The position numbers were made by a program, and so were the translations under genes. Positions 1-64,000 of a DNA stretch of 64,000 nucleotides are shown here, one piece after another (the first letter of the stretch is position 1; every line of letters begins with the position of its first letter). The DNA lies in NCBI RefSeq assembly GCF_030684315.1, contig NC_081387.1:5684497-5748496 (forward strand), in the 5' to 3' direction. Under the pieces are notes generated by a model. That model saw only the letters and a program-made list of their open reading frames with translations. It was not told the origin of the DNA and searched no databases. The DNA is from Stegostoma tigrinum (taxonomy: Eukaryota).

Positions 1-733
1 ACATTTGACAGCTCCATCCCACCCAACATCCAATGACCTAGAAGTAAGAGCAGTTCAAACTTTGGAAGGCTGGTTTGAAGAAACGGTCAGGTAGATAGTG
101 CTAGATACCAAGCTGTCACAGTTCTTATTTGATTATAGAACCACCTCACATGCAACTACCAGCAGAGGTGCTAATGGGGGGAAGACTCCATACCAGGTTA
201 AGTGTGATCTTCCCACTCCTGGGCAGGAGGGTGAAATGGCACCAGAAATGCCAATACTGGACACAAGAGTCCACCAAGTGACATTGTTTAATACATGTGA
301 CAAAATTTGATGTAAAAATCATGGAAAAAGACCTGCATGGGTAAGAGACATGATTGACACAAAGTCAGGACCAGTGATGTATAAAGTTTGGGTGGATCCA
401 ACACTCCTGAACAGGCACATAGACTGTGTGAAAGCTACAAGCTCACCAATGGTGTGAGAGAAAAACATACCCTGTCCCTTGGAACATCAGAAAAGTTGCT
501 GAAAGCCATGTGTTCACTCTCTGTCAGATGTTACTGAGTCCTCAAAATCGGAGCTGGACGTGATGGATTTAGCCCCTGGAAGAAAAGAATGAAATTCTAC
601 CGAGCTGTTTCTAGCACATGAGATGAGTTCCTATATGTTACATGGTGCCTGTACCTGACCCAGTGCTACAACGCCACAGAAACTCTCCAGGATAAGGGAC
701 CTGCCTATGTCTGCGGATTCCAAAGGAGAGGGA
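1..733 (+). mobile_element. Gypsy-type LTR retrotransposon, degraded 3' internal region (integrase C-terminus and polypurine tract)
   Basis: Translation LSQFLFDYRTTSHATT (integrase FL..YR.TPH.TT motif) and KSGPVMYKV (GPY/F-type motif), with stops and frameshifts; purine tract AAAGGAGAGGGA at 722-733 directly precedes TG. Confidence 0.8.
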
Positions 734-955
734 TGTAGTGATTATATCATGGTTAGTGACCCAGATCTCATAGAATATGAGTTTCTTCTCTGGGACTGTT
801 AATCTGGTCAGGGAGCCCTGGCTGACATATAAAAAGGGTGAGTGTCAGAGATACTTTGATACATTGCTCTTAATGGGGCAGTACTAAAGATGAGGACTGT
901 TCGTGTGTAAATCAAGGGTGACTTGATGGATACTGGCCTCTGTGCAGTTATTTCA
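734..955 (+). mobile_element. 3' LTR of the Gypsy element (about 222 bp)
   Basis: Starts TGTAGTG right after the PPT and ends TATTTCA (TG...CA); contains TATAAAAA near 828. Confidence 0.7.
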
Positions 956-2159
956 GGAAGATTGCTGCATGTGTGAGGACTACAACCGCAGGCTGAATTT
1001 TACCCTTCTCTCTCCCTGCCAGATTGTTTGTAGACACTGGGCTCCTGTCTCTCTCAATATATAAACAAGGAGTAGGAGTATGCCATTCAACCCTTTGAGC
1101 TCTTGACTATTCTTTCATTTTGCAGAGGAAGGTGGAAGAGCCAGGCAGCCTACTTGCCATTGAGCTCTTTGAGGACCTCAAAAGACCAATTAATGGTCTA
1201 ATTTATTCATGGCAGGGGCAGTACCAGCCCCAGCTCCCTTTCTTGGGTGTCCCAATGTCTGGCAAGACAGGGAAAACCTCCTTTTGTGATCCCTTGTATC
1301 TACTGGAGGCATTTCCCACAACGTCATACAGCTCCCCACCTTTAGTCAACCATCCCCTTCCTGATAACTAGTCTTTCAAACCTGATCTCCCACCCCACTT
1401 AGCTGAGGTCTGCCAACAAGGGCCCACCAATAACCCAGATTATCCCGAATTCTAGACTACCTTCTTTGGTAGCTACCTGTCATCTCAGCAGTCACAACCT
1501 GAACCTGGTACTGAGACCACAGAGCTGTCCATCAGATGGTAACAAAAGACTCACTTGATCTAATTAATGTAAAACAGATGCAGGACATCTAAGTTTTGGT
1601 GGATAGGTATCCAACCAATGTTTACATTTTAATCATGGGCCACAATATGGTGCCATATTAAATTCAGCAAGTTAAATCTTTCTTGAAGACTGACACATCA
1701 TGGAATTTTCCAAAACACTGTTGGCCAGATCCTCACTCATCCAAGCAGCTGCTCTCAGTCTGGCAGCACCTCACTTTTTAAAAGTTTCATCTTCATTCTC
1801 AAATCTATCTGTGATTTTGTTCTTCCCTACCTATGTAAGCAGCACCAGCACTACAACCCTCCAAGATCTCTGTAACTTTCCAATTTTCTACTGAGCATTT
1901 CCCATTTTAGTTGTTTAAACATTGTTCAAAGATACGCCTGAGATACTAAACAGAACATGTAATATCAAGTGCTTTGGAACTTGCCAATATTGCTTTGAGT
2001 TATTCTTCAGCTTTTGGAGCTCAGGTTACAGATATTCACAAAAAGAAACAAGAACAGCCAGTCACTTTGAATTTCAATGTACACTCAGTGTTGGTGCTGT
2101 GTTTTTAACCTCACATCACATAAGGCAATATTTCCAGAAGAGCGGACTACGTACTTGAT

Positions 2160-2520
2160 GTATTTTAAATGACTAAATGAGTTGATAGAGTTGTTCGAGA
2201 GAAATGAATCCTCTGGTGGTGGAGTCCAGAACAAGGGGTAGAGCACTAAAATTACAGTGTGGCCGTTGAAGGATCATTCAATAAACACTTCTTCACAAAA
2301 AAGAAATCTCGACCTCCCACCCCTAAAAAACCTATGCAATGGCCAATTGAAAATTTCAAAATTGAGATTGCTAGAGTAATTGTTAGACAAGGGGGTTACA
2401 TAGTCAAGACGGGTCAATAATAGTCAAGACGGGTCAATAATGCTAAGACACAGATGAGCCATGATCTAACTTAATGATGTGACATGCTCACAGGACTACT
2501 TCAGTTCCTACAATCCTTTA
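2160..2520 (+). mobile_element. CR1-type LINE 3' fragment
   Basis: Degenerate CR1 3' region (GAGTCCAGAACAAGGGG...CACTTCTTCACA...GAGATTG); contains a 20-bp tandem duplication at 2401-2440. Confidence 0.55.
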
Positions 2521-2559
2521 ATTTTTCTCAATTGCACTCTCCACACTAAGCTCCAACAA

Positions 2560-3240
2560 CAGTTAGTTGGTACTACTCTCTTCAACCTCCAACTGAGTTT
2601 CTGACCCCATATCCTTTCCATCACAAATATCACTGACTACTCTCCGTAATATTCCAACTCTCCCTACAATAGTCCACTTTCTGTTGAAATATTCATCCAT
2701 GTTTTTGTTGCTTCTAGACTAGACTGAATGATGCCAATGCACTCCTGTCTATCTTTCCAGGATCCACCCTCCATAAATATCATCTTCGCTAAAACTGTCC
2801 TTTCAATCATCTATCAATGCTGTGCTCACTCACCTACACTAGTTCTCAATTGCTCAGTGCCTCCAATTTAAAATTCTCATTATCAAGACAAATTACTCTT
2901 TGGTCTTTCACTCTCCTTCTCCCTGTCACTTTCAGTCCCACCTCCCTTCGATATCTGCATGGGATTTCCTCCAAACTGGTCTTTTGTATATACCCAGTCA
3001 ACTCCCTTTGTTCAGCTATTGATAACCATGCCTTGCAGGTTCCATGTTTTACAATTCCCTCTTTAAATCTCAGTATATTTACATTTATTATCTCCTTTAG
3101 GACCTTCCTTAAGTCCCACCTCTGATATAGTTTCGATCATTTCCTCCTAACATCTCCTTCTCTGTCAGTTTTAATTTTTGTCAGGTTACATCTCTAGGAA
3201 ACACTTTGGGATGTTTTAATACTTTAAGGCACTCTAATAA
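2560..3240 (+). mobile_element. Old L2-type LINE 3' fragment
   Basis: TTCATCCATG...TCTAGACTAGACT...AATGCACTCCT and TTTAAAATTCTCAT motifs; similar fragments at about 9300-9700, 10270-10550, 30380-30900, 46320-46480 and 47690-47910. Confidence 0.5.
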
Positions 3241-3419
3241 ATTGAATTATTGTCCTTTCACATTCCCTTCAGTCCTCAAGGTATGAGTGGAAGTCAAACT
3301 GCTGACATTGACCAGCCTCTAGTGCTCTTTTCAAATTGGCCATTCAGCATGTGGAGAGATGGACAGTGAATGTTGTAAGACAAAGGAGACTGTCACAGCC
3401 GACACCTCTTGCCCTCAAT

Positions 3420-3625
3420 AAAGACCGAAAGAACTGCGGATGCTGTGAATCAGGAACAAAAACAAAGTTGCTGGAAAAGCCCAGCGAGTCTGGCAGCATA
3501 TGTGAAGAAAAAAACAGGGTTAATGTTTTGGGTCTGGTGACCCTTCCTCAGAACTGATGGTGGTTGGGAAAACGTCAGTTTATATGTATATATTTGTCCT
3601 ACTTATAAACTGATGTTTTCCCTGC
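3420..3625 (-). mobile_element. Penelope-like element terminal fragment with decayed hammerhead motif
   Basis: Matches the PLE end at 49501-49660; minus strand CTGAGGAAGGGTCACCAGACCCAAAAC (GAAA changed to AAAA). Confidence 0.7.
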
Positions 3626-4079
3626 CCTCACCCTGACTTTCCAGATGGACTTGCTGGTGAGGAATGGGATTCTGGGCTGATTCTCACCCTGCACAAACCA
3701 GAGACACTGAGGCTAACTGAAGTACCTCCATTGCTACCTGAAGAATGGCTTCTCTGCCAGGTGCTTGTGCTAGTAGATCAGAATCTGAAGTCTTCCTAAC
3801 CACAGAGTAATTGATTGTCTTTTTGGTCAGAATGAGAGTCGGTGAGTGACTTGTACCTGACGCTGCACTAAAAGGATGCTGAGTTTACACAGAAGCTTAA
3901 ATATGTATAATGATCAGATTAAAGATTAAATTGACCTTGAAATTATTGGACTGATGGTGGGAGAGATAGTGATTTGGAACAATACTCTTGTGTGAAGACA
4001 ACACAGATAACTCTCAGCGTAGCAGCCGCTGTCAACCTGGCTCCATGTTCATCTGGAAAAATCAGTCTGTGGTGAGATG

Positions 4080-4520
4080 GAAAGAGTGAGCAATCAACAG
4101 AATGTTAGGTTTTGTCTCCTGTTTAGGTTCACTGATGTTCCAGATCTGAAAACTGAGTGAAGGCTTTATCATGGAACTTAAACCAATAGTGTTTCCTGTG
4201 TGAATATGTTGATGCACTGCAAAAACCTGTTCGTTTTAGGCATTATAACACTAGTTCTGAGTCTTTATTCACTTAATTTATCCTTTTAAGACTTTGATGA
4301 TGCAGATAATGAGATAATCTACCATTTCATAAATTCAGGAAATATTTATTCAGTACAAAGGTTAATAGTTTAAGTTAGACTGTGACTTTTGTGGCTTAGC
4401 ACAGGCCTTGCTACTTGATTAAGCCTTGGGAGTCAGTTGAAATGTTTCTCCCTCATGTCATTACACCACCTGTTCAAAGCTGTGTACAATTTCCAGTCTG
4501 TATGAGTTCTCAAATTCAAT
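4080..4520 (-). pseudogene. Decayed C2H2 zinc-finger relics downstream of ZNF-A
   Basis: Minus-strand translations VHQHIHTG (about 4195-4220), DKAFTQFSDLEHQ*T*TGDK (about 4110-4170) and RTHTDWK (about 4490-4510). Confidence 0.55.
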
Positions 4521-4888
4521 CTCTGCATCTTTACAACAGAAAGCCACTGGCTTTTAATGCATTGCCTGACGATTATTAAGACTGGTGTTTAAACAATGTG
4601 TGACCAGTCTCTGATCGGGTCAGGCAGTGTTTGATCAGTCTCTGATACATTTATGAAGCAAAGAGCCACTACTGATGTCACTGCCTGTTTAGTGCCGACT
4701 ATTTCCCTCCGATGCCAGTCACAAGTTGTTCCTCTCATTACAATGTATTTATTCTTTAATTCAATCTTTCTACCCAAAAAATGAGACATCTTATGATCGT
4801 CTCCTTGAACATTTTTTGTGATAAGGGGGAGCTGGTGCTTTCTGGTGCTAATCATAGACTCTATGCTCATTGTCAGAATTTTTCAATG

Positions 4889-5172
4889 ATTAGATTAGAT
4901 TCCCTACAGTGTGGGTGCATCCCACCCAGACCCAACCCCACCCCCCTATAACCCACATGCCCCTGAATACAACGGGCAATTTAGCATGGCCGATCCACCT
5001 AGCCTGCACATCTTTGGACTGTGGGAGGAAACCGGAGCACCCAGAGGAAACCCACACAGACACGGGGAGAATGTGCAAACACCCCACAGACAGTTAGCCG
5101 AGGCTGGAATCGAACTTGGGTCCCTGGCGCTGTAAGACTGCAGTGCTAAGCACTGAGCCACCGTGCCGCCCC
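4889..5172 (-). mobile_element. HE1-type V-SINE (tRNA-derived), full length
   Basis: tRNA-like head with A box TGGCTCAGTG and B box GTTCGATTCC; V-domain GGGTGCTCCGGTTTCCTCCCACAGTCCAAAGATGTGCAGG; (TCTAA)n tail. Confidence 0.9.
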
Positions 5173-6355
5173 TCATGTTTAATTGAATGTTTAATTGATG
5201 CAAAAGTCTTAATCCTGCAGATCCTTTACAATTCTCATTGAGATAAGCCTTTAATAGAGTTCTGGCCTAAAGTACTGTTTCACTGACGTAGGGTTCAACA
5301 GCAACTGATACTACTTGTCACGGTTTAATGAAATTTAACAAAAGTTACAACAACACACACAGCTTTAAGACTCATAGAAAAGCCACCAACTTATTTCATA
5401 CATAAAAGTTATACATAGCATGCAGAAGTCAGTGCAGAGTTACAGTGTGTAAGGATGTCAGAAGATTCACTGACAAAAACTGCCACATGTTTATAAGTAA
5501 CTAGAGCAAAAATTGCACAATGCTAATTACTTAAATACTTCATTTGTAAGCTTCCAGAACCACAGCTATTATATAATTTGAAGGAAAGTAAGTGTTTTTC
5601 TTTTAGGCATTACAAGTTAATGCTACATTAAAAGACTGATGTAATTCAGGATGCAGAACTGAAAACTTCGAAATTCACAGCTGCTTTCTCACACAAAGGG
5701 ACATTTTCAACATCCCTCTGCATCTTGAGTATGACTGATAAATGGACATTGCTGAGAGGTTTATGGCTGCACTCTGTGGTCCATTCAACGTTGATTGAGT
5801 TCACAGCAACGGCTATACCAATAAATTAAAATGCATAAGTCATAGCACGTAGGTTTGTGTCATGTAGGAGATTTCACTTGTCAGGTTGCAGTTGCATCTT
5901 CACAGACAACAGGTGCAGTCATCGTAGAAACAGTGACGCTGATTACAATCAAAACATATAGAACATTAGGTTGACTCAAATACATTGATTACTTAATCAT
6001 TACATGTATTGAGACTGCAGATTAATTATTGAACATGATTTTTCTTACAAAACTTTCCTGTGGCAAGGTCTAGTAAGACTTGAATGATTTTTCATTGGTG
6101 CGGATTAACTGGTGCTTTGTCAGATTGAAGAAGTGGGTGAATACTGTTTCACAAACATTGCACATCAGGAGGGTTAAAAACAAATGTCTTATTGCAAACC
6201 TCATACTTACAGACTTACTCACATGTGGATTCTGTGATGGAGCATGAGATATGATGTTTTTATAAAGTTTTGTGGTATGGCTTAGAAATGAACAGTTTCC
6301 ACTTGTGTGAATATGTTACTGTGCACAAAGATACCAATGGCTCAGAGGACACAAC

Positions 6356-7387
6356 TCACATTGGAATACTTTCTCCTGTGTGATTGCGCTGATGACTGAC
6401 TAGTGCCAATGATTGTGTAAAACCCTCATTACACACCTCACAGACAAATAACTTTGCTCCAGTGTGAACACGTCGGTGATTCACAAGTGTTGATGACCGT
6501 GCAAAGGCTTGGTTGCACAGCTCACACCTGAATGGCTTCTCCCCAGTGTGAATGCGTCGGTGATTCACAAGTGTTGCTGACCGTGTGAAAGCTTGGTCAC
6601 ACAGATCACACTTGAAGGGTTTCTGTCCAGTGTGAATCCTTTGATGCATCAGGAGTTCAGAGGATTGGGTGAAAGCCATCTCACAAACCTCACATGTGAA
6701 TGGTTTCTCCCCAGTGTGCATGCGTCGGTGTCTCACAAGTGTTGCTGAACGTGTGAAAGCCTTGTCACACATCTCACACTTGAAGGGTTTCTCCCCTGTG
6801 TGGACCCTCTGGTGCCTCAGGAGATCAGAGGATTGCGTGAAAGCCATGTCACAATCCTCACACTTGAAGGGTTTCTCTGCTGTGTGGTTCCTTTGGTGCA
6901 TCAGGAATGATGTTGAGCTGGTGAATGCTTTGTCGCATATCTCACACTTAAATGGCCTCTCCCCTGTGTGAATGCGCTGGTGTTTTCGGAAGGAAGATGA
7001 GTGTGAGAATGATTTGTTGCAGACTTCACACGTGAATGGCTTCTCCCCTGTGTGAATGCGTCTGTGATACAAAAGGGTTGATGCCTGTGCAAAACCCTCG
7101 CTGCACACCTCACACTTGAATGGCTTCTCCCCAGTGTGAATGCGTCGATGATTCACAAGTGTTGATGATAGTGTGAAGGCCTGGTCGCACACCTCACACT
7201 TGAATGGTTTTTCTCCTGTGTGGATCCTTTGATGTTTCAGAAGATCGCAGGATCGGGGAAATGCTTTCTGACAGACCTCACAAATGAACAACTTCTCCCC
7301 AGTGTGAGTGCTTTGATGATCTATCAGTGTTGATGACTGTGTGAAGTCTTGGTCACATACCTCCTGCTTGAATTGTTTCTCTTCCAT
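6356..7387 (-). CDS. ZNF-A: tandem C2H2 zinc-finger protein (11 intact fingers plus 1 lacking the first Cys; no KRAB, SCAN or BTB seen)
   Basis: 343-aa stop-free ORF of CxxC-x12-HxxxH units with TGEKPF-type linkers; lies in an exon starting at acceptor TTTATTTTTCTGTCTTGCAG|AAG (first exon base 7720). Confidence 0.88.
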   Translation of the reverse strand: MEEKQFKQEVCDQDFTQSSTLIDHQSTHTGEKLFICEVCQKAFPRSCDLLKHQRIHTGEKPFKCEVCDQAFTLSSTLVNHRRIHTGEKPFKCEVCSEGFAQASTLLYHRRIHTGEKPFTCEVCNKSFSHSSSFRKHQRIHTGERPFKCEICDKAFTSSTSFLMHQRNHTAEKPFKCEDCDMAFTQSSDLLRHQRVHTGEKPFKCEMCDKAFTRSATLVRHRRMHTGEKPFTCEVCEMAFTQSSELLMHQRIHTGQKPFKCDLCDQAFTRSATLVNHRRIHTGEKPFRCELCNQAFARSSTLVNHRRVHTGAKLFVCEVCNEGFTQSLALVSHQRNHTGESIPM

Positions 7388-7837
7388 CTGGCTGTCCTTG
7401 TGTTAGTCTGGGATCTAATGAACTTGACACTTGAATTGCCTCTCAACTGACTCTTTCATGAGTCAGTAGTTCATACATTTTGATGAATGACTGAAGCTCT
7501 CACCACACTAGGAACCACTACACTTCTTCCCAGTATCACCCTGATCGATCACCCACAGCTGACCGATTTCCAGATGATGGTTTCACTGCCCAACCTTCTC
7601 TGTGTTCGCCAATGCTGTGAAGGGACTTCCCACTGTTGTACAGTTGTTCATGGGTGAGTGAGGATCTATCTGTGGTGTCTGTCCTTTCTGCATTCTCTTG
7701 TATAGTATGGTGCAATCCTTCTGCAAGACAGAAAAATAAAACATGATTTCTTCCAATGTTCTCTTCTATACTTGCTCCTCAGTTAGAGAGTGTTCCACAT
7801 TAAGTGCTAGTCTGATATTCCCCTGTGTGGAGGAAAT

Positions 7838-7889
7838 CAGATACAATGCCGTTCTTCTTTCTCACTTGACTGTCAGACATCTAACGCCA
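7838..7889. repeat. 52-bp sequence with a perfect inverted copy at 8655-8706
   Basis: CAGATACAATGCC...ACATCTAACGCCA is the exact reverse complement of 8655-8706. Confidence 0.95.
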
Positions 7890-8349
7890 GATTTTTATCC
7901 TATAATACACGCCAATAAAATTTACAATCAGCGTTTTTCACCATCTCAGTATTGTTACAGCAAATAATATTTTTAACTATAAAGCTGTGAAAAAAGTCTT
8001 TTTTAAAGATCTGGATCTACATCTTTGTTGAAGGCAAATCAGTGCTTTCTTGGTCCATGTCCTGTGCTTAAATCTGTTAATTTGTTCCTGAGATATATAA
8101 CTTACGAAGGGACCAACAAACAATAGCAAAATCTGTACTTCAATCCAGCTTCAACAGTGGAGGTAACTGGCAGAAAAAGGAAGAATCTGGCACTAAACCT
8201 TGCTAGTAATTATACAATTTTACCCTCGAAATGATATACAATATGGTCCTCAGGGAGCACGGGAATGTCCACTTGCACTGGGTGAGGCTCAACCTGGAAT
8301 CTTAAATTGAAACTGTGCCTATCACCATCAAAATTGCTACATGTGCAAA

Positions 8350-9275
8350 TGCCACATGACACAAAAATTGGTGGTCCAGTGGATAGTGAAAAAGGTTATC
8401 TAAGAGTACAATGGGATCTTGATCAGCTTGGCCAGTGGCCAAAGGATAGGCAGACCAAGCTTAATTTAGATAAATGCGAGGAGCTGTATTTTGGTAAGAC
8501 AAACCAAGACACAACTTACACAGTTAATGGGGAGTGTTGTGGATCAAGAGCTGGTACATAGTTCCTTGAGACTGGTGTCACAGGTAGACAAGGTAGTGAA
8601 GAAGATGTTTGGCACTGTTTGCCTTCATTAGTCAGAAGATTGAGTGCAGAAGATTGGCGTTAGATGTCTGACAGTCAAGTGAGAAAGAAGAACGGCATTG
8701 TATCTGTAACTTGGGATGTTGTATTACAGCTGTACAAAACATTGGTAAGGCCAGATTTGGGGTACTGCATACAGTTCTGTTCACCATGATATAGGAAAGA
8801 TGTTATTAAACTTGAAAGAGTGCAAGGAAGATTTACAAGCATGTTAATGAGACTGAAGGGTTTGAGTTATAAGGAGAGGCTGGATATGCTGGGACTTTTT
8901 TTCTCCTGGAACGCAGGAGGCTGAGGGGTAGCCATTTATAAAATCATGACAGGCACAGATAAGGTGAATAGCCAAGGCATTTCCCCAGGTTAGGGGAGTC
9001 CAAAATTAGAGGGCATTGCTTGAAGGTTAAAGGAAAAAGATTTAAAAGGGACCTGAGGAGCAACTGTTTCACTCAGAGGGTGGTGTGTATATGGAAGTCG
9101 TAGAGGTGAGTACAATTACAGCATTTATAAGACCTTTGGACAAGGACTGTAAAGGTTTAGAGAATTAACAGGCCAAATGCAGGCAAGTGGGACTTGTTCA
9201 GTTTAGGAAATCTGGACAGCATGGACAAGTTGGGCTGAAAGGTCTGTTTCCATGCTGTATGTCTCTATGACTCTA
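8350..9275 (+). mobile_element. CR1 LINE 3' fragment, interrupted by the 52-bp inverted insertion
   Basis: DDTKIGG..DS..GY.R.Q.DLDQLG RT C-terminal motif; CR1 tail CTCTATGACTCTAT. Confidence 0.85.
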
Positions 9276-9922
9276 TCACAGCCTCATCTTTCAGAGAGTA
9301 TGATACTATCCAAAGTTTTTCTAAATCTGCTGCCTATTTCCTGACTCACACCCAGTATGATTCACTCATAACGGTCATGCTTGCTGATTTATACTACTCT
9401 TGGTCAAGCAATGCCTTGCTTTTAAAATTCACATTCTTGTTTTCAAATCCCTTTCATGGCTTCACTCTGCATAACTTTGTAATTTCCTCTAACTCTAGAA
9501 CATCTTGAGATCTCTATACTCTTTAATTTTGGCTTCTTAAACATTTCCCAATTTAAATCATTTCATTATTGTTGGTTGTATCTTCAACTGCCATGGCCTT
9601 AATCGCTGGAATTCCTTCCCAACACCTTCCATCTCACCTTTGTCCAAGACCCTCCAAGCTCATTTCCCAATTTCTTTTTGCTAATCTGTGAAAATATTAT
9701 TCTTATGTGAGCCAATGTCAGTGTTTGGTTGATGACAGGCTCCTGGTTGATTACAAAAAGATTAATGGAGCTTTATGGAGCTCACTGTCACATTATCTTG
9801 AAGTCTAGATTGAGAGATCAATCAGATCCCAGAAGCATTTGTGCTGAAGTTAGGTTTTTGACTAAGAGCTTTCTGCTTGATTAAAACCATTTGTTGTGTC
9901 ATCAACATCAATCTTGAACTCG

Positions 9923-10072
9923 AGACAGTAGGAACTGCAGATGCTGGAGAATCTGAAGTTTCCGAAATTTCTGATTTCTGAAGAAGGGTCTAGGCCTGAA
10001 ATGTCAGTTTTCCTGCTCCTCTGATGCTGCTTGACCTGCTGTCTTCACCCAGCTCTACACCTTTTTATCTCT
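9923..10072 (+). mobile_element. PLE-derived mini-element with hammerhead motif
   Basis: GGAACTGCAGATGCTGGAGAATC joined to an inverted PLE end containing CTGAAGAAGGGTCTAGGCCTGAAATGTC (9978-10005). Confidence 0.75.
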
Positions 10073-10554
10073 TAATCTCGGACTCATTATTTTTCCACAC
10101 TGATCTGTTAAACAATACATGTAAAGATCAAATCTCCACAATCGAGGACTTGCAAAAATTGCTTTGAATCTTCATTTAATTAATGTTGATTTGATGGGAA
10201 CTCAGTTTATAGATATTCATATATCGAAACAAGTACTTCAGACCTCAATGTCCCCCATATTCCACCAGGAACAACTTGGATTTCTATAGCACCTTTATCA
10301 TTGTAAAATATCCCTAAATGCTTCAAATTATATTGTCAGACTATGTTTGACAGCAAGCAACATAAGGCGATTATGAGGACAGATTGCCAAAAGCTTGATC
10401 TGGGAGGAACATTTGAAGAAATGTCTTAAAGAAGTGCAGAGAGGTATGGAGGTTTAGTGAGGGTATTTCAGATCTTAGGGCTTAGGGGGCTGAAGGCTCT
10501 GTCATCAATGGTGAATAAAATCGCAGGGGAGCAGAGATCTTAAAGGGTTGTAGA

Positions 10555-10960
10555 ACACCTTTGCTCAACAGGTAATACTTTCATCTCTGAGTCAGCAAGT
10601 TATGTCATCAAGGTCCTCTCCAGGATGTGAGTAAAGAAAGTGACAATACAGTGCATCATCAAGGAAGTACTGAACTGTCCCAGGTCCCATTTTTCAGATG
10701 AAATGTTAAACCAAGGCCCTTTCTGCTCTAAGAAACGTGAGAGTATTGTCACAATTTTGAAGAAGAATCAGGAAATTAATCATGGTCTGCAGGCTGACAT
10801 TAATCTTTTGATCAACATCCCCAAAAAGCAGTGGTTTGTGGGAGCTTGCTGTGCACATAGTGGCTGCCGCATTTGATACATTACAACAGGGACCGCATGC
10901 CAAAAGTACTTGTGACACAGGACCCTGAAGAACTGCCTCATGCAGAAAGCTAAACAGAGT
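10555..10960 (+). mobile_element. Deu-domain SINE (SacSINE1-like)
   Basis: Degenerate tRNA head, TTTCAGATGAAATGTTAAACCAAGGCCC, and Deu core GGGAGCTTGCTGTGCACATAGTGGCTGCCGC. Confidence 0.7.
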
Positions 10961-12061
10961 ACTGGGAAGTGGATTGGTCCATAAACCACAATCCCTTTTA
11001 CTCACTTGCTGTCACATGTTATGTTTAAAAGTTTAGTCTGAATGTGTCAGGAAGCTTTGTGCAGTCAAGAAGGAGAGATCACATCCAGAGTGATTACACA
11101 GTTTGGGGAATGAGGTGCTTTTTGTTAACCATTTTTGGCTTACACTGGGGGTGGGGGTTGGTGGTGGTGTGTGGTGTTATAACATATTCAGGCATTGCGA
11201 TTTGGCTATAATGTGATTGATGAACAGGGGAATGCTGTTTGTAAAGCATTGTGTTGGCTGTAATGCAATTCCATCAACCATGTATCGACATCACAGGCTT
11301 TGTCAAAGGAAAATTTCTTTCTTTTGATCATTGCAGACGGTGTAAATGTTCACACTAAGTCATAATGAGTTCATGTGAAAAATGTGATTGGATTGTATGC
11401 CATAAACCTCAAATATATCATCGAGAGAACAACTGCCTTATTAGAAAAATATGTGGAGTCTTACATTAAAGAGTTATGCTGAACACACTAACTGCATCAG
11501 CATTATTTAAATGCTAAATTAACAGTATAAGTAAAAAATGAAATATAGTTTAAAATAATGAGTGCTGTTGAAGTATGCACCTTTGTGTGTAGTATTTTTG
11601 CCTAGATTTTGTTACATTTGTAAGAACTATTGAACTTGTTTGTGTAAATCATTTATATCAAATGTTGTCTGTTACGAAATGTTCTTTTCCAGCACGATTT
11701 TGAATACAATGTTACTCAGGTTTAAATGCATTTTAATCCTGCAATTAACTTCAATGCCAATGGGCTACATAGGAAAGGAAGGTCAGATTCCTTTGCTTCA
11801 CCTATTTGAAAATCTATCCAGAAGTCTGTGCCGAAGGAATGTCAGGTCAGATCTGCATTTAAATCGATGGCAATTTTTAGTAAAATTCCCATGTGTCAAT
11901 TTTGGGGAAGTTTCATGGAGGGTTGCTGGCTGTGAGCTCTATCTTGCACAATTTTGCATTGTTCATCTCTTTTGAATCATGCTCGCACTGTCATGCATTC
12001 GCCAGAGGCAGTACTGACCACTGCTGGCATTTCCAGTGACAGAACTCTATCTAAAGCCCAG

Positions 12062-12192
12062 AGATGATGGGAACTGCAGATGCTGGAGAATCCAAGATAA
12101 CAAAGTGTGAGGCTGGATGAACACAGCAGGCCAAGCAGCATCTTAGGAGCACAAAAGCTGATGTTTCGGGCCTAGACCCTTCATCAGAGAGG
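12062..12192 (-). mobile_element. 131-bp PLE terminal insertion with hammerhead motif and 8-bp TSD
   Basis: AAGCCCAG duplicated at 12054-12061 and 12193-12200; minus strand CTGATGA-A-GGGTCTAGGCCC-GAAA-CATC (12187-12160). Confidence 0.85.
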
Positions 12193-12354
12193 AAGCCCAG
12201 CTGTCACTTCATTGCAAATACTATGTCAGATTCATGAATGTATTGCCTCTTTGCAGCATCACTTCTCTGATAAACTGTAATTATAACTGTAGTTATAAGA
12301 ATGAAGCTACACAGGTGAGGAAGAATTTTGGAAAATATAATTGTTGTGTCAAAG

Positions 12355-12620
12355 AACAAAGAAAATTACAGCACAGGAACACCCTTCAGCCCTCCAAGCC
12401 TGCGCCGATCAAGATCCTCTATCTAACCTGTCAGCTACTTTCTAACGGTCTATGTCCATTTGCTTCCTGCCCATCCATGTATCTATCCAAGTATATCTTA
12501 AAAGACGCTAACGTGTCTGCGTCTACCATCTCCACTGGCAATGTGTTTCAGGCACCCACCACCCTCTGTGTAAAGAACTTTCCACGCATATCTCCCTTAA
12601 ACTTTCCTCCTCTCATTTTG
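12355..12620 (-). mobile_element. CR1 LINE 3' end
   Basis: Reverse complement of a CR1 tail (CAGAGGGTGGTGGGTGCCTGAAACACATTGCC...). Confidence 0.8.
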
Positions 12621-12839
12621 TGAGCTCACTTTGTCCTTTGTGTAATATTTCTGAGTGACTTTTAAATGATTTTGAGTGATATTTTTTGGTGGTCTGCCCC
12701 GACCCCACTTTTCCCATAGACCCCATTATTGCTACAGCAAGATTTCCTATCATGTGATGTTGCGCTGGAACACAAGTATTGCGATATAGCAGAACCCCTG
12801 GACTTTGTAAGGTTTTTTTTGAGAAGATAAATTGAAGCC

Positions 12840-15800
12840 CAGGATCAGAGGCCCAGAACAAAAGAATGACATTACGGGTAAACAGTAAGTTCTTTGGTTG
12901 GTGATAGTCAAATTAATAGCTATCTCTTTTAGATTACTTTCAGACAGAAGGTCAATAGGAGGAAATATTTACAGGTTAGAAATTAAAAGACCAGTACAAA
13001 ATTTGAATAATCAAATTAAGAACTAAGGAATTAAAATAGAAATGCTGGGCCAGACAACATGTTGTAACTGCACGATGTGGGAGCTGGTGGACTCCAATGT
13101 GGTTCAAGATATTGATTGCTTCAGGAACTCTGGCTGAGAGTAGGTGGGGGAAAGAGTTACCTGGATGTTGTGTTTCAGGAGACAGTCACACTCCTTAGAT
13201 TAAATTGCACTAATTTGGTCAGTGGTCAGGGACAGGAGGCAGGTAGAGGCATCCAAAAGGTACTGCTGAAGAGCTTCACCCCTTGAGCTTATCTAAAAGA
13301 TTTGAGATTGTTGTTCCTTTTGTGGATGTGGGCTGTAGCAAACTAACCATAGCTCCCTGGTACAGGGAGCCATTCAAGAAGGGGAGGAAAACAGAAATGT
13401 ATTCATAATTGGAGACAGTATAATCAAGAGAATAAATACTGATGTTTGTGGACAGCATCAACAGTTCTGGAGGCTGTGTTAACTGCTGCGTACTCAGTTT
13501 TGGGATATCTCAACTGGGCTGTCAGGAAACTTGGAGTGGGCGGGGAAAGATCCAGTTGTCATGGTCCATGTGGGTACCAATGATAAAATAGAAAGAGGAA
13601 AGTGCTTCAGTTGAGGGAATATGAACAGCTGGGGGCTAAATTAAAAGGCAGAATCAAAAAGGTGATAATCTGGATTACTGTCTGAACTACAAGCAAATTG
13701 TCACAGGCTAAATAAGATTACAGGTAAGTGCTGCGGCTCAAAGATTGTTGTGGGACAAACAGCTTTGAATTCATGGGTCATTGGCATCAGAACTGGTGAA
13801 GGAGGGAGCTGTTCTGATAGGGTGGACTGCACTGAATCGTGCTGGGACAAGAGTCCTGGCAAATCACATGAACTAGAGCTATGGTTTTCAATTAAATAGT
13901 GGAGGTGTGGGTTCAGTTGTATGGAAAATTATGGGAAAATTTAAAGAGGGTGATGGCCCAGTAGAGGCTATTAACATTTCTGGAACAAATAATAGGAGAG
14001 AGAGAGTATGGGAAGAGTCAGGAATCTAACTTCAGGTGCAGCAGGTAAGGGGGTAACTAAAAGAACAGGGGCAGTCAACAAAGAGCTGAGGTACTGTACT
14101 TAAATGCACACAGTACACAAAACAAGGTCAATGAACCAGCAGATTGAAATTGGCAGGTGTAATGTGGGTATCACAGAAGCATGGCTGAAAGGTGATCAGG
14201 GCTGGGAACTAAACAACCAAAGATACATGTCCTATCAAAAAGACAGGCAGATGGGCAGAGGGAGTGAGATTGCCTTGTTTGTAAGAAATTAAATCGATAG
14301 CAAGAAGTGATACACAGTCGGAAGGTATGGAATCTGTCTGGGTAGAGTTGATGAACTGCAAAGGAAAAAAGGAAAAGGAAAAACGGAAAAACTCCTGATG
14401 GGATAACAAAGTGTGGAGCTGAAGGAACACAGCAGGCCAGGCAGCATCAAAGGAACAGGAAAGCTGATGTTTTGGGTTGGGACCCTTCTTCAGAAAATCC
14501 TGATGGAAGTTATTTTTGGGCTTCCTAGCAGCAGTGGAGAAGGAAAGAAATCAGGAAATAGAAAAGGCACATAAGAAAGGCCCTACTACAATAATGATGA
14601 GTGATGTCAACACAGACAGACTGGGAAAATCAGATTGGTAATTGATCTCAAGAAAAGGAATTCATAGAATGTCTGAGATTTTTTTTGGAGTTGCTTGTGA
14701 ACAGCCCACTGGGGAACAGGCAATTCTAGATTTAGTGACGTGTTGTTAGACAGATATGATTAGGGAGCTGAAGGCGAAGGAAACCCTGGGGGACTACAGC
14801 CATAATATGATAGAGTTCACCTTGTTGTTTGAGAGAAGCTGGAATCAGTTGTAAAAGTATCACAAATGAGTAAAGACATGAGGGAGGAGCTGTTCAGAGC
14901 TGACTGGAAGTAGAATCTGGCAGGAAAGATGGTGGAGCAGCAATGGCAGGAGTTTCTGTGGGTAATGTAGGAGGCACAGCAGAAGTTCATCCAAAGGATG
15001 AAGAAACATACTAGGGGGACGCTGACAAGGGAAGTGAAGGACAGCATAAAAGCAAAAGATAAAGTATATGATGTGGTGAAGGTGGGTGGGAAGCTAGAGG
15101 ATTGGGAAGCCTTTAAAATCGGCAGAGGATAACTGAAAATGCGATAAATGGGAGAAGATGATATATGAGAGTAAGCTAGCCAAAAATATAAAAGAAGATT
15201 GCACGAGCTTTTTTTATATATTCAAAAGGTAAGACATAAGCAAGAGTGGACTTTGGACTGCTGGAAAATGAGGCTGCAGAAGTAGTAATGGTGAACAAAG
15301 AAATGATGGAGGAACCGTATAGGTATCTTACATCAGTTTTCACAGCGGAAGACACCAGCAGCATTCCAGAACTTTAAAAGAGTCAGGGGGTGGAGGTGAG
15401 GATAGTGGCAATCACGAAGGAGAAGGCGTGGGGGGAGGGTGAAAGGTCTGAAGGTGGATAAATCACCCAGACCAGATGGACTACAACCCAGAGTTCTGAA
15501 GAAGTTAGCTGAGGAAATTGTAGAGGAATCACTGGAGTCAGAGAGGATCCCAGAGGACCGTAAAATTATTAATGTAACACCCCTGTTTAAGAAGGGAAGG
15601 AGGCAGAAGACTGGAAACTGTAGGCTGGTCAGCTTGACATTGGTCGTTAGTAAGATTTTAGAGTCTATTATTGAGAATGAGTACCTGGAAGTACTTAGTA
15701 AAATAGGGCACGGTTAGCAAGACTTTATCAAAGGGAGGTCATGCCTGACAAATCTGTTAAAATTCTTTGAGGAGGTAACAATTGAATTAAACAACACTGA

Positions 15801-16945
15801 GCCAGTGGACATGATCTATTTGGATTTTCAAAAGGCCTTTAACAAGATGCTGTACAGGAGGCCACAAATTCAGATTAGAGTCCATGGTGTTAGGGAAAAG
15901 CTACTGGCATGGATAGAGGATTGGCTGAATGGCAGAAAGCAGGAAGTAGGGATAAAGGGTTTCATTTCGGGATGGTAGCCAGTGATAAGTGGTGTTCCAC
16001 AGGGGTCGCTATTGGGACCACTACTATTCATGTTATACATTAATGAAACAGACAAAAGAACTGAGAGCATTGTTACCAAGTTTGCAGATGACACATAGAT
16101 AGGTGGAGGGACACAGAAAAACAGGGAGGCTGCAGAAGGATTTGCATAGGCTAGGAGAGTGGGCAAAGTGGCAGACAGAATACAACATGGGTGACTGCGA
16201 GGTTATGTGATTTGGTTAGAAAATTAGAAGTGTAAACTATTTTCTAAACAGGTACAGGTTTTGGAAATCTGAAGCTATAAGGGACTTGGGAGTCCTAGAT
16301 CAAGATTCTCTTAAGGTTAACATGCAGGTTCAGTTAGCAGTTAGGAAGCAAATGCATTGTTAGTATTCATTTCAAGAGGGCTAGAATAAAACAGTAGAGC
16401 TGTTCCACTGGAACACTATAAGGTTCTGGTCAGACTGCATTTGGAAGAGTATGAGCAGTTTTAGGTTAAGGAATGATGTGCTGGCTTTGGAGGGGATTTA
16501 CAAGTATGATCCCAGGGATGAAGGGCTTGTCATATGAGAAGCAGTTGCGAACTGTGGGTCTGTACTTGATAGAATTTAGAAGAATTAGCGGGGGATCTGG
16601 TTGAAACCTACAGAATACTGAGAAGCCTGTATAGAGTGGATGTGGAGAAGATGTTTCAACTGGGAGGAGAGGGCGGACACAGCTTCAGAGTGAAGGGACA
16701 ACCCTTCAGAACTGATGCAAGGAGGAATTTCTTCAGCCAGAGGGTGGAGAATCTGTGGAACTCATCGCTGCAGAAGGTTGTAAAGGCAAAGTCAGAGTGT
16801 ATTTAAGACAGAGATTCTTGATTGGTAAGGGGTTTAAGAATTTCAGGAGAAGACAGGAGAATGAGGTTGAAAAACATGGCAGAGCAGACTTGATGGGCCA
16901 AATAGCCTTATTCTGTTCCTCTATCTTCTGGTCTTATATAATGAA
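12840..16945 (+). mobile_element. Near full-length degraded CR1 LINE (ORF1 zinc-finger/esterase; ORF2 endonuclease and RT), antisense in the ZNF-A intron
   Basis: ORF1 relics CCNCTMWEL, IIGDSII, VHVGTND; ORF2 VGITEAWL, KSPRPDGLQPRVLK, GVPQGSLLGPLLF, KFADDT; many stops and frameshifts. Confidence 0.9.
14402..14497 (-). mobile_element. 96-bp PLE terminal fragment nested in CR1, 9-bp TSD
   Basis: TCCTGATGG at 14393-14401 and 14498-14506 flanks a PLE end with a decayed hammerhead motif. Confidence 0.8.
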
Positions 16946-17223
16946 CAGATAGCTACTTGGGAAAGTTGATAAGTGGGTGAGATTGGTGACTGAGGTGGGA
17001 AAGTGGGTGCGGCTTTTTAAAATTCATTCATGGGGCATAGACTTTGCTGACTGGGCCACCATTGATTTGCTTATGTTGAAGTACTCTTGAGAAGTTGCTG
17101 GTGAGCTGTCCCCTTGAAATGCTGCGGTCTTCTGCACACTTCCTATGCACTGCAGAGTGTAGGAACACTCAGAGTGCCGATAGGAAGACAGTTCCAGGAT
17201 TTTGAGTTAGCACCAGTGAAGGA

Positions 17224-17315
17224 ATGAAGAAGGGTCTAGGCCCGAAACGTCGACTCTCCTACTCCTCTGATGTTGCCTGACCTGCTGGTTTCCTGCAGCT
17301 CCGCACTGTATCGAT
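17224..17315 (+). mobile_element. PLE terminal fragment with hammerhead motif
   Basis: ATGAAGAAGGGTCTAGGCCCGAAACGTC followed by a PLE tail. Confidence 0.7.
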
Positions 17316-18448
17316 AAGCTGTAATGATATATTTCCAAGTAAGGATGGTGCCTTACTTAGAAGGGAACTTGCAGGTGTTGTTCCCGTGTATCTGCCTTGT
17401 CCTTAATGGTAGACATCACAGGTTTGGAAGGCACTGTCGGAGAAGCAGAAGGTTTTGTGGATCAGTGAATGAGGTGGTTAAGAGTACCATGCATGATTGG
17501 GTCAGGGATCCAGCCAGGAGGGTTATCTAGATCAGTTTAGCTAGGAGTTTGGTGGCTAGGGGAGTGCCTGGAAAGTTTTGTTGGGGGGGGGGTAGTTAAT
17601 CAGGTCAGTCGTTTTTGGATGGCTGGGGGCTTAGCTGGGCTAGGGTAGGATAGGAGTGCAGGAGACATTAGGATAGTCATTTACTTAGTTACCCTGGTAT
17701 TAGATCAACTTTTCAGCAGCCTAACAATTGCTAGATAACTACCCAGATGACTGTCAGAAAGACACAGATATTCGTGGACAGTCCAGTGAAATGGGAATTG
17801 CTCAAAAATCAAACTTCATGAGTAATTCTTACATAAGTCGTGCCTGCCACAACGGCCCACTTAGTAGTTAGGAAGGCAAATGCATTGTTAGCATTCATTT
17901 CGACAGTATTAGAATGAAACTCTATAAAGTTCTGGTCAGACCGCATTTGGAGCAGTACGAGTAGGTTTGGGCTCCGAATCTAAGGAACGACGTGCTGGCA
18001 TTGGAGGGGTCGAGAGAAGGTTTACAATTCTCAATTATACGACTGGACGATGTGACATGCATGAACGCACGCATACAGGCAGACAGACGACCCCCACCAC
18101 ACACATATACACACAGAACTCAACAACTGGAAACAGGACAAATCCTCAGAAATTGCACCTCCCAGAAAATGACACCCCAGCTTCTCATATTCAGGAATGA
18201 GCCATCGACAAGACTCAGCCTGGAAATCAGAAGGGAAATGCTTCCAATAAACACACTCAATATCCAACACACAGCTCCAGTCTAACAGTTCAGTACAAAG
18301 CACTGAGTAAACAGCTCTCTCAGCTGGATCTTCTCACAAGCATAAGGGACATTTCCACCCCTGATTACCCACAGGACAGTCAGACTGCCTGAAGATTGGT
18401 GTGGATATTATGGGATACAATTTGAATAAAGGCTACTCCTTCACTCAC

Positions 18449-18552
18449 CATCTCACTTGATTTTTCAGGCCCTACGGGAAGTGAACCAGTTCTAGAAGAG
18501 GAAGAGGAGAGGATGGGCAGAATGGGGCTTTGTGATTGATGCCTCTCACAGC
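18449..18552 (-). other. Putative first exon of ZNF-A ending ATG|GTGAGT (5' boundary approximate)
   Basis: Consensus donor GAGATG|GTGAGT (GT at 18448-18447); the ATG is in frame with the ZNF exon when spliced to 7720; homologous in inverted orientation to 19546-19706. Confidence 0.6.
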
Positions 18553-18595
18553 CAATCCAAATTTTTAGGGCGCAATATGAGTTTCCGGCAGTTTG
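18550..18595. promoter_or_regulatory. Promoter-like motifs upstream of ZNF-A exon 1 (CCAAT box, ETS-type CCGGAA)
   Basis: AGCCAATCC at about 18550-18558 and TTCCGG at about 18583-18588; ATTGG also at 19553-19557 in the ZNF-B arm. Confidence 0.4.
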
Positions 18596-18709
18596 GGAAG
18601 CTGATAGGCAAAATGAAGGTGATGTTAAGCAGTAGATCGGGTGGAGATTTAAACTTGTCATTGTCTTGCCTGAATAAAACCTCACGTACAGTTTCTTCAG
18701 TCGTGCCAG

Positions 18710-19050
18710 AGGCAGTGGTGAGGTGATAATGTCTGGACCAGTAGTCTGGAGTTAACGTTCTGAGACACGGGCTTTCAATCCCACACATCGGTAGATGGTG
18801 AAAGTTCAAGAAAATTTGTAATTTAAAAAAAAGCCTAATTGCAGCCAGGCAGCCAATTTTGTTTGACATAAATTCTTCATTAATGTTTTTTAGGGAAGGA
18901 AATCTGCCACCTGACCTGGTCCAGCTGACATGTGGCTCCAGACACACGACAATTGGGTTTCCTCTTAATCACCCTATGAAATGCCTGAATGAGCCACTCA
19001 GTTCAAGGGCAACTCAGGATGGGAAGCAACACCCACATATCATGCAGGAA
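18710..19050 (+). mobile_element. tRNA-derived SINE (second family) between the two ZNF first exons
   Basis: TTTAGGGAAGGAAATCTGCC core and AAGGGCAACTCAGGATGGG tail; related copies at about 40313-40655 (-) and 57000-57230 (-). Confidence 0.65.
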
Positions 19051-19545
19051 TAAAAGCAAAGTTTGTCACAAATTCCTAGTGTTGGTTCAGCATTCTTCCT
19101 TGGAGGTTTTCAAACTTGACAACATGAGATGTATAACCTTAACCTCAGAAAGAAATGCCACTCACCAATGGACAAAACAAAATCAGTTGGAAAGAACTGG
19201 CAAGCACAAACTGCATAAGGGAGAGAAACGATCTGAGGACCATACAATGAAGCATTGCACCTTCGATCTCCAATCTAAAATGAGATGGGAGCTAAAACGA
19301 GGGCAGGAGTTTCAGCATTAATAAGGGAGTGAAGGGTGTAGTGGGGTGAAAGAGGTGGGTACGGGAGTGCAAAGGAGGGGAGACAGAGTTGAGTGCTTTA
19401 AAAAATTGGCCTGGGTTCTTGTCACTGGATTTCCTGGTGCGCACTTCCAATTTCAGCACAACACATATAATGATGAAATAGATTAATTTGCACGTTGACT
19501 GTGGTTGGAATTTCAATGTATTTCTGTTCTTGACAGGCTGTGAGA

Positions 19546-19645
19546 GACGTTGATTGGAGAGCCGAGTAATTCTGCCCACTTTCTGCCCCTCTGTTTCTAG
19601 AGCTGCTTCACAATTTGTAGCAAGTGAAAACCAAATAAGGAGATG
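19546..19645 (+). pseudogene. Putative first exon of ZNF-B with mutated donor (ATG|CTGAAT)
   Basis: Colinear with the reverse complement of the ZNF-A exon 1 (GGCTGTGAGAG, ATTCTGCCCA, TTCTAGA.CTG.TTCAC, GAGATG, TGAAGGAGTAGC, AATATCCACA). Confidence 0.6.
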
Positions 19646-19823
19646 CTGAATGAAGGAGTAGCTTTAATACAAGTTGTAATTCAAAATATCCACAGTGATG
19701 TTCAGTATCCAAGTGTGGTAGAGCCGTTTCATTACAAAAACTACTTTTTTTGTTATTCATTAACAGGTTGTAGAAATTATTGGCTAGGAGAGCATTTATT
19801 GCCCATCCCTAACTTCTCTAACT

Positions 19824-22090
19824 GAATGTGGAGGTGCCGGTGTTGAACTGGTGTGGACAAGGTCAAAAATCACACAACACCAGGTTATAGTCCAACAGGT
19901 TTAATTGAAGACACAAACTTTCAGAATCACACTCCTTCTTCAGGTGTCAGTGAAAGTGGTGCCATCAGACACAGAATTTATTAACAAAAAATCAAAGGTC
20001 ATGGAACTGATGTGAAAGTGTTGAACAAACATAAAATGGCTGTTAAATCTTTAATCAGTTAGAAGCGATTAATATGCAAATTCCAGAATTTCTTTCAAGT
20101 CACTGCCCCTCTGGAGGTTGTTGCTCCGGGCTTGACATGAATGCTCAAGCCATCAGCGAATGTGTAAATGCCAAATTCTTCTGCTGCTCTCACGAGGTAG
20201 CTCAAAACATCACCCAAGCACAATGTGATGCCATCTATGCTCTCAAGATCATTTGCAACATTGTCATCAAACCAGCAGACAAGGAGGAGTCATCGTCATA
20301 CAGAATGGAATGGCCTACTGCAAGGAAGCATATAGACAACTGAACAACCAAGAACACGACAGACGACTACCTGCCGATCCAACCAAAGAACTCAACAGAC
20401 TGATCAAGACTTTTGATCCAGTCCTTCAGAGTATCTTACGCGCTCTCATCCCATGTACTTCTTGCTTAGGGGACTTCTACTGCCTTCTGAGGATACACAA
20501 AGCCAACGCACTTGGAAGTCCTATCATATCAGGCAAGAACCTCTCTGGCTATGTTGAGGGAACCCCCAGGTTTTGTTGCAACACCACAGATTTCTGACAC
20601 AAACTCAGCAACCACTAGCCAATTGAACGAGGAACATTCTTTGACACAATGGACATTTCAGTACTCTACACCAGCATACCCCAAAACAATGGCATCGCTG
20701 CAACAGCCTCAGTATTCAGTATCAACAATTATCAGTTTCTCGACACCATCCTCAACTTATCTGCTTCATACTTGACCACAATGTCTTCACGTTCGACAGT
20801 CAGTTCTTCATTCAGACACACAAAACAGCCATGAAATCCAGATTTGCACCTCAATATGCCAATATTTTTATGCACAAGTTTGAACAAGACTTTGTTGCTG
20901 CCCAGGATCTCTGACCAATGCTATACACCAGGCACATTGACAACATTTTCTTCCTTTGGACTAACGGCAAGGAATGACTGAAACAATTACTTAATGATAT
21001 CAACAAGTTTCATCCCACCATCAGACTTACCATGGACTACTCTTTAGAATCAGGAATGTTCTTAGACATACGCATCTCTATCAATGACGAACACCACAGT
21101 ACCTCATTCTATCCCAAAACTATGGATAACCTCGTGATGCTGCACCTGTCTAGCTTCTACCCTAACATATTAGAAAAGCCATCCCCTGCAGACAAGCCCT
21201 ACGCATACACAGAATCTGTTCAGATGAAGAGGAGGAATGAAACAGAGACCTGAAGGATGCCATCACATGAATGAGATATGATGCCCAACTCATTGATCAC
21301 TAGTTCTGACAGTGAAGAACCATAATGACCACCTCAGAAAACAGACATCAGATATGACTGATTGGGTACCCCTCATTGTCCAGTACTTCCCGGGAGTGGA
21401 GAAACTACACCATGTTCTTCACAGCCTTCAACACATCATCGATGACGATGAGCACCTCACCAAGATCTTTTCTACAGCTGCAGTTCTTGCCTTCAAACAA
21501 TTGCTAAGCCTTAAACAGACCATTGTTCACAGCAAACAACCCAGCCTTCAGGACAACATCGACCACAACACCATACAACCCAGTCATGGCAACATCTGCA
21601 AGACATGTCAGATTTTTGACATGGATACTACTATCACACGGGGGAACACCGCCCACCATGTGCATGGCAGATACCCATATGACTCAATGTTGTCTACTTC
21701 GTGTTGCAGGCAAGGATGCCATGAGGCACATGGCGTATCAGTGAAACCATGCAGATGCTACTAAAATAGATGAATGGACACTGTGTAACAATTGTCTGAC
21801 AGAAATGTTCCCTCCCACTGGGGAAACACTTCCGGGGTCAAGGAGATGTGGCATCGGATCTTCAGGTAAATGTCCTCCAAGGCAGACTTCAGGATACTTA
21901 ACAATGCTGCGTCACCGAGTAGAAGCTGATAGCCCATGAGGATGGCTTCAATTGGGATACTGGGTTCATGTCATACCACAGGTGACCCCACCACGCTATA
22001 GATTCTCACACATACACACACTCTCTCACACAAATGCACTCACACAGACCCTCTCCCTCTCACACACACACTCTCTCTCTCTCTCCCACA

Positions 22091-22133
<43 letters not shown>

Positions 22134-22659
22134 TCTCTCCCCCACCGCCGCCACACACATATAAATTTATGGGGTGAATTTTCACTTGCAGATTTGTAAT
22201 TATAGATACATTCTATTTTGTTCAAAAAACACACAATTTGTACACAACGTGGCATTTTAGAAATTCCTACTTTGGAAATAAAATCAATCTGACTCCAAAT
22301 TAATAAACAGCCAGATTCTAAACAAGGCCTCACACCCAAAATGCATTGTCTGACCTGGGGTGTCACCTCTGGCGTACTGAAGGAAGTGATAAAACCTTTA
22401 GTTATCTCAGGGCAGTGACTTTAAAGAAGTTCTAGAATTTTCTTATCAATCCTTTCTAACTGATTACTGATTTAGTAGCCATCTTAGGTTTACTCAACTC
22501 ATTTGCATTAGTTCTATGACGCTTTGAGCTTCTGCTTATAAATTCTGTATCTGATGGCACGTCTCTCACTAACAACTGAAGAAGGAGCGAGACTGAAGGC
22601 TTGTGTCTTCAAATAAACCTGTTGGACCTGTTGGTGTTGTGCGATTTTTGACCTTGTCC
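19824..22659 (+). mobile_element. Degraded Penelope-like element with about 250-bp inverted terminal repeats
   Basis: RT relics IVIKPADK, MDISVLYTSIP, PQYANIFM, HIDNIF; GIY-YIG region relics; 19855-20110 is an inverted copy of 22408-22659; internal CA/CT microsatellite at 22010-22160. Confidence 0.85.
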
Positions 22660-22759
22660 CTAAGTTTAAAGTATCTTCTTGTCTTGCTGCAATAGATTTC
22701 TAAGATTTTGACCCTTGTGAATTATGTGCTGCAAGAATTCCTTGCCCCCGTTCTTGACT

Positions 22760-23460
22760 TTTAAAAGCAGCATTTATATCGCTGGTCCAATTCAGTTTCT
22801 GGTCAATGGTCAACTCAGAGATGTTAATAATAACAGATTCAATGATGGTAATGCCATTGAATGTCAAGGGGTAGATTCTCTCTCATTTGATGGACATTGA
22901 CTGGCACTTGCATGATGCATGTTACTTGCTACTTGTCTGCCCAAGCATAGATGTTGTTCAAGTTTTGCAATGTAAGGACACAGACTACTTCAGTTTTGAA
23001 GGAGTTGCAAACGCTGCCAAATGTTACGTAACTGTCTGCGAACACCCCCACTCTTGATCTTATGATAGATGGAAAGTCATTGATGAAGCAGCTGAAAATG
23101 GTTAGGCACAGCATATTACCCTGAGGAACTCCTGTAGTGATGCCTTGTGGCTGCGATGAATGACTTTCAATAATCAGAACCACTGTCCTTTGTGCTTGGA
23201 AATGATTCTAACTTTTCTCCTGATTCCCATTGATTCTAGTTTTGCTAGGATTCCTTATTGCCACACTCAATCAAATTCAGCCTTGTCATCATTTCATTTC
23301 TTGAATTCAGATGTTTTGCTTATGTTTGGACAAAGATTGTAATGAGTTCAGGAACTGAGTGGCCCTTCCTGAACCCAAATTGGGTGTCAATGAGCAGGTT
23401 ATTGTTGAATAAGTGCCGCTTGGTTATACTGTTAATGTTTCCTTCTATCACTTTGCCTGG
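22760..23460 (-). mobile_element. CR1-group LINE RT fragment (host of the PLE insertion)
   Basis: GVPQGNMLCLTIFSCFIND...VFADS; its 3' tail appears to resume at about 19750-19820 on the other side of the PLE. Confidence 0.7.
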
Positions 23461-26416
23461 AGTATATGTCCTGTATGCACTGGATAGAAGGGTTCAGGTG
23501 AGTGATTGACATATAAACCCTAAGACCCTAGAAAAGAAATGGCATGTCAACTAGTTCTCAGAGGCACTTCTCCCTCTTTGGGTGACTGTTTGTCAGGCAG
23601 CTACCTCCTTTAGCTGGAAGGTAGACCAGGAAAAATAGAGAATGTCCCACGGAAAAGACCCCATCAATCCACCCAAAGAGCAGAGTGCTGCTTTTGCAAG
23701 GTATTGAGATCATTACATTCTGTGCCAACCATCTGTTCATTCTTAAGCATCAATGAATCACTCTCAATTGTCTAATTAGCAATTCTATCAATCTAAGCCA
23801 TTGTATTTTAGTAGACAATTTTAAAATTACTTATAACTACTAACTACGTATGTTTTGCGACTGTGGCCTGAATCCTTGATCTTACACTTTTTGTTTCTTT
23901 GCTCTGATGTGCTGTGCTCCGGTCATTAGGGATGGGATATTTGTGGAGTTTTCTTCTATTAATTACTTAATTTTTTGCAACCATTCATGATTTGACAGGA
24001 CTCCAGATCTTAGATCCGATCCGTTGGTTGTGGGATGCTTAGCCTAGGTGATGCTTCTGCTGTTTGACAACCAGGTAGTCCTGTGTTATAACTCCAACAT
24101 GTTGGCATTTTTAGGTTTGCTTGGTGCTGCGCTTCCTGCACTCTTCTTTGAACCAGAGTTGATTCCCTGACTTGATGGTGATGGTTGAATGGGAATATAT
24201 TAGACCATTAGGTTAAAAAATTGTGGTTGAATGTAATTCTGCTAAATTTATTGCTACTAATCATTTTCCTAATTTTCTGCCCCAAGAAACTGTCACGTAA
24301 ACATGCTACAATCTTATCTGCTAAACCACCCTTGCCAATTTGATTTTACCAGTTTGTATGAGGGCTAAAGTACCTTACAATCCTTACGTCACCTTTGATA
24401 CAAGCTCCAGTAATTTATTGTTTAATGGTATAACTACTCTAAAGAGGCCTATAAATTGCACCCACCAAGTGCTTTCTGATTCTTGATAATCCTAATATCC
24501 TTTGTAATACCATAAATTTGCATCTCTGTATAACATATTTAAAATGCTTCGCCATTCAGATAAGAACTTTTAATTTCATTTTGTTGACTTCAGTTTCCTG
24601 CAATGAGTTTTTTGCTGATGTACAGTTTTTGCCAATAGAGCAGTTTTTGGTAAACTTTCTGTCTCTTGCTTCATTGCTGCTGTGTGACGCTGCTATTTCA
24701 TTTACAATGCTCTGAACCCAAGGACTAACCTGGCCTCCACGCTCCCTCTCCAGCTCTCTAACTCCCATGGCTGTCTCTCGATTCCACTGTTCCTGGAAAG
24801 CAACTCCTGCTTTATGCAGCAATGGGAAGCTTTGCAAAAAATAGAAGAAGGAGCTCTTCTTTCTCAATGTTCAGTAAATAAACAAATACACCTGGGAGTG
24901 TCTTACATGACCATCTTGCTGGCCAACAAGTGGAGAAATTTCATTACATCTCCATTGATGAATATGTTATCTATTGAACGCATAGCCCATCTCTGTCTAG
25001 TTTTTTTAAAAGTTGCTATTTAACTCTTTGTGGTGTTCTGAGTCTGGCTAGTTCTGTGTGCTTTGGTTGCAGCCAACTGCCCAGACCTCAGTACAGCATA
25101 AGTAAGGCAAAGCCCCAGCCCCAAGTGACCAGAGGACTTGGAAACGCATTTTAAGGGCAATAAAAATACATAATGCTATTGTAATTGTCCAATTGTAAGT
25201 GTAATGTTTGTATTTATTTTAGAACTTAACATCATTGTTACTTGGCAATTCTGAGTGTAATTAGTCTTTCTTTTTTATTTTATTAAATTGTTATTTAACA
25301 ATTCCTGGTGAATGAGGCTGGTTGAGTGAAGCAAAAGGCAGGATGGCAGATGGATCGGTGACAGACAGTAGGTGACCAGGTGGGTAGGATGGTAGACAAG
25401 TGGGTGAGGGTAAGTGGTAGGTTGCGGGAGAAGGCTGGGGCCTTTTAGGACAGACCCTGTTGTGATCAGAGTGGAGTGGATGTAATGGGCCCAGGTGGGC
25501 AGTTGTGAGCCTGCTTGTGGATAGGATTGGGAGTGCCCATTGTAGAATTGGGTCGGTGGAGTTTGGATTGGATTGGATTGGGGGAGTCAGCAGCTCAGAT
25601 TGTTAGGGTGTGAGGTGTAAGAAGTTGATTCAGGTTGTGGTGGGGATCCAGGGCCAGGCCATTTCCAGGGTGTTCTGGGTGTTGGGCCACGTTAGAGGTT
25701 AGAGTTAGGTCGGGTCAGGTCTGGTCACGTCTTGGGGTAGAGTAGATGGAGGAGGAAATCAGATCAGAGAGGGGCTAGGTCTGGGCAAGGGTCTGTTTCT
25801 GTGCAGGTTTGGGGGGTTGCGATTTGGGTAGAAATTTGGGGTTCAGTTTATTAGTTATCACAGAGTTAGAGCAAGTTATTTAAGATTTTCTGGGTAACTA
25901 TTTGACTAAATAAATTGTAACTCCTCAAATTTTTGAGTTTGACTGAGCATTGGGAACTTTTTTGGAGAGTTTTAGATATCAGGCCTTCCCAACAATTCCT
26001 ACAAGTCAACTGTGCTGTCTATCTATACTTCAGCAATGATGTTCTTCCAATCAAAATATATGAACCATACTCTACAGGCAAAACTGATCTTTGCCAACAT
26101 AATTCAACCTGATTGTTAACCTTTTTACATGCTACCCAACTGTCTTTTCCATTGCCCTTGTGCTACCTGGGGGAGGTGAGGGTCTGTGTGGAAGAAAGAA
26201 AGTGGCAGTGCTGTCTGCCTCACTTTGCTATCCAGTGTCTGCTGGAAATAGAGGGTACATGACAATCAAGTGAGGATAAAGAAAGGACTCTTCCACACTG
26301 GGGAATAGCAGACTAGGACTCACTGTGGAATAGTCTTGGACTGAGGAGTCAGCCCCTTCAGCAAATGTGGAGAGGGGTGGTTGGCGGAAATAATATTTCC
26401 TTTTCCTGTTTTACAG

Positions 26417-27800
26417 GATTGTATTGCACTGCACCAAAGTACATAGAGAGGATAGACACCTGTAACTTAAGGATAGCTTCATGGCAAAGCAATCATTTAA
26501 CTCAGACCAAACCTTCACACAGTCATCTGAGCTCATGCGACATAAGTGTGTGCACCCAGAGAAGAAACCGTTCAATTGTGAGATGTACAATAGAGGAAAA
26601 TGCATTTACATGCAAGCTGTGCAGCTAATTATTTCACAATCATCAACCCTACATGTAAATGTGCATATTCACATAGGAGAGATGCTGTTTTTCACATGTG
26701 AGATGTGTGACAAAGTCTTCACACAATTCTTGACCCTCCTGCAACATAAACGATCCATACCAGAGAGAAACTCTTTAAGTGTCAGGTTTGTGATAACAGT
26801 TTTGTGACATCATCAAATCTCTTGATGCATCAGAGAAATCACACAGGGGAGAAACCCTTCGGCTGTAAGATGGCTTTGCCCCCAATCTTCTGAAACACCA
26901 GATCATCTACATAGAAGGGAAGTGCTTTCACACAGTCGTTGAAGCTTATGCAACGTCACTACGTTCCTACCACGGAGAAACCATTCCCATGTGAGAGATG
27001 TAGCAAATCCGTCTCAAAATCATCAAACCTTCTGCTCCACAGAAGAGTAGTCCTTCAGATGTATACTTTTCAAAAAAAGATTTCTTGATCTCTTGGACTC
27101 ACTCAGGATTCATATGGAACAGCTGCTGTGATGGTTGTGAAAAAAGTACTACTGCCCACTCACCTGCAAAAGCAGACTCACACTGGCTTGAACCTATTTG
27201 GTTGTGTGGTGTGTGATAAGGCTTCACAAGTCCATGTGTTTCCTTGTCCATCAACACACTCACACAACAGTAAAAATATTTGGTGTTCTGATGAAAAAAG
27301 TTTTCCCACAGTTATCAGACCTTCCTGGAACATCAGTGAAGCCACACAGTGGACAAACCTTCCAGTGTAATGTGTACAAATATTGTTTCTCCTTCTTCCT
27401 CACCATACGCTGACATCACCACATGGTTTTGGAGACAGGTCTCCCGCTTCCATTGCACTGAGAGTTGTCTGCTCTTTTTACCTCAGTTGCGCAAATAGTG
27501 GGGGCTCTCATTCCAAAGCAGTGTGTCTCAGCAGCGTCTGTCTCAAATGCCCCCCACCATCAGTTCAATTGTTTGAAAAAGGTCATTTTAACCTGTGGTC
27601 AATTGCCAAACAAAGCAGTCAGAATGCACAGAATAGTTTGCATGTGTACAAATACTACAATGCCACTGGGGGAATTCCTCAGCCACAGAAAGTTGGTGAT
27701 TTCAGACTCTCGGGATTTTCCCTGCCGTGGATCAAGAAGGAAATTTCGCAATATTTCTGTGGTGCGATTTTTATCCTTTCTTGAAGATAGTTACGATGTT
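26417..27800 (+). pseudogene. ZNF-B: C2H2 zinc-finger pseudogene (paralogue of ZNF-A)
   Basis: Acceptor TTTTCCTGTTTTACAG|GAT; start colinear with the ZNF-A exon (DCIALHQST*RG*TP vs DCTILYKRMQKGQTP); broken fingers [49 protein letters not shown]; many stops and frameshifts; AATAAA at about 27955 and 27995. Confidence 0.85.
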
Positions 27801-28073
27801 CACATTTCTGAAGTTGGGTTGAGGAGAGGGAGTGTTTAATTTGTTTTCCTTCCAAATGCCTCTAAGTCTTTTTGATCTTTACATCCTTTGCTTGCTGTGA
27901 TCTGCCTGTACTGCTCGTAAACAAAGCTTTTCACTCTATTTTGGTACACATGACAATAAACCAATCAATGACTTAGGGCATGAGGTATGGATGCAATAAA
28001 AGTTCACCAGCTGTGAAAACATCCGCTGAATAGCATTGGGGCTGCAGACCTTACTGTCCCTGTTTGTTGCAAC

Positions 28074-28149
28074 TGTGTTTGGCTGTTATAGATAGGCACT
28101 GCAGATTGGGAGACATTGAGAGAGAAGATGACCTAGAGAATGGACGCTC
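28074..28149. repeat. 76-bp inverted duplicate of 29827-29902 (3 mismatches)
   Basis: Direct comparison of TGTGTTTGGCTGTTATAGA...GAATGGACGCTC with the reverse complement of 29827-29902. Confidence 0.9.
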
Positions 28150-29139
28150 ATCAATAGTGACTCTCCCATGGATTCTACCATCAGACACTGAACTGAATTG
28201 AATTGGATGATTTATTCTCACTTGAAGTAAACAAATAAATACAGCAAAGTCCATAATATGTTGCCATACTCCAGCAACATTTTGAATTAAGGAAGATTTT
28301 AAGATAAACCTAAAATATAACTAATGGCAGAGTTCTTCCTCCCTTCTTGTTGCTCTGCTCAGCAACAGTCTCACAGCAATGCGTCTGCATCATAGTCCAT
28401 TCAGGTATCCTGCTCTGGGGCCACCACTAGCCCCACCAGGAGCACCACACTGGGCCTACAACACGACCACCGATGCAACCGCTGCTCCCACTGATCTGCC
28501 AGGAGTATCAATTTGCATTGATGCAGCTGACTGATGGCAACCAGAGCTGCAACCTTTGCTGACTGCAGAGGCTGCCCTGTCATCAACTTTGTCTCAAGAA
28601 CTGGTGCCACTGCCACCGCTTTGACTCCTGCGCTGGGCCCACCAATGTCAAAGCTCTGGTGACATCTCTTGCATCTGGGCCCACACATGCTGCAGTTGCA
28701 AGCTCTCTGAGGGCTCAATCTCCTCCGTGCTGGACTTGCTGACCCCGAAGAGCCGACATCTGCAAATGCTTAGGAAGCCTGGCCTGCTCTCTCCCTGCTG
28801 AAAATGTCGAAAACGTTTCCAATGAGAAAAAAATGGGAGCAAAAGCAAAAGTAAAAGCAAGAAAAAAAAACAAGAAAGCAGACATTAGTGGACGAGTCCC
28901 AGGCCAGGAGCTCACATGCAGCTATCACACTGCCATCTTGGACTTACTGAGAGATAGTCTGGAGGGTATCAGCTGCCCCTGGGGTCTCATGGTTGAGGAG
29001 CTGTTCAAAATGTTCTTTATAGCATTAATGGATAGAATTGTCATCCTGAAGAACAGTAATATTATCTTGTAAACAAAGGGGATTTCGTTCATTCGGCTTT
29101 GATAGAGATGGCCCTGGTGACTTTTACATGTAATAATGA

Positions 29140-29700
29140 TCAATCAGATTTTCTATTCTCATCTTATGCCCTTTGTTGTCTGGATTCTTTAGACACAGCC
29201 TTAAACTGTTGAAATAGTGCCTCCTTTAGTTGTGACCTTGGGTTATTCTTGAGCTCTATTCACTGCAACTAACTTTGATTATGTCATTTCTGAGCATGCT
29301 TTCAATCTGTTTTTGAACCTATGCCAACTTTGGAGGGCTCCGACTATAAGGATTCTGCTTCATTAGGACAGCATTTCGTCATGCGTAGTCAGTTTAGTTC
29401 TTCCAAGTTTATTTCCACATATCTTTCTGTGTGGTTGTAATAACTCTTTCATTTGTTTTGATTTTCCTCAAAGTTCATCAATAATTTGTTGCAATTTTAG
29501 AGAACTTCTCCATTGTCCAATTTAAGGAAAGGAATGTCAAAATCAGAATGATCTGAATTTGGTTCTTCACTTTGAGTTGTAACAAGTGACACATTCTTCT
29601 TTTGCTTTCTTTCCCTATCCAAGTACCATTTGATCATATTCACATGACACACACTGTTAGCATTCCTTTTATCTAGCATTCTGATTAAATCTGGCACTCA
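29140..29700 (-). mobile_element. Gmr1-like Gypsy fragment (integrase C-terminus leading into RT)
   Basis: VCHVNMIKWY then KQNPY, the same order and motifs as the element at 33.2-39.4 kb. Confidence 0.7.
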
Positions 29701-30300
29701 TCGCAGATGACCTTGAATGTTGGACCATGACATCCTCCTCATCCTCTGACTTGTCCTGAGAGTGCACAATCCTCTTGAGGACCGTAAGCTCTGGTTCCTC
29801 AGCTGAAGTCCTCATCCTCCAGGATAGAGTGTCCATTCTCTAGGTCATCTTCTCTCTCAATGTCTCCCGATCTGCAGTGCCTGTCTATAACAGCCAAACA
29901 CATTCACTTTCAGCAGCAGATTCTGCTGCTGCTATATGTGGCTATGGCCCCACCCTTGTGGCCCATGTGTACATAAGTTGCAAATCACTTGCCAGGTTTT
30001 TCTTATGCAGCTACTAAAAACAGGGGTGGACGCAGTCAATTGCACCTTTAATGAGTTCAGTTGCCTGGGAATGGTCTCTTTCATAGTGATGGCCTGCAGT
30101 AGGCTGAGGGGTGCGGGGGGTGGGCGGTGGGGTTGGGGGGGGGGAGGGGGGTGGGCGGTGGGGTTGGGGGGGGGCGGGTGGCTGGTGGCAGTGGTGGTGA
30201 TTGTTCCAAAACCCCCACCCTGTCATCCTCCACATTATTGGAGACTAGTGGAGTGACAAATTGCATACCTAACATTAAGACATCACATTTCATGCAAGCT
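29700..30300 (-). mobile_element. Possible degraded PIF/Harbinger transposase 3' region with a G-rich tract
   Basis: MWRMT...PQPTAGHHYERDHSQATELIKGAID.VHPCF resembles the Harbinger WLMTP...YN..H...R..IE...G.LK.RF motif, followed by an acidic tail. Confidence 0.4.
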
Positions 30301-31399
30301 TAGGGGCAGCGCATCTGATTTACAACAGCTGTTTGTCTCAGCAATGCTCAGCCCATCACACTCTCTAGAATGTATTTAAGCAATAACAATATCTTGCAGT
30401 TGTATAGTGCCTTTTAGGAAATAGGTACTTCAGAGGAATAATTAACAAATGCAATTTAAGACCAAATCATTTAAGCAGCTACTAGGTGATGACCAGGAAA
30501 CCATTGTCAATTAATGTGTCTGAGCAATTAACAATGGGCAATAAATGCTGGCCTACCCGGTAATACCCTCATCCCCTGAATAAATTTTCAAAAATGGTCA
30601 GATGACTGCAAGCTCAGTCAAAGAAGTGGTTTTGGGTACCTTAACGGAAGACAGAAAGAGATAGAGATGTTCAGGGAGGGCATTCCATACTTTTGGGTCC
30701 AACGAGTTGGGGAGACATACATTATTGGTGTCAGGATTAAAACTGAGGCAATTTGAAGAAGCCAGATTGGAAGAGTGCAGAGTTCCTGAAGGGTTGTGGG
30801 CTTGAGGATATGACAGAGATAGGAAGAATTGAAATCACGGAGGGCTTTTAAAATATGTATGAGAATTTGCAAAAATTATTTAACTGGGAACTATCACGGG
30901 CCAGTGACCGAAGTGGAGTGGGGGAAATGAGATGTTCACTAATGAAGTGATATTTGTCACTAAGCATGAGTTTGAAAACATATTAAACACATAATACTCA
31001 AACAGCATTATGAAATATTCCTTGGTAAAGGGAGACACCCTTCCTCCAGTCACTTCCTCTCTGCAGAAATTTATCCAAGAATTTAATTGTTATTAAAGAT
31101 TACATAAAGCTGGATTAAATTTTTTATTGTTAAGCGATTATTTGCTGATTAAATTTTGTACAGTTTTAAAACCAATTGCTTGATAAAGTACAGTTAACTA
31201 ATAGAAGATGGAAACATTTATTCAAACTTTACAGAAATCAAATTATCTTCAAACACTTTTGAATAGAATTCAAGCCTTTGATTACCATGAAATTTACATT
31301 CCATGCCAGAGCAATAGTACTTTCAGAACAAAATGTTAAACAGTTTCTTTATATTACAACTGTAAAATTCAACAAAAGGATATAATTGCCAGGAATTAC

Positions 31400-33150
31400 A
31401 TAATGTCCAATAATTGAGCACATTTATAATCTGCTATTTGGTTAATACCACACACAAATGCCAAGCTGTGACCATCACGAACAAGGCACAATCTAACCAC
31501 TGCCCCTTGACATTCAATGGTGTTACCATCACTGAATCCCCCACTATCAATATCCTCAGGGTTACCATTGACCTGAAACTCAACTGGATTCACCACATTA
31601 ACAGAGTGACTACAACAGCAGGTCAAAAACTAGGAATACTGCGGTGAATAACTTACCTCTTGACTCTTCAAAGTCTGTTCACTATCTATAAGGCACAAGT
31701 CAGGACTGTGATGGGATACTCCCCACTTGCCTGGATGAGTGTAGCCCCAACAACACCAAGAAGCTTGACACCAGCATGGACAAAGCAATACACTTGATTG
31801 GCACATCCACAAGCATCCACTCCCTCCACCACCAATGCTCACTAGTAGCAGTGTGTACTATCTGCAAGATGCACTGCAGAAATTCACCAAAGATCCTCAG
31901 ACAGCACCTTCCAAACCCGCAACCAGAAGAACAAGTGAAACAGATATATGGGAACACCACCACCTTCAAGTTCCCCTCCAAGCCACTCAGAATCCTGACT
32001 TTGAAATGTATTGCCTTTCCTTCACTGTTACTGGGTCAAAATGCTGGAATTCCCTCCCTATAATAGTATCGTGGGTCAACCCACAGCAGGTGGACTGCAG
32101 TGGTTCAAGAAGGCAGTTCATCACAAAATTTCTACCCCACTGACCTGATTTTGTAAGTATCGTATTTATATGTCTGACCCTGAGGTAACCCTCAGAACAT
32201 TGATCGTGGGGGATTCAGAATGGGAAGGCCACTGAATAACAAGAGATGATAGTTGGATTCTCTTCTGGAGATCGTCATCGTCTAGCACTTGTGTCAGCTG
32301 AATGTTACTTGCTGCTTAACAGCAGATGTTGGGATCATGTCCAGGTCTTGCTGCATTCAGTGTATGAAAAGTCTTGAATTTTGTTGAATATTGTGCAATC
32401 ATCAGCAAATATCCCTACCTCTGACCTTATATTTGATGCAAGATCATAGCTGGAGATGTTTGGGCCAAGTACAATAACCTGAGGAACGCATACAGTGATG
32501 TCGTCTGGATATGCTGAGTGAACGTTAACAATTATAATTATCATTTATTGCACTAGATATGTCTCCAATCAGTGAGGAGTTTTCCCTGATTCCTGTTGAC
32601 TAGTTTTACTAGGGATCATTGAGGTTACACTTGGTCAGGTAAAACATTGAAATCATTGGCAGTCATCCTTACTTTTCCTCTTGAATTTTCTTTTGTCCAT
32701 TTAGTACTAAGGCTGTAATGATCTTAGGGGGTGAGTGGGCCTAGTGCAACCCAAACTGAGCATCAGTGATCAGGTTATTGTGGAGTAAGTTCCACTTGAT
32801 GGCGCTGTCAATGACACATTTTATAGATTTGCTAATGATTGAGAGTAGACTGATAGGGTGGTAACAGGACAGACTGGATTTTTTTGTACAGGATATACCT
32901 GGACAATTTTCTGTATTCTTGGGTAGACACCAATGTTGTAGCTGTACTGGATCAGTTTGGCTAGGTGCATGGCTAGTTCTGGAGCATAAGTCTTTGTTAC
33001 CGTTGCTGCAATATTGTTTGGGGCATATAACCTTGATGATATCTAGTGCAACATCTGTTAGTTTGTATCATGTAGAGTGAATTGAATTGGTTGAAGACAG
33101 ATATCTGAAATGGGGGACCTAACGAAGAGGCTGGGATCATCCATTTGTCA
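31400..33150. mobile_element. Two CR1-group LINE fragments, tail-to-tail (+ about 31400-32130; - about 32140-33150)
   Basis: ESPTINILRVTID.KLNW on +; VPQVIVLGP...IFADDC on -. Confidence 0.7.
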
Positions 33151-34169
33151 TGAAATAAAAACAGGATATTTTTAATGATGAGATTCTTCAAATGATTGTA
33201 CAGCTATAGAATTAGAAGAAACAGAATGTGAAATTGGAATGTCACCACTGGAATTAGACAAAACATTGTTAAAAGTGAAAAGGCTTGAAATTGCAGAAAT
33301 GAAAAAGGGTTTAATGAGAAGAGGGGTGAGAGAAAAAGAGGAAAATAGTTTTCAGAACATATGAAATGGCATTCAAAGATCTGTACTCCTAGGAGATAGG
33401 AGATAAGAGAACATGCGAGAACTATCCTATAGCTCATAACAAAACAAAATGAGAAGAGATGGAAAAGGTACTAGTTCTACAGAACAGGCAGAGTGGCATC
33501 ACATTAACAAAGAAGAAAGGCCTGAATTGAGAAGTGATGTAAAAAGTCAATATGCATTCATTGTAATAAAATTGGATGTACGAAAGCTGAGAGCTGCAAG
33601 TTCAAAGGGAGATTGATTGCAGGAGTTAGAATATCCAAGGAACCTTCAGACAAGGTGGCCTTAGGAAAAGAAATAGGTTTTAAAAGTGTAGCTGCGGTCC
33701 AGTGGGAACATGCAAGGGTTTCTCGTAAAACGTTCCTGCTTTTCAGACCTGCTCCTCCTGTTGTCTGACATGCTGTGCTTTTCCAGCTTCACATCTATGG
33801 ACTGAAAGATGGCTCAGGACAGTCATAAAAATTATTTTTTGGACATTGGCAAGGTGAGTAAGTTCATTTTATCTCGAAAGGTGTTTCAAATCAAGTAGCT
33901 AAACTAGTATAGACACTGAGAGATGCTGGAGCAAGTCAGTTATTGATGCTGGCTGAAGATAGTATTTGTCTAATCCAGTTAGGTTAATAAAGGAGAAATA
34001 TTAATTGGAGGAATGCATGGATGTTACAAACTGGTCTAATTATACAGTATAGAATTAACGAGTGGCTTGGTAAGTGGTAAAGTTGTGTGAAACAAATTCC
34101 AATAGAAGGTATTGGTTTATATTAACAATTGATGTGGCAGGTTCAAGAATATTGGCTTCACCAAGAATT

Positions 34170-34472
34170 ATAGAATCTGTACAGTGTGGAAAGGCCCTTC
34201 CACACAACAAGTACACACCGACTCTTGGCGCATCCCACCCAGACCCATTCCCCCTTTTAACCCACACATCCCTGAACGCTATGGGCAATTTAGCATGGTC
34301 AATCCACCTAAGCTGCACATCTTTGAAGTGTGGGAGGAAACCGGAGCAAACCCATGCAGACACAGGTAGAATGTGCAAACTCCACACAGAGAGTTGCCTG
34401 AGGGTGGAACTGAACCCAGGTCCCTGGTGCTGTGAGGCAGCAATGCTAATGACTGAGCCACCGTGCTGCCCC
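34170..34472 (-). mobile_element. HE1-type V-SINE
   Basis: GGGCAGCACGGTGGCTCAGT head and V-domain TCCGGTTTCCTCCCACACTTCAAAGATGTGCAG. Confidence 0.88.
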
Positions 34473-35449
34473 AGGAGCAGGGAAAGATGTGGTGAGACAA
34501 CCAATGGAGGAAAAAAGATATATTATTACAATGGGAACATTGTTTTCCGACCGTTCTGACTAGGGAAAAACAGAAAAAGAATCCAGGAAACAAGTGGTGA
34601 TATTGAAAGTTAGTTATCAGATGCCACATTTGGAAAATGTAATGAAAATGGGTGAGGGTAAAGAGAATGAGGCTGATACATTTGGCCCATTTTCCCTGAT
34701 AGAAATGAAAGAAGCAGATTCTGAATTAAAAGTGTAAGATGAAACAGACCACATCGAAACTAACCTATACATTATTTCTTGAAAATCAATGTCAGATAGT
34801 GATGAAACCCCACTCCTTAATTAAACCTGCACCTTCCAATAACCGATTTTGAAGAACCATTCATCAGAATTTGGTTGGTCCTCTATGGAAATGTGTCGGA
34901 TCACTTCTTAAAAATCACTTCTTAAAACTGGCATAAAGAACAATTTAAATCTCCTGCTTATCACCCACAATTCAAGGTGCATTGGGAAAATGACATCAAA
35001 CTTCAAAGCCCATGATTAGAGATTATTGCCATAATATCCTGATGGGTGGAATAAAGGAATTATTTTATTATTATTTCCTATTTGGGATGCTTCTAATGAG
35101 TCCAGAGGACTTAGTCCTTTTGAAATATAATATTGACACGAGGTGAGAAGTTTAAATCACATTAACTCAATTAATTACATTGATGTTGATAAACAAAGGC
35201 CAGAAATTATGCTTCCAATCTGTGCTTTGAACGTCCAAGGAAAACCTCTCCAACACAGGTGAGTTGGTAAAAAAAAGCTAAAGGAGGCTTAATGAACAAT
35301 GAAAATCTCAAACAACGCAAAAAACTGAAGATCAAAATTGTGTTGCAGCAGATAATGAGTTAGCATTGTCGCCAGTATCTGTGGACTATTAAAAATTAGG
35401 TTCACTGGACCCTATCAAAACAATAAAAAACTGAATTCAGCAATTACAA

Positions 35450-35586
35450 GTGATAATGGGAACTGCAGATGCTGGAGAATTCCAAGATAATAAAATGTGA
35501 GGCTGGATGAACACAGCAGGCCAAGCAGCATCTCAGGAGCACTTTGCTTGGCCTGCTGTGTTCATCCAGCCTCACATTTTATTATC
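35450..35586. mobile_element. 137-bp PLE-derived foldback insertion with a perfect 42-bp inverted repeat and 11-13-bp TSD
   Basis: 35486-35527 is the exact reverse complement of 35545-35586; (TC)AGCAATTACAA is duplicated at 35437-35449 and 35585-35597. Confidence 0.9.
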
Positions 35587-35635
35587 AGCAATTACAAAAT
35601 AGGTCATCCAGATAGGCCATAGGATATATGTTTGT

Positions 35636-38600
35636 TATAACACGGTGTGAAGCTGAATGAACAAAGCAGGCCAAGCAGCATCAGAGGAGCAAGACAGTTT
35701 GATGTTTCGGGTTGGGATCCTTCTTCAGAAATGGGGGAGGGGAAGGGGATTCTAAGATAAATAGGGAGACGGGGGAGGCGGATAGAAGATGGATAGAGGA
35801 GAAGATAGGTTGAGAGGAGACAGACAGGTCAAAGAGGCGGGGTTAGAGCCTGTGAAGGTGAATGTAGGTGGGGAGTTAGAGAGGGATAGGTCAGTCCAGG
35901 GAGGATGGACACGTCAAGGGGTTGGGATGAGATTAATGGGTAGGAGATAGGGGTGGGGCTTGAAGTAGGAGGAATGGTTAGGGAGTTGGGGACTAGCTGG
36001 GCTGGTTTGGGGATGTGATTGGGAGAGGGCGGATTTTGAAGCTTGTGAAGTCCACATTGATACCCTTGGGCTACAGGGTTCCCGAGCAAAATATGAGATG
36101 CTGTACCTGCATCTTTCAGGTGGTGTCATTGTGGCAATGCAGGAGGCCCAGGATGGACATGTTGTCCGAGGAGTCGGGGGTGGGGGGGGGGGGGGTGGGG
36201 CGCGGTGGTTGGGGGGAGTTGAAATGGTTCACGACTGGGAGGTGTAGTTGTTTGTTGCAAACTGAGTGTAGGTGTTCCACAAAGCCGTCCCCAAGTCTCG
36301 GTTTGGTTTCCCCGATGTAGAAGAGGCCACAACGGGACCAGCAGATACAGTATATTGCATTTGCAGATGTGCAGGTGAACATCTGTTTGATGTGAAAAGT
36401 CTTCTTAGGGCCTGGGATGGGGGTGAGAGGGGCAGTATTGGGGCAGGTGTAGCATTTGGTTCGGTTGCAGGGAAAAGTGCCGGGGGAGTGGCGCTGGAGG
36501 GAAGTGTGGAGCAGCAAGGGAATCACGGAGAGAGTGGTCCCTCCTGAAAGCAGACAAGGGTGGGGAGGGAAAAATGACTTTGGTGGGGCCAGATTGCAGA
36601 TGGCGGAAATATCGGAGGATGATGCGTGGGATTAGGAGATTGGTGGGGTGGTATGTGAGGACGAGGGGGATTTTATTTTGGTTATTATTGCAGATAGTGG
36701 GTGTGAGGGATGAGCTGCGGGAAATGCAGGAGACACGGTCGAGGGCATTTTTTGATCACTGTGGAGGGGAAGGTGTGGTTCTTGAAAAAAGAGGACATCT
36801 GGGATGTTCAAGAGTGGAATGCCTCACCTCGGGAGCAGATGTGGTGGAGGTGAAGGAATTCGGAATAGGGGATGGCCTTTTTACATGAGGGTGGGTGAGA
36901 GGAGGAATATTCTAGGTAGTTGTGGGAGTTGGTAGGCTTAAAATGGATATCAGTTTCCAGGTGGATGCCAAAGATGGAGACAGAGTGGTCCAGGAAGGAG
37001 AGAGAGGTGTCAGTGATGGTTCAGGTAAACTTAAGGTTGGGGTGGAAGGTGTCAGTGAAGTGGTTGAACTGTTCGAGCTCCTATTTGGAACATGAGGCGG
37101 CGCCGAAACAGTCATCAGTGTGACGGAGGAAGAGATGGGGGAGAGGGCCAGTGTAGCTTTGGAAGAGGGATTGTTCCATGTACCCTACAAAGAGGCAGGC
37201 ATAGCTTGGGCCCATGTGAGTACCCATGGCCTCCCCCTTTGTCTGTAGGAAGTGGGAGGAATTGACAGAGAAGTTATTGAGGGTGAGGACAAATTCGGCT
37301 AAGCCGATGAGGGTGTTGGTGGAGAGGGACTGGTTGGGCCTGCGGGACAGGAAGAAACAGAGGGCCTTTAGGCCCTCTGTATGGGGAATGCAGGTTTATA
37401 GGGACCGGACGTCCATAGTAAAAATGAGGTGTTGGGGACCGGGAAATTGGAAGTTCTGGAGGAGGTGGAGGTGTGGGTGGTGTCATGGACGTATGTAGGG
37501 AATTCCTGGACCAAGAGGGAGACAATGGAATCCAGATAGGTGGAGATAAGTTCGATGGGGCAGGAGCAGGTGGAGACATTGGGTCAACGAGGGCAGTCAG
37601 GTTTGTGGATTTTGGGAAGGAGATAGAAGCAGGCAATGCGAGGTTGGGGAACGGTGAGGTTGGAGGCTTTGGGTGGGAGGTCACCTGAGGTGATGAGGTT
37701 GTGGATGATTTGGGAGATGATGGTTTGGTGCTCGGGGGTAGGATCATGATCCAGGGGGCAGTAGGAGGAGGTGTCAGAGAGTTGGCGCCTGGCCTTAGCA
37801 ATGTAGAGGTCAGTGCGCCATACTACGACTGCACCTCCCTTGTCCGCGGGTTTTATGGTGAGGTTGGGATTGGAGCTGGGTGCTGCATGTTCTGTGGGGA
37901 ATAGTTTGAGTCGGTGAGGGGGTGGAGAGGTTGAGGCGATCGATGACAATTAGAGAAGAAGAGGTTGAGGGAGGGTAGGAGGCCTTGGGGTGGAGCCCAG
38001 GATTGATGTCTTCAATGGGTGGAGCAAAGTCAGCGAGGGGAGGAGCAATATTGGCAATGGGCAGAACAATGTTGGTGATGGGCAGAGTGACATTGTTGGA
38101 GGGTGGAGCGACGTTATGGCCTCCTCTACATTGGAGAAACCAAATGGAGGCTTGGGGACTGCTTTGTGGAACACCTACACTCAGTTCACAACAAACAACT
38201 GCACCTCCCAGTTGCGAACTATTTCAACTCCCCCGTCCACTCCTCAGACGACATGTCCATCCTGCATTGCCATGTGGACGCCACTCGAAAGGTGCAGGAA
38301 CAGCATTTCATATTTCGCTTGGGAACTCTGCAACCCAAGGGTATCAATGTGGACTTCACAAGCTTCAAAATCTCCCCTCCCCTGATCACATCCTAAAACC
38401 AGCCCAGCTAGTCATCGCCTCCCTAACCATTCCTCCCACCTCAAGTCTCACCCCTATCTCCTACCCATTGACCTCATCCCACCTCCTTGAACTGTCTGTC
38501 CTCTCTGGGCTGACCTATGCCCATCCTAACTCCCCATCTACATTCACCTTCACTGGCTCTAACCCCGCCTCTTTGACCTGTCTGTCTCCGCTCACCCTCT

Positions 38601-38779
38601 CTTCTCCTCTATCCATCTTCTATCCACCTCCCCCTGTCTCCCTATTTATTTCAAAATCCCCTTCCCCTCCCGAAATGTCAAACTGTCCTGCTCCTCTGAT
38701 GCTGCTTCACCTGCTGTGTTCATCCAGCTTCACACCGTGTTATCTCAGATTCTCCAGCATCGGCAGTTTCTCCTATCTT
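35636..38779 (-). mobile_element. Penelope-like element, inverted two-arm structure, 14-bp TSD
   Basis: Minus arm has RT (IKPADKGGAVVVW, FYLLPKIHKP) and GIY-YIG (IYCICWSRCGLFYIGETK); the plus arm at about 38110-38779 repeats the GIY-YIG/3' end; GGATATATGTTTGT at 35622-35635 and 38780-38793. Confidence 0.92.
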
Positions 38780-40312
38780 GGATATATGTTTGTGTCATGT
38801 TAACATGTTGAAAAGAAATCATTGGCAAAGACAGTAAGAGAAAAGTGTAGAAAAAATTTAAACCATGAACCAACAATCAAATAGAAAACAAGAAAGTGCT
38901 TAAATTATAGACAGCATCGTGTTTTATCTTCCAGAAAACTATTCAGGTGACATACAAAGGCTAATGCAGAATTATAGAATAATTTATAAAATAAACCAGC
39001 AACACCAATTTTGGCTGCTTATCATGTTAATGTGGAGGGATGTGTTACTTACAAAACAACACCCATACTCACTCAATCTGGAGATATTCACTCAAGTGAG
39101 GGAAGAAAATAAGAATATGACATTATTGAACTGAGTCATAGCAGCAGGTGCTCCCCTGTCATGATGGTGCCAAAATCAGACAGGCCACGATGATTCTGTA
39201 ATGATTATTGCAAAGTCAGTGTGGTTAAAAAAAGTGGACCTGTACCAAGACAGGAGGACTGAATTGAACAAATGAGATATGCTTGATTTTTCACAAAGAG
39301 TGGCTTGTGTAAAGTTTGTGAACAGATAGCGCTAAAGAAATATTGGCTTTTGTAACATCAGTGCAAAATAGATTAGAAAATGGATAATGAAATGCTTATG
39401 GTATAAAGATATGCAATGTTCTGTATGCGTCAATGTTTCACTTAGAATTTTTAACTGAGGTGAGACTCTCCATGTGTCATTTGAATAAAGTGATCATAAA
39501 CCTGTATTCACTCTCCAGAAACAACACAGAGGAGACGGAGGAACACAACAGGTCAGGCAGCATCAGAGGAGTAGAAAAGTTGATGTTTCGGGTCAGGACC
39601 CTTCTTCTGAAATGAAGATAAAATACAACCAACCAAACTATGCATGTGGAACACTAACTTAAAGATTTAGAAATGCATGGTGAGATAAAATCCCATTAAT
39701 CCCAAAACTACTCTTTTACAGTCCTCATCATAAAGAGAAGCTCCTGCTCTATCACTTCTATAGAATTAAATTAACTTTGACTTCAACTCCCAGTCTGGAG
39801 AATCTGACAATCTCTTCCTGGAACCCTCATACGCCTGTGCTTAAGCTTTCTCAGCTTCAAGTAGTCTCTTCAGAGTCATAATCAAACAGTCTTGATCTTG
39901 AACTATTGCTAATTCCTTACACTAAGGGAACCTATTAACAAGTGTAAACTATCTTTGTACTTTGTCAGGAGCAACTAATTTTGACATCTACCTTAAGCCA
40001 AGGCTTCTGCAGAAACCTGCCACACCCCCAGCTAATTAAAAAGTTTATCTTTTTTCGTACTGTGGGTGTTTCCCCTAAGTTCAAAGAAACAAGTCTAGAA
40101 TTTTCAATCAGGAAACGTGAATACCTTATTTGCTCATAATCTCTCAATGTAAACAATAACCCATGGCACTTGGAAGTTATCTCTCTCAAACATTTAAAAT
40201 AAATTACTGTGGCTACAAAAATATTTTTGAGTTGATCTTTAAAATCCTTTAAACAAACAGAGTCCATAGCTCAAAATTAAAAAATCCAAACTTAAAAATA
40301 ATTTCCTATTCA

Positions 40313-40655
40313 TTAATGGGATTAGGACGTGCTGGCTAGGCAGCATTTATTGCCTGCTTCTAACTGTCCAGAGGGCAATTCAGAGTCAACCACATTGCTG
40401 TGGGTCTGGAGTCTCATGTAGGTCAGAGCAGGTAATGATGACAGTTTCCTTCCCTAAAGAATATCAGTGAGCCAGACAGGTTTTTCTGACAATCAAGGAT
40501 GGATTCATGGTCATCATTAAATTTTAATTCTAGATATTTTATTAAATTCAAATTCCATCATCTGCCATGTTGGGATTCAAACTTGGATACCCAGAACGTT
40601 AACTGGGTCTCTGGATTAACAGTCCAGTGACAAGAACACTAAGCCAGCGCCTCAC
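40313..40655 (-). mobile_element. tRNA-derived SINE (same family as 18710-19050)
   Basis: B-box-like GTTTGAATCCC, TTTAGGGAAGGAAACTGTC core and GGCAATAAATGCTGCC tail on the minus strand. Confidence 0.7.
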
Positions 40656-41195
40656 CATTGATATTAAAATATATGTAAATCTCTCACCTTACATCACAGC
40701 GTGTGTGTCTGCGAAACACTGTATGTGAGGCAGTTTGTGACAGAATAAGTGTGTATGAGAGACAGCGTGTTTCTGAATGTTGATGACAATGAGTGTGTGT
40801 GAAAGTGTGATGTGTTAGATGGTTGCAGTGTCTGTGTGAATGGTGGGAGAAAGCAGAAAATGTTCTCAATATTTTTTGGTTGATTTTGTTTTAATGAAAT
40901 CCTCCTAACTTGGTTAACTTGAACCTTCTTCTTCACAGTCAGCAGACAGTCGCACACTGTAGAATGGACAGCATTCACTGTTGTCTTTATTCCGTCCCAT
41001 TGTCCATTCTCAGTGCTGAAGGGAACTACCTTTCCTTCTCTGTATTTTATCCTGTATGGAACAATATCAAAACCAGCTCCAATCTCAGTCAAACTGTCCC
41101 AGGTGAGTGATGGATCATACCAGTAAAGCTAGAGTATTAAAGGTTTACCAGATATACTTGTAGGACATGTAGTGACACTGGAACTCTCACTCCAC

Positions 41196-41237
41196 CTTGG
41201 TCACTGCTGTGTACTGCACTTGATTCTCCTGCTGCGG
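41196..41237 (-). CDS. Candidate MHC class I exon 7 (Ser/Ala-rich TAAGESSAVHSSDQ)
   Basis: GACAG|...|GTGGAG, 42 nt, phase 1; weak splice sites; possible terminal exon CATACAG|GATAA at 41051. Confidence 0.3.
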
Positions 41238-41889
41238 CTGTCACCGAGGGATTGTGAGGAATTTGGATTTATTGGACATATACACAAATTTCCATTCCTC
41301 TTGCTGGGGAGCTCGATATTCCACCCTGTACCCTGCACTGTCTAGACATGTTTGTGATTTTTGCCAGTCAAACTGATCATTTCTTGAAGACCGATCATGT
41401 CAAGGTTTGAACATGCAGGCTACTTGTGTGGAGAAAGGGTATAAGAAAGTATGCCTTAGAGTGATAATTTGCTAGCAGGAGTTGTCTAATCAGTTACTGG
41501 AGGTTGGATGGAGCAGGCTCATCAAATATTTTGGTCTGATCCTTGGACAAGACACCCTTTGCATTAACTAACCATACTCATATGGAAGAATACAGAGGCA
41601 ATTGAGGATGAAGGATTGGAGGGTGAGAGTGTGGAGACAGAGTGTGGAGGGTGAGGTACTGAAAGGTGAGGGAGTGGGGAATGAGAGATTAAAAAAATGA
41701 GGGACTGACAGGTGAGTGACTGGGGTGTGTCGAGTTGAGGAAGAGGAGGATAGGAGTCTGGGGGTTGAGGGACGAGAGAGTTAGGAATGTGGCACATGCG
41801 TCACCCTGAGTAACACCCAGAGAATGTAACTCTACAGCTTCCAATGCCTTCTATACCATTCCCAATACTTTGTCCCCTCAGTCACTAAC

Positions 41890-41922
41890 TGCAGGCTCTT
41901 GTGTAAGTCTCACTTGGAGAAT
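41890..41922 (-). CDS. MHC class I exon 6 (33-nt cytoplasmic exon DSPSETYTRAC)
   Basis: TTTATTTTGTCTCTGCAG|...|GTTAGT; 33 nt, phase 1, with a Tyr as in class I exon 6. Confidence 0.65.
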
Positions 41923-42315
41923 CTGCAGAGACAAAATAAATATCTGTTAGGATGGGGACTAATCCATTCTCAGAAAGTGAGGATGCAACGTGTGAGGTAA
42001 CACAGATTATGTAAGAAATTCCCATTCCCACACTCCTGTACATTCTTGTATTTTATGGAGATTTAGGGAATCTCTTCCATACAACCGATATTTAGTTGAT
42101 GAGGATGTGAGTGTGTTTTGGGGTGGGTTTAATGAAAAATATTAGACTTGGTCTGAGCTAATCACACAAAGAAACGTCAGACAGGGAACAAAATGTGTTT
42201 ATACTTGCATGTGTGGATATTCATCAGTTCCATTCAAAACAGTGCTCTGTACTCCCAGTGCTGGAGGTTCCCCCACAGTCAGTCTGCCCCCTGAGTTCTT
42301 ACATCTTATTCTTAT

Positions 42316-42423
42316 CCCTCCAAGGCTTTTTCCAGATGATTATTCCAAATATTGAAGCCATTGCAGTGACTAATCCAATCACAATTACAAGATGGGAACG
42401 TTCCATACTGTTTTCTGGGATTT
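42316..42423 (-). CDS. MHC class I exon 5 (connecting peptide and transmembrane)
   Basis: TTTCAG|; EIPENSMERSHLVIVIGLVTAMASIFGIIIWKKPWR; the phase-1 donor position reads G|ATAAGA; read-through gives DKNKM* (stop 42301-42299). Confidence 0.8.
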
Positions 42424-42859
42424 CTGAAACATATTCAATAATATCAGAATGCTGTCTGTTCCTGGATCTATTCTCAGTTGAGCTTTAGCTGGGTACATGT
42501 TTAACTGATTCCCACCCCTTAGGAATTGATGGGATTGGTTGAAACACTAGTTTGACATGCCCAATTACACTCTCCATTGAAGTCATTAAAGATTCTGTTG
42601 ATGGAGCTGTAAAAATCTAGTGCTGCAATCCAGGACAAAAGAGAACTATCTTCAAGTTAGAGTGAGATAATTTAGGATTGAAATCAAGAAACACTTCCTC
42701 ATGAAAATTGGAGTGGAATTCTGGAACTCAATTCCCTATGAGCCCTGAGGTTCCATTGAATTTTTCTAGACTTGAGATCATGAGACTTTTGTATGGAAAG
42801 AGCAGGAAGTGGGTAAAGGTAGTGAGGTAAGTCAGACAAGACTTCACTGAATAAGAACA

Positions 42860-43078
42860 CAAGTTGTTGGAAAAGTGCAGCAGGCCTGGCAGCATCTGTG
42901 AAGAAAAAGTCAGAGATGTTGTTTCGGGTCTAGTGACCCTTCCTCAGAACTGGACTGGACCCGAAACATTAACTCTGATTTTTTTTCTTCATTGATGCTG
43001 TCAGACCTGCTGAGCTTTTCCAGCAACTTCTGTTTTTGTTTCTAATTTACAGCATCCACAGTTCTTTCGGTTTTTATT
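42860..43078. mobile_element. PLE-derived foldback element in MHC intron 4, with hammerhead motif
   Basis: Imperfect inverted arms of about 70 bp (AAGTTGTTGGAAAAG...TTTCGGGTCTAGT / ACTGGACCCGAAA...CTTTTCCAGCAACTT); minus CTGAGGAAGGGTCACTAGACCCGAAAC at 42947-42921. Confidence 0.8.
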
Positions 43079-43171
43079 TAGGACCTCACTTAATGGTGGA
43101 ATAGACTCGAGGAGCTGAAAAGCAAGCTCCTGTTTCTATATTAAATATATGTACACATACATTGATAATCT

Positions 43172-43173
<2 letters not shown>

Positions 43174-43207
<34 letters not shown>
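43174..43207. repeat. (CA)17 microsatellite next to the alpha3 donor
   Basis: Directly visible. Confidence 0.95.
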
Positions 43208-43208
<1 letters not shown>

Positions 43209-43221
43209 GCCAATTCCTTAC

Positions 43222-43500
43222 CCCACTGATACAGCTTGGCCTCTGTCATGCTGCTGTGTTCAATTTGACAGGAATATTGATCACCATCCCCAGCACTGAT
43301 TTCAATCTCTTTCTGGATCTGATGGGTCCCATCGTGGTTCGGTCGAATCCCTGAGGATTGTGTCTCAGACGTGACCTCTCCATTCCTTAGCCAGGTCACC
43401 TCGATGTCTACAGGATAAAATCCAGTGACCAGGCAGGAGAGAGTGAGCGGCTTGTCCTGATGATTGGGCTCACTCCTGGAGATGAACACTTCAGGCTGAA
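43222..43500 (-). CDS. MHC class I exon 4 (alpha3, C1-set Ig)
   Basis: LSCLVTGFYPVDIEVTWLRNG...PNHDGTHQ...YSCQIEHSS; CACAG|...|GTAAGG; 279 nt. Confidence 0.93.
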
Positions 43501-43608
43501 CTGTGATGGGAAAGGGTGAGAACACAAAAAATAGACACACATTGACTGGAATAGGAGAACTGTTTCTGAAATTAGATAAGAACATGGGATTAAGACTGAA
43601 ACTCATAC

Positions 43609-43884
43609 CTTTCCTTTCAAAATATTTCTTTCCTGCTTGGAAATGTACATTTAAGTCCTGAACAAAAACTTCTTCCAAATGTGTTTTCCAAAATTTGTCC
43701 CAGGTTTCATCGGCATTCCATTTCTCTTTCATTTTCACTGTATTATGATTGGTTGCAATCCATTTCATTCTGACTGGCTCGAAACTCAGATAGTCCCTTC
43801 CATCAAATCCAACTCACATCAATCTCTTAATAGAGCTATCATCAGAGATTTCAACAATAGTTATAAACTGAAAAATGTGAATTC
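43609..43884 (-). CDS. MHC class I exon 3 (alpha2) with an in-frame TGA
   Basis: CTGCAG|...|GTATGA, 276 nt: GIHIFQFITIVEISDDSSIKRLM*VGFDGRDYLSF...KWIA...KEKWN...HLEEVFVQDLNVHFQAGKKYFERK. Confidence 0.9.
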
Positions 43885-44186
43885 CTGCAGGTGTCCAAAC
43901 AAAGAAAAACAAACAAAAAGATTTTCTAATTGAACATTGCAAGTTGTTTGGTAAGAGGGCAAAGAGGTTGGGTTTCAGTTAGAAATGGGGAATTAGAGTC
44001 ACAGTCTCTGATCAGACGGGAGAGAGGACCTAGCATCAGATAGAAATGGGGGATTAGAGTTACAGTCACCTCAGGAGATTGACTGAGTGGAGTGACCCAA
44101 GGGTCAGTTCTGGGGTTTAAGGAGAGTGGAATGATTCTGGGTGAAAACAGATAATCAATGTGCATTCTCTATAGGTTTGATCTTAC

Positions 44187-44447
44187 CAGACGTCTGGTTT
44201 GTCATTGTCATCATTGCTTTCAGATTCTCTTTTGTCAGCTCTGAATTTGCGTTCACGAAATTTGAGACATGGTCCCAGAATTTAATGCTGAAATAGTCAA
44301 CCATGAACTGTTGCCTGGGGATGCAACGACGGATCACACTGTCATGGTAACCTACTTGGACTCCATTGACCATCGCTACAGATGTCACCTCAAGAAAATC
44401 TTTAATGCCCGATACTATTGTGTATATCATTGTGTGCGTCTTAGTGT
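44187..44447 (-). CDS. MHC class I exon 2 (alpha1)
   Basis: DTKTHTMIYTIVSG...VNGVQVGYHDS...FWD...NQTSG, 261 nt, donor G|GTAAGA; the acceptor reads TTTACTG| instead of TTTACAG|. Confidence 0.88.
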
Positions 44448-45350
44448 CAGTAAAGAGAGATAATAAAGGAGGTCACCAAACACTAAAATAAGCATCATCA
44501 TGATCAACCTGGACTCTACTGACTATAACAAGCACAGAAACCTCAGCAATATCACTATTGTCAAAGACTGCCATGAAACATACTGTAAAGGTATTAACTG
44601 CCTATATAAACCACAAAAATGGGACAGTCAATAACCATGTACACATATTATCACATGACCAAAGTGACCCTCCTAACCAGCAAACATCCGAAGTGAGAAA
44701 TTCAGGTTAACCTGAGAGTAGGTCTATGATTTATTAACATAACCAGATAAGATGGGGAGGGAGTGAATCCAGATTGAAATGAAGAGGAACAAGAATATTT
44801 AGGAGGATGAAGTATGAGACCATGGCAGACAGTGACTGTGTGAACAATCTCTCTTTCAAACACGGGAATAGACAATCCAGAGCAGGATCCTCACCGTCCT
44901 TCACTGAGCTTTTTAATCACCCCTTTATACATGGTCAATACGGGGTTGGTGACTGAGAAAATCCGACCTATTCAACCATGAGGGCATCACAAATGAGCCC
45001 GGGGTGGGTTAAACACGGAGCATCATTCTCCTCCCAGCAGCCTTTACAAGGTTTTACACCAGGAATGATGAAATGGGTTTACTTCTCCCAATTGATGTGA
45101 AATTTAAAATTGTCCATGTGGACCATTTCCCAAGCTTCTGTGAGCTTGGGGTTTCTACATCCTGCTGTCAGGAGACCTGGACACAAATCCCACCAGAGCC
45201 TCCCAGGCTGTGCTGCCTTCAGTGTGTAAAATACCAGGCTGGCTGTAAAACGGGCGGCTGGTGAACTGTCCCCCATTTCAAACTCTCAGCAAGAGATTCA
45301 CATTCACCCCAGAAAGAGGGAAAGAATGGAAAACAGAATTCTGTACTTAC

Positions 45351-45402
45351 CAGGTGAGACCCAGGAAAAACACAGGGAGATGGAGAAAAGGATTAGCAGC
45401 AT
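45351..45402 (-). CDS. MHC class I exon 1 (signal peptide MLLILFSISLCFSWVSP)
   Basis: Hydrophobic 17 codons plus 1 nt, followed by donor G|GTAAGT. Confidence 0.85.
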
Positions 45403-45949
45403 TCTGGAAACCACTCACCCTATTCTAACCAGACACTGGGAATAAAACACTTTGAGGGGGAACAAATTGTTGTTTGTAAACTGGAAAAAAACAAAAACAT
45501 ATCCCTGGAGACTTGAGAGATTACAAGAGAGTTTACTGGATTTTACTAAAACTCGGATGAACTGTTTGTACATAAAACTGGAAGGAAACAAAGAAGTTTA
45601 TCAAAGAATTATCAAGACTTTGCTTCACTGTTAAAACTTCAACTTTGATCATCGTGACAGCAGAACCAGAGAGTGAATGATTGGTTAATTTTGGTCAAAT
45701 GACCAATTAAAGGGTAAACAAGATAACAAAGTGTGAAGCTGGATGAACACAGCAGGCCAAGCAGCAAAAGTAAACGGTTGGCTGTCACCAGTTACTAGGA
45801 AGAAGAACTCAGGGATTTATTATCAGGTGGAGAAATAATAGCGACTCACCTTTGTGTGGCGCACTTGTCTGAGGATAGTCTAAGTACTTCCTGAGGCTTT
45901 ATGAAACGGAGTATGGTAATGTGCTATATAAGGAAGTATTGGACAAGTC

Positions 45950-46162
45950 AAAAACCAAAAGAACTGCGGATGCTGGAAATCAGAAACAGCAACAGAAATT
46001 CTGAGAAAATCGCTGCATCTGTGGAGAACTAATGTTTTGGGTCCATTAACAGTGACTTGCGCATTTTGAAGAAGAATGACTGGATCTGAAATGTTAACTC
46101 TAATTTCTATCCACTGATGCTACCCGACTTGCTGAGTTTTTCCAACAATTTCTGATTTTGCT
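45950..46162. mobile_element. Old PLE-derived foldback element upstream of the MHC gene (plus a PLE scrap of about 45 bp at 45721-45766)
   Basis: GAACTGCGGATGCTGGAAATCAGAAAC and inverted GAGTTTTTCCAACAATTTCTG. Confidence 0.65.
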
Positions 46163-46494
46163 GGGTAAGTATTATGTTGGACAAAAACATTTTCTCTGAA
46201 ACCTGTGTGCACCAAGCAGCAAAGGTTGTGGAACACAGTCAAGATGGAATTGTAGAACTTAGGGCCCAAGTAGCTGAAAACTCCTTGTCTGGTGATTATA
46301 ATTCTGGAAGTTTAAAGTATTAGAGAAGGGCAGATATCTCAGAGTGCTGTGGGGTTGGAGGGGATTACAAACATAGGGAGAGGCAAGTCCACAGAGCAGT
46401 TTCAAAAATTGGACGAGAATTTATAAATGCAGCTTTGCTTCACCAGGAATGTCTGTAGATCAGTGAGCAGAGGGTGATTGAGGAAGAGCTATTG

Positions 46495-47630
46495 AGTCAT
46501 AGAGTCATACAGCATGGAAACAGACCCTTCAGTCCAACTCATCCATGCTGACCAAGTTTCCCAAACAAAACTAGTCATATTTGCCTGTGTTTGGCCTTCA
46601 TCCCTCCAAAAGTAGTCTCACCAACATCCTGTACAACCATAACATGACATCCCAACTCCGATTCACTCAACATTCTGAGCAATGAAGGCAAAGGTGACAA
46701 ACACCTTCTTCATCACTCTGTCTATCTGTAATGCAACTTTCAATGATCTGTAAATCTGAACCTCTAGGTCTTTCTGTTCTCCAACAGTCCCCAGGGCCCT
46801 GCCATCAATTTTCTAAGGCCTGCCCTTATTCATCTTACCAAAATCATTTATCTAAATTAAATTCCATCTGCCACTCCTTGGCCTGTTCGCCCAACTGATC
46901 AAGATCCATTTGTAATCTTAGATAACTTGCCTCACTGTCTACTATGCCACCAAATTTGCTGTCATCCGCAAACTTACTGACCATGCTTCCTGTATTCTCA
47001 TCCAAATTGTGTATATAAATGACAAACAAGAGTAGACCCAGTACCAATCCCTGTGGAACACTGCTGGCCACAGGCCTCCGGTCTGACAAACAGCCCTCCA
47101 ATGCTACCCTCTTTCAGGTTTGTTGTATTCGTTTCTGGGCAACTTGCATGCCACTTGCTTGGATTTAATACTTCTACTAATTTTCCTTGTAAGCTTGAGT
47201 TTGGCCACCCTTCCTGTTTTACTTTTGTGCAGAAAGGAATGAACACTTGTTACACCTTTTCAATGTTTGCCATCACCTTTCCACTGTCACACTATTAAGT
47301 AATATTTCCCAATCTATCATAGCCAACTACAACCATATACCATTGTATTTTTTTCTATTTCGATTTAGTCTCCAAAATCAACTATGTCACTCTCCACCTT
47401 CATGAAGAATTATTTTATATTATGGTCACCAAAGGGCCTCACACAGCTAGATTACCAGCCATTCCTTTCTCAGTGCACAATATCAAGTCTAGGCTGGCTT
47501 GTTCTCTAGTTAGTTCCTCAATCTAATGGTGCAGAAAGCCATCCCATATACACTCCAAGCATTCCTCTTCTGCAGTATTATTTATTTGATTTGTCTAATC
47601 CATATGCGGATTAAAGTCACCCAGAATTAA
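46495..47630 (-). mobile_element. CR1 LINE fragments (RT/3' end 46495-47110; endonuclease relic further right)
   Basis: SVPQGLVLGLLLFVIYI...SKFADDSKFGG; tail ATGACTCTATGACTC. Confidence 0.85.
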
Positions 47631-48049
47631 GGATAGAAATTCCAGAGCTCAGGGTAGCCACCATTGGTGAGCCCAAAAAGAAGATAGAGAATATTTAGAG
47701 AGCTGTAAGACCAACAATATATTAAAAGTTGTAAGGCTGGAGAAGGGTGCAGGAATAGTGGGGGAGCTACCGATAGATTTGAACATGACAATAAGAATTT
47801 TAAAATGGTGGTGCTTGAGAGCAATGAACTAATTTAAATCAACAATCATAAGGATAAAAATGGGTGATCAGGACTTACATCAGGCTAGTGATGCAGTATT
47901 TTGAATGAATTCACTTTTTCAGATGATACAAGAGGTGGGAGGAACAAGACTCCCTCCGCCCTGAGAGGGCCACACACTCCATGGGGATGCAGAGACTCCA
48001 ACAGTGACATGACCTTGGGTAAACAGACGTCGGGTTTCTGGCAATTTCT

Positions 48050-49000
48050 ATAAATCTTAAATAGGTTTAAAAATAGCTAGGATTAACATGTAATGATAAA
48101 TTGACTACACAATGCATCTCCATTTTGGTCTACCTGACCAACTGAAAAGTGGATCCGCTGTTTCTGCAGGAGCACAGGATACCACACCTCGGCAGGTATG
48201 AGAAATGGTCAAGCTTGTGGGCCCATAGGCCTTCAATTTGGTCAGGGGCAATGACTGCTGTTCCTCCCGCCTGGGTATTCTGCTGCAACGAGGCAACTTC
48301 AATATCTCCAAAGTTAAGGAGGCAGTGGGTGGGCATCTCTTGGTAGCAGATGTTATGTACAGAAATGTTCCTGAGAGTCTAATTAATGTGTATGGCCTGT
48401 TGGTGAAGAGTGAGTGGCTGGCTGATCTTCAGTAGCTCCCATTGCTGTTGGCAATGTCCAAGCTGGTCATTCTGGCTGGAGACTTCAGCTGCATCATCAA
48501 TGCAGGTGGGAGATCTGGAGGGGCTGATAGCAAACTGGACACCACATCTAGATTCTTGATAGAAATGGTTAAAGATGCCAAGTTACACTTACCTTCAGCA
48601 TCCTTGCAGATGCAGCGCAGCATAGATACACCTGTTCGTGACCAGACAGGTGTATCTGCTCAAGGATAGATTTCCTGTTTGTGCCCTGAGTGTTCGCGGT
48701 CAGATCCGCTGATGTCGAGCCAGTGTTCTTTTCTGACCACTTCCTCTGACTGTCACCAATAGGATGACTGGTGGGTTGACTAGGGAACGTGGAAGCTGAA
48801 TGTGAAACTGTTGACCAAAGAACACATGGAGGAGCTCAAAGTAGATTACACAAGTCGGAGAAACATGAAGCCCATCTTTGAGTTGCCAGTGGACTGGTGG
48901 GAAATAGTCAAGGGAACATTAAGACATTCATTATCCTCAACAGTCTTCTGAAAGCGAGGGAGAGAGACGGGATAAACTGCCAAAGCTTCTGAAAAGCACT
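48050..49000 (+). mobile_element. L1/Tx1-clade LINE ORF2 apurinic endonuclease fragment, degraded
   Basis: LFLQEH, LINVYG, VILAGDFSC, RIDFLF, FSDH and WKLNVKLL motifs. Confidence 0.8.
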
Positions 49001-49500
49001 ACTTCAGTGCTCAGGAATCCCTTTCAGCTCCGAGAGGAGGAACAACAGCTCCACAGATTTGGCAGGGGATTGGTGGGGCAAGGGGAGCTGGTGCGGTGGG
49101 GTGCTGCAGTTGGGTGTAACTGGAGATCCTGAGCCCCAGCACAGAAGTGAAGGAAAGAAAAGCAAGCAATGAAAAGAAAAGCAAGTAAAGGCAAGAGAAG
49201 TGAGCGAAAGAGAGTGAGTGTACTGAGAATCCTGCACTGTGAGTGGGGCACTGCGAGACCAGCTCTGTTATACCAACCACTCATTACCAACAACTGACTG
49301 CAAACCTCCACTTGATGCCTGGAGGTGACTGAAGGCATTCTGAGATACGAAACACCAACTGGGGCAACACCAGCAATATTCACCACCATCAGCAACAGCA
49401 ACCCACTCGTAAGGACCACCAGGGGAGGAAGAAAACCAGGATACTCATCAGACCGGTCCCACACGTCCAACTGCACTGGCAGACTCCACTAGACTGACTA

Positions 49501-51100
49501 AAAACTGCAAGAACTGTGGATGCTGTAAATCAGGAACAAAGGTGCTGGAAAAGCTCAGCGGCTCTGGCAGCATCTGTGATGGAAAAGACAGAGTTAACGT
49601 TTCGGGTCCAGTGACCCTTCCTCAGAACTGATGGTGGCTGGGAAAACATCAGTTTATTTGCAGAAAATAGGGAGGTGGGTAGGGCAGGGAGTAAGTGATA
49701 AGATAGAGCCCAAAGAGAGAGAAAGACAGTTGGATAAAGGAGTTGCCAAGGAATTAGGCTGGGCGTGTGAATAGTTGTTAATGGAGACTGTTAGTGACCA
49801 ACAACAGGGGGTGTGTAATGGCAGGCTGAGGTTACAAGGCCTGGTATGTGGGGTGGGGGCGCTGGGACATGGTAGAGTTTAGGCCCTAAAATTATTGAAG
49901 TCAATATTGAGTCCGGAGAGCTGTGGGGTCCCCAAGCGGAAAATGAGATGTTGTTCCTCCAGCTTGCGTTGGGCTTGGCTGGAGCACTTCAGCAAGCTAA
50001 AGACAGAGATGTTGGCCAGGGAGCAGGGTGGTGCATTAAAGTGGCAGGCAACAGGTAGTTCAGGGTCTTCTTTGTGAGCAGAACATAGATGTTCTGCGAA
50101 GCGGTCACCAACTCTATGCTTTGTTTCCCCAATGTAGGTGAGACCACATTGTGAGCAGTGAATGCAGTAGACTGGTTTCTGGGAAGCGCAGGTGAAGTGT
50201 TGCATCACCTGGAAGGTATGTTTGGGCCCTCAGACACTGGGGAGGGAGGAGATAAATGGGCAGGTGTTTCACCTTTGCTGGTTACAGGGGAAGGTGCGGT
50301 AGGGCTGTGGGGATGTGTTGGGCATGAAGGAGGTGTGGACCAGGGAGTCCCGGAGGGAACAGTCCCAGTGGAAGGTGGACAAGGGAGGGGAGGGGAATAT
50401 GTGTCTGGTGGTTGCATCTCATTGGAGATGGCAGAAATGGCATCTGATGATCTTCTGGGTGTGGATGCTGATGGGATGGTAGGTGAGGATAAGGGGAACC
50501 CTTTCACTGTTGTGGGACAGAAGATAAGGGGTGAGGGCAGAAGTGCAGGAGATGGGTCGGACCTGATTGAGGGCCCTGTCGAAAATGGAGCTGGAGAATC
50601 GTCGGCTGAGGAAGAAGGTGGACATTTTGGAGACTCTCTTGTAAAAGTTGGCCGCATCTGAACATATACGACAGAGACAGAGGAACTGAAAGGATGGGGT
50701 GGAGTCTTTACAGGAAGTGGGGTGTGAAGATGTATAATCCAGACAGCTGTGGGAGTCAGAGCGTTTATAGTGGATTTTGGTAGCCAATTTAACCCCGGAA
50801 ATGAAAATAGAAATGTTGAGGAAGGGGAGGAGCCAGAGATAGGCCAGGTAAACGTGATGGAAGGTTGGAAATTGGTGGCGAAATTGATGAAGTTTTTCAA
50901 TTCCAGACGAGAAAAGGAAGCAGCACTGATGATATCATCGATGTATCGGAGAAAGAATTGTGGGTGGGGCCGGAATAAGACTGGAACAAGGAATGTTCCA
51001 TGTACCTCATGAAGAGACAGGCGTAATTAGGGCCCATGCGGCTACCCGTGGGCACCCCTCTTACCTGAAGAAAATGAGAGGAGTTGAAAGACCTGGGTTT
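49501..51100 (-). mobile_element. Penelope-like element (RT, GIY-YIG and 3' end), 5' truncated
   Basis: MGPNYACLFM, FLRYIDD, VYCIHCSQCGLTYIGETKHRVGDRFAEH. Confidence 0.9.
49592..49629 (-). ncRNA. Minimal type I hammerhead ribozyme motif (intact)
   Basis: AGTT-CTGAGGA-A-GGGTC-ACTG-GACCC-GAA-ACGT-T-AACT: core boxes, 5-bp stem II, palindromic ACGT stem III, GUU triplet, 4-bp stem I. Confidence 0.75.
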
Positions 51101-51109
51101 GATATCATC

Positions 51110-51365
51110 ATTTGGTGACTGTGCGGAGATTGCATAATCTCCCATTGGCTGAGTGGGTTTCCTTTGGGTGCTCCGGTTTCCCTCCACAGTCCAAAGATAT
51201 GCAGGCTAGGTGGATTAACCATACTAAATTGCCGATAGTGTCCAGGGATGTGCAGGACAGTAGGGTTAATCATGGGAATGTAAGGCTACAGGGACAGGAT
51301 GGGTCCAGGTGAGATGGTCTTTGGAGGGTCAGTGTGGACTGCTTCCTCACTGTAGGTATTCTGTT
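51110..51365 (+). mobile_element. HE1-type V-SINE, 5' truncated
   Basis: GGGTGCTCCGGTTTCCCTCCACAGTCCAAAGATATGCAGG V-domain. Confidence 0.8.
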
Positions 51366-51879
51366 TCTAACTATATCAGATGAGGGATATGTTGTGTGCT
51401 CTAGTCTTTGTAGTAGCGCTTAAATACCAAATCTGTTATTTCAGAGGCATGGATTAAAAAGGATTTCAAAAGCATTCCAGATTCTGATTTTTAGCCTCCT
51501 GGCTGATTAATTATCAATGGAAGTTAATCCAGATTCCGACACACACGGAGCATTCAGTTTATATCTCATGCAAGAAAAAGCAACAGTATAATGGCCCTAT
51601 TTTGCCCACCAGAAGGGACTCAACTGCTGTGGGCAAATGGTAATTTCCTCTTGGAGCATAGCAACACTTAAAGTTGGGTAAAAACATCTCAGAAAATGAC
51701 AGGTGCTCTTCAGATCTGTAGTCCTGAACTTAGGTGGTGTTGGAGTCTGCCATCTGGTGGTGAAAGGAGATTGAGTGGGGGAGAAAAAACCAAACAGCGC
51801 GCAATTCATTTATTTCTAAAGGACCTGCAATTTGTACAGTACTTTTTGTGGCTTCAGGACAAAGCACATGAGAACAATT

Positions 51880-52170
51880 GACAAATGTTTTGAAGTATAG
51901 TCAGCTTTGTAATGTAGAATACTCCACAGGCAATTTATTAAGCACATAAACTCCCAACCACACTAATGTGATAACAACCAATTATCTATTTCATTAGTGA
52001 TGACGGCTGAGGGATGAAGACTGGTTCAGGCTCTCCTTCTCCAGATAGTGTTGTGGGAACTTTTACATCCACCTGGTAGAACAGACAGGGCCTCAGTTTA
52101 AACCATATTCAACTGAAAGACAGTGCCTGTGACAGTGAAGGACTTCTCCTAGTACAGTTCTGCCTTGGAA
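51880..52170 (-). mobile_element. Deu-domain SINE, degraded
   Basis: Minus strand TTTAAACTGAGGCCCTGTCTG and GGGAGTTTATGTGCTTAATAAATTGCCTG...CTACATTACAA, matching 10555-10960. Confidence 0.55.
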
Positions 52171-52355
52171 ATACGAAAAAAGGGTTGAAAGAAGTGTCCC
52201 TGGACTCAGAACATTAACTCTGCTTTGTCCTCATAGATGCTGCTGGACCTGCTGATTTTTACAACAATTTCTGTTTCTGTGTGGATTTCATGGTGTGGTT
52301 CAAGAGCATAGTATCCAGTGTGGGGGTTAATGGAATGGGTCGAGTACAGACAGGA

Positions 52356-52675
52356 TGTGACTCCCTCCCCTCACTCTCCTCCTGTCAGTGTGAGTCCCTC
52401 CCCTCATTCTCCTCCTGTCAGTGTGACTCCCTCCCCTCACTCTCCTCCTGTCAGTGTGAATCTGTCTCCTCACTCTCCTTCTGCCAGTGTGACTCCCTCC
52501 CCTCACTCTCCTCCTGTCAGTGTGAATCTGTCTCCTCACTCTCCTTCTGCCAGTATCGTTCTATCCTCTCACTCTCCTCCCATTAATGTATCTCCTTCCT
52601 CTTACTTCATGTCAGTGTGACTCCCTCCCCTCACTCTCCTATTGTTAGTGTTACTCCCCTCTCTCACTCTCCTCA
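52356..52675. repeat. 33-bp minisatellite, about 9.5 copies
   Basis: Unit GTCAGTGTGACTCCCTCCCCTCACTCTCCTCCT with alternating variants. Confidence 0.9.
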
Positions 52676-53554
52676 TTTTACTGTGGTTTGTTAGGTGAAC
52701 ATCCTTGATGAATTTATGCAGTGCATCTTGCAAATGGTACACATTGCTGGTGGTGCAGTGAGTAGGTGTTGAAGGTGGTGGATGTGGCGTAAATCGAGTG
52801 GGCTGCTTTGTCCTGGTTGGTGTCAAGCTTCTGGAGAGCTGCAGCTGCACTTACCCAAGCAAGTGGGTTGTATTCCAACCCACTCCTGACTTTGGTGAGT
52901 CAAGTACAGGCTTTGGTGAGTCAAGACGTGAGTTAGTCAGTGCAGTATTCCGAGCCTCTGACCTGCTGTGGCAACCACTGTATTTATGTGGCAAATCCAT
53001 TTCCGTTTTTGGTCATTGGTAAGCCCAGATGATGATAGTGGGAGATTCAACTTCATATCAAGAGGCGATGGTTAGATTCCGTCCAAAACAATTAGGAATT
53101 GGTAGTAATTGTGGTCCTAGTCAGCAATATCCACATCCCATGGAATGATGTTGATTTTTGAATAATATTAATTTTCATAAGAATTTCAATTGGAAGGACA
53201 AAACTGATTCATCATTCCTTGTTGACAGTCTTCTAAATATTCAGGGCAGGAGAAAAATAATCCATTTTTAACCTAGCCCAGGCTCATCTGTGATGCTGTC
53301 ATGGTTGAATATGTCAGCTTATCTCATTAATGTCCTCCTACCGTGTGCAAAGGGATGATTGCAAAGTCCAGTGAAGTGATAATCTTGCTCCAGATTGTCT
53401 ATCTCCCTGTTTATACTGTCAGCCAAGATTCTGATGGTGTGATAAAGTGGCCGATTATTGGAGATTGTCAATGTATGGATGGGGCTCACTTAGATCAGAT
53501 GGTAGTGTGTGCGAATGGTTATTAACCTGACCCTTTCTTTGTTTTATTTTACAG

Positions 53555-53780
53555 ACACTAATGCACTCACTATGGTATACACGGCAGTCTCTGGCATTGA
53601 AGGTTTTCCTGCCTTCAGTAGTGTTGGAATGATCAGTGGATTATTATGACCATCATAAATATCCGTCAGATGATCCCTAAGCCACAATTCATAGCAGAAT
53701 TTTCAGTGAGGAATTCTCAAAAATGCGCAGGGCTATAGGCCAATCATGAACGGACCTTGGGAACATGAACCAGATGAGCG
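53555..53780 (+). pseudogene. Orphan MHC class I alpha1 exon (paralogue of 44187-44447), frameshifted
   Basis: TTTTATTTTACAG|AC; (D)TNALTMVYTAVSGIEGFPAFSSVGMISG / YYD / NIRQMIPKPQFIAE / FSEEF... / NQMS aligns with DTKTHTMIYTIVSGIKDFLEVTSVAMVNG...YHD..IRRCIPRQQFM...NQTS. Confidence 0.8.
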
Positions 53781-53959
53781 TTGCACTATCTGTCATTGAC
53801 TGTCCTGGTTGCTGAGTGCCGGACAGGTACCCAGTCATTGTTCTACAGCAGATTGTGATCCTTGACAAATGGTGTGATACACATCTTGAGTTAGGATCAC
53901 AGGGAGCATTATTCTATTACTTCTCTCTATCCTGAACAAGATATTGATAAAGTTGTGTC

Positions 53960-54975
53960 ATAGAATATAGAACAGTGCAGTCTTTTGGCTCACCATATCT
54001 GCACCAACCATGATTCTATTTTGCAAGTAAACCCATCTATCTGCATGTGGTCTGTATCCCTCTATTCTCTGCCTGTTTCTTTGTATGTCTAAATGCCTCT
54101 AAGCATTGTTATGGTATTTGCTTCTGCCAGCTCCCCTGGAAACATGTTCCAGGCACCTGTCATGATGTGTGTAAAAAAATTTCTTTGCACATCTTGTTTA
54201 AACTTTTCCCTTCTCACCTTAAACCGATGACCCCTAGTATTTGATATTACTACCCTGGGAATTTGACTCCGACTATCCACCTCATCAATGCCTCTCATAA
54301 TTTTATATATTTTGAATGTCACCCCTCAGCCTCCAATGTTCTGTTGAAAACAGTCTAGATTTATCAACCTCTCCTTACAGCTTTTGAATAGCCACAGAGT
54401 TTTAGGGCACAAACAAAGGCCCTTTGGCTCATCTGCTTCAATCCAAGCAACATGCCAGTAAACCTCTTTTGAACCCTCTCCAAAGCTTCCACATCCTTCG
54501 TATAATGTCAGGAGCAGAGCTTCACACAGTATTCCAAATGAGACCTAACTAAAGTTTTATACAACTGCAAAATGACTTGTCAACTTTTATACTTTATGCC
54601 TTAACTGATGAAGGCAAGCATACTGTACACCTTGTTTATCACTTTATTCACTCATCTATTCTTTTCCAAAGTAAATCCTGTCCCTAAGAATCTTCTCCAG
54701 TAATTTCCCTACCACTGATGTAAGGTTGTATGGCCCATGATTTCCTGGATTATACCCATTGCCTATCTGAAACAATGGAACAACATTGGCTATTCACTAG
54801 TCTCTGGGACCTTACTTGTGACTAAAGAGGGCACAAAGATCTCATTCAAGACCCCAGCAATCTCCTCCCTTGCCTCCCTCAGTATCCTGGGATAGCTCCC
54901 ATCAGGCCCTGAGGACTTGTCTACCTAATGTCTTTCAAGACGCCCAACATCTCCTCCTTCTTAACATTGACATGC
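53960..54975 (-). mobile_element. CR1 LINE fragment
   Basis: FKIYKIMRGIDEVD...NTRGHRFKVR...NFFT. Confidence 0.8.
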
Positions 54976-54976
54976 A

Positions 54977-56918
54977 TGGGAAGAGGTTAGTAGTTAGGAA
55001 ATGGGGGTGCGGCTTGAGGTGGGAGGAGGGGATAGGTGAGAGGAAGAACAGGTTAGGGAGGTGGGGATGAGCTGGGTTGGTTTTGGGATGTAGTAGGGGG
55101 AGGGGAGATTTTGAAGCTTGTGAAACCCACATTGATACCATTGGGCTGCAGGGTTCCCAAGGGGAATATGAGTTGCTGTTCCTGCAACCTTCGGGTGGTA
55201 TCATTGTGGCACTGCAGAAGGCCCAGCATGGACATGTCGTCTAAGGAATGGGAGGGGGAGTTGAAATGGTTCGCGACTGGGAGGTGCAGTTGTTTATTGG
55301 GAGTGGCCATGGGTACCCGCATGGGCCCAAGCTATGCCTATCTCTTTGTAGAACAATCCCTCTTCTTTACTTACACTGTCCTAAACCCCACCTTTTCCTC
55401 CGTTGAATTGATGACTGTATTGGCGCCGCCTCCTGCTCCCACGAGGAGGTCTAACAGTTCATCCCCTTCACCAACACCTTCCACCCCAAACTTGAGTTCA
55501 CCTGGACCATCTCTAATACCTCTCTCACCTTCCTGGACCTCTCAGTCTCCATTTCGGGCAACCACCTAGAAACCGATATCCATTTCAAGCCCACCGACTC
55601 CCACAGCTACCTAGAATACACCTCCTCCCACCCACCTTCCAGCAAAAATGCCATCCCCTATTCCCAATTCCTTCACCTCTGCCACAGCTGCTCCCAGGAT
55701 GAGGCATTACACTCCCGTACATCTCAGATGTCCTAGTTTTTCAAGGACTGCTACGTCCCCTCCGCAGTGACTGAGAACGCCCTCGACTGTGTCGCCTGCA
55801 TTTCCCGCAACTCATCCCTCACACCCTGTCCCTGCAATCACAACAAAAAAAGAATCCCCCTCGTCCTCACGTACCACCCAACCAACCTCTGGCTCCAAAG
55901 CATCATCCTCCAACACTTCTGCCATCTACAATCCGACCTCACCACCAAAGACAATTTTCCCTCCCCACCCTTGTTTGCTTTTTGGAGGGACCACTCTCTC
56001 CGTAACTACCTTGTCTGCTCCGCACTCCCCTCCAACCCCACCACATCTGGCACTTTTCCCTGCAACCGCAGGAAGTGCTACATCTGCCCCCACACCTCCT
56101 CCTTCACCCCCATCCCAGGCCCCAAGACAACTTTCCATATTAAGCAGAGGTTCAAGTGCACATCTGCCAATGTGGGATACTGCATCCGCTGTACCCGTTG
56201 TGGCCTCCTCTACATCAGGGAAACCAAGCGGAGGCTTGGGGACCGCTTTGCAGAACACCTATGCTCGGTTCGCAATAAACAACTGCACCTCCCAGTCACA
56301 AACCATTTCAACGCCCCTCCCATTCCTCAGACGACATGTCCATCATAGGCCTCCTGGAGTGCCACAACAATGCCATCTGAAGGTTGCAGGAACAGCAACT
56401 CATATTCAGCTTGGGACCCCTGCAGCTCAATGGCAAAAATATGGATGTCACAAGCTTCAAAATCTCCCCTCCCCCTATCGCATCCCAAAACCAGCCCAGC
56501 TCATCCCCGCCTCCCTAACCTGTTCTTCCTTTCACCTCTCCCTAACTCCCACCTCAAGCTGGACCCCCATTACCTTCCTACTAACCTCATCCCTCCCCCT
56601 TGACCTGTCCGTCCTCCCTGGACTAACCTATCTCCTCCCTACCTCCCCATCTACACTTACCTTTACTGGCTCCATTCCCTGCCTCTTTGACTTGTCTGTC
56701 TCCTTTCCACTTATCTTCTCCTCTATCCATCTTCTATCCGCTTCTTCCCTCTCCCTATTTATTTCAGAACCCTCTTCCCCTCCCCCATTTCTGATGAAGG
56801 GTCTAGGCCTGAAACGTCAGCCTTCCTGCTCCTATGATGCTGCTTGGCTTGCAGTGTTCATCCAGCTCTACACCTTGTTATCTCAGATTCTCCAGCATTT
56901 GTAGTTCCTATTATCTCT
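54977..56918 (+). mobile_element. Penelope-like element with an inverted 3' copy (- arm 54977-55300; + arm 55300-56918)
   Basis: GVAMGTRMGPSYA, R*IDD, GYCIRCTRCGLLYIRETKRRLGDRFAEH; the left arm is a reverse copy of the GIY-YIG end. Confidence 0.9.
56788..56821 (+). ncRNA. Minimal hammerhead ribozyme motif in the PLE 3' region
   Basis: CTGATGA-A-GGGTCTAGGCCT-GAA-ACGT-C (56791-56818), GUC triplet; weak stem I. Confidence 0.6.
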
Positions 56919-58239
56919 GCAAATAAGGTAATATTTATTATTCATCCTTGACTATTCAAATGAGATGGTTTTCTGGACCATTAAGAATGTAGATCAGGAG
57001 TCATATTTTCATTAGTTGGGCGGGGATGGCCATTTCTTTCCCTAAAGGATAAGTTTTTACAACAGTTAATGACAGTTGCTGTGGTCACCATTACTGAGAT
57101 TAGCTTTCTAATCTCTACTTACTAATGGAGTTTAAATTTCACCAGCTGCTTTGTATAGGTTTGAACTTCTGTCCCTGAATGTTAACCTAAACCTTAGGAT
57201 TACATATCTCAGGACATTACCACATTACCACAACCTGAGCCGGGGACAGGTTTGTGATCAAACGATTAAGAATCAGGTGAGATGGTTGTGATCCTGCTGG
57301 AATGGGCAGTTGTTGGGGAATTCTAACATGTCACTGGGTCTCAGTGTTTATTCATAGATAAGATGGGGGGGAGATCAGTTTTCTCCTGTATTACAGAACG
57401 GACAATATGAATTGAGGATGCAGTGTGAAAGGAGAATGTGTATTTCTAGAGTAAATGCCTCAGAGTTAAGGAAGTGGAGATGATTCAGGACAGATCATAG
57501 GGCTGAAGCTTCCCATTTTTAAGCTAAGTATAGATTTCAGGGAGTTTGGTGATGAATTTTCCAGCATGATCGATGGTGACTTGTGTCACATGATTCTATG
57601 CTCTGCTGTTCATTAATGTTTGATGCCGTTTTCTCCAATGCTCAATACCAGAGATAATTACCACTACACAGAGGCCTTGAGCTACTTTAGGTGCTCTGTC
57701 ATCTTTAACACCCAGTAGCCACACCACTTCAAATGCTACAAGCCTGAGATTGTCCTCTCACTCTTCTGATCCAATGTTATCCAAGAGGATGTGGCCCAGC
57801 AAGGTGAAGCTACATTGACAGGAACTTGGAGTTGCTGGGGGACCAGGTGGTGGAGAGGAGGGCAGTGCTGTATCATGCTGACTGGTAAAGGAGGGCATAC
57901 CATCAAACCAAGCGAGCCTGAATTAATATAATCCCCCAAGTCAGTGCTACACTGTGCAATTATATAAAGGCACAGCAGTGCTAGAAGAAGGTGAATGAGA
58001 TTTTTCACTCTGCAAGTGCAAGTGCTCCCACCTTCTCTCTACTTCCTCATTCTCATTCTCACTCTTCCACTGCAGAGACATTGATGAGAGATTGGGTTTT
58101 CAATGTTCGCCTTTGAGGGAATGTCTTATTTAAGGGGAGGTCTATTTCTAAGTTAAAAATTGTTTCTGTTCCATTGGACTCAATTGTATTATTTTCAAAT
58201 TGGCCTGGGATCATTTCAAATCGTACAAAATAATTGGCT

Positions 58240-58620
58240 GACCTTAGGGAGGTTTATAAAATCATGAGCAATGTAGATAGGGTTAATGACTGATGTCTTT
58301 TCACTAGAATGGGGGATTACAAGCCTAGAGGGCACATATTTAAGGTGAGAGGAGAAAAATTAAAAAATGACATGAAGGGCAAATATTTTAGGCACAGGGT
58401 GGTTCGTGTCTGGAAAAAACTTCCTGAGGAAGTGGTGGATGCGGGCAGTTAGAATGCTTAGAAAACAATCTAAATACATGAACAGGAAAGGTTTGGGGGC
58501 ATATGGGCCAAGAGCTAGAGATGCAGGAGCAGGCGGGGCAAGCTTAGTTTGGGATTATGTTTGGTGTGGACTGGTTGGACTGCAGGCTCTGTTTCCGTGC
58601 TGAATGACTTTATAACTCTA
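58240..58620 (+). mobile_element. CR1 LINE 3' end
   Basis: GAGGTTTATAAAATCATGAG...CTAGAGGGCACATATTTAAGGTGAGAGG. Confidence 0.75.
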
Positions 58621-59254
58621 AGTAACATTCAAACATTATAACAGTTTACAAAGTAAAAAAACTGCTCATTAAGACAAATTACCTGAAAGGTTTGGATCTG
58701 AGTGAATGAATTTGACATTGTTCAGCAATATCTACCACAAATGTTCTGTAAAGTCGATTTGCTGCTGAATTAAAATGTCCCTTGTTTCCCTCTCCCTCTC
58801 CGCTGCTCTTCTCTCTGATTTCTTAGGGGTGAGAAAGGTATTTTCTCTCTCTTAATGTCCAAATCCATTGACCTCCAGCTGCTCTTGAGCCACTTTTACA
58901 GCTGTAGTTGTGCTTTCCTCAGGTGCTCCATGACGCTTGGCTCCAGTCACATCCATATTGGGATCCTCCATTTCATCAATTTCTGGCACCATCTAGTCTG
59001 TGGACTGAAGGGTCAGTGCTTCCTGCAGGGGAACATTGTATAATGTGCACCAGACCTACACTATCCTTGAGACGTCAACCAGAAAGAATTGTAGAGTGAT
59101 GCCTAACCTGTTCACGTTCTGGGAATGTGATTTTAACAATTCGATCACAGGGGGATGGGTCTGGGTGGGATGTTCCAAGGGGTGGTGTGGACTTGTTGGA
59201 CCAAAGGGCCTGTTTCCACACCGTAGGGAGTCTAATCTAATCTTATGTAAGGTT

Positions 59255-61205
59255 TAAGAAACAAGGAACGGAAAAGGCTCTAGGGGTATATAAGTCATCC
59301 AGGAAGAACCTGAAGAAAGAGCTTAGGAGAGCAATAAGGGGGCAGGAAAAAGCCTTGGCAGATATGATCAAGGAAAACTCCAAGGCTTTTTACACGTACG
59401 TGAGGAATAAGAGAATGTCCAGAGAAAGGGTAGGGCCGATCAAAGATTGTAAAGGGAATTTGTGCACGGAGCCTAAAGAGGTAGGAGAGGTCATTAATGA
59501 ATACTTTTCTTCAGTATTCACAACAGATAAGGACCTAGTTGTAGAGGAGGACAGTGTGAAACAGACTCGTAGGCTAGAGGAGATCACTGTTAGTAAGGAA
59601 GATGTGCTAGGAATTTTGAAGAAGTTGAAGATAGATAAGCACCCCGGGCCTAATGGGATTTATCCAAGGATTCTATGGGAAGCGAGGGAAGAGATCGCAG
59701 GGCCTTTGGCTATGATCTTTTTGTCCTCATTGTCCACGGGTATAATGCTGGAAGATTGGAGAGAGGCAAATGTCATTCCCTTGTTCAAAAAAGGGAATAG
59801 GGATAACCCCGGAAATTACAGGCCAGTTAGTCTTACATCAGTGGTGGGCAAATTATTAGAAAGGGCTCTGAAAGATAGGATTTATGATCACTTGGAAAGC
59901 ACAGTTTGATTTGTGACAGTCAGCAAGGATTTGTGAGGAGTAGATCATGCCTCACAAACCTTATTGAATTCTTTGAAGAGGTGACCCAACATGTGGATGA
60001 AGGAACAGCAGTGGATGTGGTATACATGGACTTAAGTAAGGCTATTGATAAGGTCCCCCATGGTAGGCTGATGCAGAAGGTAAGGAGGCATGGGATAGAG
60101 GAAAACGTGGCAGATTGGATTCAGAATTGGCTGACCCTTAGAGGACAAAGGGTGGTAGTGGATGGAAAATATTCAATATGGTGCTCAGTTACGAGTGGTA
60201 TACCATAAGGATCTGCCCTGGGTCTTCTTCTATTTGTGGCTTTTGTAAATGATTTGGATGAAGGAGTGGAAGGGTGGATTAGCAAGTTTGTGGACGGTGC
60301 GAAGGTGGGTTGCATTGTGGATTGGGCAGAGGCTGTTCTAGGTTACAAAGGGACATTGATTGAATGCAGAGCTGGGTTGAGAAGTAGCAGATGGAGTTTA
60401 ACCCTGAAAAGTCTGGGGTGATTCATTTTGGAAGGACAAACTTGAAAGCAGAATACAGAGTTAATGGAAAGATTCTTGGCAGTGTGGAGGAGCAGAGGGA
60501 TCTTGGGGTTCGTGTTCACAGTTCCCTGAAAGCTGCCACCCAGATGGATAGAGTTGTTAAGAAGGCGTATGGTGTGTTAGTTTTCATTAATAGATGGATC
60601 GAGTTCAAGAGCCATGAAGTTATGCTCCAGCTCTCCAAAACCCTGGTTCGGCCACACCTAAAGTATTGTGTCCAGTTCTAGTTGCCTCATTGCAGGAAAG
60701 GTGTGGAAGCATTGGAAAAGGTGCAGAGGAGATTTACCAGGATGTTGCCTGGAATGGAGGGAAGGTCTTACAAGGAAAGGTTGAGAGAGCTAGGGCTTTT
60801 CTCTTTAGAACAATGAAGGATGAGAGGTAACTTGATAGAGGCATGCAAAATGATCAGAGGTCCTTTGGACGGTACAGTCAGAGATTTTTTCCTAGGGTGG
60901 AGGTAGCTATTACATGGGGGCATAGTTTTAAAGTGAGTGGAGGTAGATACAGGGGAGACGTCAGAGGTAGGTTCTTTACTCAGAGAGTGGTAGGGGCGTG
61001 GTATGCATTGCCAGAGAGGGTAGTGGAGTTGGCCTCATTAGGGGCATTTAACCGGCTATTTGATAGGCATGTGGATGACAGTATAACGTAGCAGTGGAGG
61101 TTAGATTGACCTTGGGTTTCGGGTAAAAGTTTGGCACAACATCGTGGGCTAAAGGGCCTGTAATGTTCTGTACTGCTCTAAGTTCTTTCTATGTTCTACA
61201 TTCTA
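59255..61205 (+). mobile_element. Relatively well preserved CR1 LINE ORF2 (RT) and 3' end
   Basis: NVIPLFKKG...NYRPVSLTSVVGK, QQGFVRSRSCLTNLIEFFE, SKFVDG; few frameshifts; TTCTATG tail. Confidence 0.92.
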
Positions 61206-62019
61206 TGTTCTATACCCCTTATCATTATATAAACCAGTGTAAGGTCACCCCCCTCTACATCTGATACTCCATGGAAAAATACCTATTCAGTCTTTCCTTG
61301 TAGCTCAAACTCTGGCAACATCCTTTCACTGACTGATTTACTGATCACTGTCTCACATTAATCATTTACTGCACATCTCCCCCAGTTTTAATCCTCAAAG
61401 CATTATTTATCCATTTCAATTCCTACCATCTACTTCACTCTCTATTCTAAATCCACAGATTGTTTCTCTTTGGTGGTTTCACTGTTGGTCTTGATCTTGT
61501 TCTTCACTTTGTTGGTCAAGGATACTGGTCAACTCTTCGTCCTTGGTCTCTGTTGGATTTTTTTGAGGAACTGAGGATGGATTTTCTGAGGGGTGGCTCA
61601 TTATTTCCAACATGAAAGAGCTCTACATTTCTGACAGGGGATTCTGATCAGGGATCCTTTAGAAATGTGGAACTTTATTTCCCTTCTGACAGGATCCTTG
61701 CGGTCCAACTGCCAGGGGTTGGGGTGTGGTCATGGGGAGGTAGAATAAACAGCTACACTTCTTTTTTCAGCAGTCACCTGCTATACGCTGAAATTTAAAG
61801 ATGCAGAATCACTGAGAGCCATTTTGACAGCTGATGTCAAAAGTGAAGTAGGTAAGTTCATTGTGAGGTTTGGGAGACTAAAGGATATGGTGCCAGATGG
61901 GTATGACGCCAGGCAAGTAAAAGATAGGGTGTCTGGTGGGCATTGTGCCAGGTGAGTCTATAGAGAGTCCACCCAAACCAAATGGACAGCAGCACTTCAA
62001 AGAGGGAGCTTCTGCTTTC

Positions 62020-64000
62020 CCACCGTATCCTTCCATATTACTTTTAGAAAAATAATTTTCCAATGCCCTCTTGAATACTTCAATTGAACCTGCCTACATC
62101 ACATTTTCAGGCAATAAATTCCAAATCCTAAATATTTGTGTGAAAAAGCTTTTTCTTTTGTTGCATTTGACCCTTATGCAAATCACTTTAACAGTTTAAA
62201 AAGCCTCTGTCAGATCTCCTCTTTGTCTTTTTATTTCCAGCAAGAAAAGTCACAACCTCTTCAATCCATCCTCATATCTGAAGTTCCTCATTCCAGGAAT
62301 CATTCTTGAAAACTGTTAATGCACCGTCTCCAATACATTCATATCCTTTCCATAATGTAGAACCCAGAACTGTACACAATACTCCATATGCAATCTTACA
62401 AGTGTCCTGTGCAAGTTCGAAATCACTTCCTTGCTCTTGTTCTGTGTGCCCTTATTAATCTAAGGATATTGTATGTTTTACTTGCTGCAATCTGCACCTG
62501 TCCTGCTACCAAAATGATCTGTGCACAGATACACCCAGGTCCCTCTGCTCCTGAACCCCTTTAGCATTGTATGCCATACTTTATATTGCTTTTCAATATT
62601 CCTCTTCCAACATGCATCACTTCTGTTCGCCGCACTGAACCTTATCTGCCACCCATCGGTCAACCACACGAATTTGTCTGTGTCTTTTGTATTTTCCAAC
62701 ATCCTCCTTAGGTTGCAGTTCTTCTAAGTTCTGTGTTGTCTACAAGCTTTTAAGTTGCCCTCTGCATGCCAAGATCTAAATAATTAATGTGTACACCAGG
62801 AAAAGCAAGTGTGCCACTTGGGAACTGCACCACAAACCTTTCTCCAGTCCAAACTGTCCATTCACCATTCGCCTCTGTTTCCAAATACTGGCCAATTTTG
62901 TACCTGCATTTCTACTGTCCCTTTTATGTCATGACCTACACCTTTCCTCACAAGTCTGTTGTGTGGCACTCTATCACACAACTTCTAGAAGTCCATATAA
63001 ATCACATCAAGCATTTCTGTTACATTCTCCAAAAACAATTTCCCCTTCAAAAATCCATGCATTTCCTAACCAACCACCATTTTCCAGCTGACTATTAATT
63101 CTATCCCACATAATTACTTTTAGAAACGTTCCCGCCACTGAAATTAAACTGACCAGTCTATAATTGCCGGACATTCCTTACAATTTTTTTGAAGAAAAAG
63201 ACCTTATATCTACAATTCTCTCATCTTTGGGCAACTCTGATATCTGTTAATAATCGTAAAAAAAAATCAAGAATGATTGGCTTGGATTTAAAGTGATTTG
63301 CAAAAGAAGCAAATGTGGTATGAGAAAAACAAAACTTTTTTTTAACTCTAGGGATTCAGGCCTGGAATATAATGTCAAAAAACATTTGGCAAAGGCAGAG
63401 ACAATTGAGGCACTTAAGAGGGCATTAGATGATTATTTAAATGGAAAAGATCTGGAAGGGGAAGGGGAAAAGACTGGAAAATGGAAGTAAGTCAAAATGT
63501 TCATTACAGAGCTGGTGCAGTCAAGATTAACCAAATGGCCCCCATTTGCCCCATAACATCTTGTTAAACAGTGACAGTATGGTGTCACATAAAAGTTTAC
63601 TAGACAAGATGAAATCATGTAATGTTGTAGATGATGCATTGGCATGGATATGGGACTCCCTCAATAATAGGTAACCGAGGGTCAGGAGAATTAATTTCAC
63701 TTTGACAAACTGTAACTAGTGGAGGGAGCAAGAAGCAGTGCTCTATGATTTACGATCTACATAATGGAAAAGTGTGAGGCAATGCACTTGGAGATGACTA
63801 ATAAGGTACAAGAAATACACTGTGAAGAGAAGGATTCTGGAAAGTGCCGAAGGTCAGAGGGGTCTTTTTGTACACATCGTTTATCCCTAAAGTAGCAGGG
63901 CAGGTAGAACAGGCAATGAAGAGAGCATATAGCATACTAGTGTATGAGTTGAAACATACAAGGGTAAGAAAGGTAGGTTGGAACTGCATGAAACACTGGT
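62020..64000. mobile_element. Cluster of old CR1 fragments (- about 62020-63240; + about 63270-63520; + about 63590-64000)
   Basis: Degenerate RT and 3' motifs (ENTKDTDKFVWLTDGWQIRF; GAAAAGTGTGAGGCAATGCACTT). Confidence 0.6.

Follow-up and report, generated by a model that had tools for sequence, protein, structure and literature searches.

The window, that is, the whole 64-kb stretch of Stegostoma tigrinum DNA analyzed here, harbored 13 hammerhead-like motifs, decayed copies of Penelope-like elements (PLEs), and portions of host genes (Table 1). The host genes were represented by (i) an MHC class I-like gene at 42317-45450 (-), in which the alpha-2, alpha-3, and transmembrane exons were readable, the alpha-1 exon and some splice sites looked irregular, and which may be non-classical or a pseudogene; and (ii) a single exon at 6356-7402 (-) with about 11 C2H2 zinc fingers. 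Another reverse transcriptase (RT) fragment, which gave a weak RVT_1 match and which we take to be CR1/L2-like, was located at 59241-59909 (+).

Table 1. Coordinates of hammerhead motifs and PLE-derived features, by position in the window and then elsewhere in the genome
Feature	Position	Strand	Remarks
Family 1 motif	3525..3555	-	G12 lost, stem III broken
Family 2 motif	9978..10005	+	Two wobbles; heads short copy
Short end-module copy, hammerhead to tail	12061..12192	-	8-bp target-site duplication; contains 12160-12187 motif
Family 2 (older) motif	14465..14493	-	G12 lost, stem III broken
Family 2 motif	17224..17251	+	C3 lost; copy begins inside core
Family 3 motif	19915..19945	-	Core intact, two wobbles, 5-bp stem I
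Decayed family 3 PLE RT and endonuclease-like remnant	20095..21764	+	29-34% aa identity to L063 ORF
Family 3 motif	22576..22603	+	A15.1 lost, stem II damaged
Family 2 PLE copy, long and decayed, with 35701 motif at its end	35646..38011	-	81% nt identity over 2040 nt
Family 2 (older) motif	35701..35728	-	Stem III broken
Family 2 (older) motif	39582..39608	-	U4 lost, stem III broken
Family 1 fold-back insertion	42849..43082		Intron of MHC class I-like gene (- strand)
Family 1 motif	46067..46098	+	C3 lost, stem II damaged
Family 1 motif	49592..49629	-	Intact core, 5-bp stem II, Watson-Crick stem III, 4-bp stem I
Remnant of PLE RT/endonuclease, decayed, upstream of 49592 motif	49837..51091	-	tblastn with L063, 49-62% aa identity
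5'-truncated family 2 PLE copy	55299..56919	+	80% nt identity over 1639 nt
Family 2 motif	56791..56818	+	Core intact, G-U at 10.1-11.1, 2-bp stem I
Remnants mapped with L063 protein	55299-56500 (+), 38011-36002 (-), 51091-49837 (-), 20095-21163 (+)		
Fourth-family motif	L014:2480-2525	-	Locus elsewhere in genome
Fourth-family motif	L272:7320-7365	+	Locus elsewhere in genome

A hammerhead-like core was present, with unchanged coordinates, at all 13 sites listed by the initial annotation, which had reported about a dozen minimal hammerheads. A core-pattern scan allowing at most one mismatch gave 11 matches in the window, compared with a chance mean of 0.1 and a maximum of 1 in 20 first-order Markov simulations. 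An Rfam search of the window (Hammerhead_1 and relatives) returned no hammerhead match at the gathering threshold. Positions are numbered after PMC4209133.

The motifs displayed a stem II with G10.1-C11.1, an unpaired base before stem II, and palindromic positions 15.2-16.2 in a loopless stem III (CG in families 1, 2, and 4, and GC in family 3). Three families with differing stems were confirmed in the window, in agreement with the at least three proposed previously, and a fourth, with a longer stem II plus loop, was found outside the window only; stem I comprised 4 bp in family 1, 2 bp in family 2, up to 5 bp in family 3, and 3-4 bp in family 4. An audit of cores and stems divided the 13 motifs as follows: (i) 49592-49629 (-) was the sole fully intact one, with a predicted cut between 49596 and 49595, just as the initial annotation had it; (ii) three (56791, 9978, and 19915) kept the core with G-U wobbles at 10.1-11.1 and/or in stem III; (iii) two (12160 and 35701) kept the core letters with stem III broken; and (iv) seven had a core fault (17224, 42921, 3525, 14465, 39582, 22576, and 46067). 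G-U wobbles at 10.1-11.1 weaken hammerhead cleavage. All core letters of CUGANGA / GAAA / UH were therefore kept in six copies; among the seven copies that had been singled out as better preserved, five kept these letters and two had core faults (C3 in 17224 and U16.1 in 42921). Since the motifs were mostly broken, they are likely inert where they sit.

The parent elements were sought with a window ORF remnant as query, which had at least 150 close relatives in the genome, and 14 of these with long open frames were examined. In all 14, a single ORF carried both RT and GIY-YIG motifs; 13 had a hammerhead on the same strand, either directly at the ORF 3' end or no more than about 340 nt away from it. 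Pfam matches of the ORF were weak and below curated cut-offs (RVT_1, E 2e-6 to 8e-4; GIY-YIG, E 3e-3), a Pfam search of the window's PLE remnants gave no match, and neither did a PDB sequence search with the element ORF. One copy, L063, was almost full length with one frameshift, and it contained between RT and endonuclease the CX4CXXC linker CNRRKCYTC, which was also found in the window remnants. A CX2-5CxxC linker is a mark of Neptune and Nematis PLEs (PMC8557442), and by this linker the endonuclease-bearing parent elements would be of Neptune/Nematis type.

With the L063 protein, four remnants were mapped in the window, all of them lying upstream of a motif, and the motifs lacking such a remnant headed short end-module copies. 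The origin in PLE terminal repeats put forward previously was borne out by these four motifs together with the 13 of 14 long copies. The 55299-56919 copy held the RT end, linker, GIY-YIG, and end module with tail, and had an inverted arm at 54977-55302; the 35646-38011 copy had its inverted arm at about 38091-38784; and the family 3 motif 19915-19945 (-) is probably the inverted arm of the 20095-22659 copy. At 35449-35586, a very young fold-back copy (98-100% to L063) without hammerhead had integrated some 60 nt away from where an older PLE copy ends. Elsewhere, the same PLE insertion together with its flanks was found twice, 53 kb apart (L083 and L084; C1:19038814 and C1:19091651), and this doubling is either a segmental duplication or an assembly repeat.

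The exact core pattern, which makes no demand for paired stems, had 130,048 matches in the 3.2-Gb genome, compared with 0 for the reversed control, in line with the very large numbers predicted earlier from the window. A family-1 pattern gave 3,186 matches, and downstream anchors numbered 212,389 for family 2 and 9,801 for family 1. Loose matches numbered 10 in the window versus 9.4 per 64 kb elsewhere (47 in 320 kb, from 32 arbitrary 10-kb stretches), which ruled out that the window was unusually dense in motifs.

Sequence decay was followed in 82 family-2 copies at other loci, in which substitutions relative to one young copy amounted to 18.3% per CpG site versus 4.7% elsewhere. Decay was thus concentrated at CpG sites, which include G12 and stem III; this is as neutral decay would give, and it upholds the earlier remark that damage often falls at CpG. 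The core was fixed across four families while the stems varied. In an alignment of 21 copies, paired cells made up 74.8% versus 58.2% in shuffles (0/500), and eight of ten base pairs were altered on both sides; the set is illustrative only, as the copies were picked by hand (13 of the 21 for having paired stems), came from four independent families, and included five family-3 rows one column out of alignment. Folding of single motifs gave z-scores of -0.4 to -1.5, which were not significant. Family 2 was predicted to form one long hairpin with C3 at its 5' edge, in which the core is paired away (inactive fold, 84% of the ensemble), and the long hairpin predicted for family 1 was less regular.

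Copy ends, counted from the predicted cut, were mapped in the first 70 + strand family-2 and the first 50 family-1 downstream-anchor matches of contig C1. The 3' ends were bimodal in these copies, falling at about +55-75 and +88-113 and centring near +65 and +100. An adjacent inverted arm accompanied 33 of the 70 family-2 and 23 of the 50 family-1 copies, and the tail was present on exactly one arm in 38/38 inverted pairs (p 7e-12); target-site duplications were seen in nine and seven copies, respectively. These ends suggest a model in which the parent RNA would be reverse-transcribed from two internal starts, located some 65 and 100 nt past the hammerhead cut, with priming on both target strands: one start would likely be used on each nicked strand, so that a single arm of each inverted pair would receive the tail.

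The commonest class was made up of short copies, about 95-135 nt long and sharing one 5' edge, and most short copies began at the hammerhead 5' edge, not at the cut. In family 1, 27/50 copies had 5' ends from 6 nt before to 2 nt after C3, 4/50 ended further upstream beyond the hammerhead edge, and 2/50 ended within 2 nt of the cut; the corresponding counts in family 2 were 19/70, 22/70, and 4/70. Of the 31 family-1 copies reaching the hammerhead 5' edge, 27 stopped there, and 29 of 267 family-2 arms ended at -29. Among 11 long copies with the ORF start, seven ran upstream through the cut, six extended well beyond the hammerhead 5' edge, and none started at the cut, which ruled out full-length copies starting there. 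Because the short copies include the complete hammerhead and end where it begins on the 5' side, and because the long copies mostly run through the cut with none starting there, most templates were likely uncut. The hammerhead 5' edge, the sequence of which presumably resembles an initiator consensus, is probably the transcript start, and this assignment is weakened by the six long copies that pass well beyond it. Selection on active parent elements would keep the hammerhead, which in these parents probably needs dimerization or help from the element's protein in order to cut, and the small class of copies starting at the cut base may derive from cut RNAs.

The pile-up of 5' ends at the hammerhead edge could also arise in another way: the cDNA would fold back once the hairpin has been copied and release the RT, and the edge would then not be a transcript start. 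The single long hairpin predicted for family 2 with C3 at the 5' edge, the frequent adjacent inverted arms, and the long copies running beyond the edge all speak for such fold-back, but the wall is sharper in family 1 despite its less regular hairpin, and PLE promoters are described as internal and located in the pLTR (PMC2377424, PMC8557442); fold-back is a fair possibility, at less than even odds. That the short copies are a SINE-like or MITE-like family in its own right, spread from separate master genes, rather than PLE by-products, is considered unlikely. Their abundance, common 5' edge, and occasional target-site duplications would suit such a family, but they are collinear with the terminal part of copies that carry the ORF (95-96% at 12160), the two 3' ends are common to short and ORF-bearing copies, and the 5' ends grade continuously into the ORF. 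The preferred reading, to which we assign a probability of roughly 0.85, is that the motifs are minimal type I hammerheads belonging to the 3' end modules of three PLE families and preserved in truncated relics, with insertion by the inferred two-start mechanism.

The predicted cut base was also compared with other positions in family-2 copies at other loci, the junction counts resting on small samples from this one family. Arms with both upstream bases non-native numbered 3,622 at the cut, 595 at +2, and 991 at +20; true junctions made up 29/30, 10/15, and 11/15 of the respective samples (that at +20 judged by eye, the script having accepted all 15), giving estimates of about 3,500, 400, and 730 true junctions. 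With denominators alike at 0 and +2, about 2-3% of arms had their first base precisely at the predicted cut, which is roughly 3-9 times as many as at the +2 base. This excess may be a footprint of in vivo cleavage, a possibility put somewhat below even odds.

Slightly better than even is the chance that the excess is instead a by-product of the AGCT palindrome at the cut, of AGC microhomologies, and of the following U-run, without ribozyme cleavage. Twelve of the 30 sampled junctions were perfect fold-backs on the palindrome (8 of the 12 representing four sites seen from both strands), about seven more used 3-4 nt of microhomology as judged by eye, and family 2 has a stem I of just 2 bp. However, 727 perfect fold-backs were centred on the 4-nt palindrome starting at the cut, as against 47 and 24 on control palindromes 5 nt upstream and 26 nt downstream, respectively, and after removal of fold-backs and microhomology joins by eye, 10 of the 30 cut junctions remained, still about three times the +2 count; three of these 10 joined the ORF start head-to-tail to the cut base. 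The sample of 267 family-2 arms, which overlaps the other junction samples and is not independent of them, can be read both ways: six arms started at 0 with none at -1 or -2, but a similar spike of seven arms stood at +7. In the RNA data described for the green anole element, reads neither began nor ended at the cut (PMC11167929), as the palindrome account would have it.

If cleavage does underlie the excess, the copies of this very young and huge PLE family would form a fossil record of RNA processing, in which thousands start at the cut through germ-line cleavage, despite a stem I of 2 bp, most others start at a promoter just before the hammerhead, and every inverted pair uses one of each of the two RT starts; we offer this tentatively, with the odds against it as a whole. 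Were it true, the pairing of RT starts would be as expected from a protein dimer priming both target strands, and the role of PLE hammerheads could be tested from assemblies alone. PLE insertion has been called unclear by Craig et al. (PMC8557442), and with more than 100,000 near-identical cores, junction statistics can address both in vivo cutting and PLE insertion. Such junction evidence was not found in a search of literature titles and abstracts, and a cartilaginous-fish count was found only in the 2026 retrozyme preprint, with subscription papers and some supplements outside this search.

Tandem arrays of internally deleted PLE units, with periods of about 166-363 nt, were observed at L094-L096 (C1:49657000-49659000) and other loci, and none was found among the 13 window motifs. 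One example consisted of 3.9 units of 362 bp with 99% matches; the array units covered the ORF start and the hammerhead together with the two RT start points, and an Rfam search of the L095 array gave no hammerhead match up to E 5. The internal deletions were considered as splice junctions and rejected as such, since by eye they showed CT-rich microhomologies without an AG acceptor. The arrays are retrozyme-like and look as would be expected if RT had worked on a circular template.

The initial annotation had placed two sense-oriented motifs in introns, where they might affect pre-mRNA. For 42921-42947 (-), the placement stood: the 42849-43082 fold-back lies between the alpha-3 exon (43500-43222) and the transmembrane exon (from 42423) of the class I-like gene, with the motif in sense orientation. 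The 12160 copy lies 4.4 kb upstream of the zinc-finger exon on the same strand, and no exon of the zinc-finger gene was seen upstream of it. The proposed effect on pre-mRNA found no support in either copy, as 42921-42947 lacked U16.1, stem III, and the greater part of stem I, so that its core cannot form, and stem III of 12160 was broken. At 49575-49600 (-) and at the family 1 loci L001-L010, sequence resembling a branch point, a pyrimidine tract, and an AG acceptor followed the cut, and then an ATG; the branch-like A of family 1 adjoins the cut. This splice-like arrangement was not conserved in older family 2 copies.

That some sense intronic copies cut or otherwise alter host pre-mRNA is accordingly held to be very improbable. 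The class I intron does contain a sense copy, the abundance of exact cores makes for nearby same-strand pairs and possible in-trans dimers, and the family 1 end modules resemble splicing signals by eye. Nevertheless, besides the damage to both named copies, the dominant family has a 2-bp stem I and a core sequestered in the predicted fold, monomers did not cleave and dimers were slow in the in vitro assays of PMC4209133, and the anole motif needs the element's protein (PMC11167929).

The motifs were compared with the min-HHRs described by Cervera and de la Peña in 2014 from the pLTRs of metazoan PLEs (PMC4209133), with which they shared (i) a type I core with an extra base between A9 and stem II and G10.1-C11.1, (ii) a palindromic loopless stem III and several families per genome, and (iii) mostly single motifs from truncated copies and close inverted pairs. 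They are new copies of this known class, expected in a PLE-rich vertebrate genome. A typical min-HHR has a stem I of 4-5 bp, while that of the dominant family here had 2 bp, like the D. virilis variant; the numbers given there (about 4,000 in coelacanth and 9,000 in Xenopus) are far lower than those found here, although the descriptors differ, and the searchable supplement files of that paper contained no shark terms. A lone minimal hammerhead gave no cleavage in vitro in the assays reported there (PMC4209133), and dimer cleavage is reviewed in PMC6765202.

The tandem arrays were compared with non-LTR retrozymes (PMC7229834; bioRxiv 10.64898/2026.07.22.740005), which they resembled in being tandem short PLE-derived units with a hammerhead, at loci other than the window. 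The preprint gives mean units of 363 bp in one chondrichthyan (bioRxiv 10.64898/2026.07.22.740005), and the arrays would fit non-LTR retrozymes as already reported there; in axolotl, whose genome is far larger, canonical copies number up to 120,000 (PMC7229834).

The parent elements shared with the Neptune/Nematis-type PLEs of Craig et al. 2021 (PMC8557442) an RT followed by a C-terminal GIY-YIG, the CX2-5CxxC linker, partial tandems, an adjacent inverted 5'-truncated copy, and a 30-40 bp tail; the one-end tail, described there as occurring often, was strict here (38/38 pairs). In the green anole, the ORF of the Poseidon element PAc begins inside the hammerhead and RNA-seq yielded no cut-site ends (Frangieh et al. 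2024, PMC11167929); the elements here had the first long-frame ATG about 135 nt past the cut and 2-3% of genomic arms starting at the cut. The two systems would be alike in two internal RT starts that define the tail and in uncut RNA as the likely main template.
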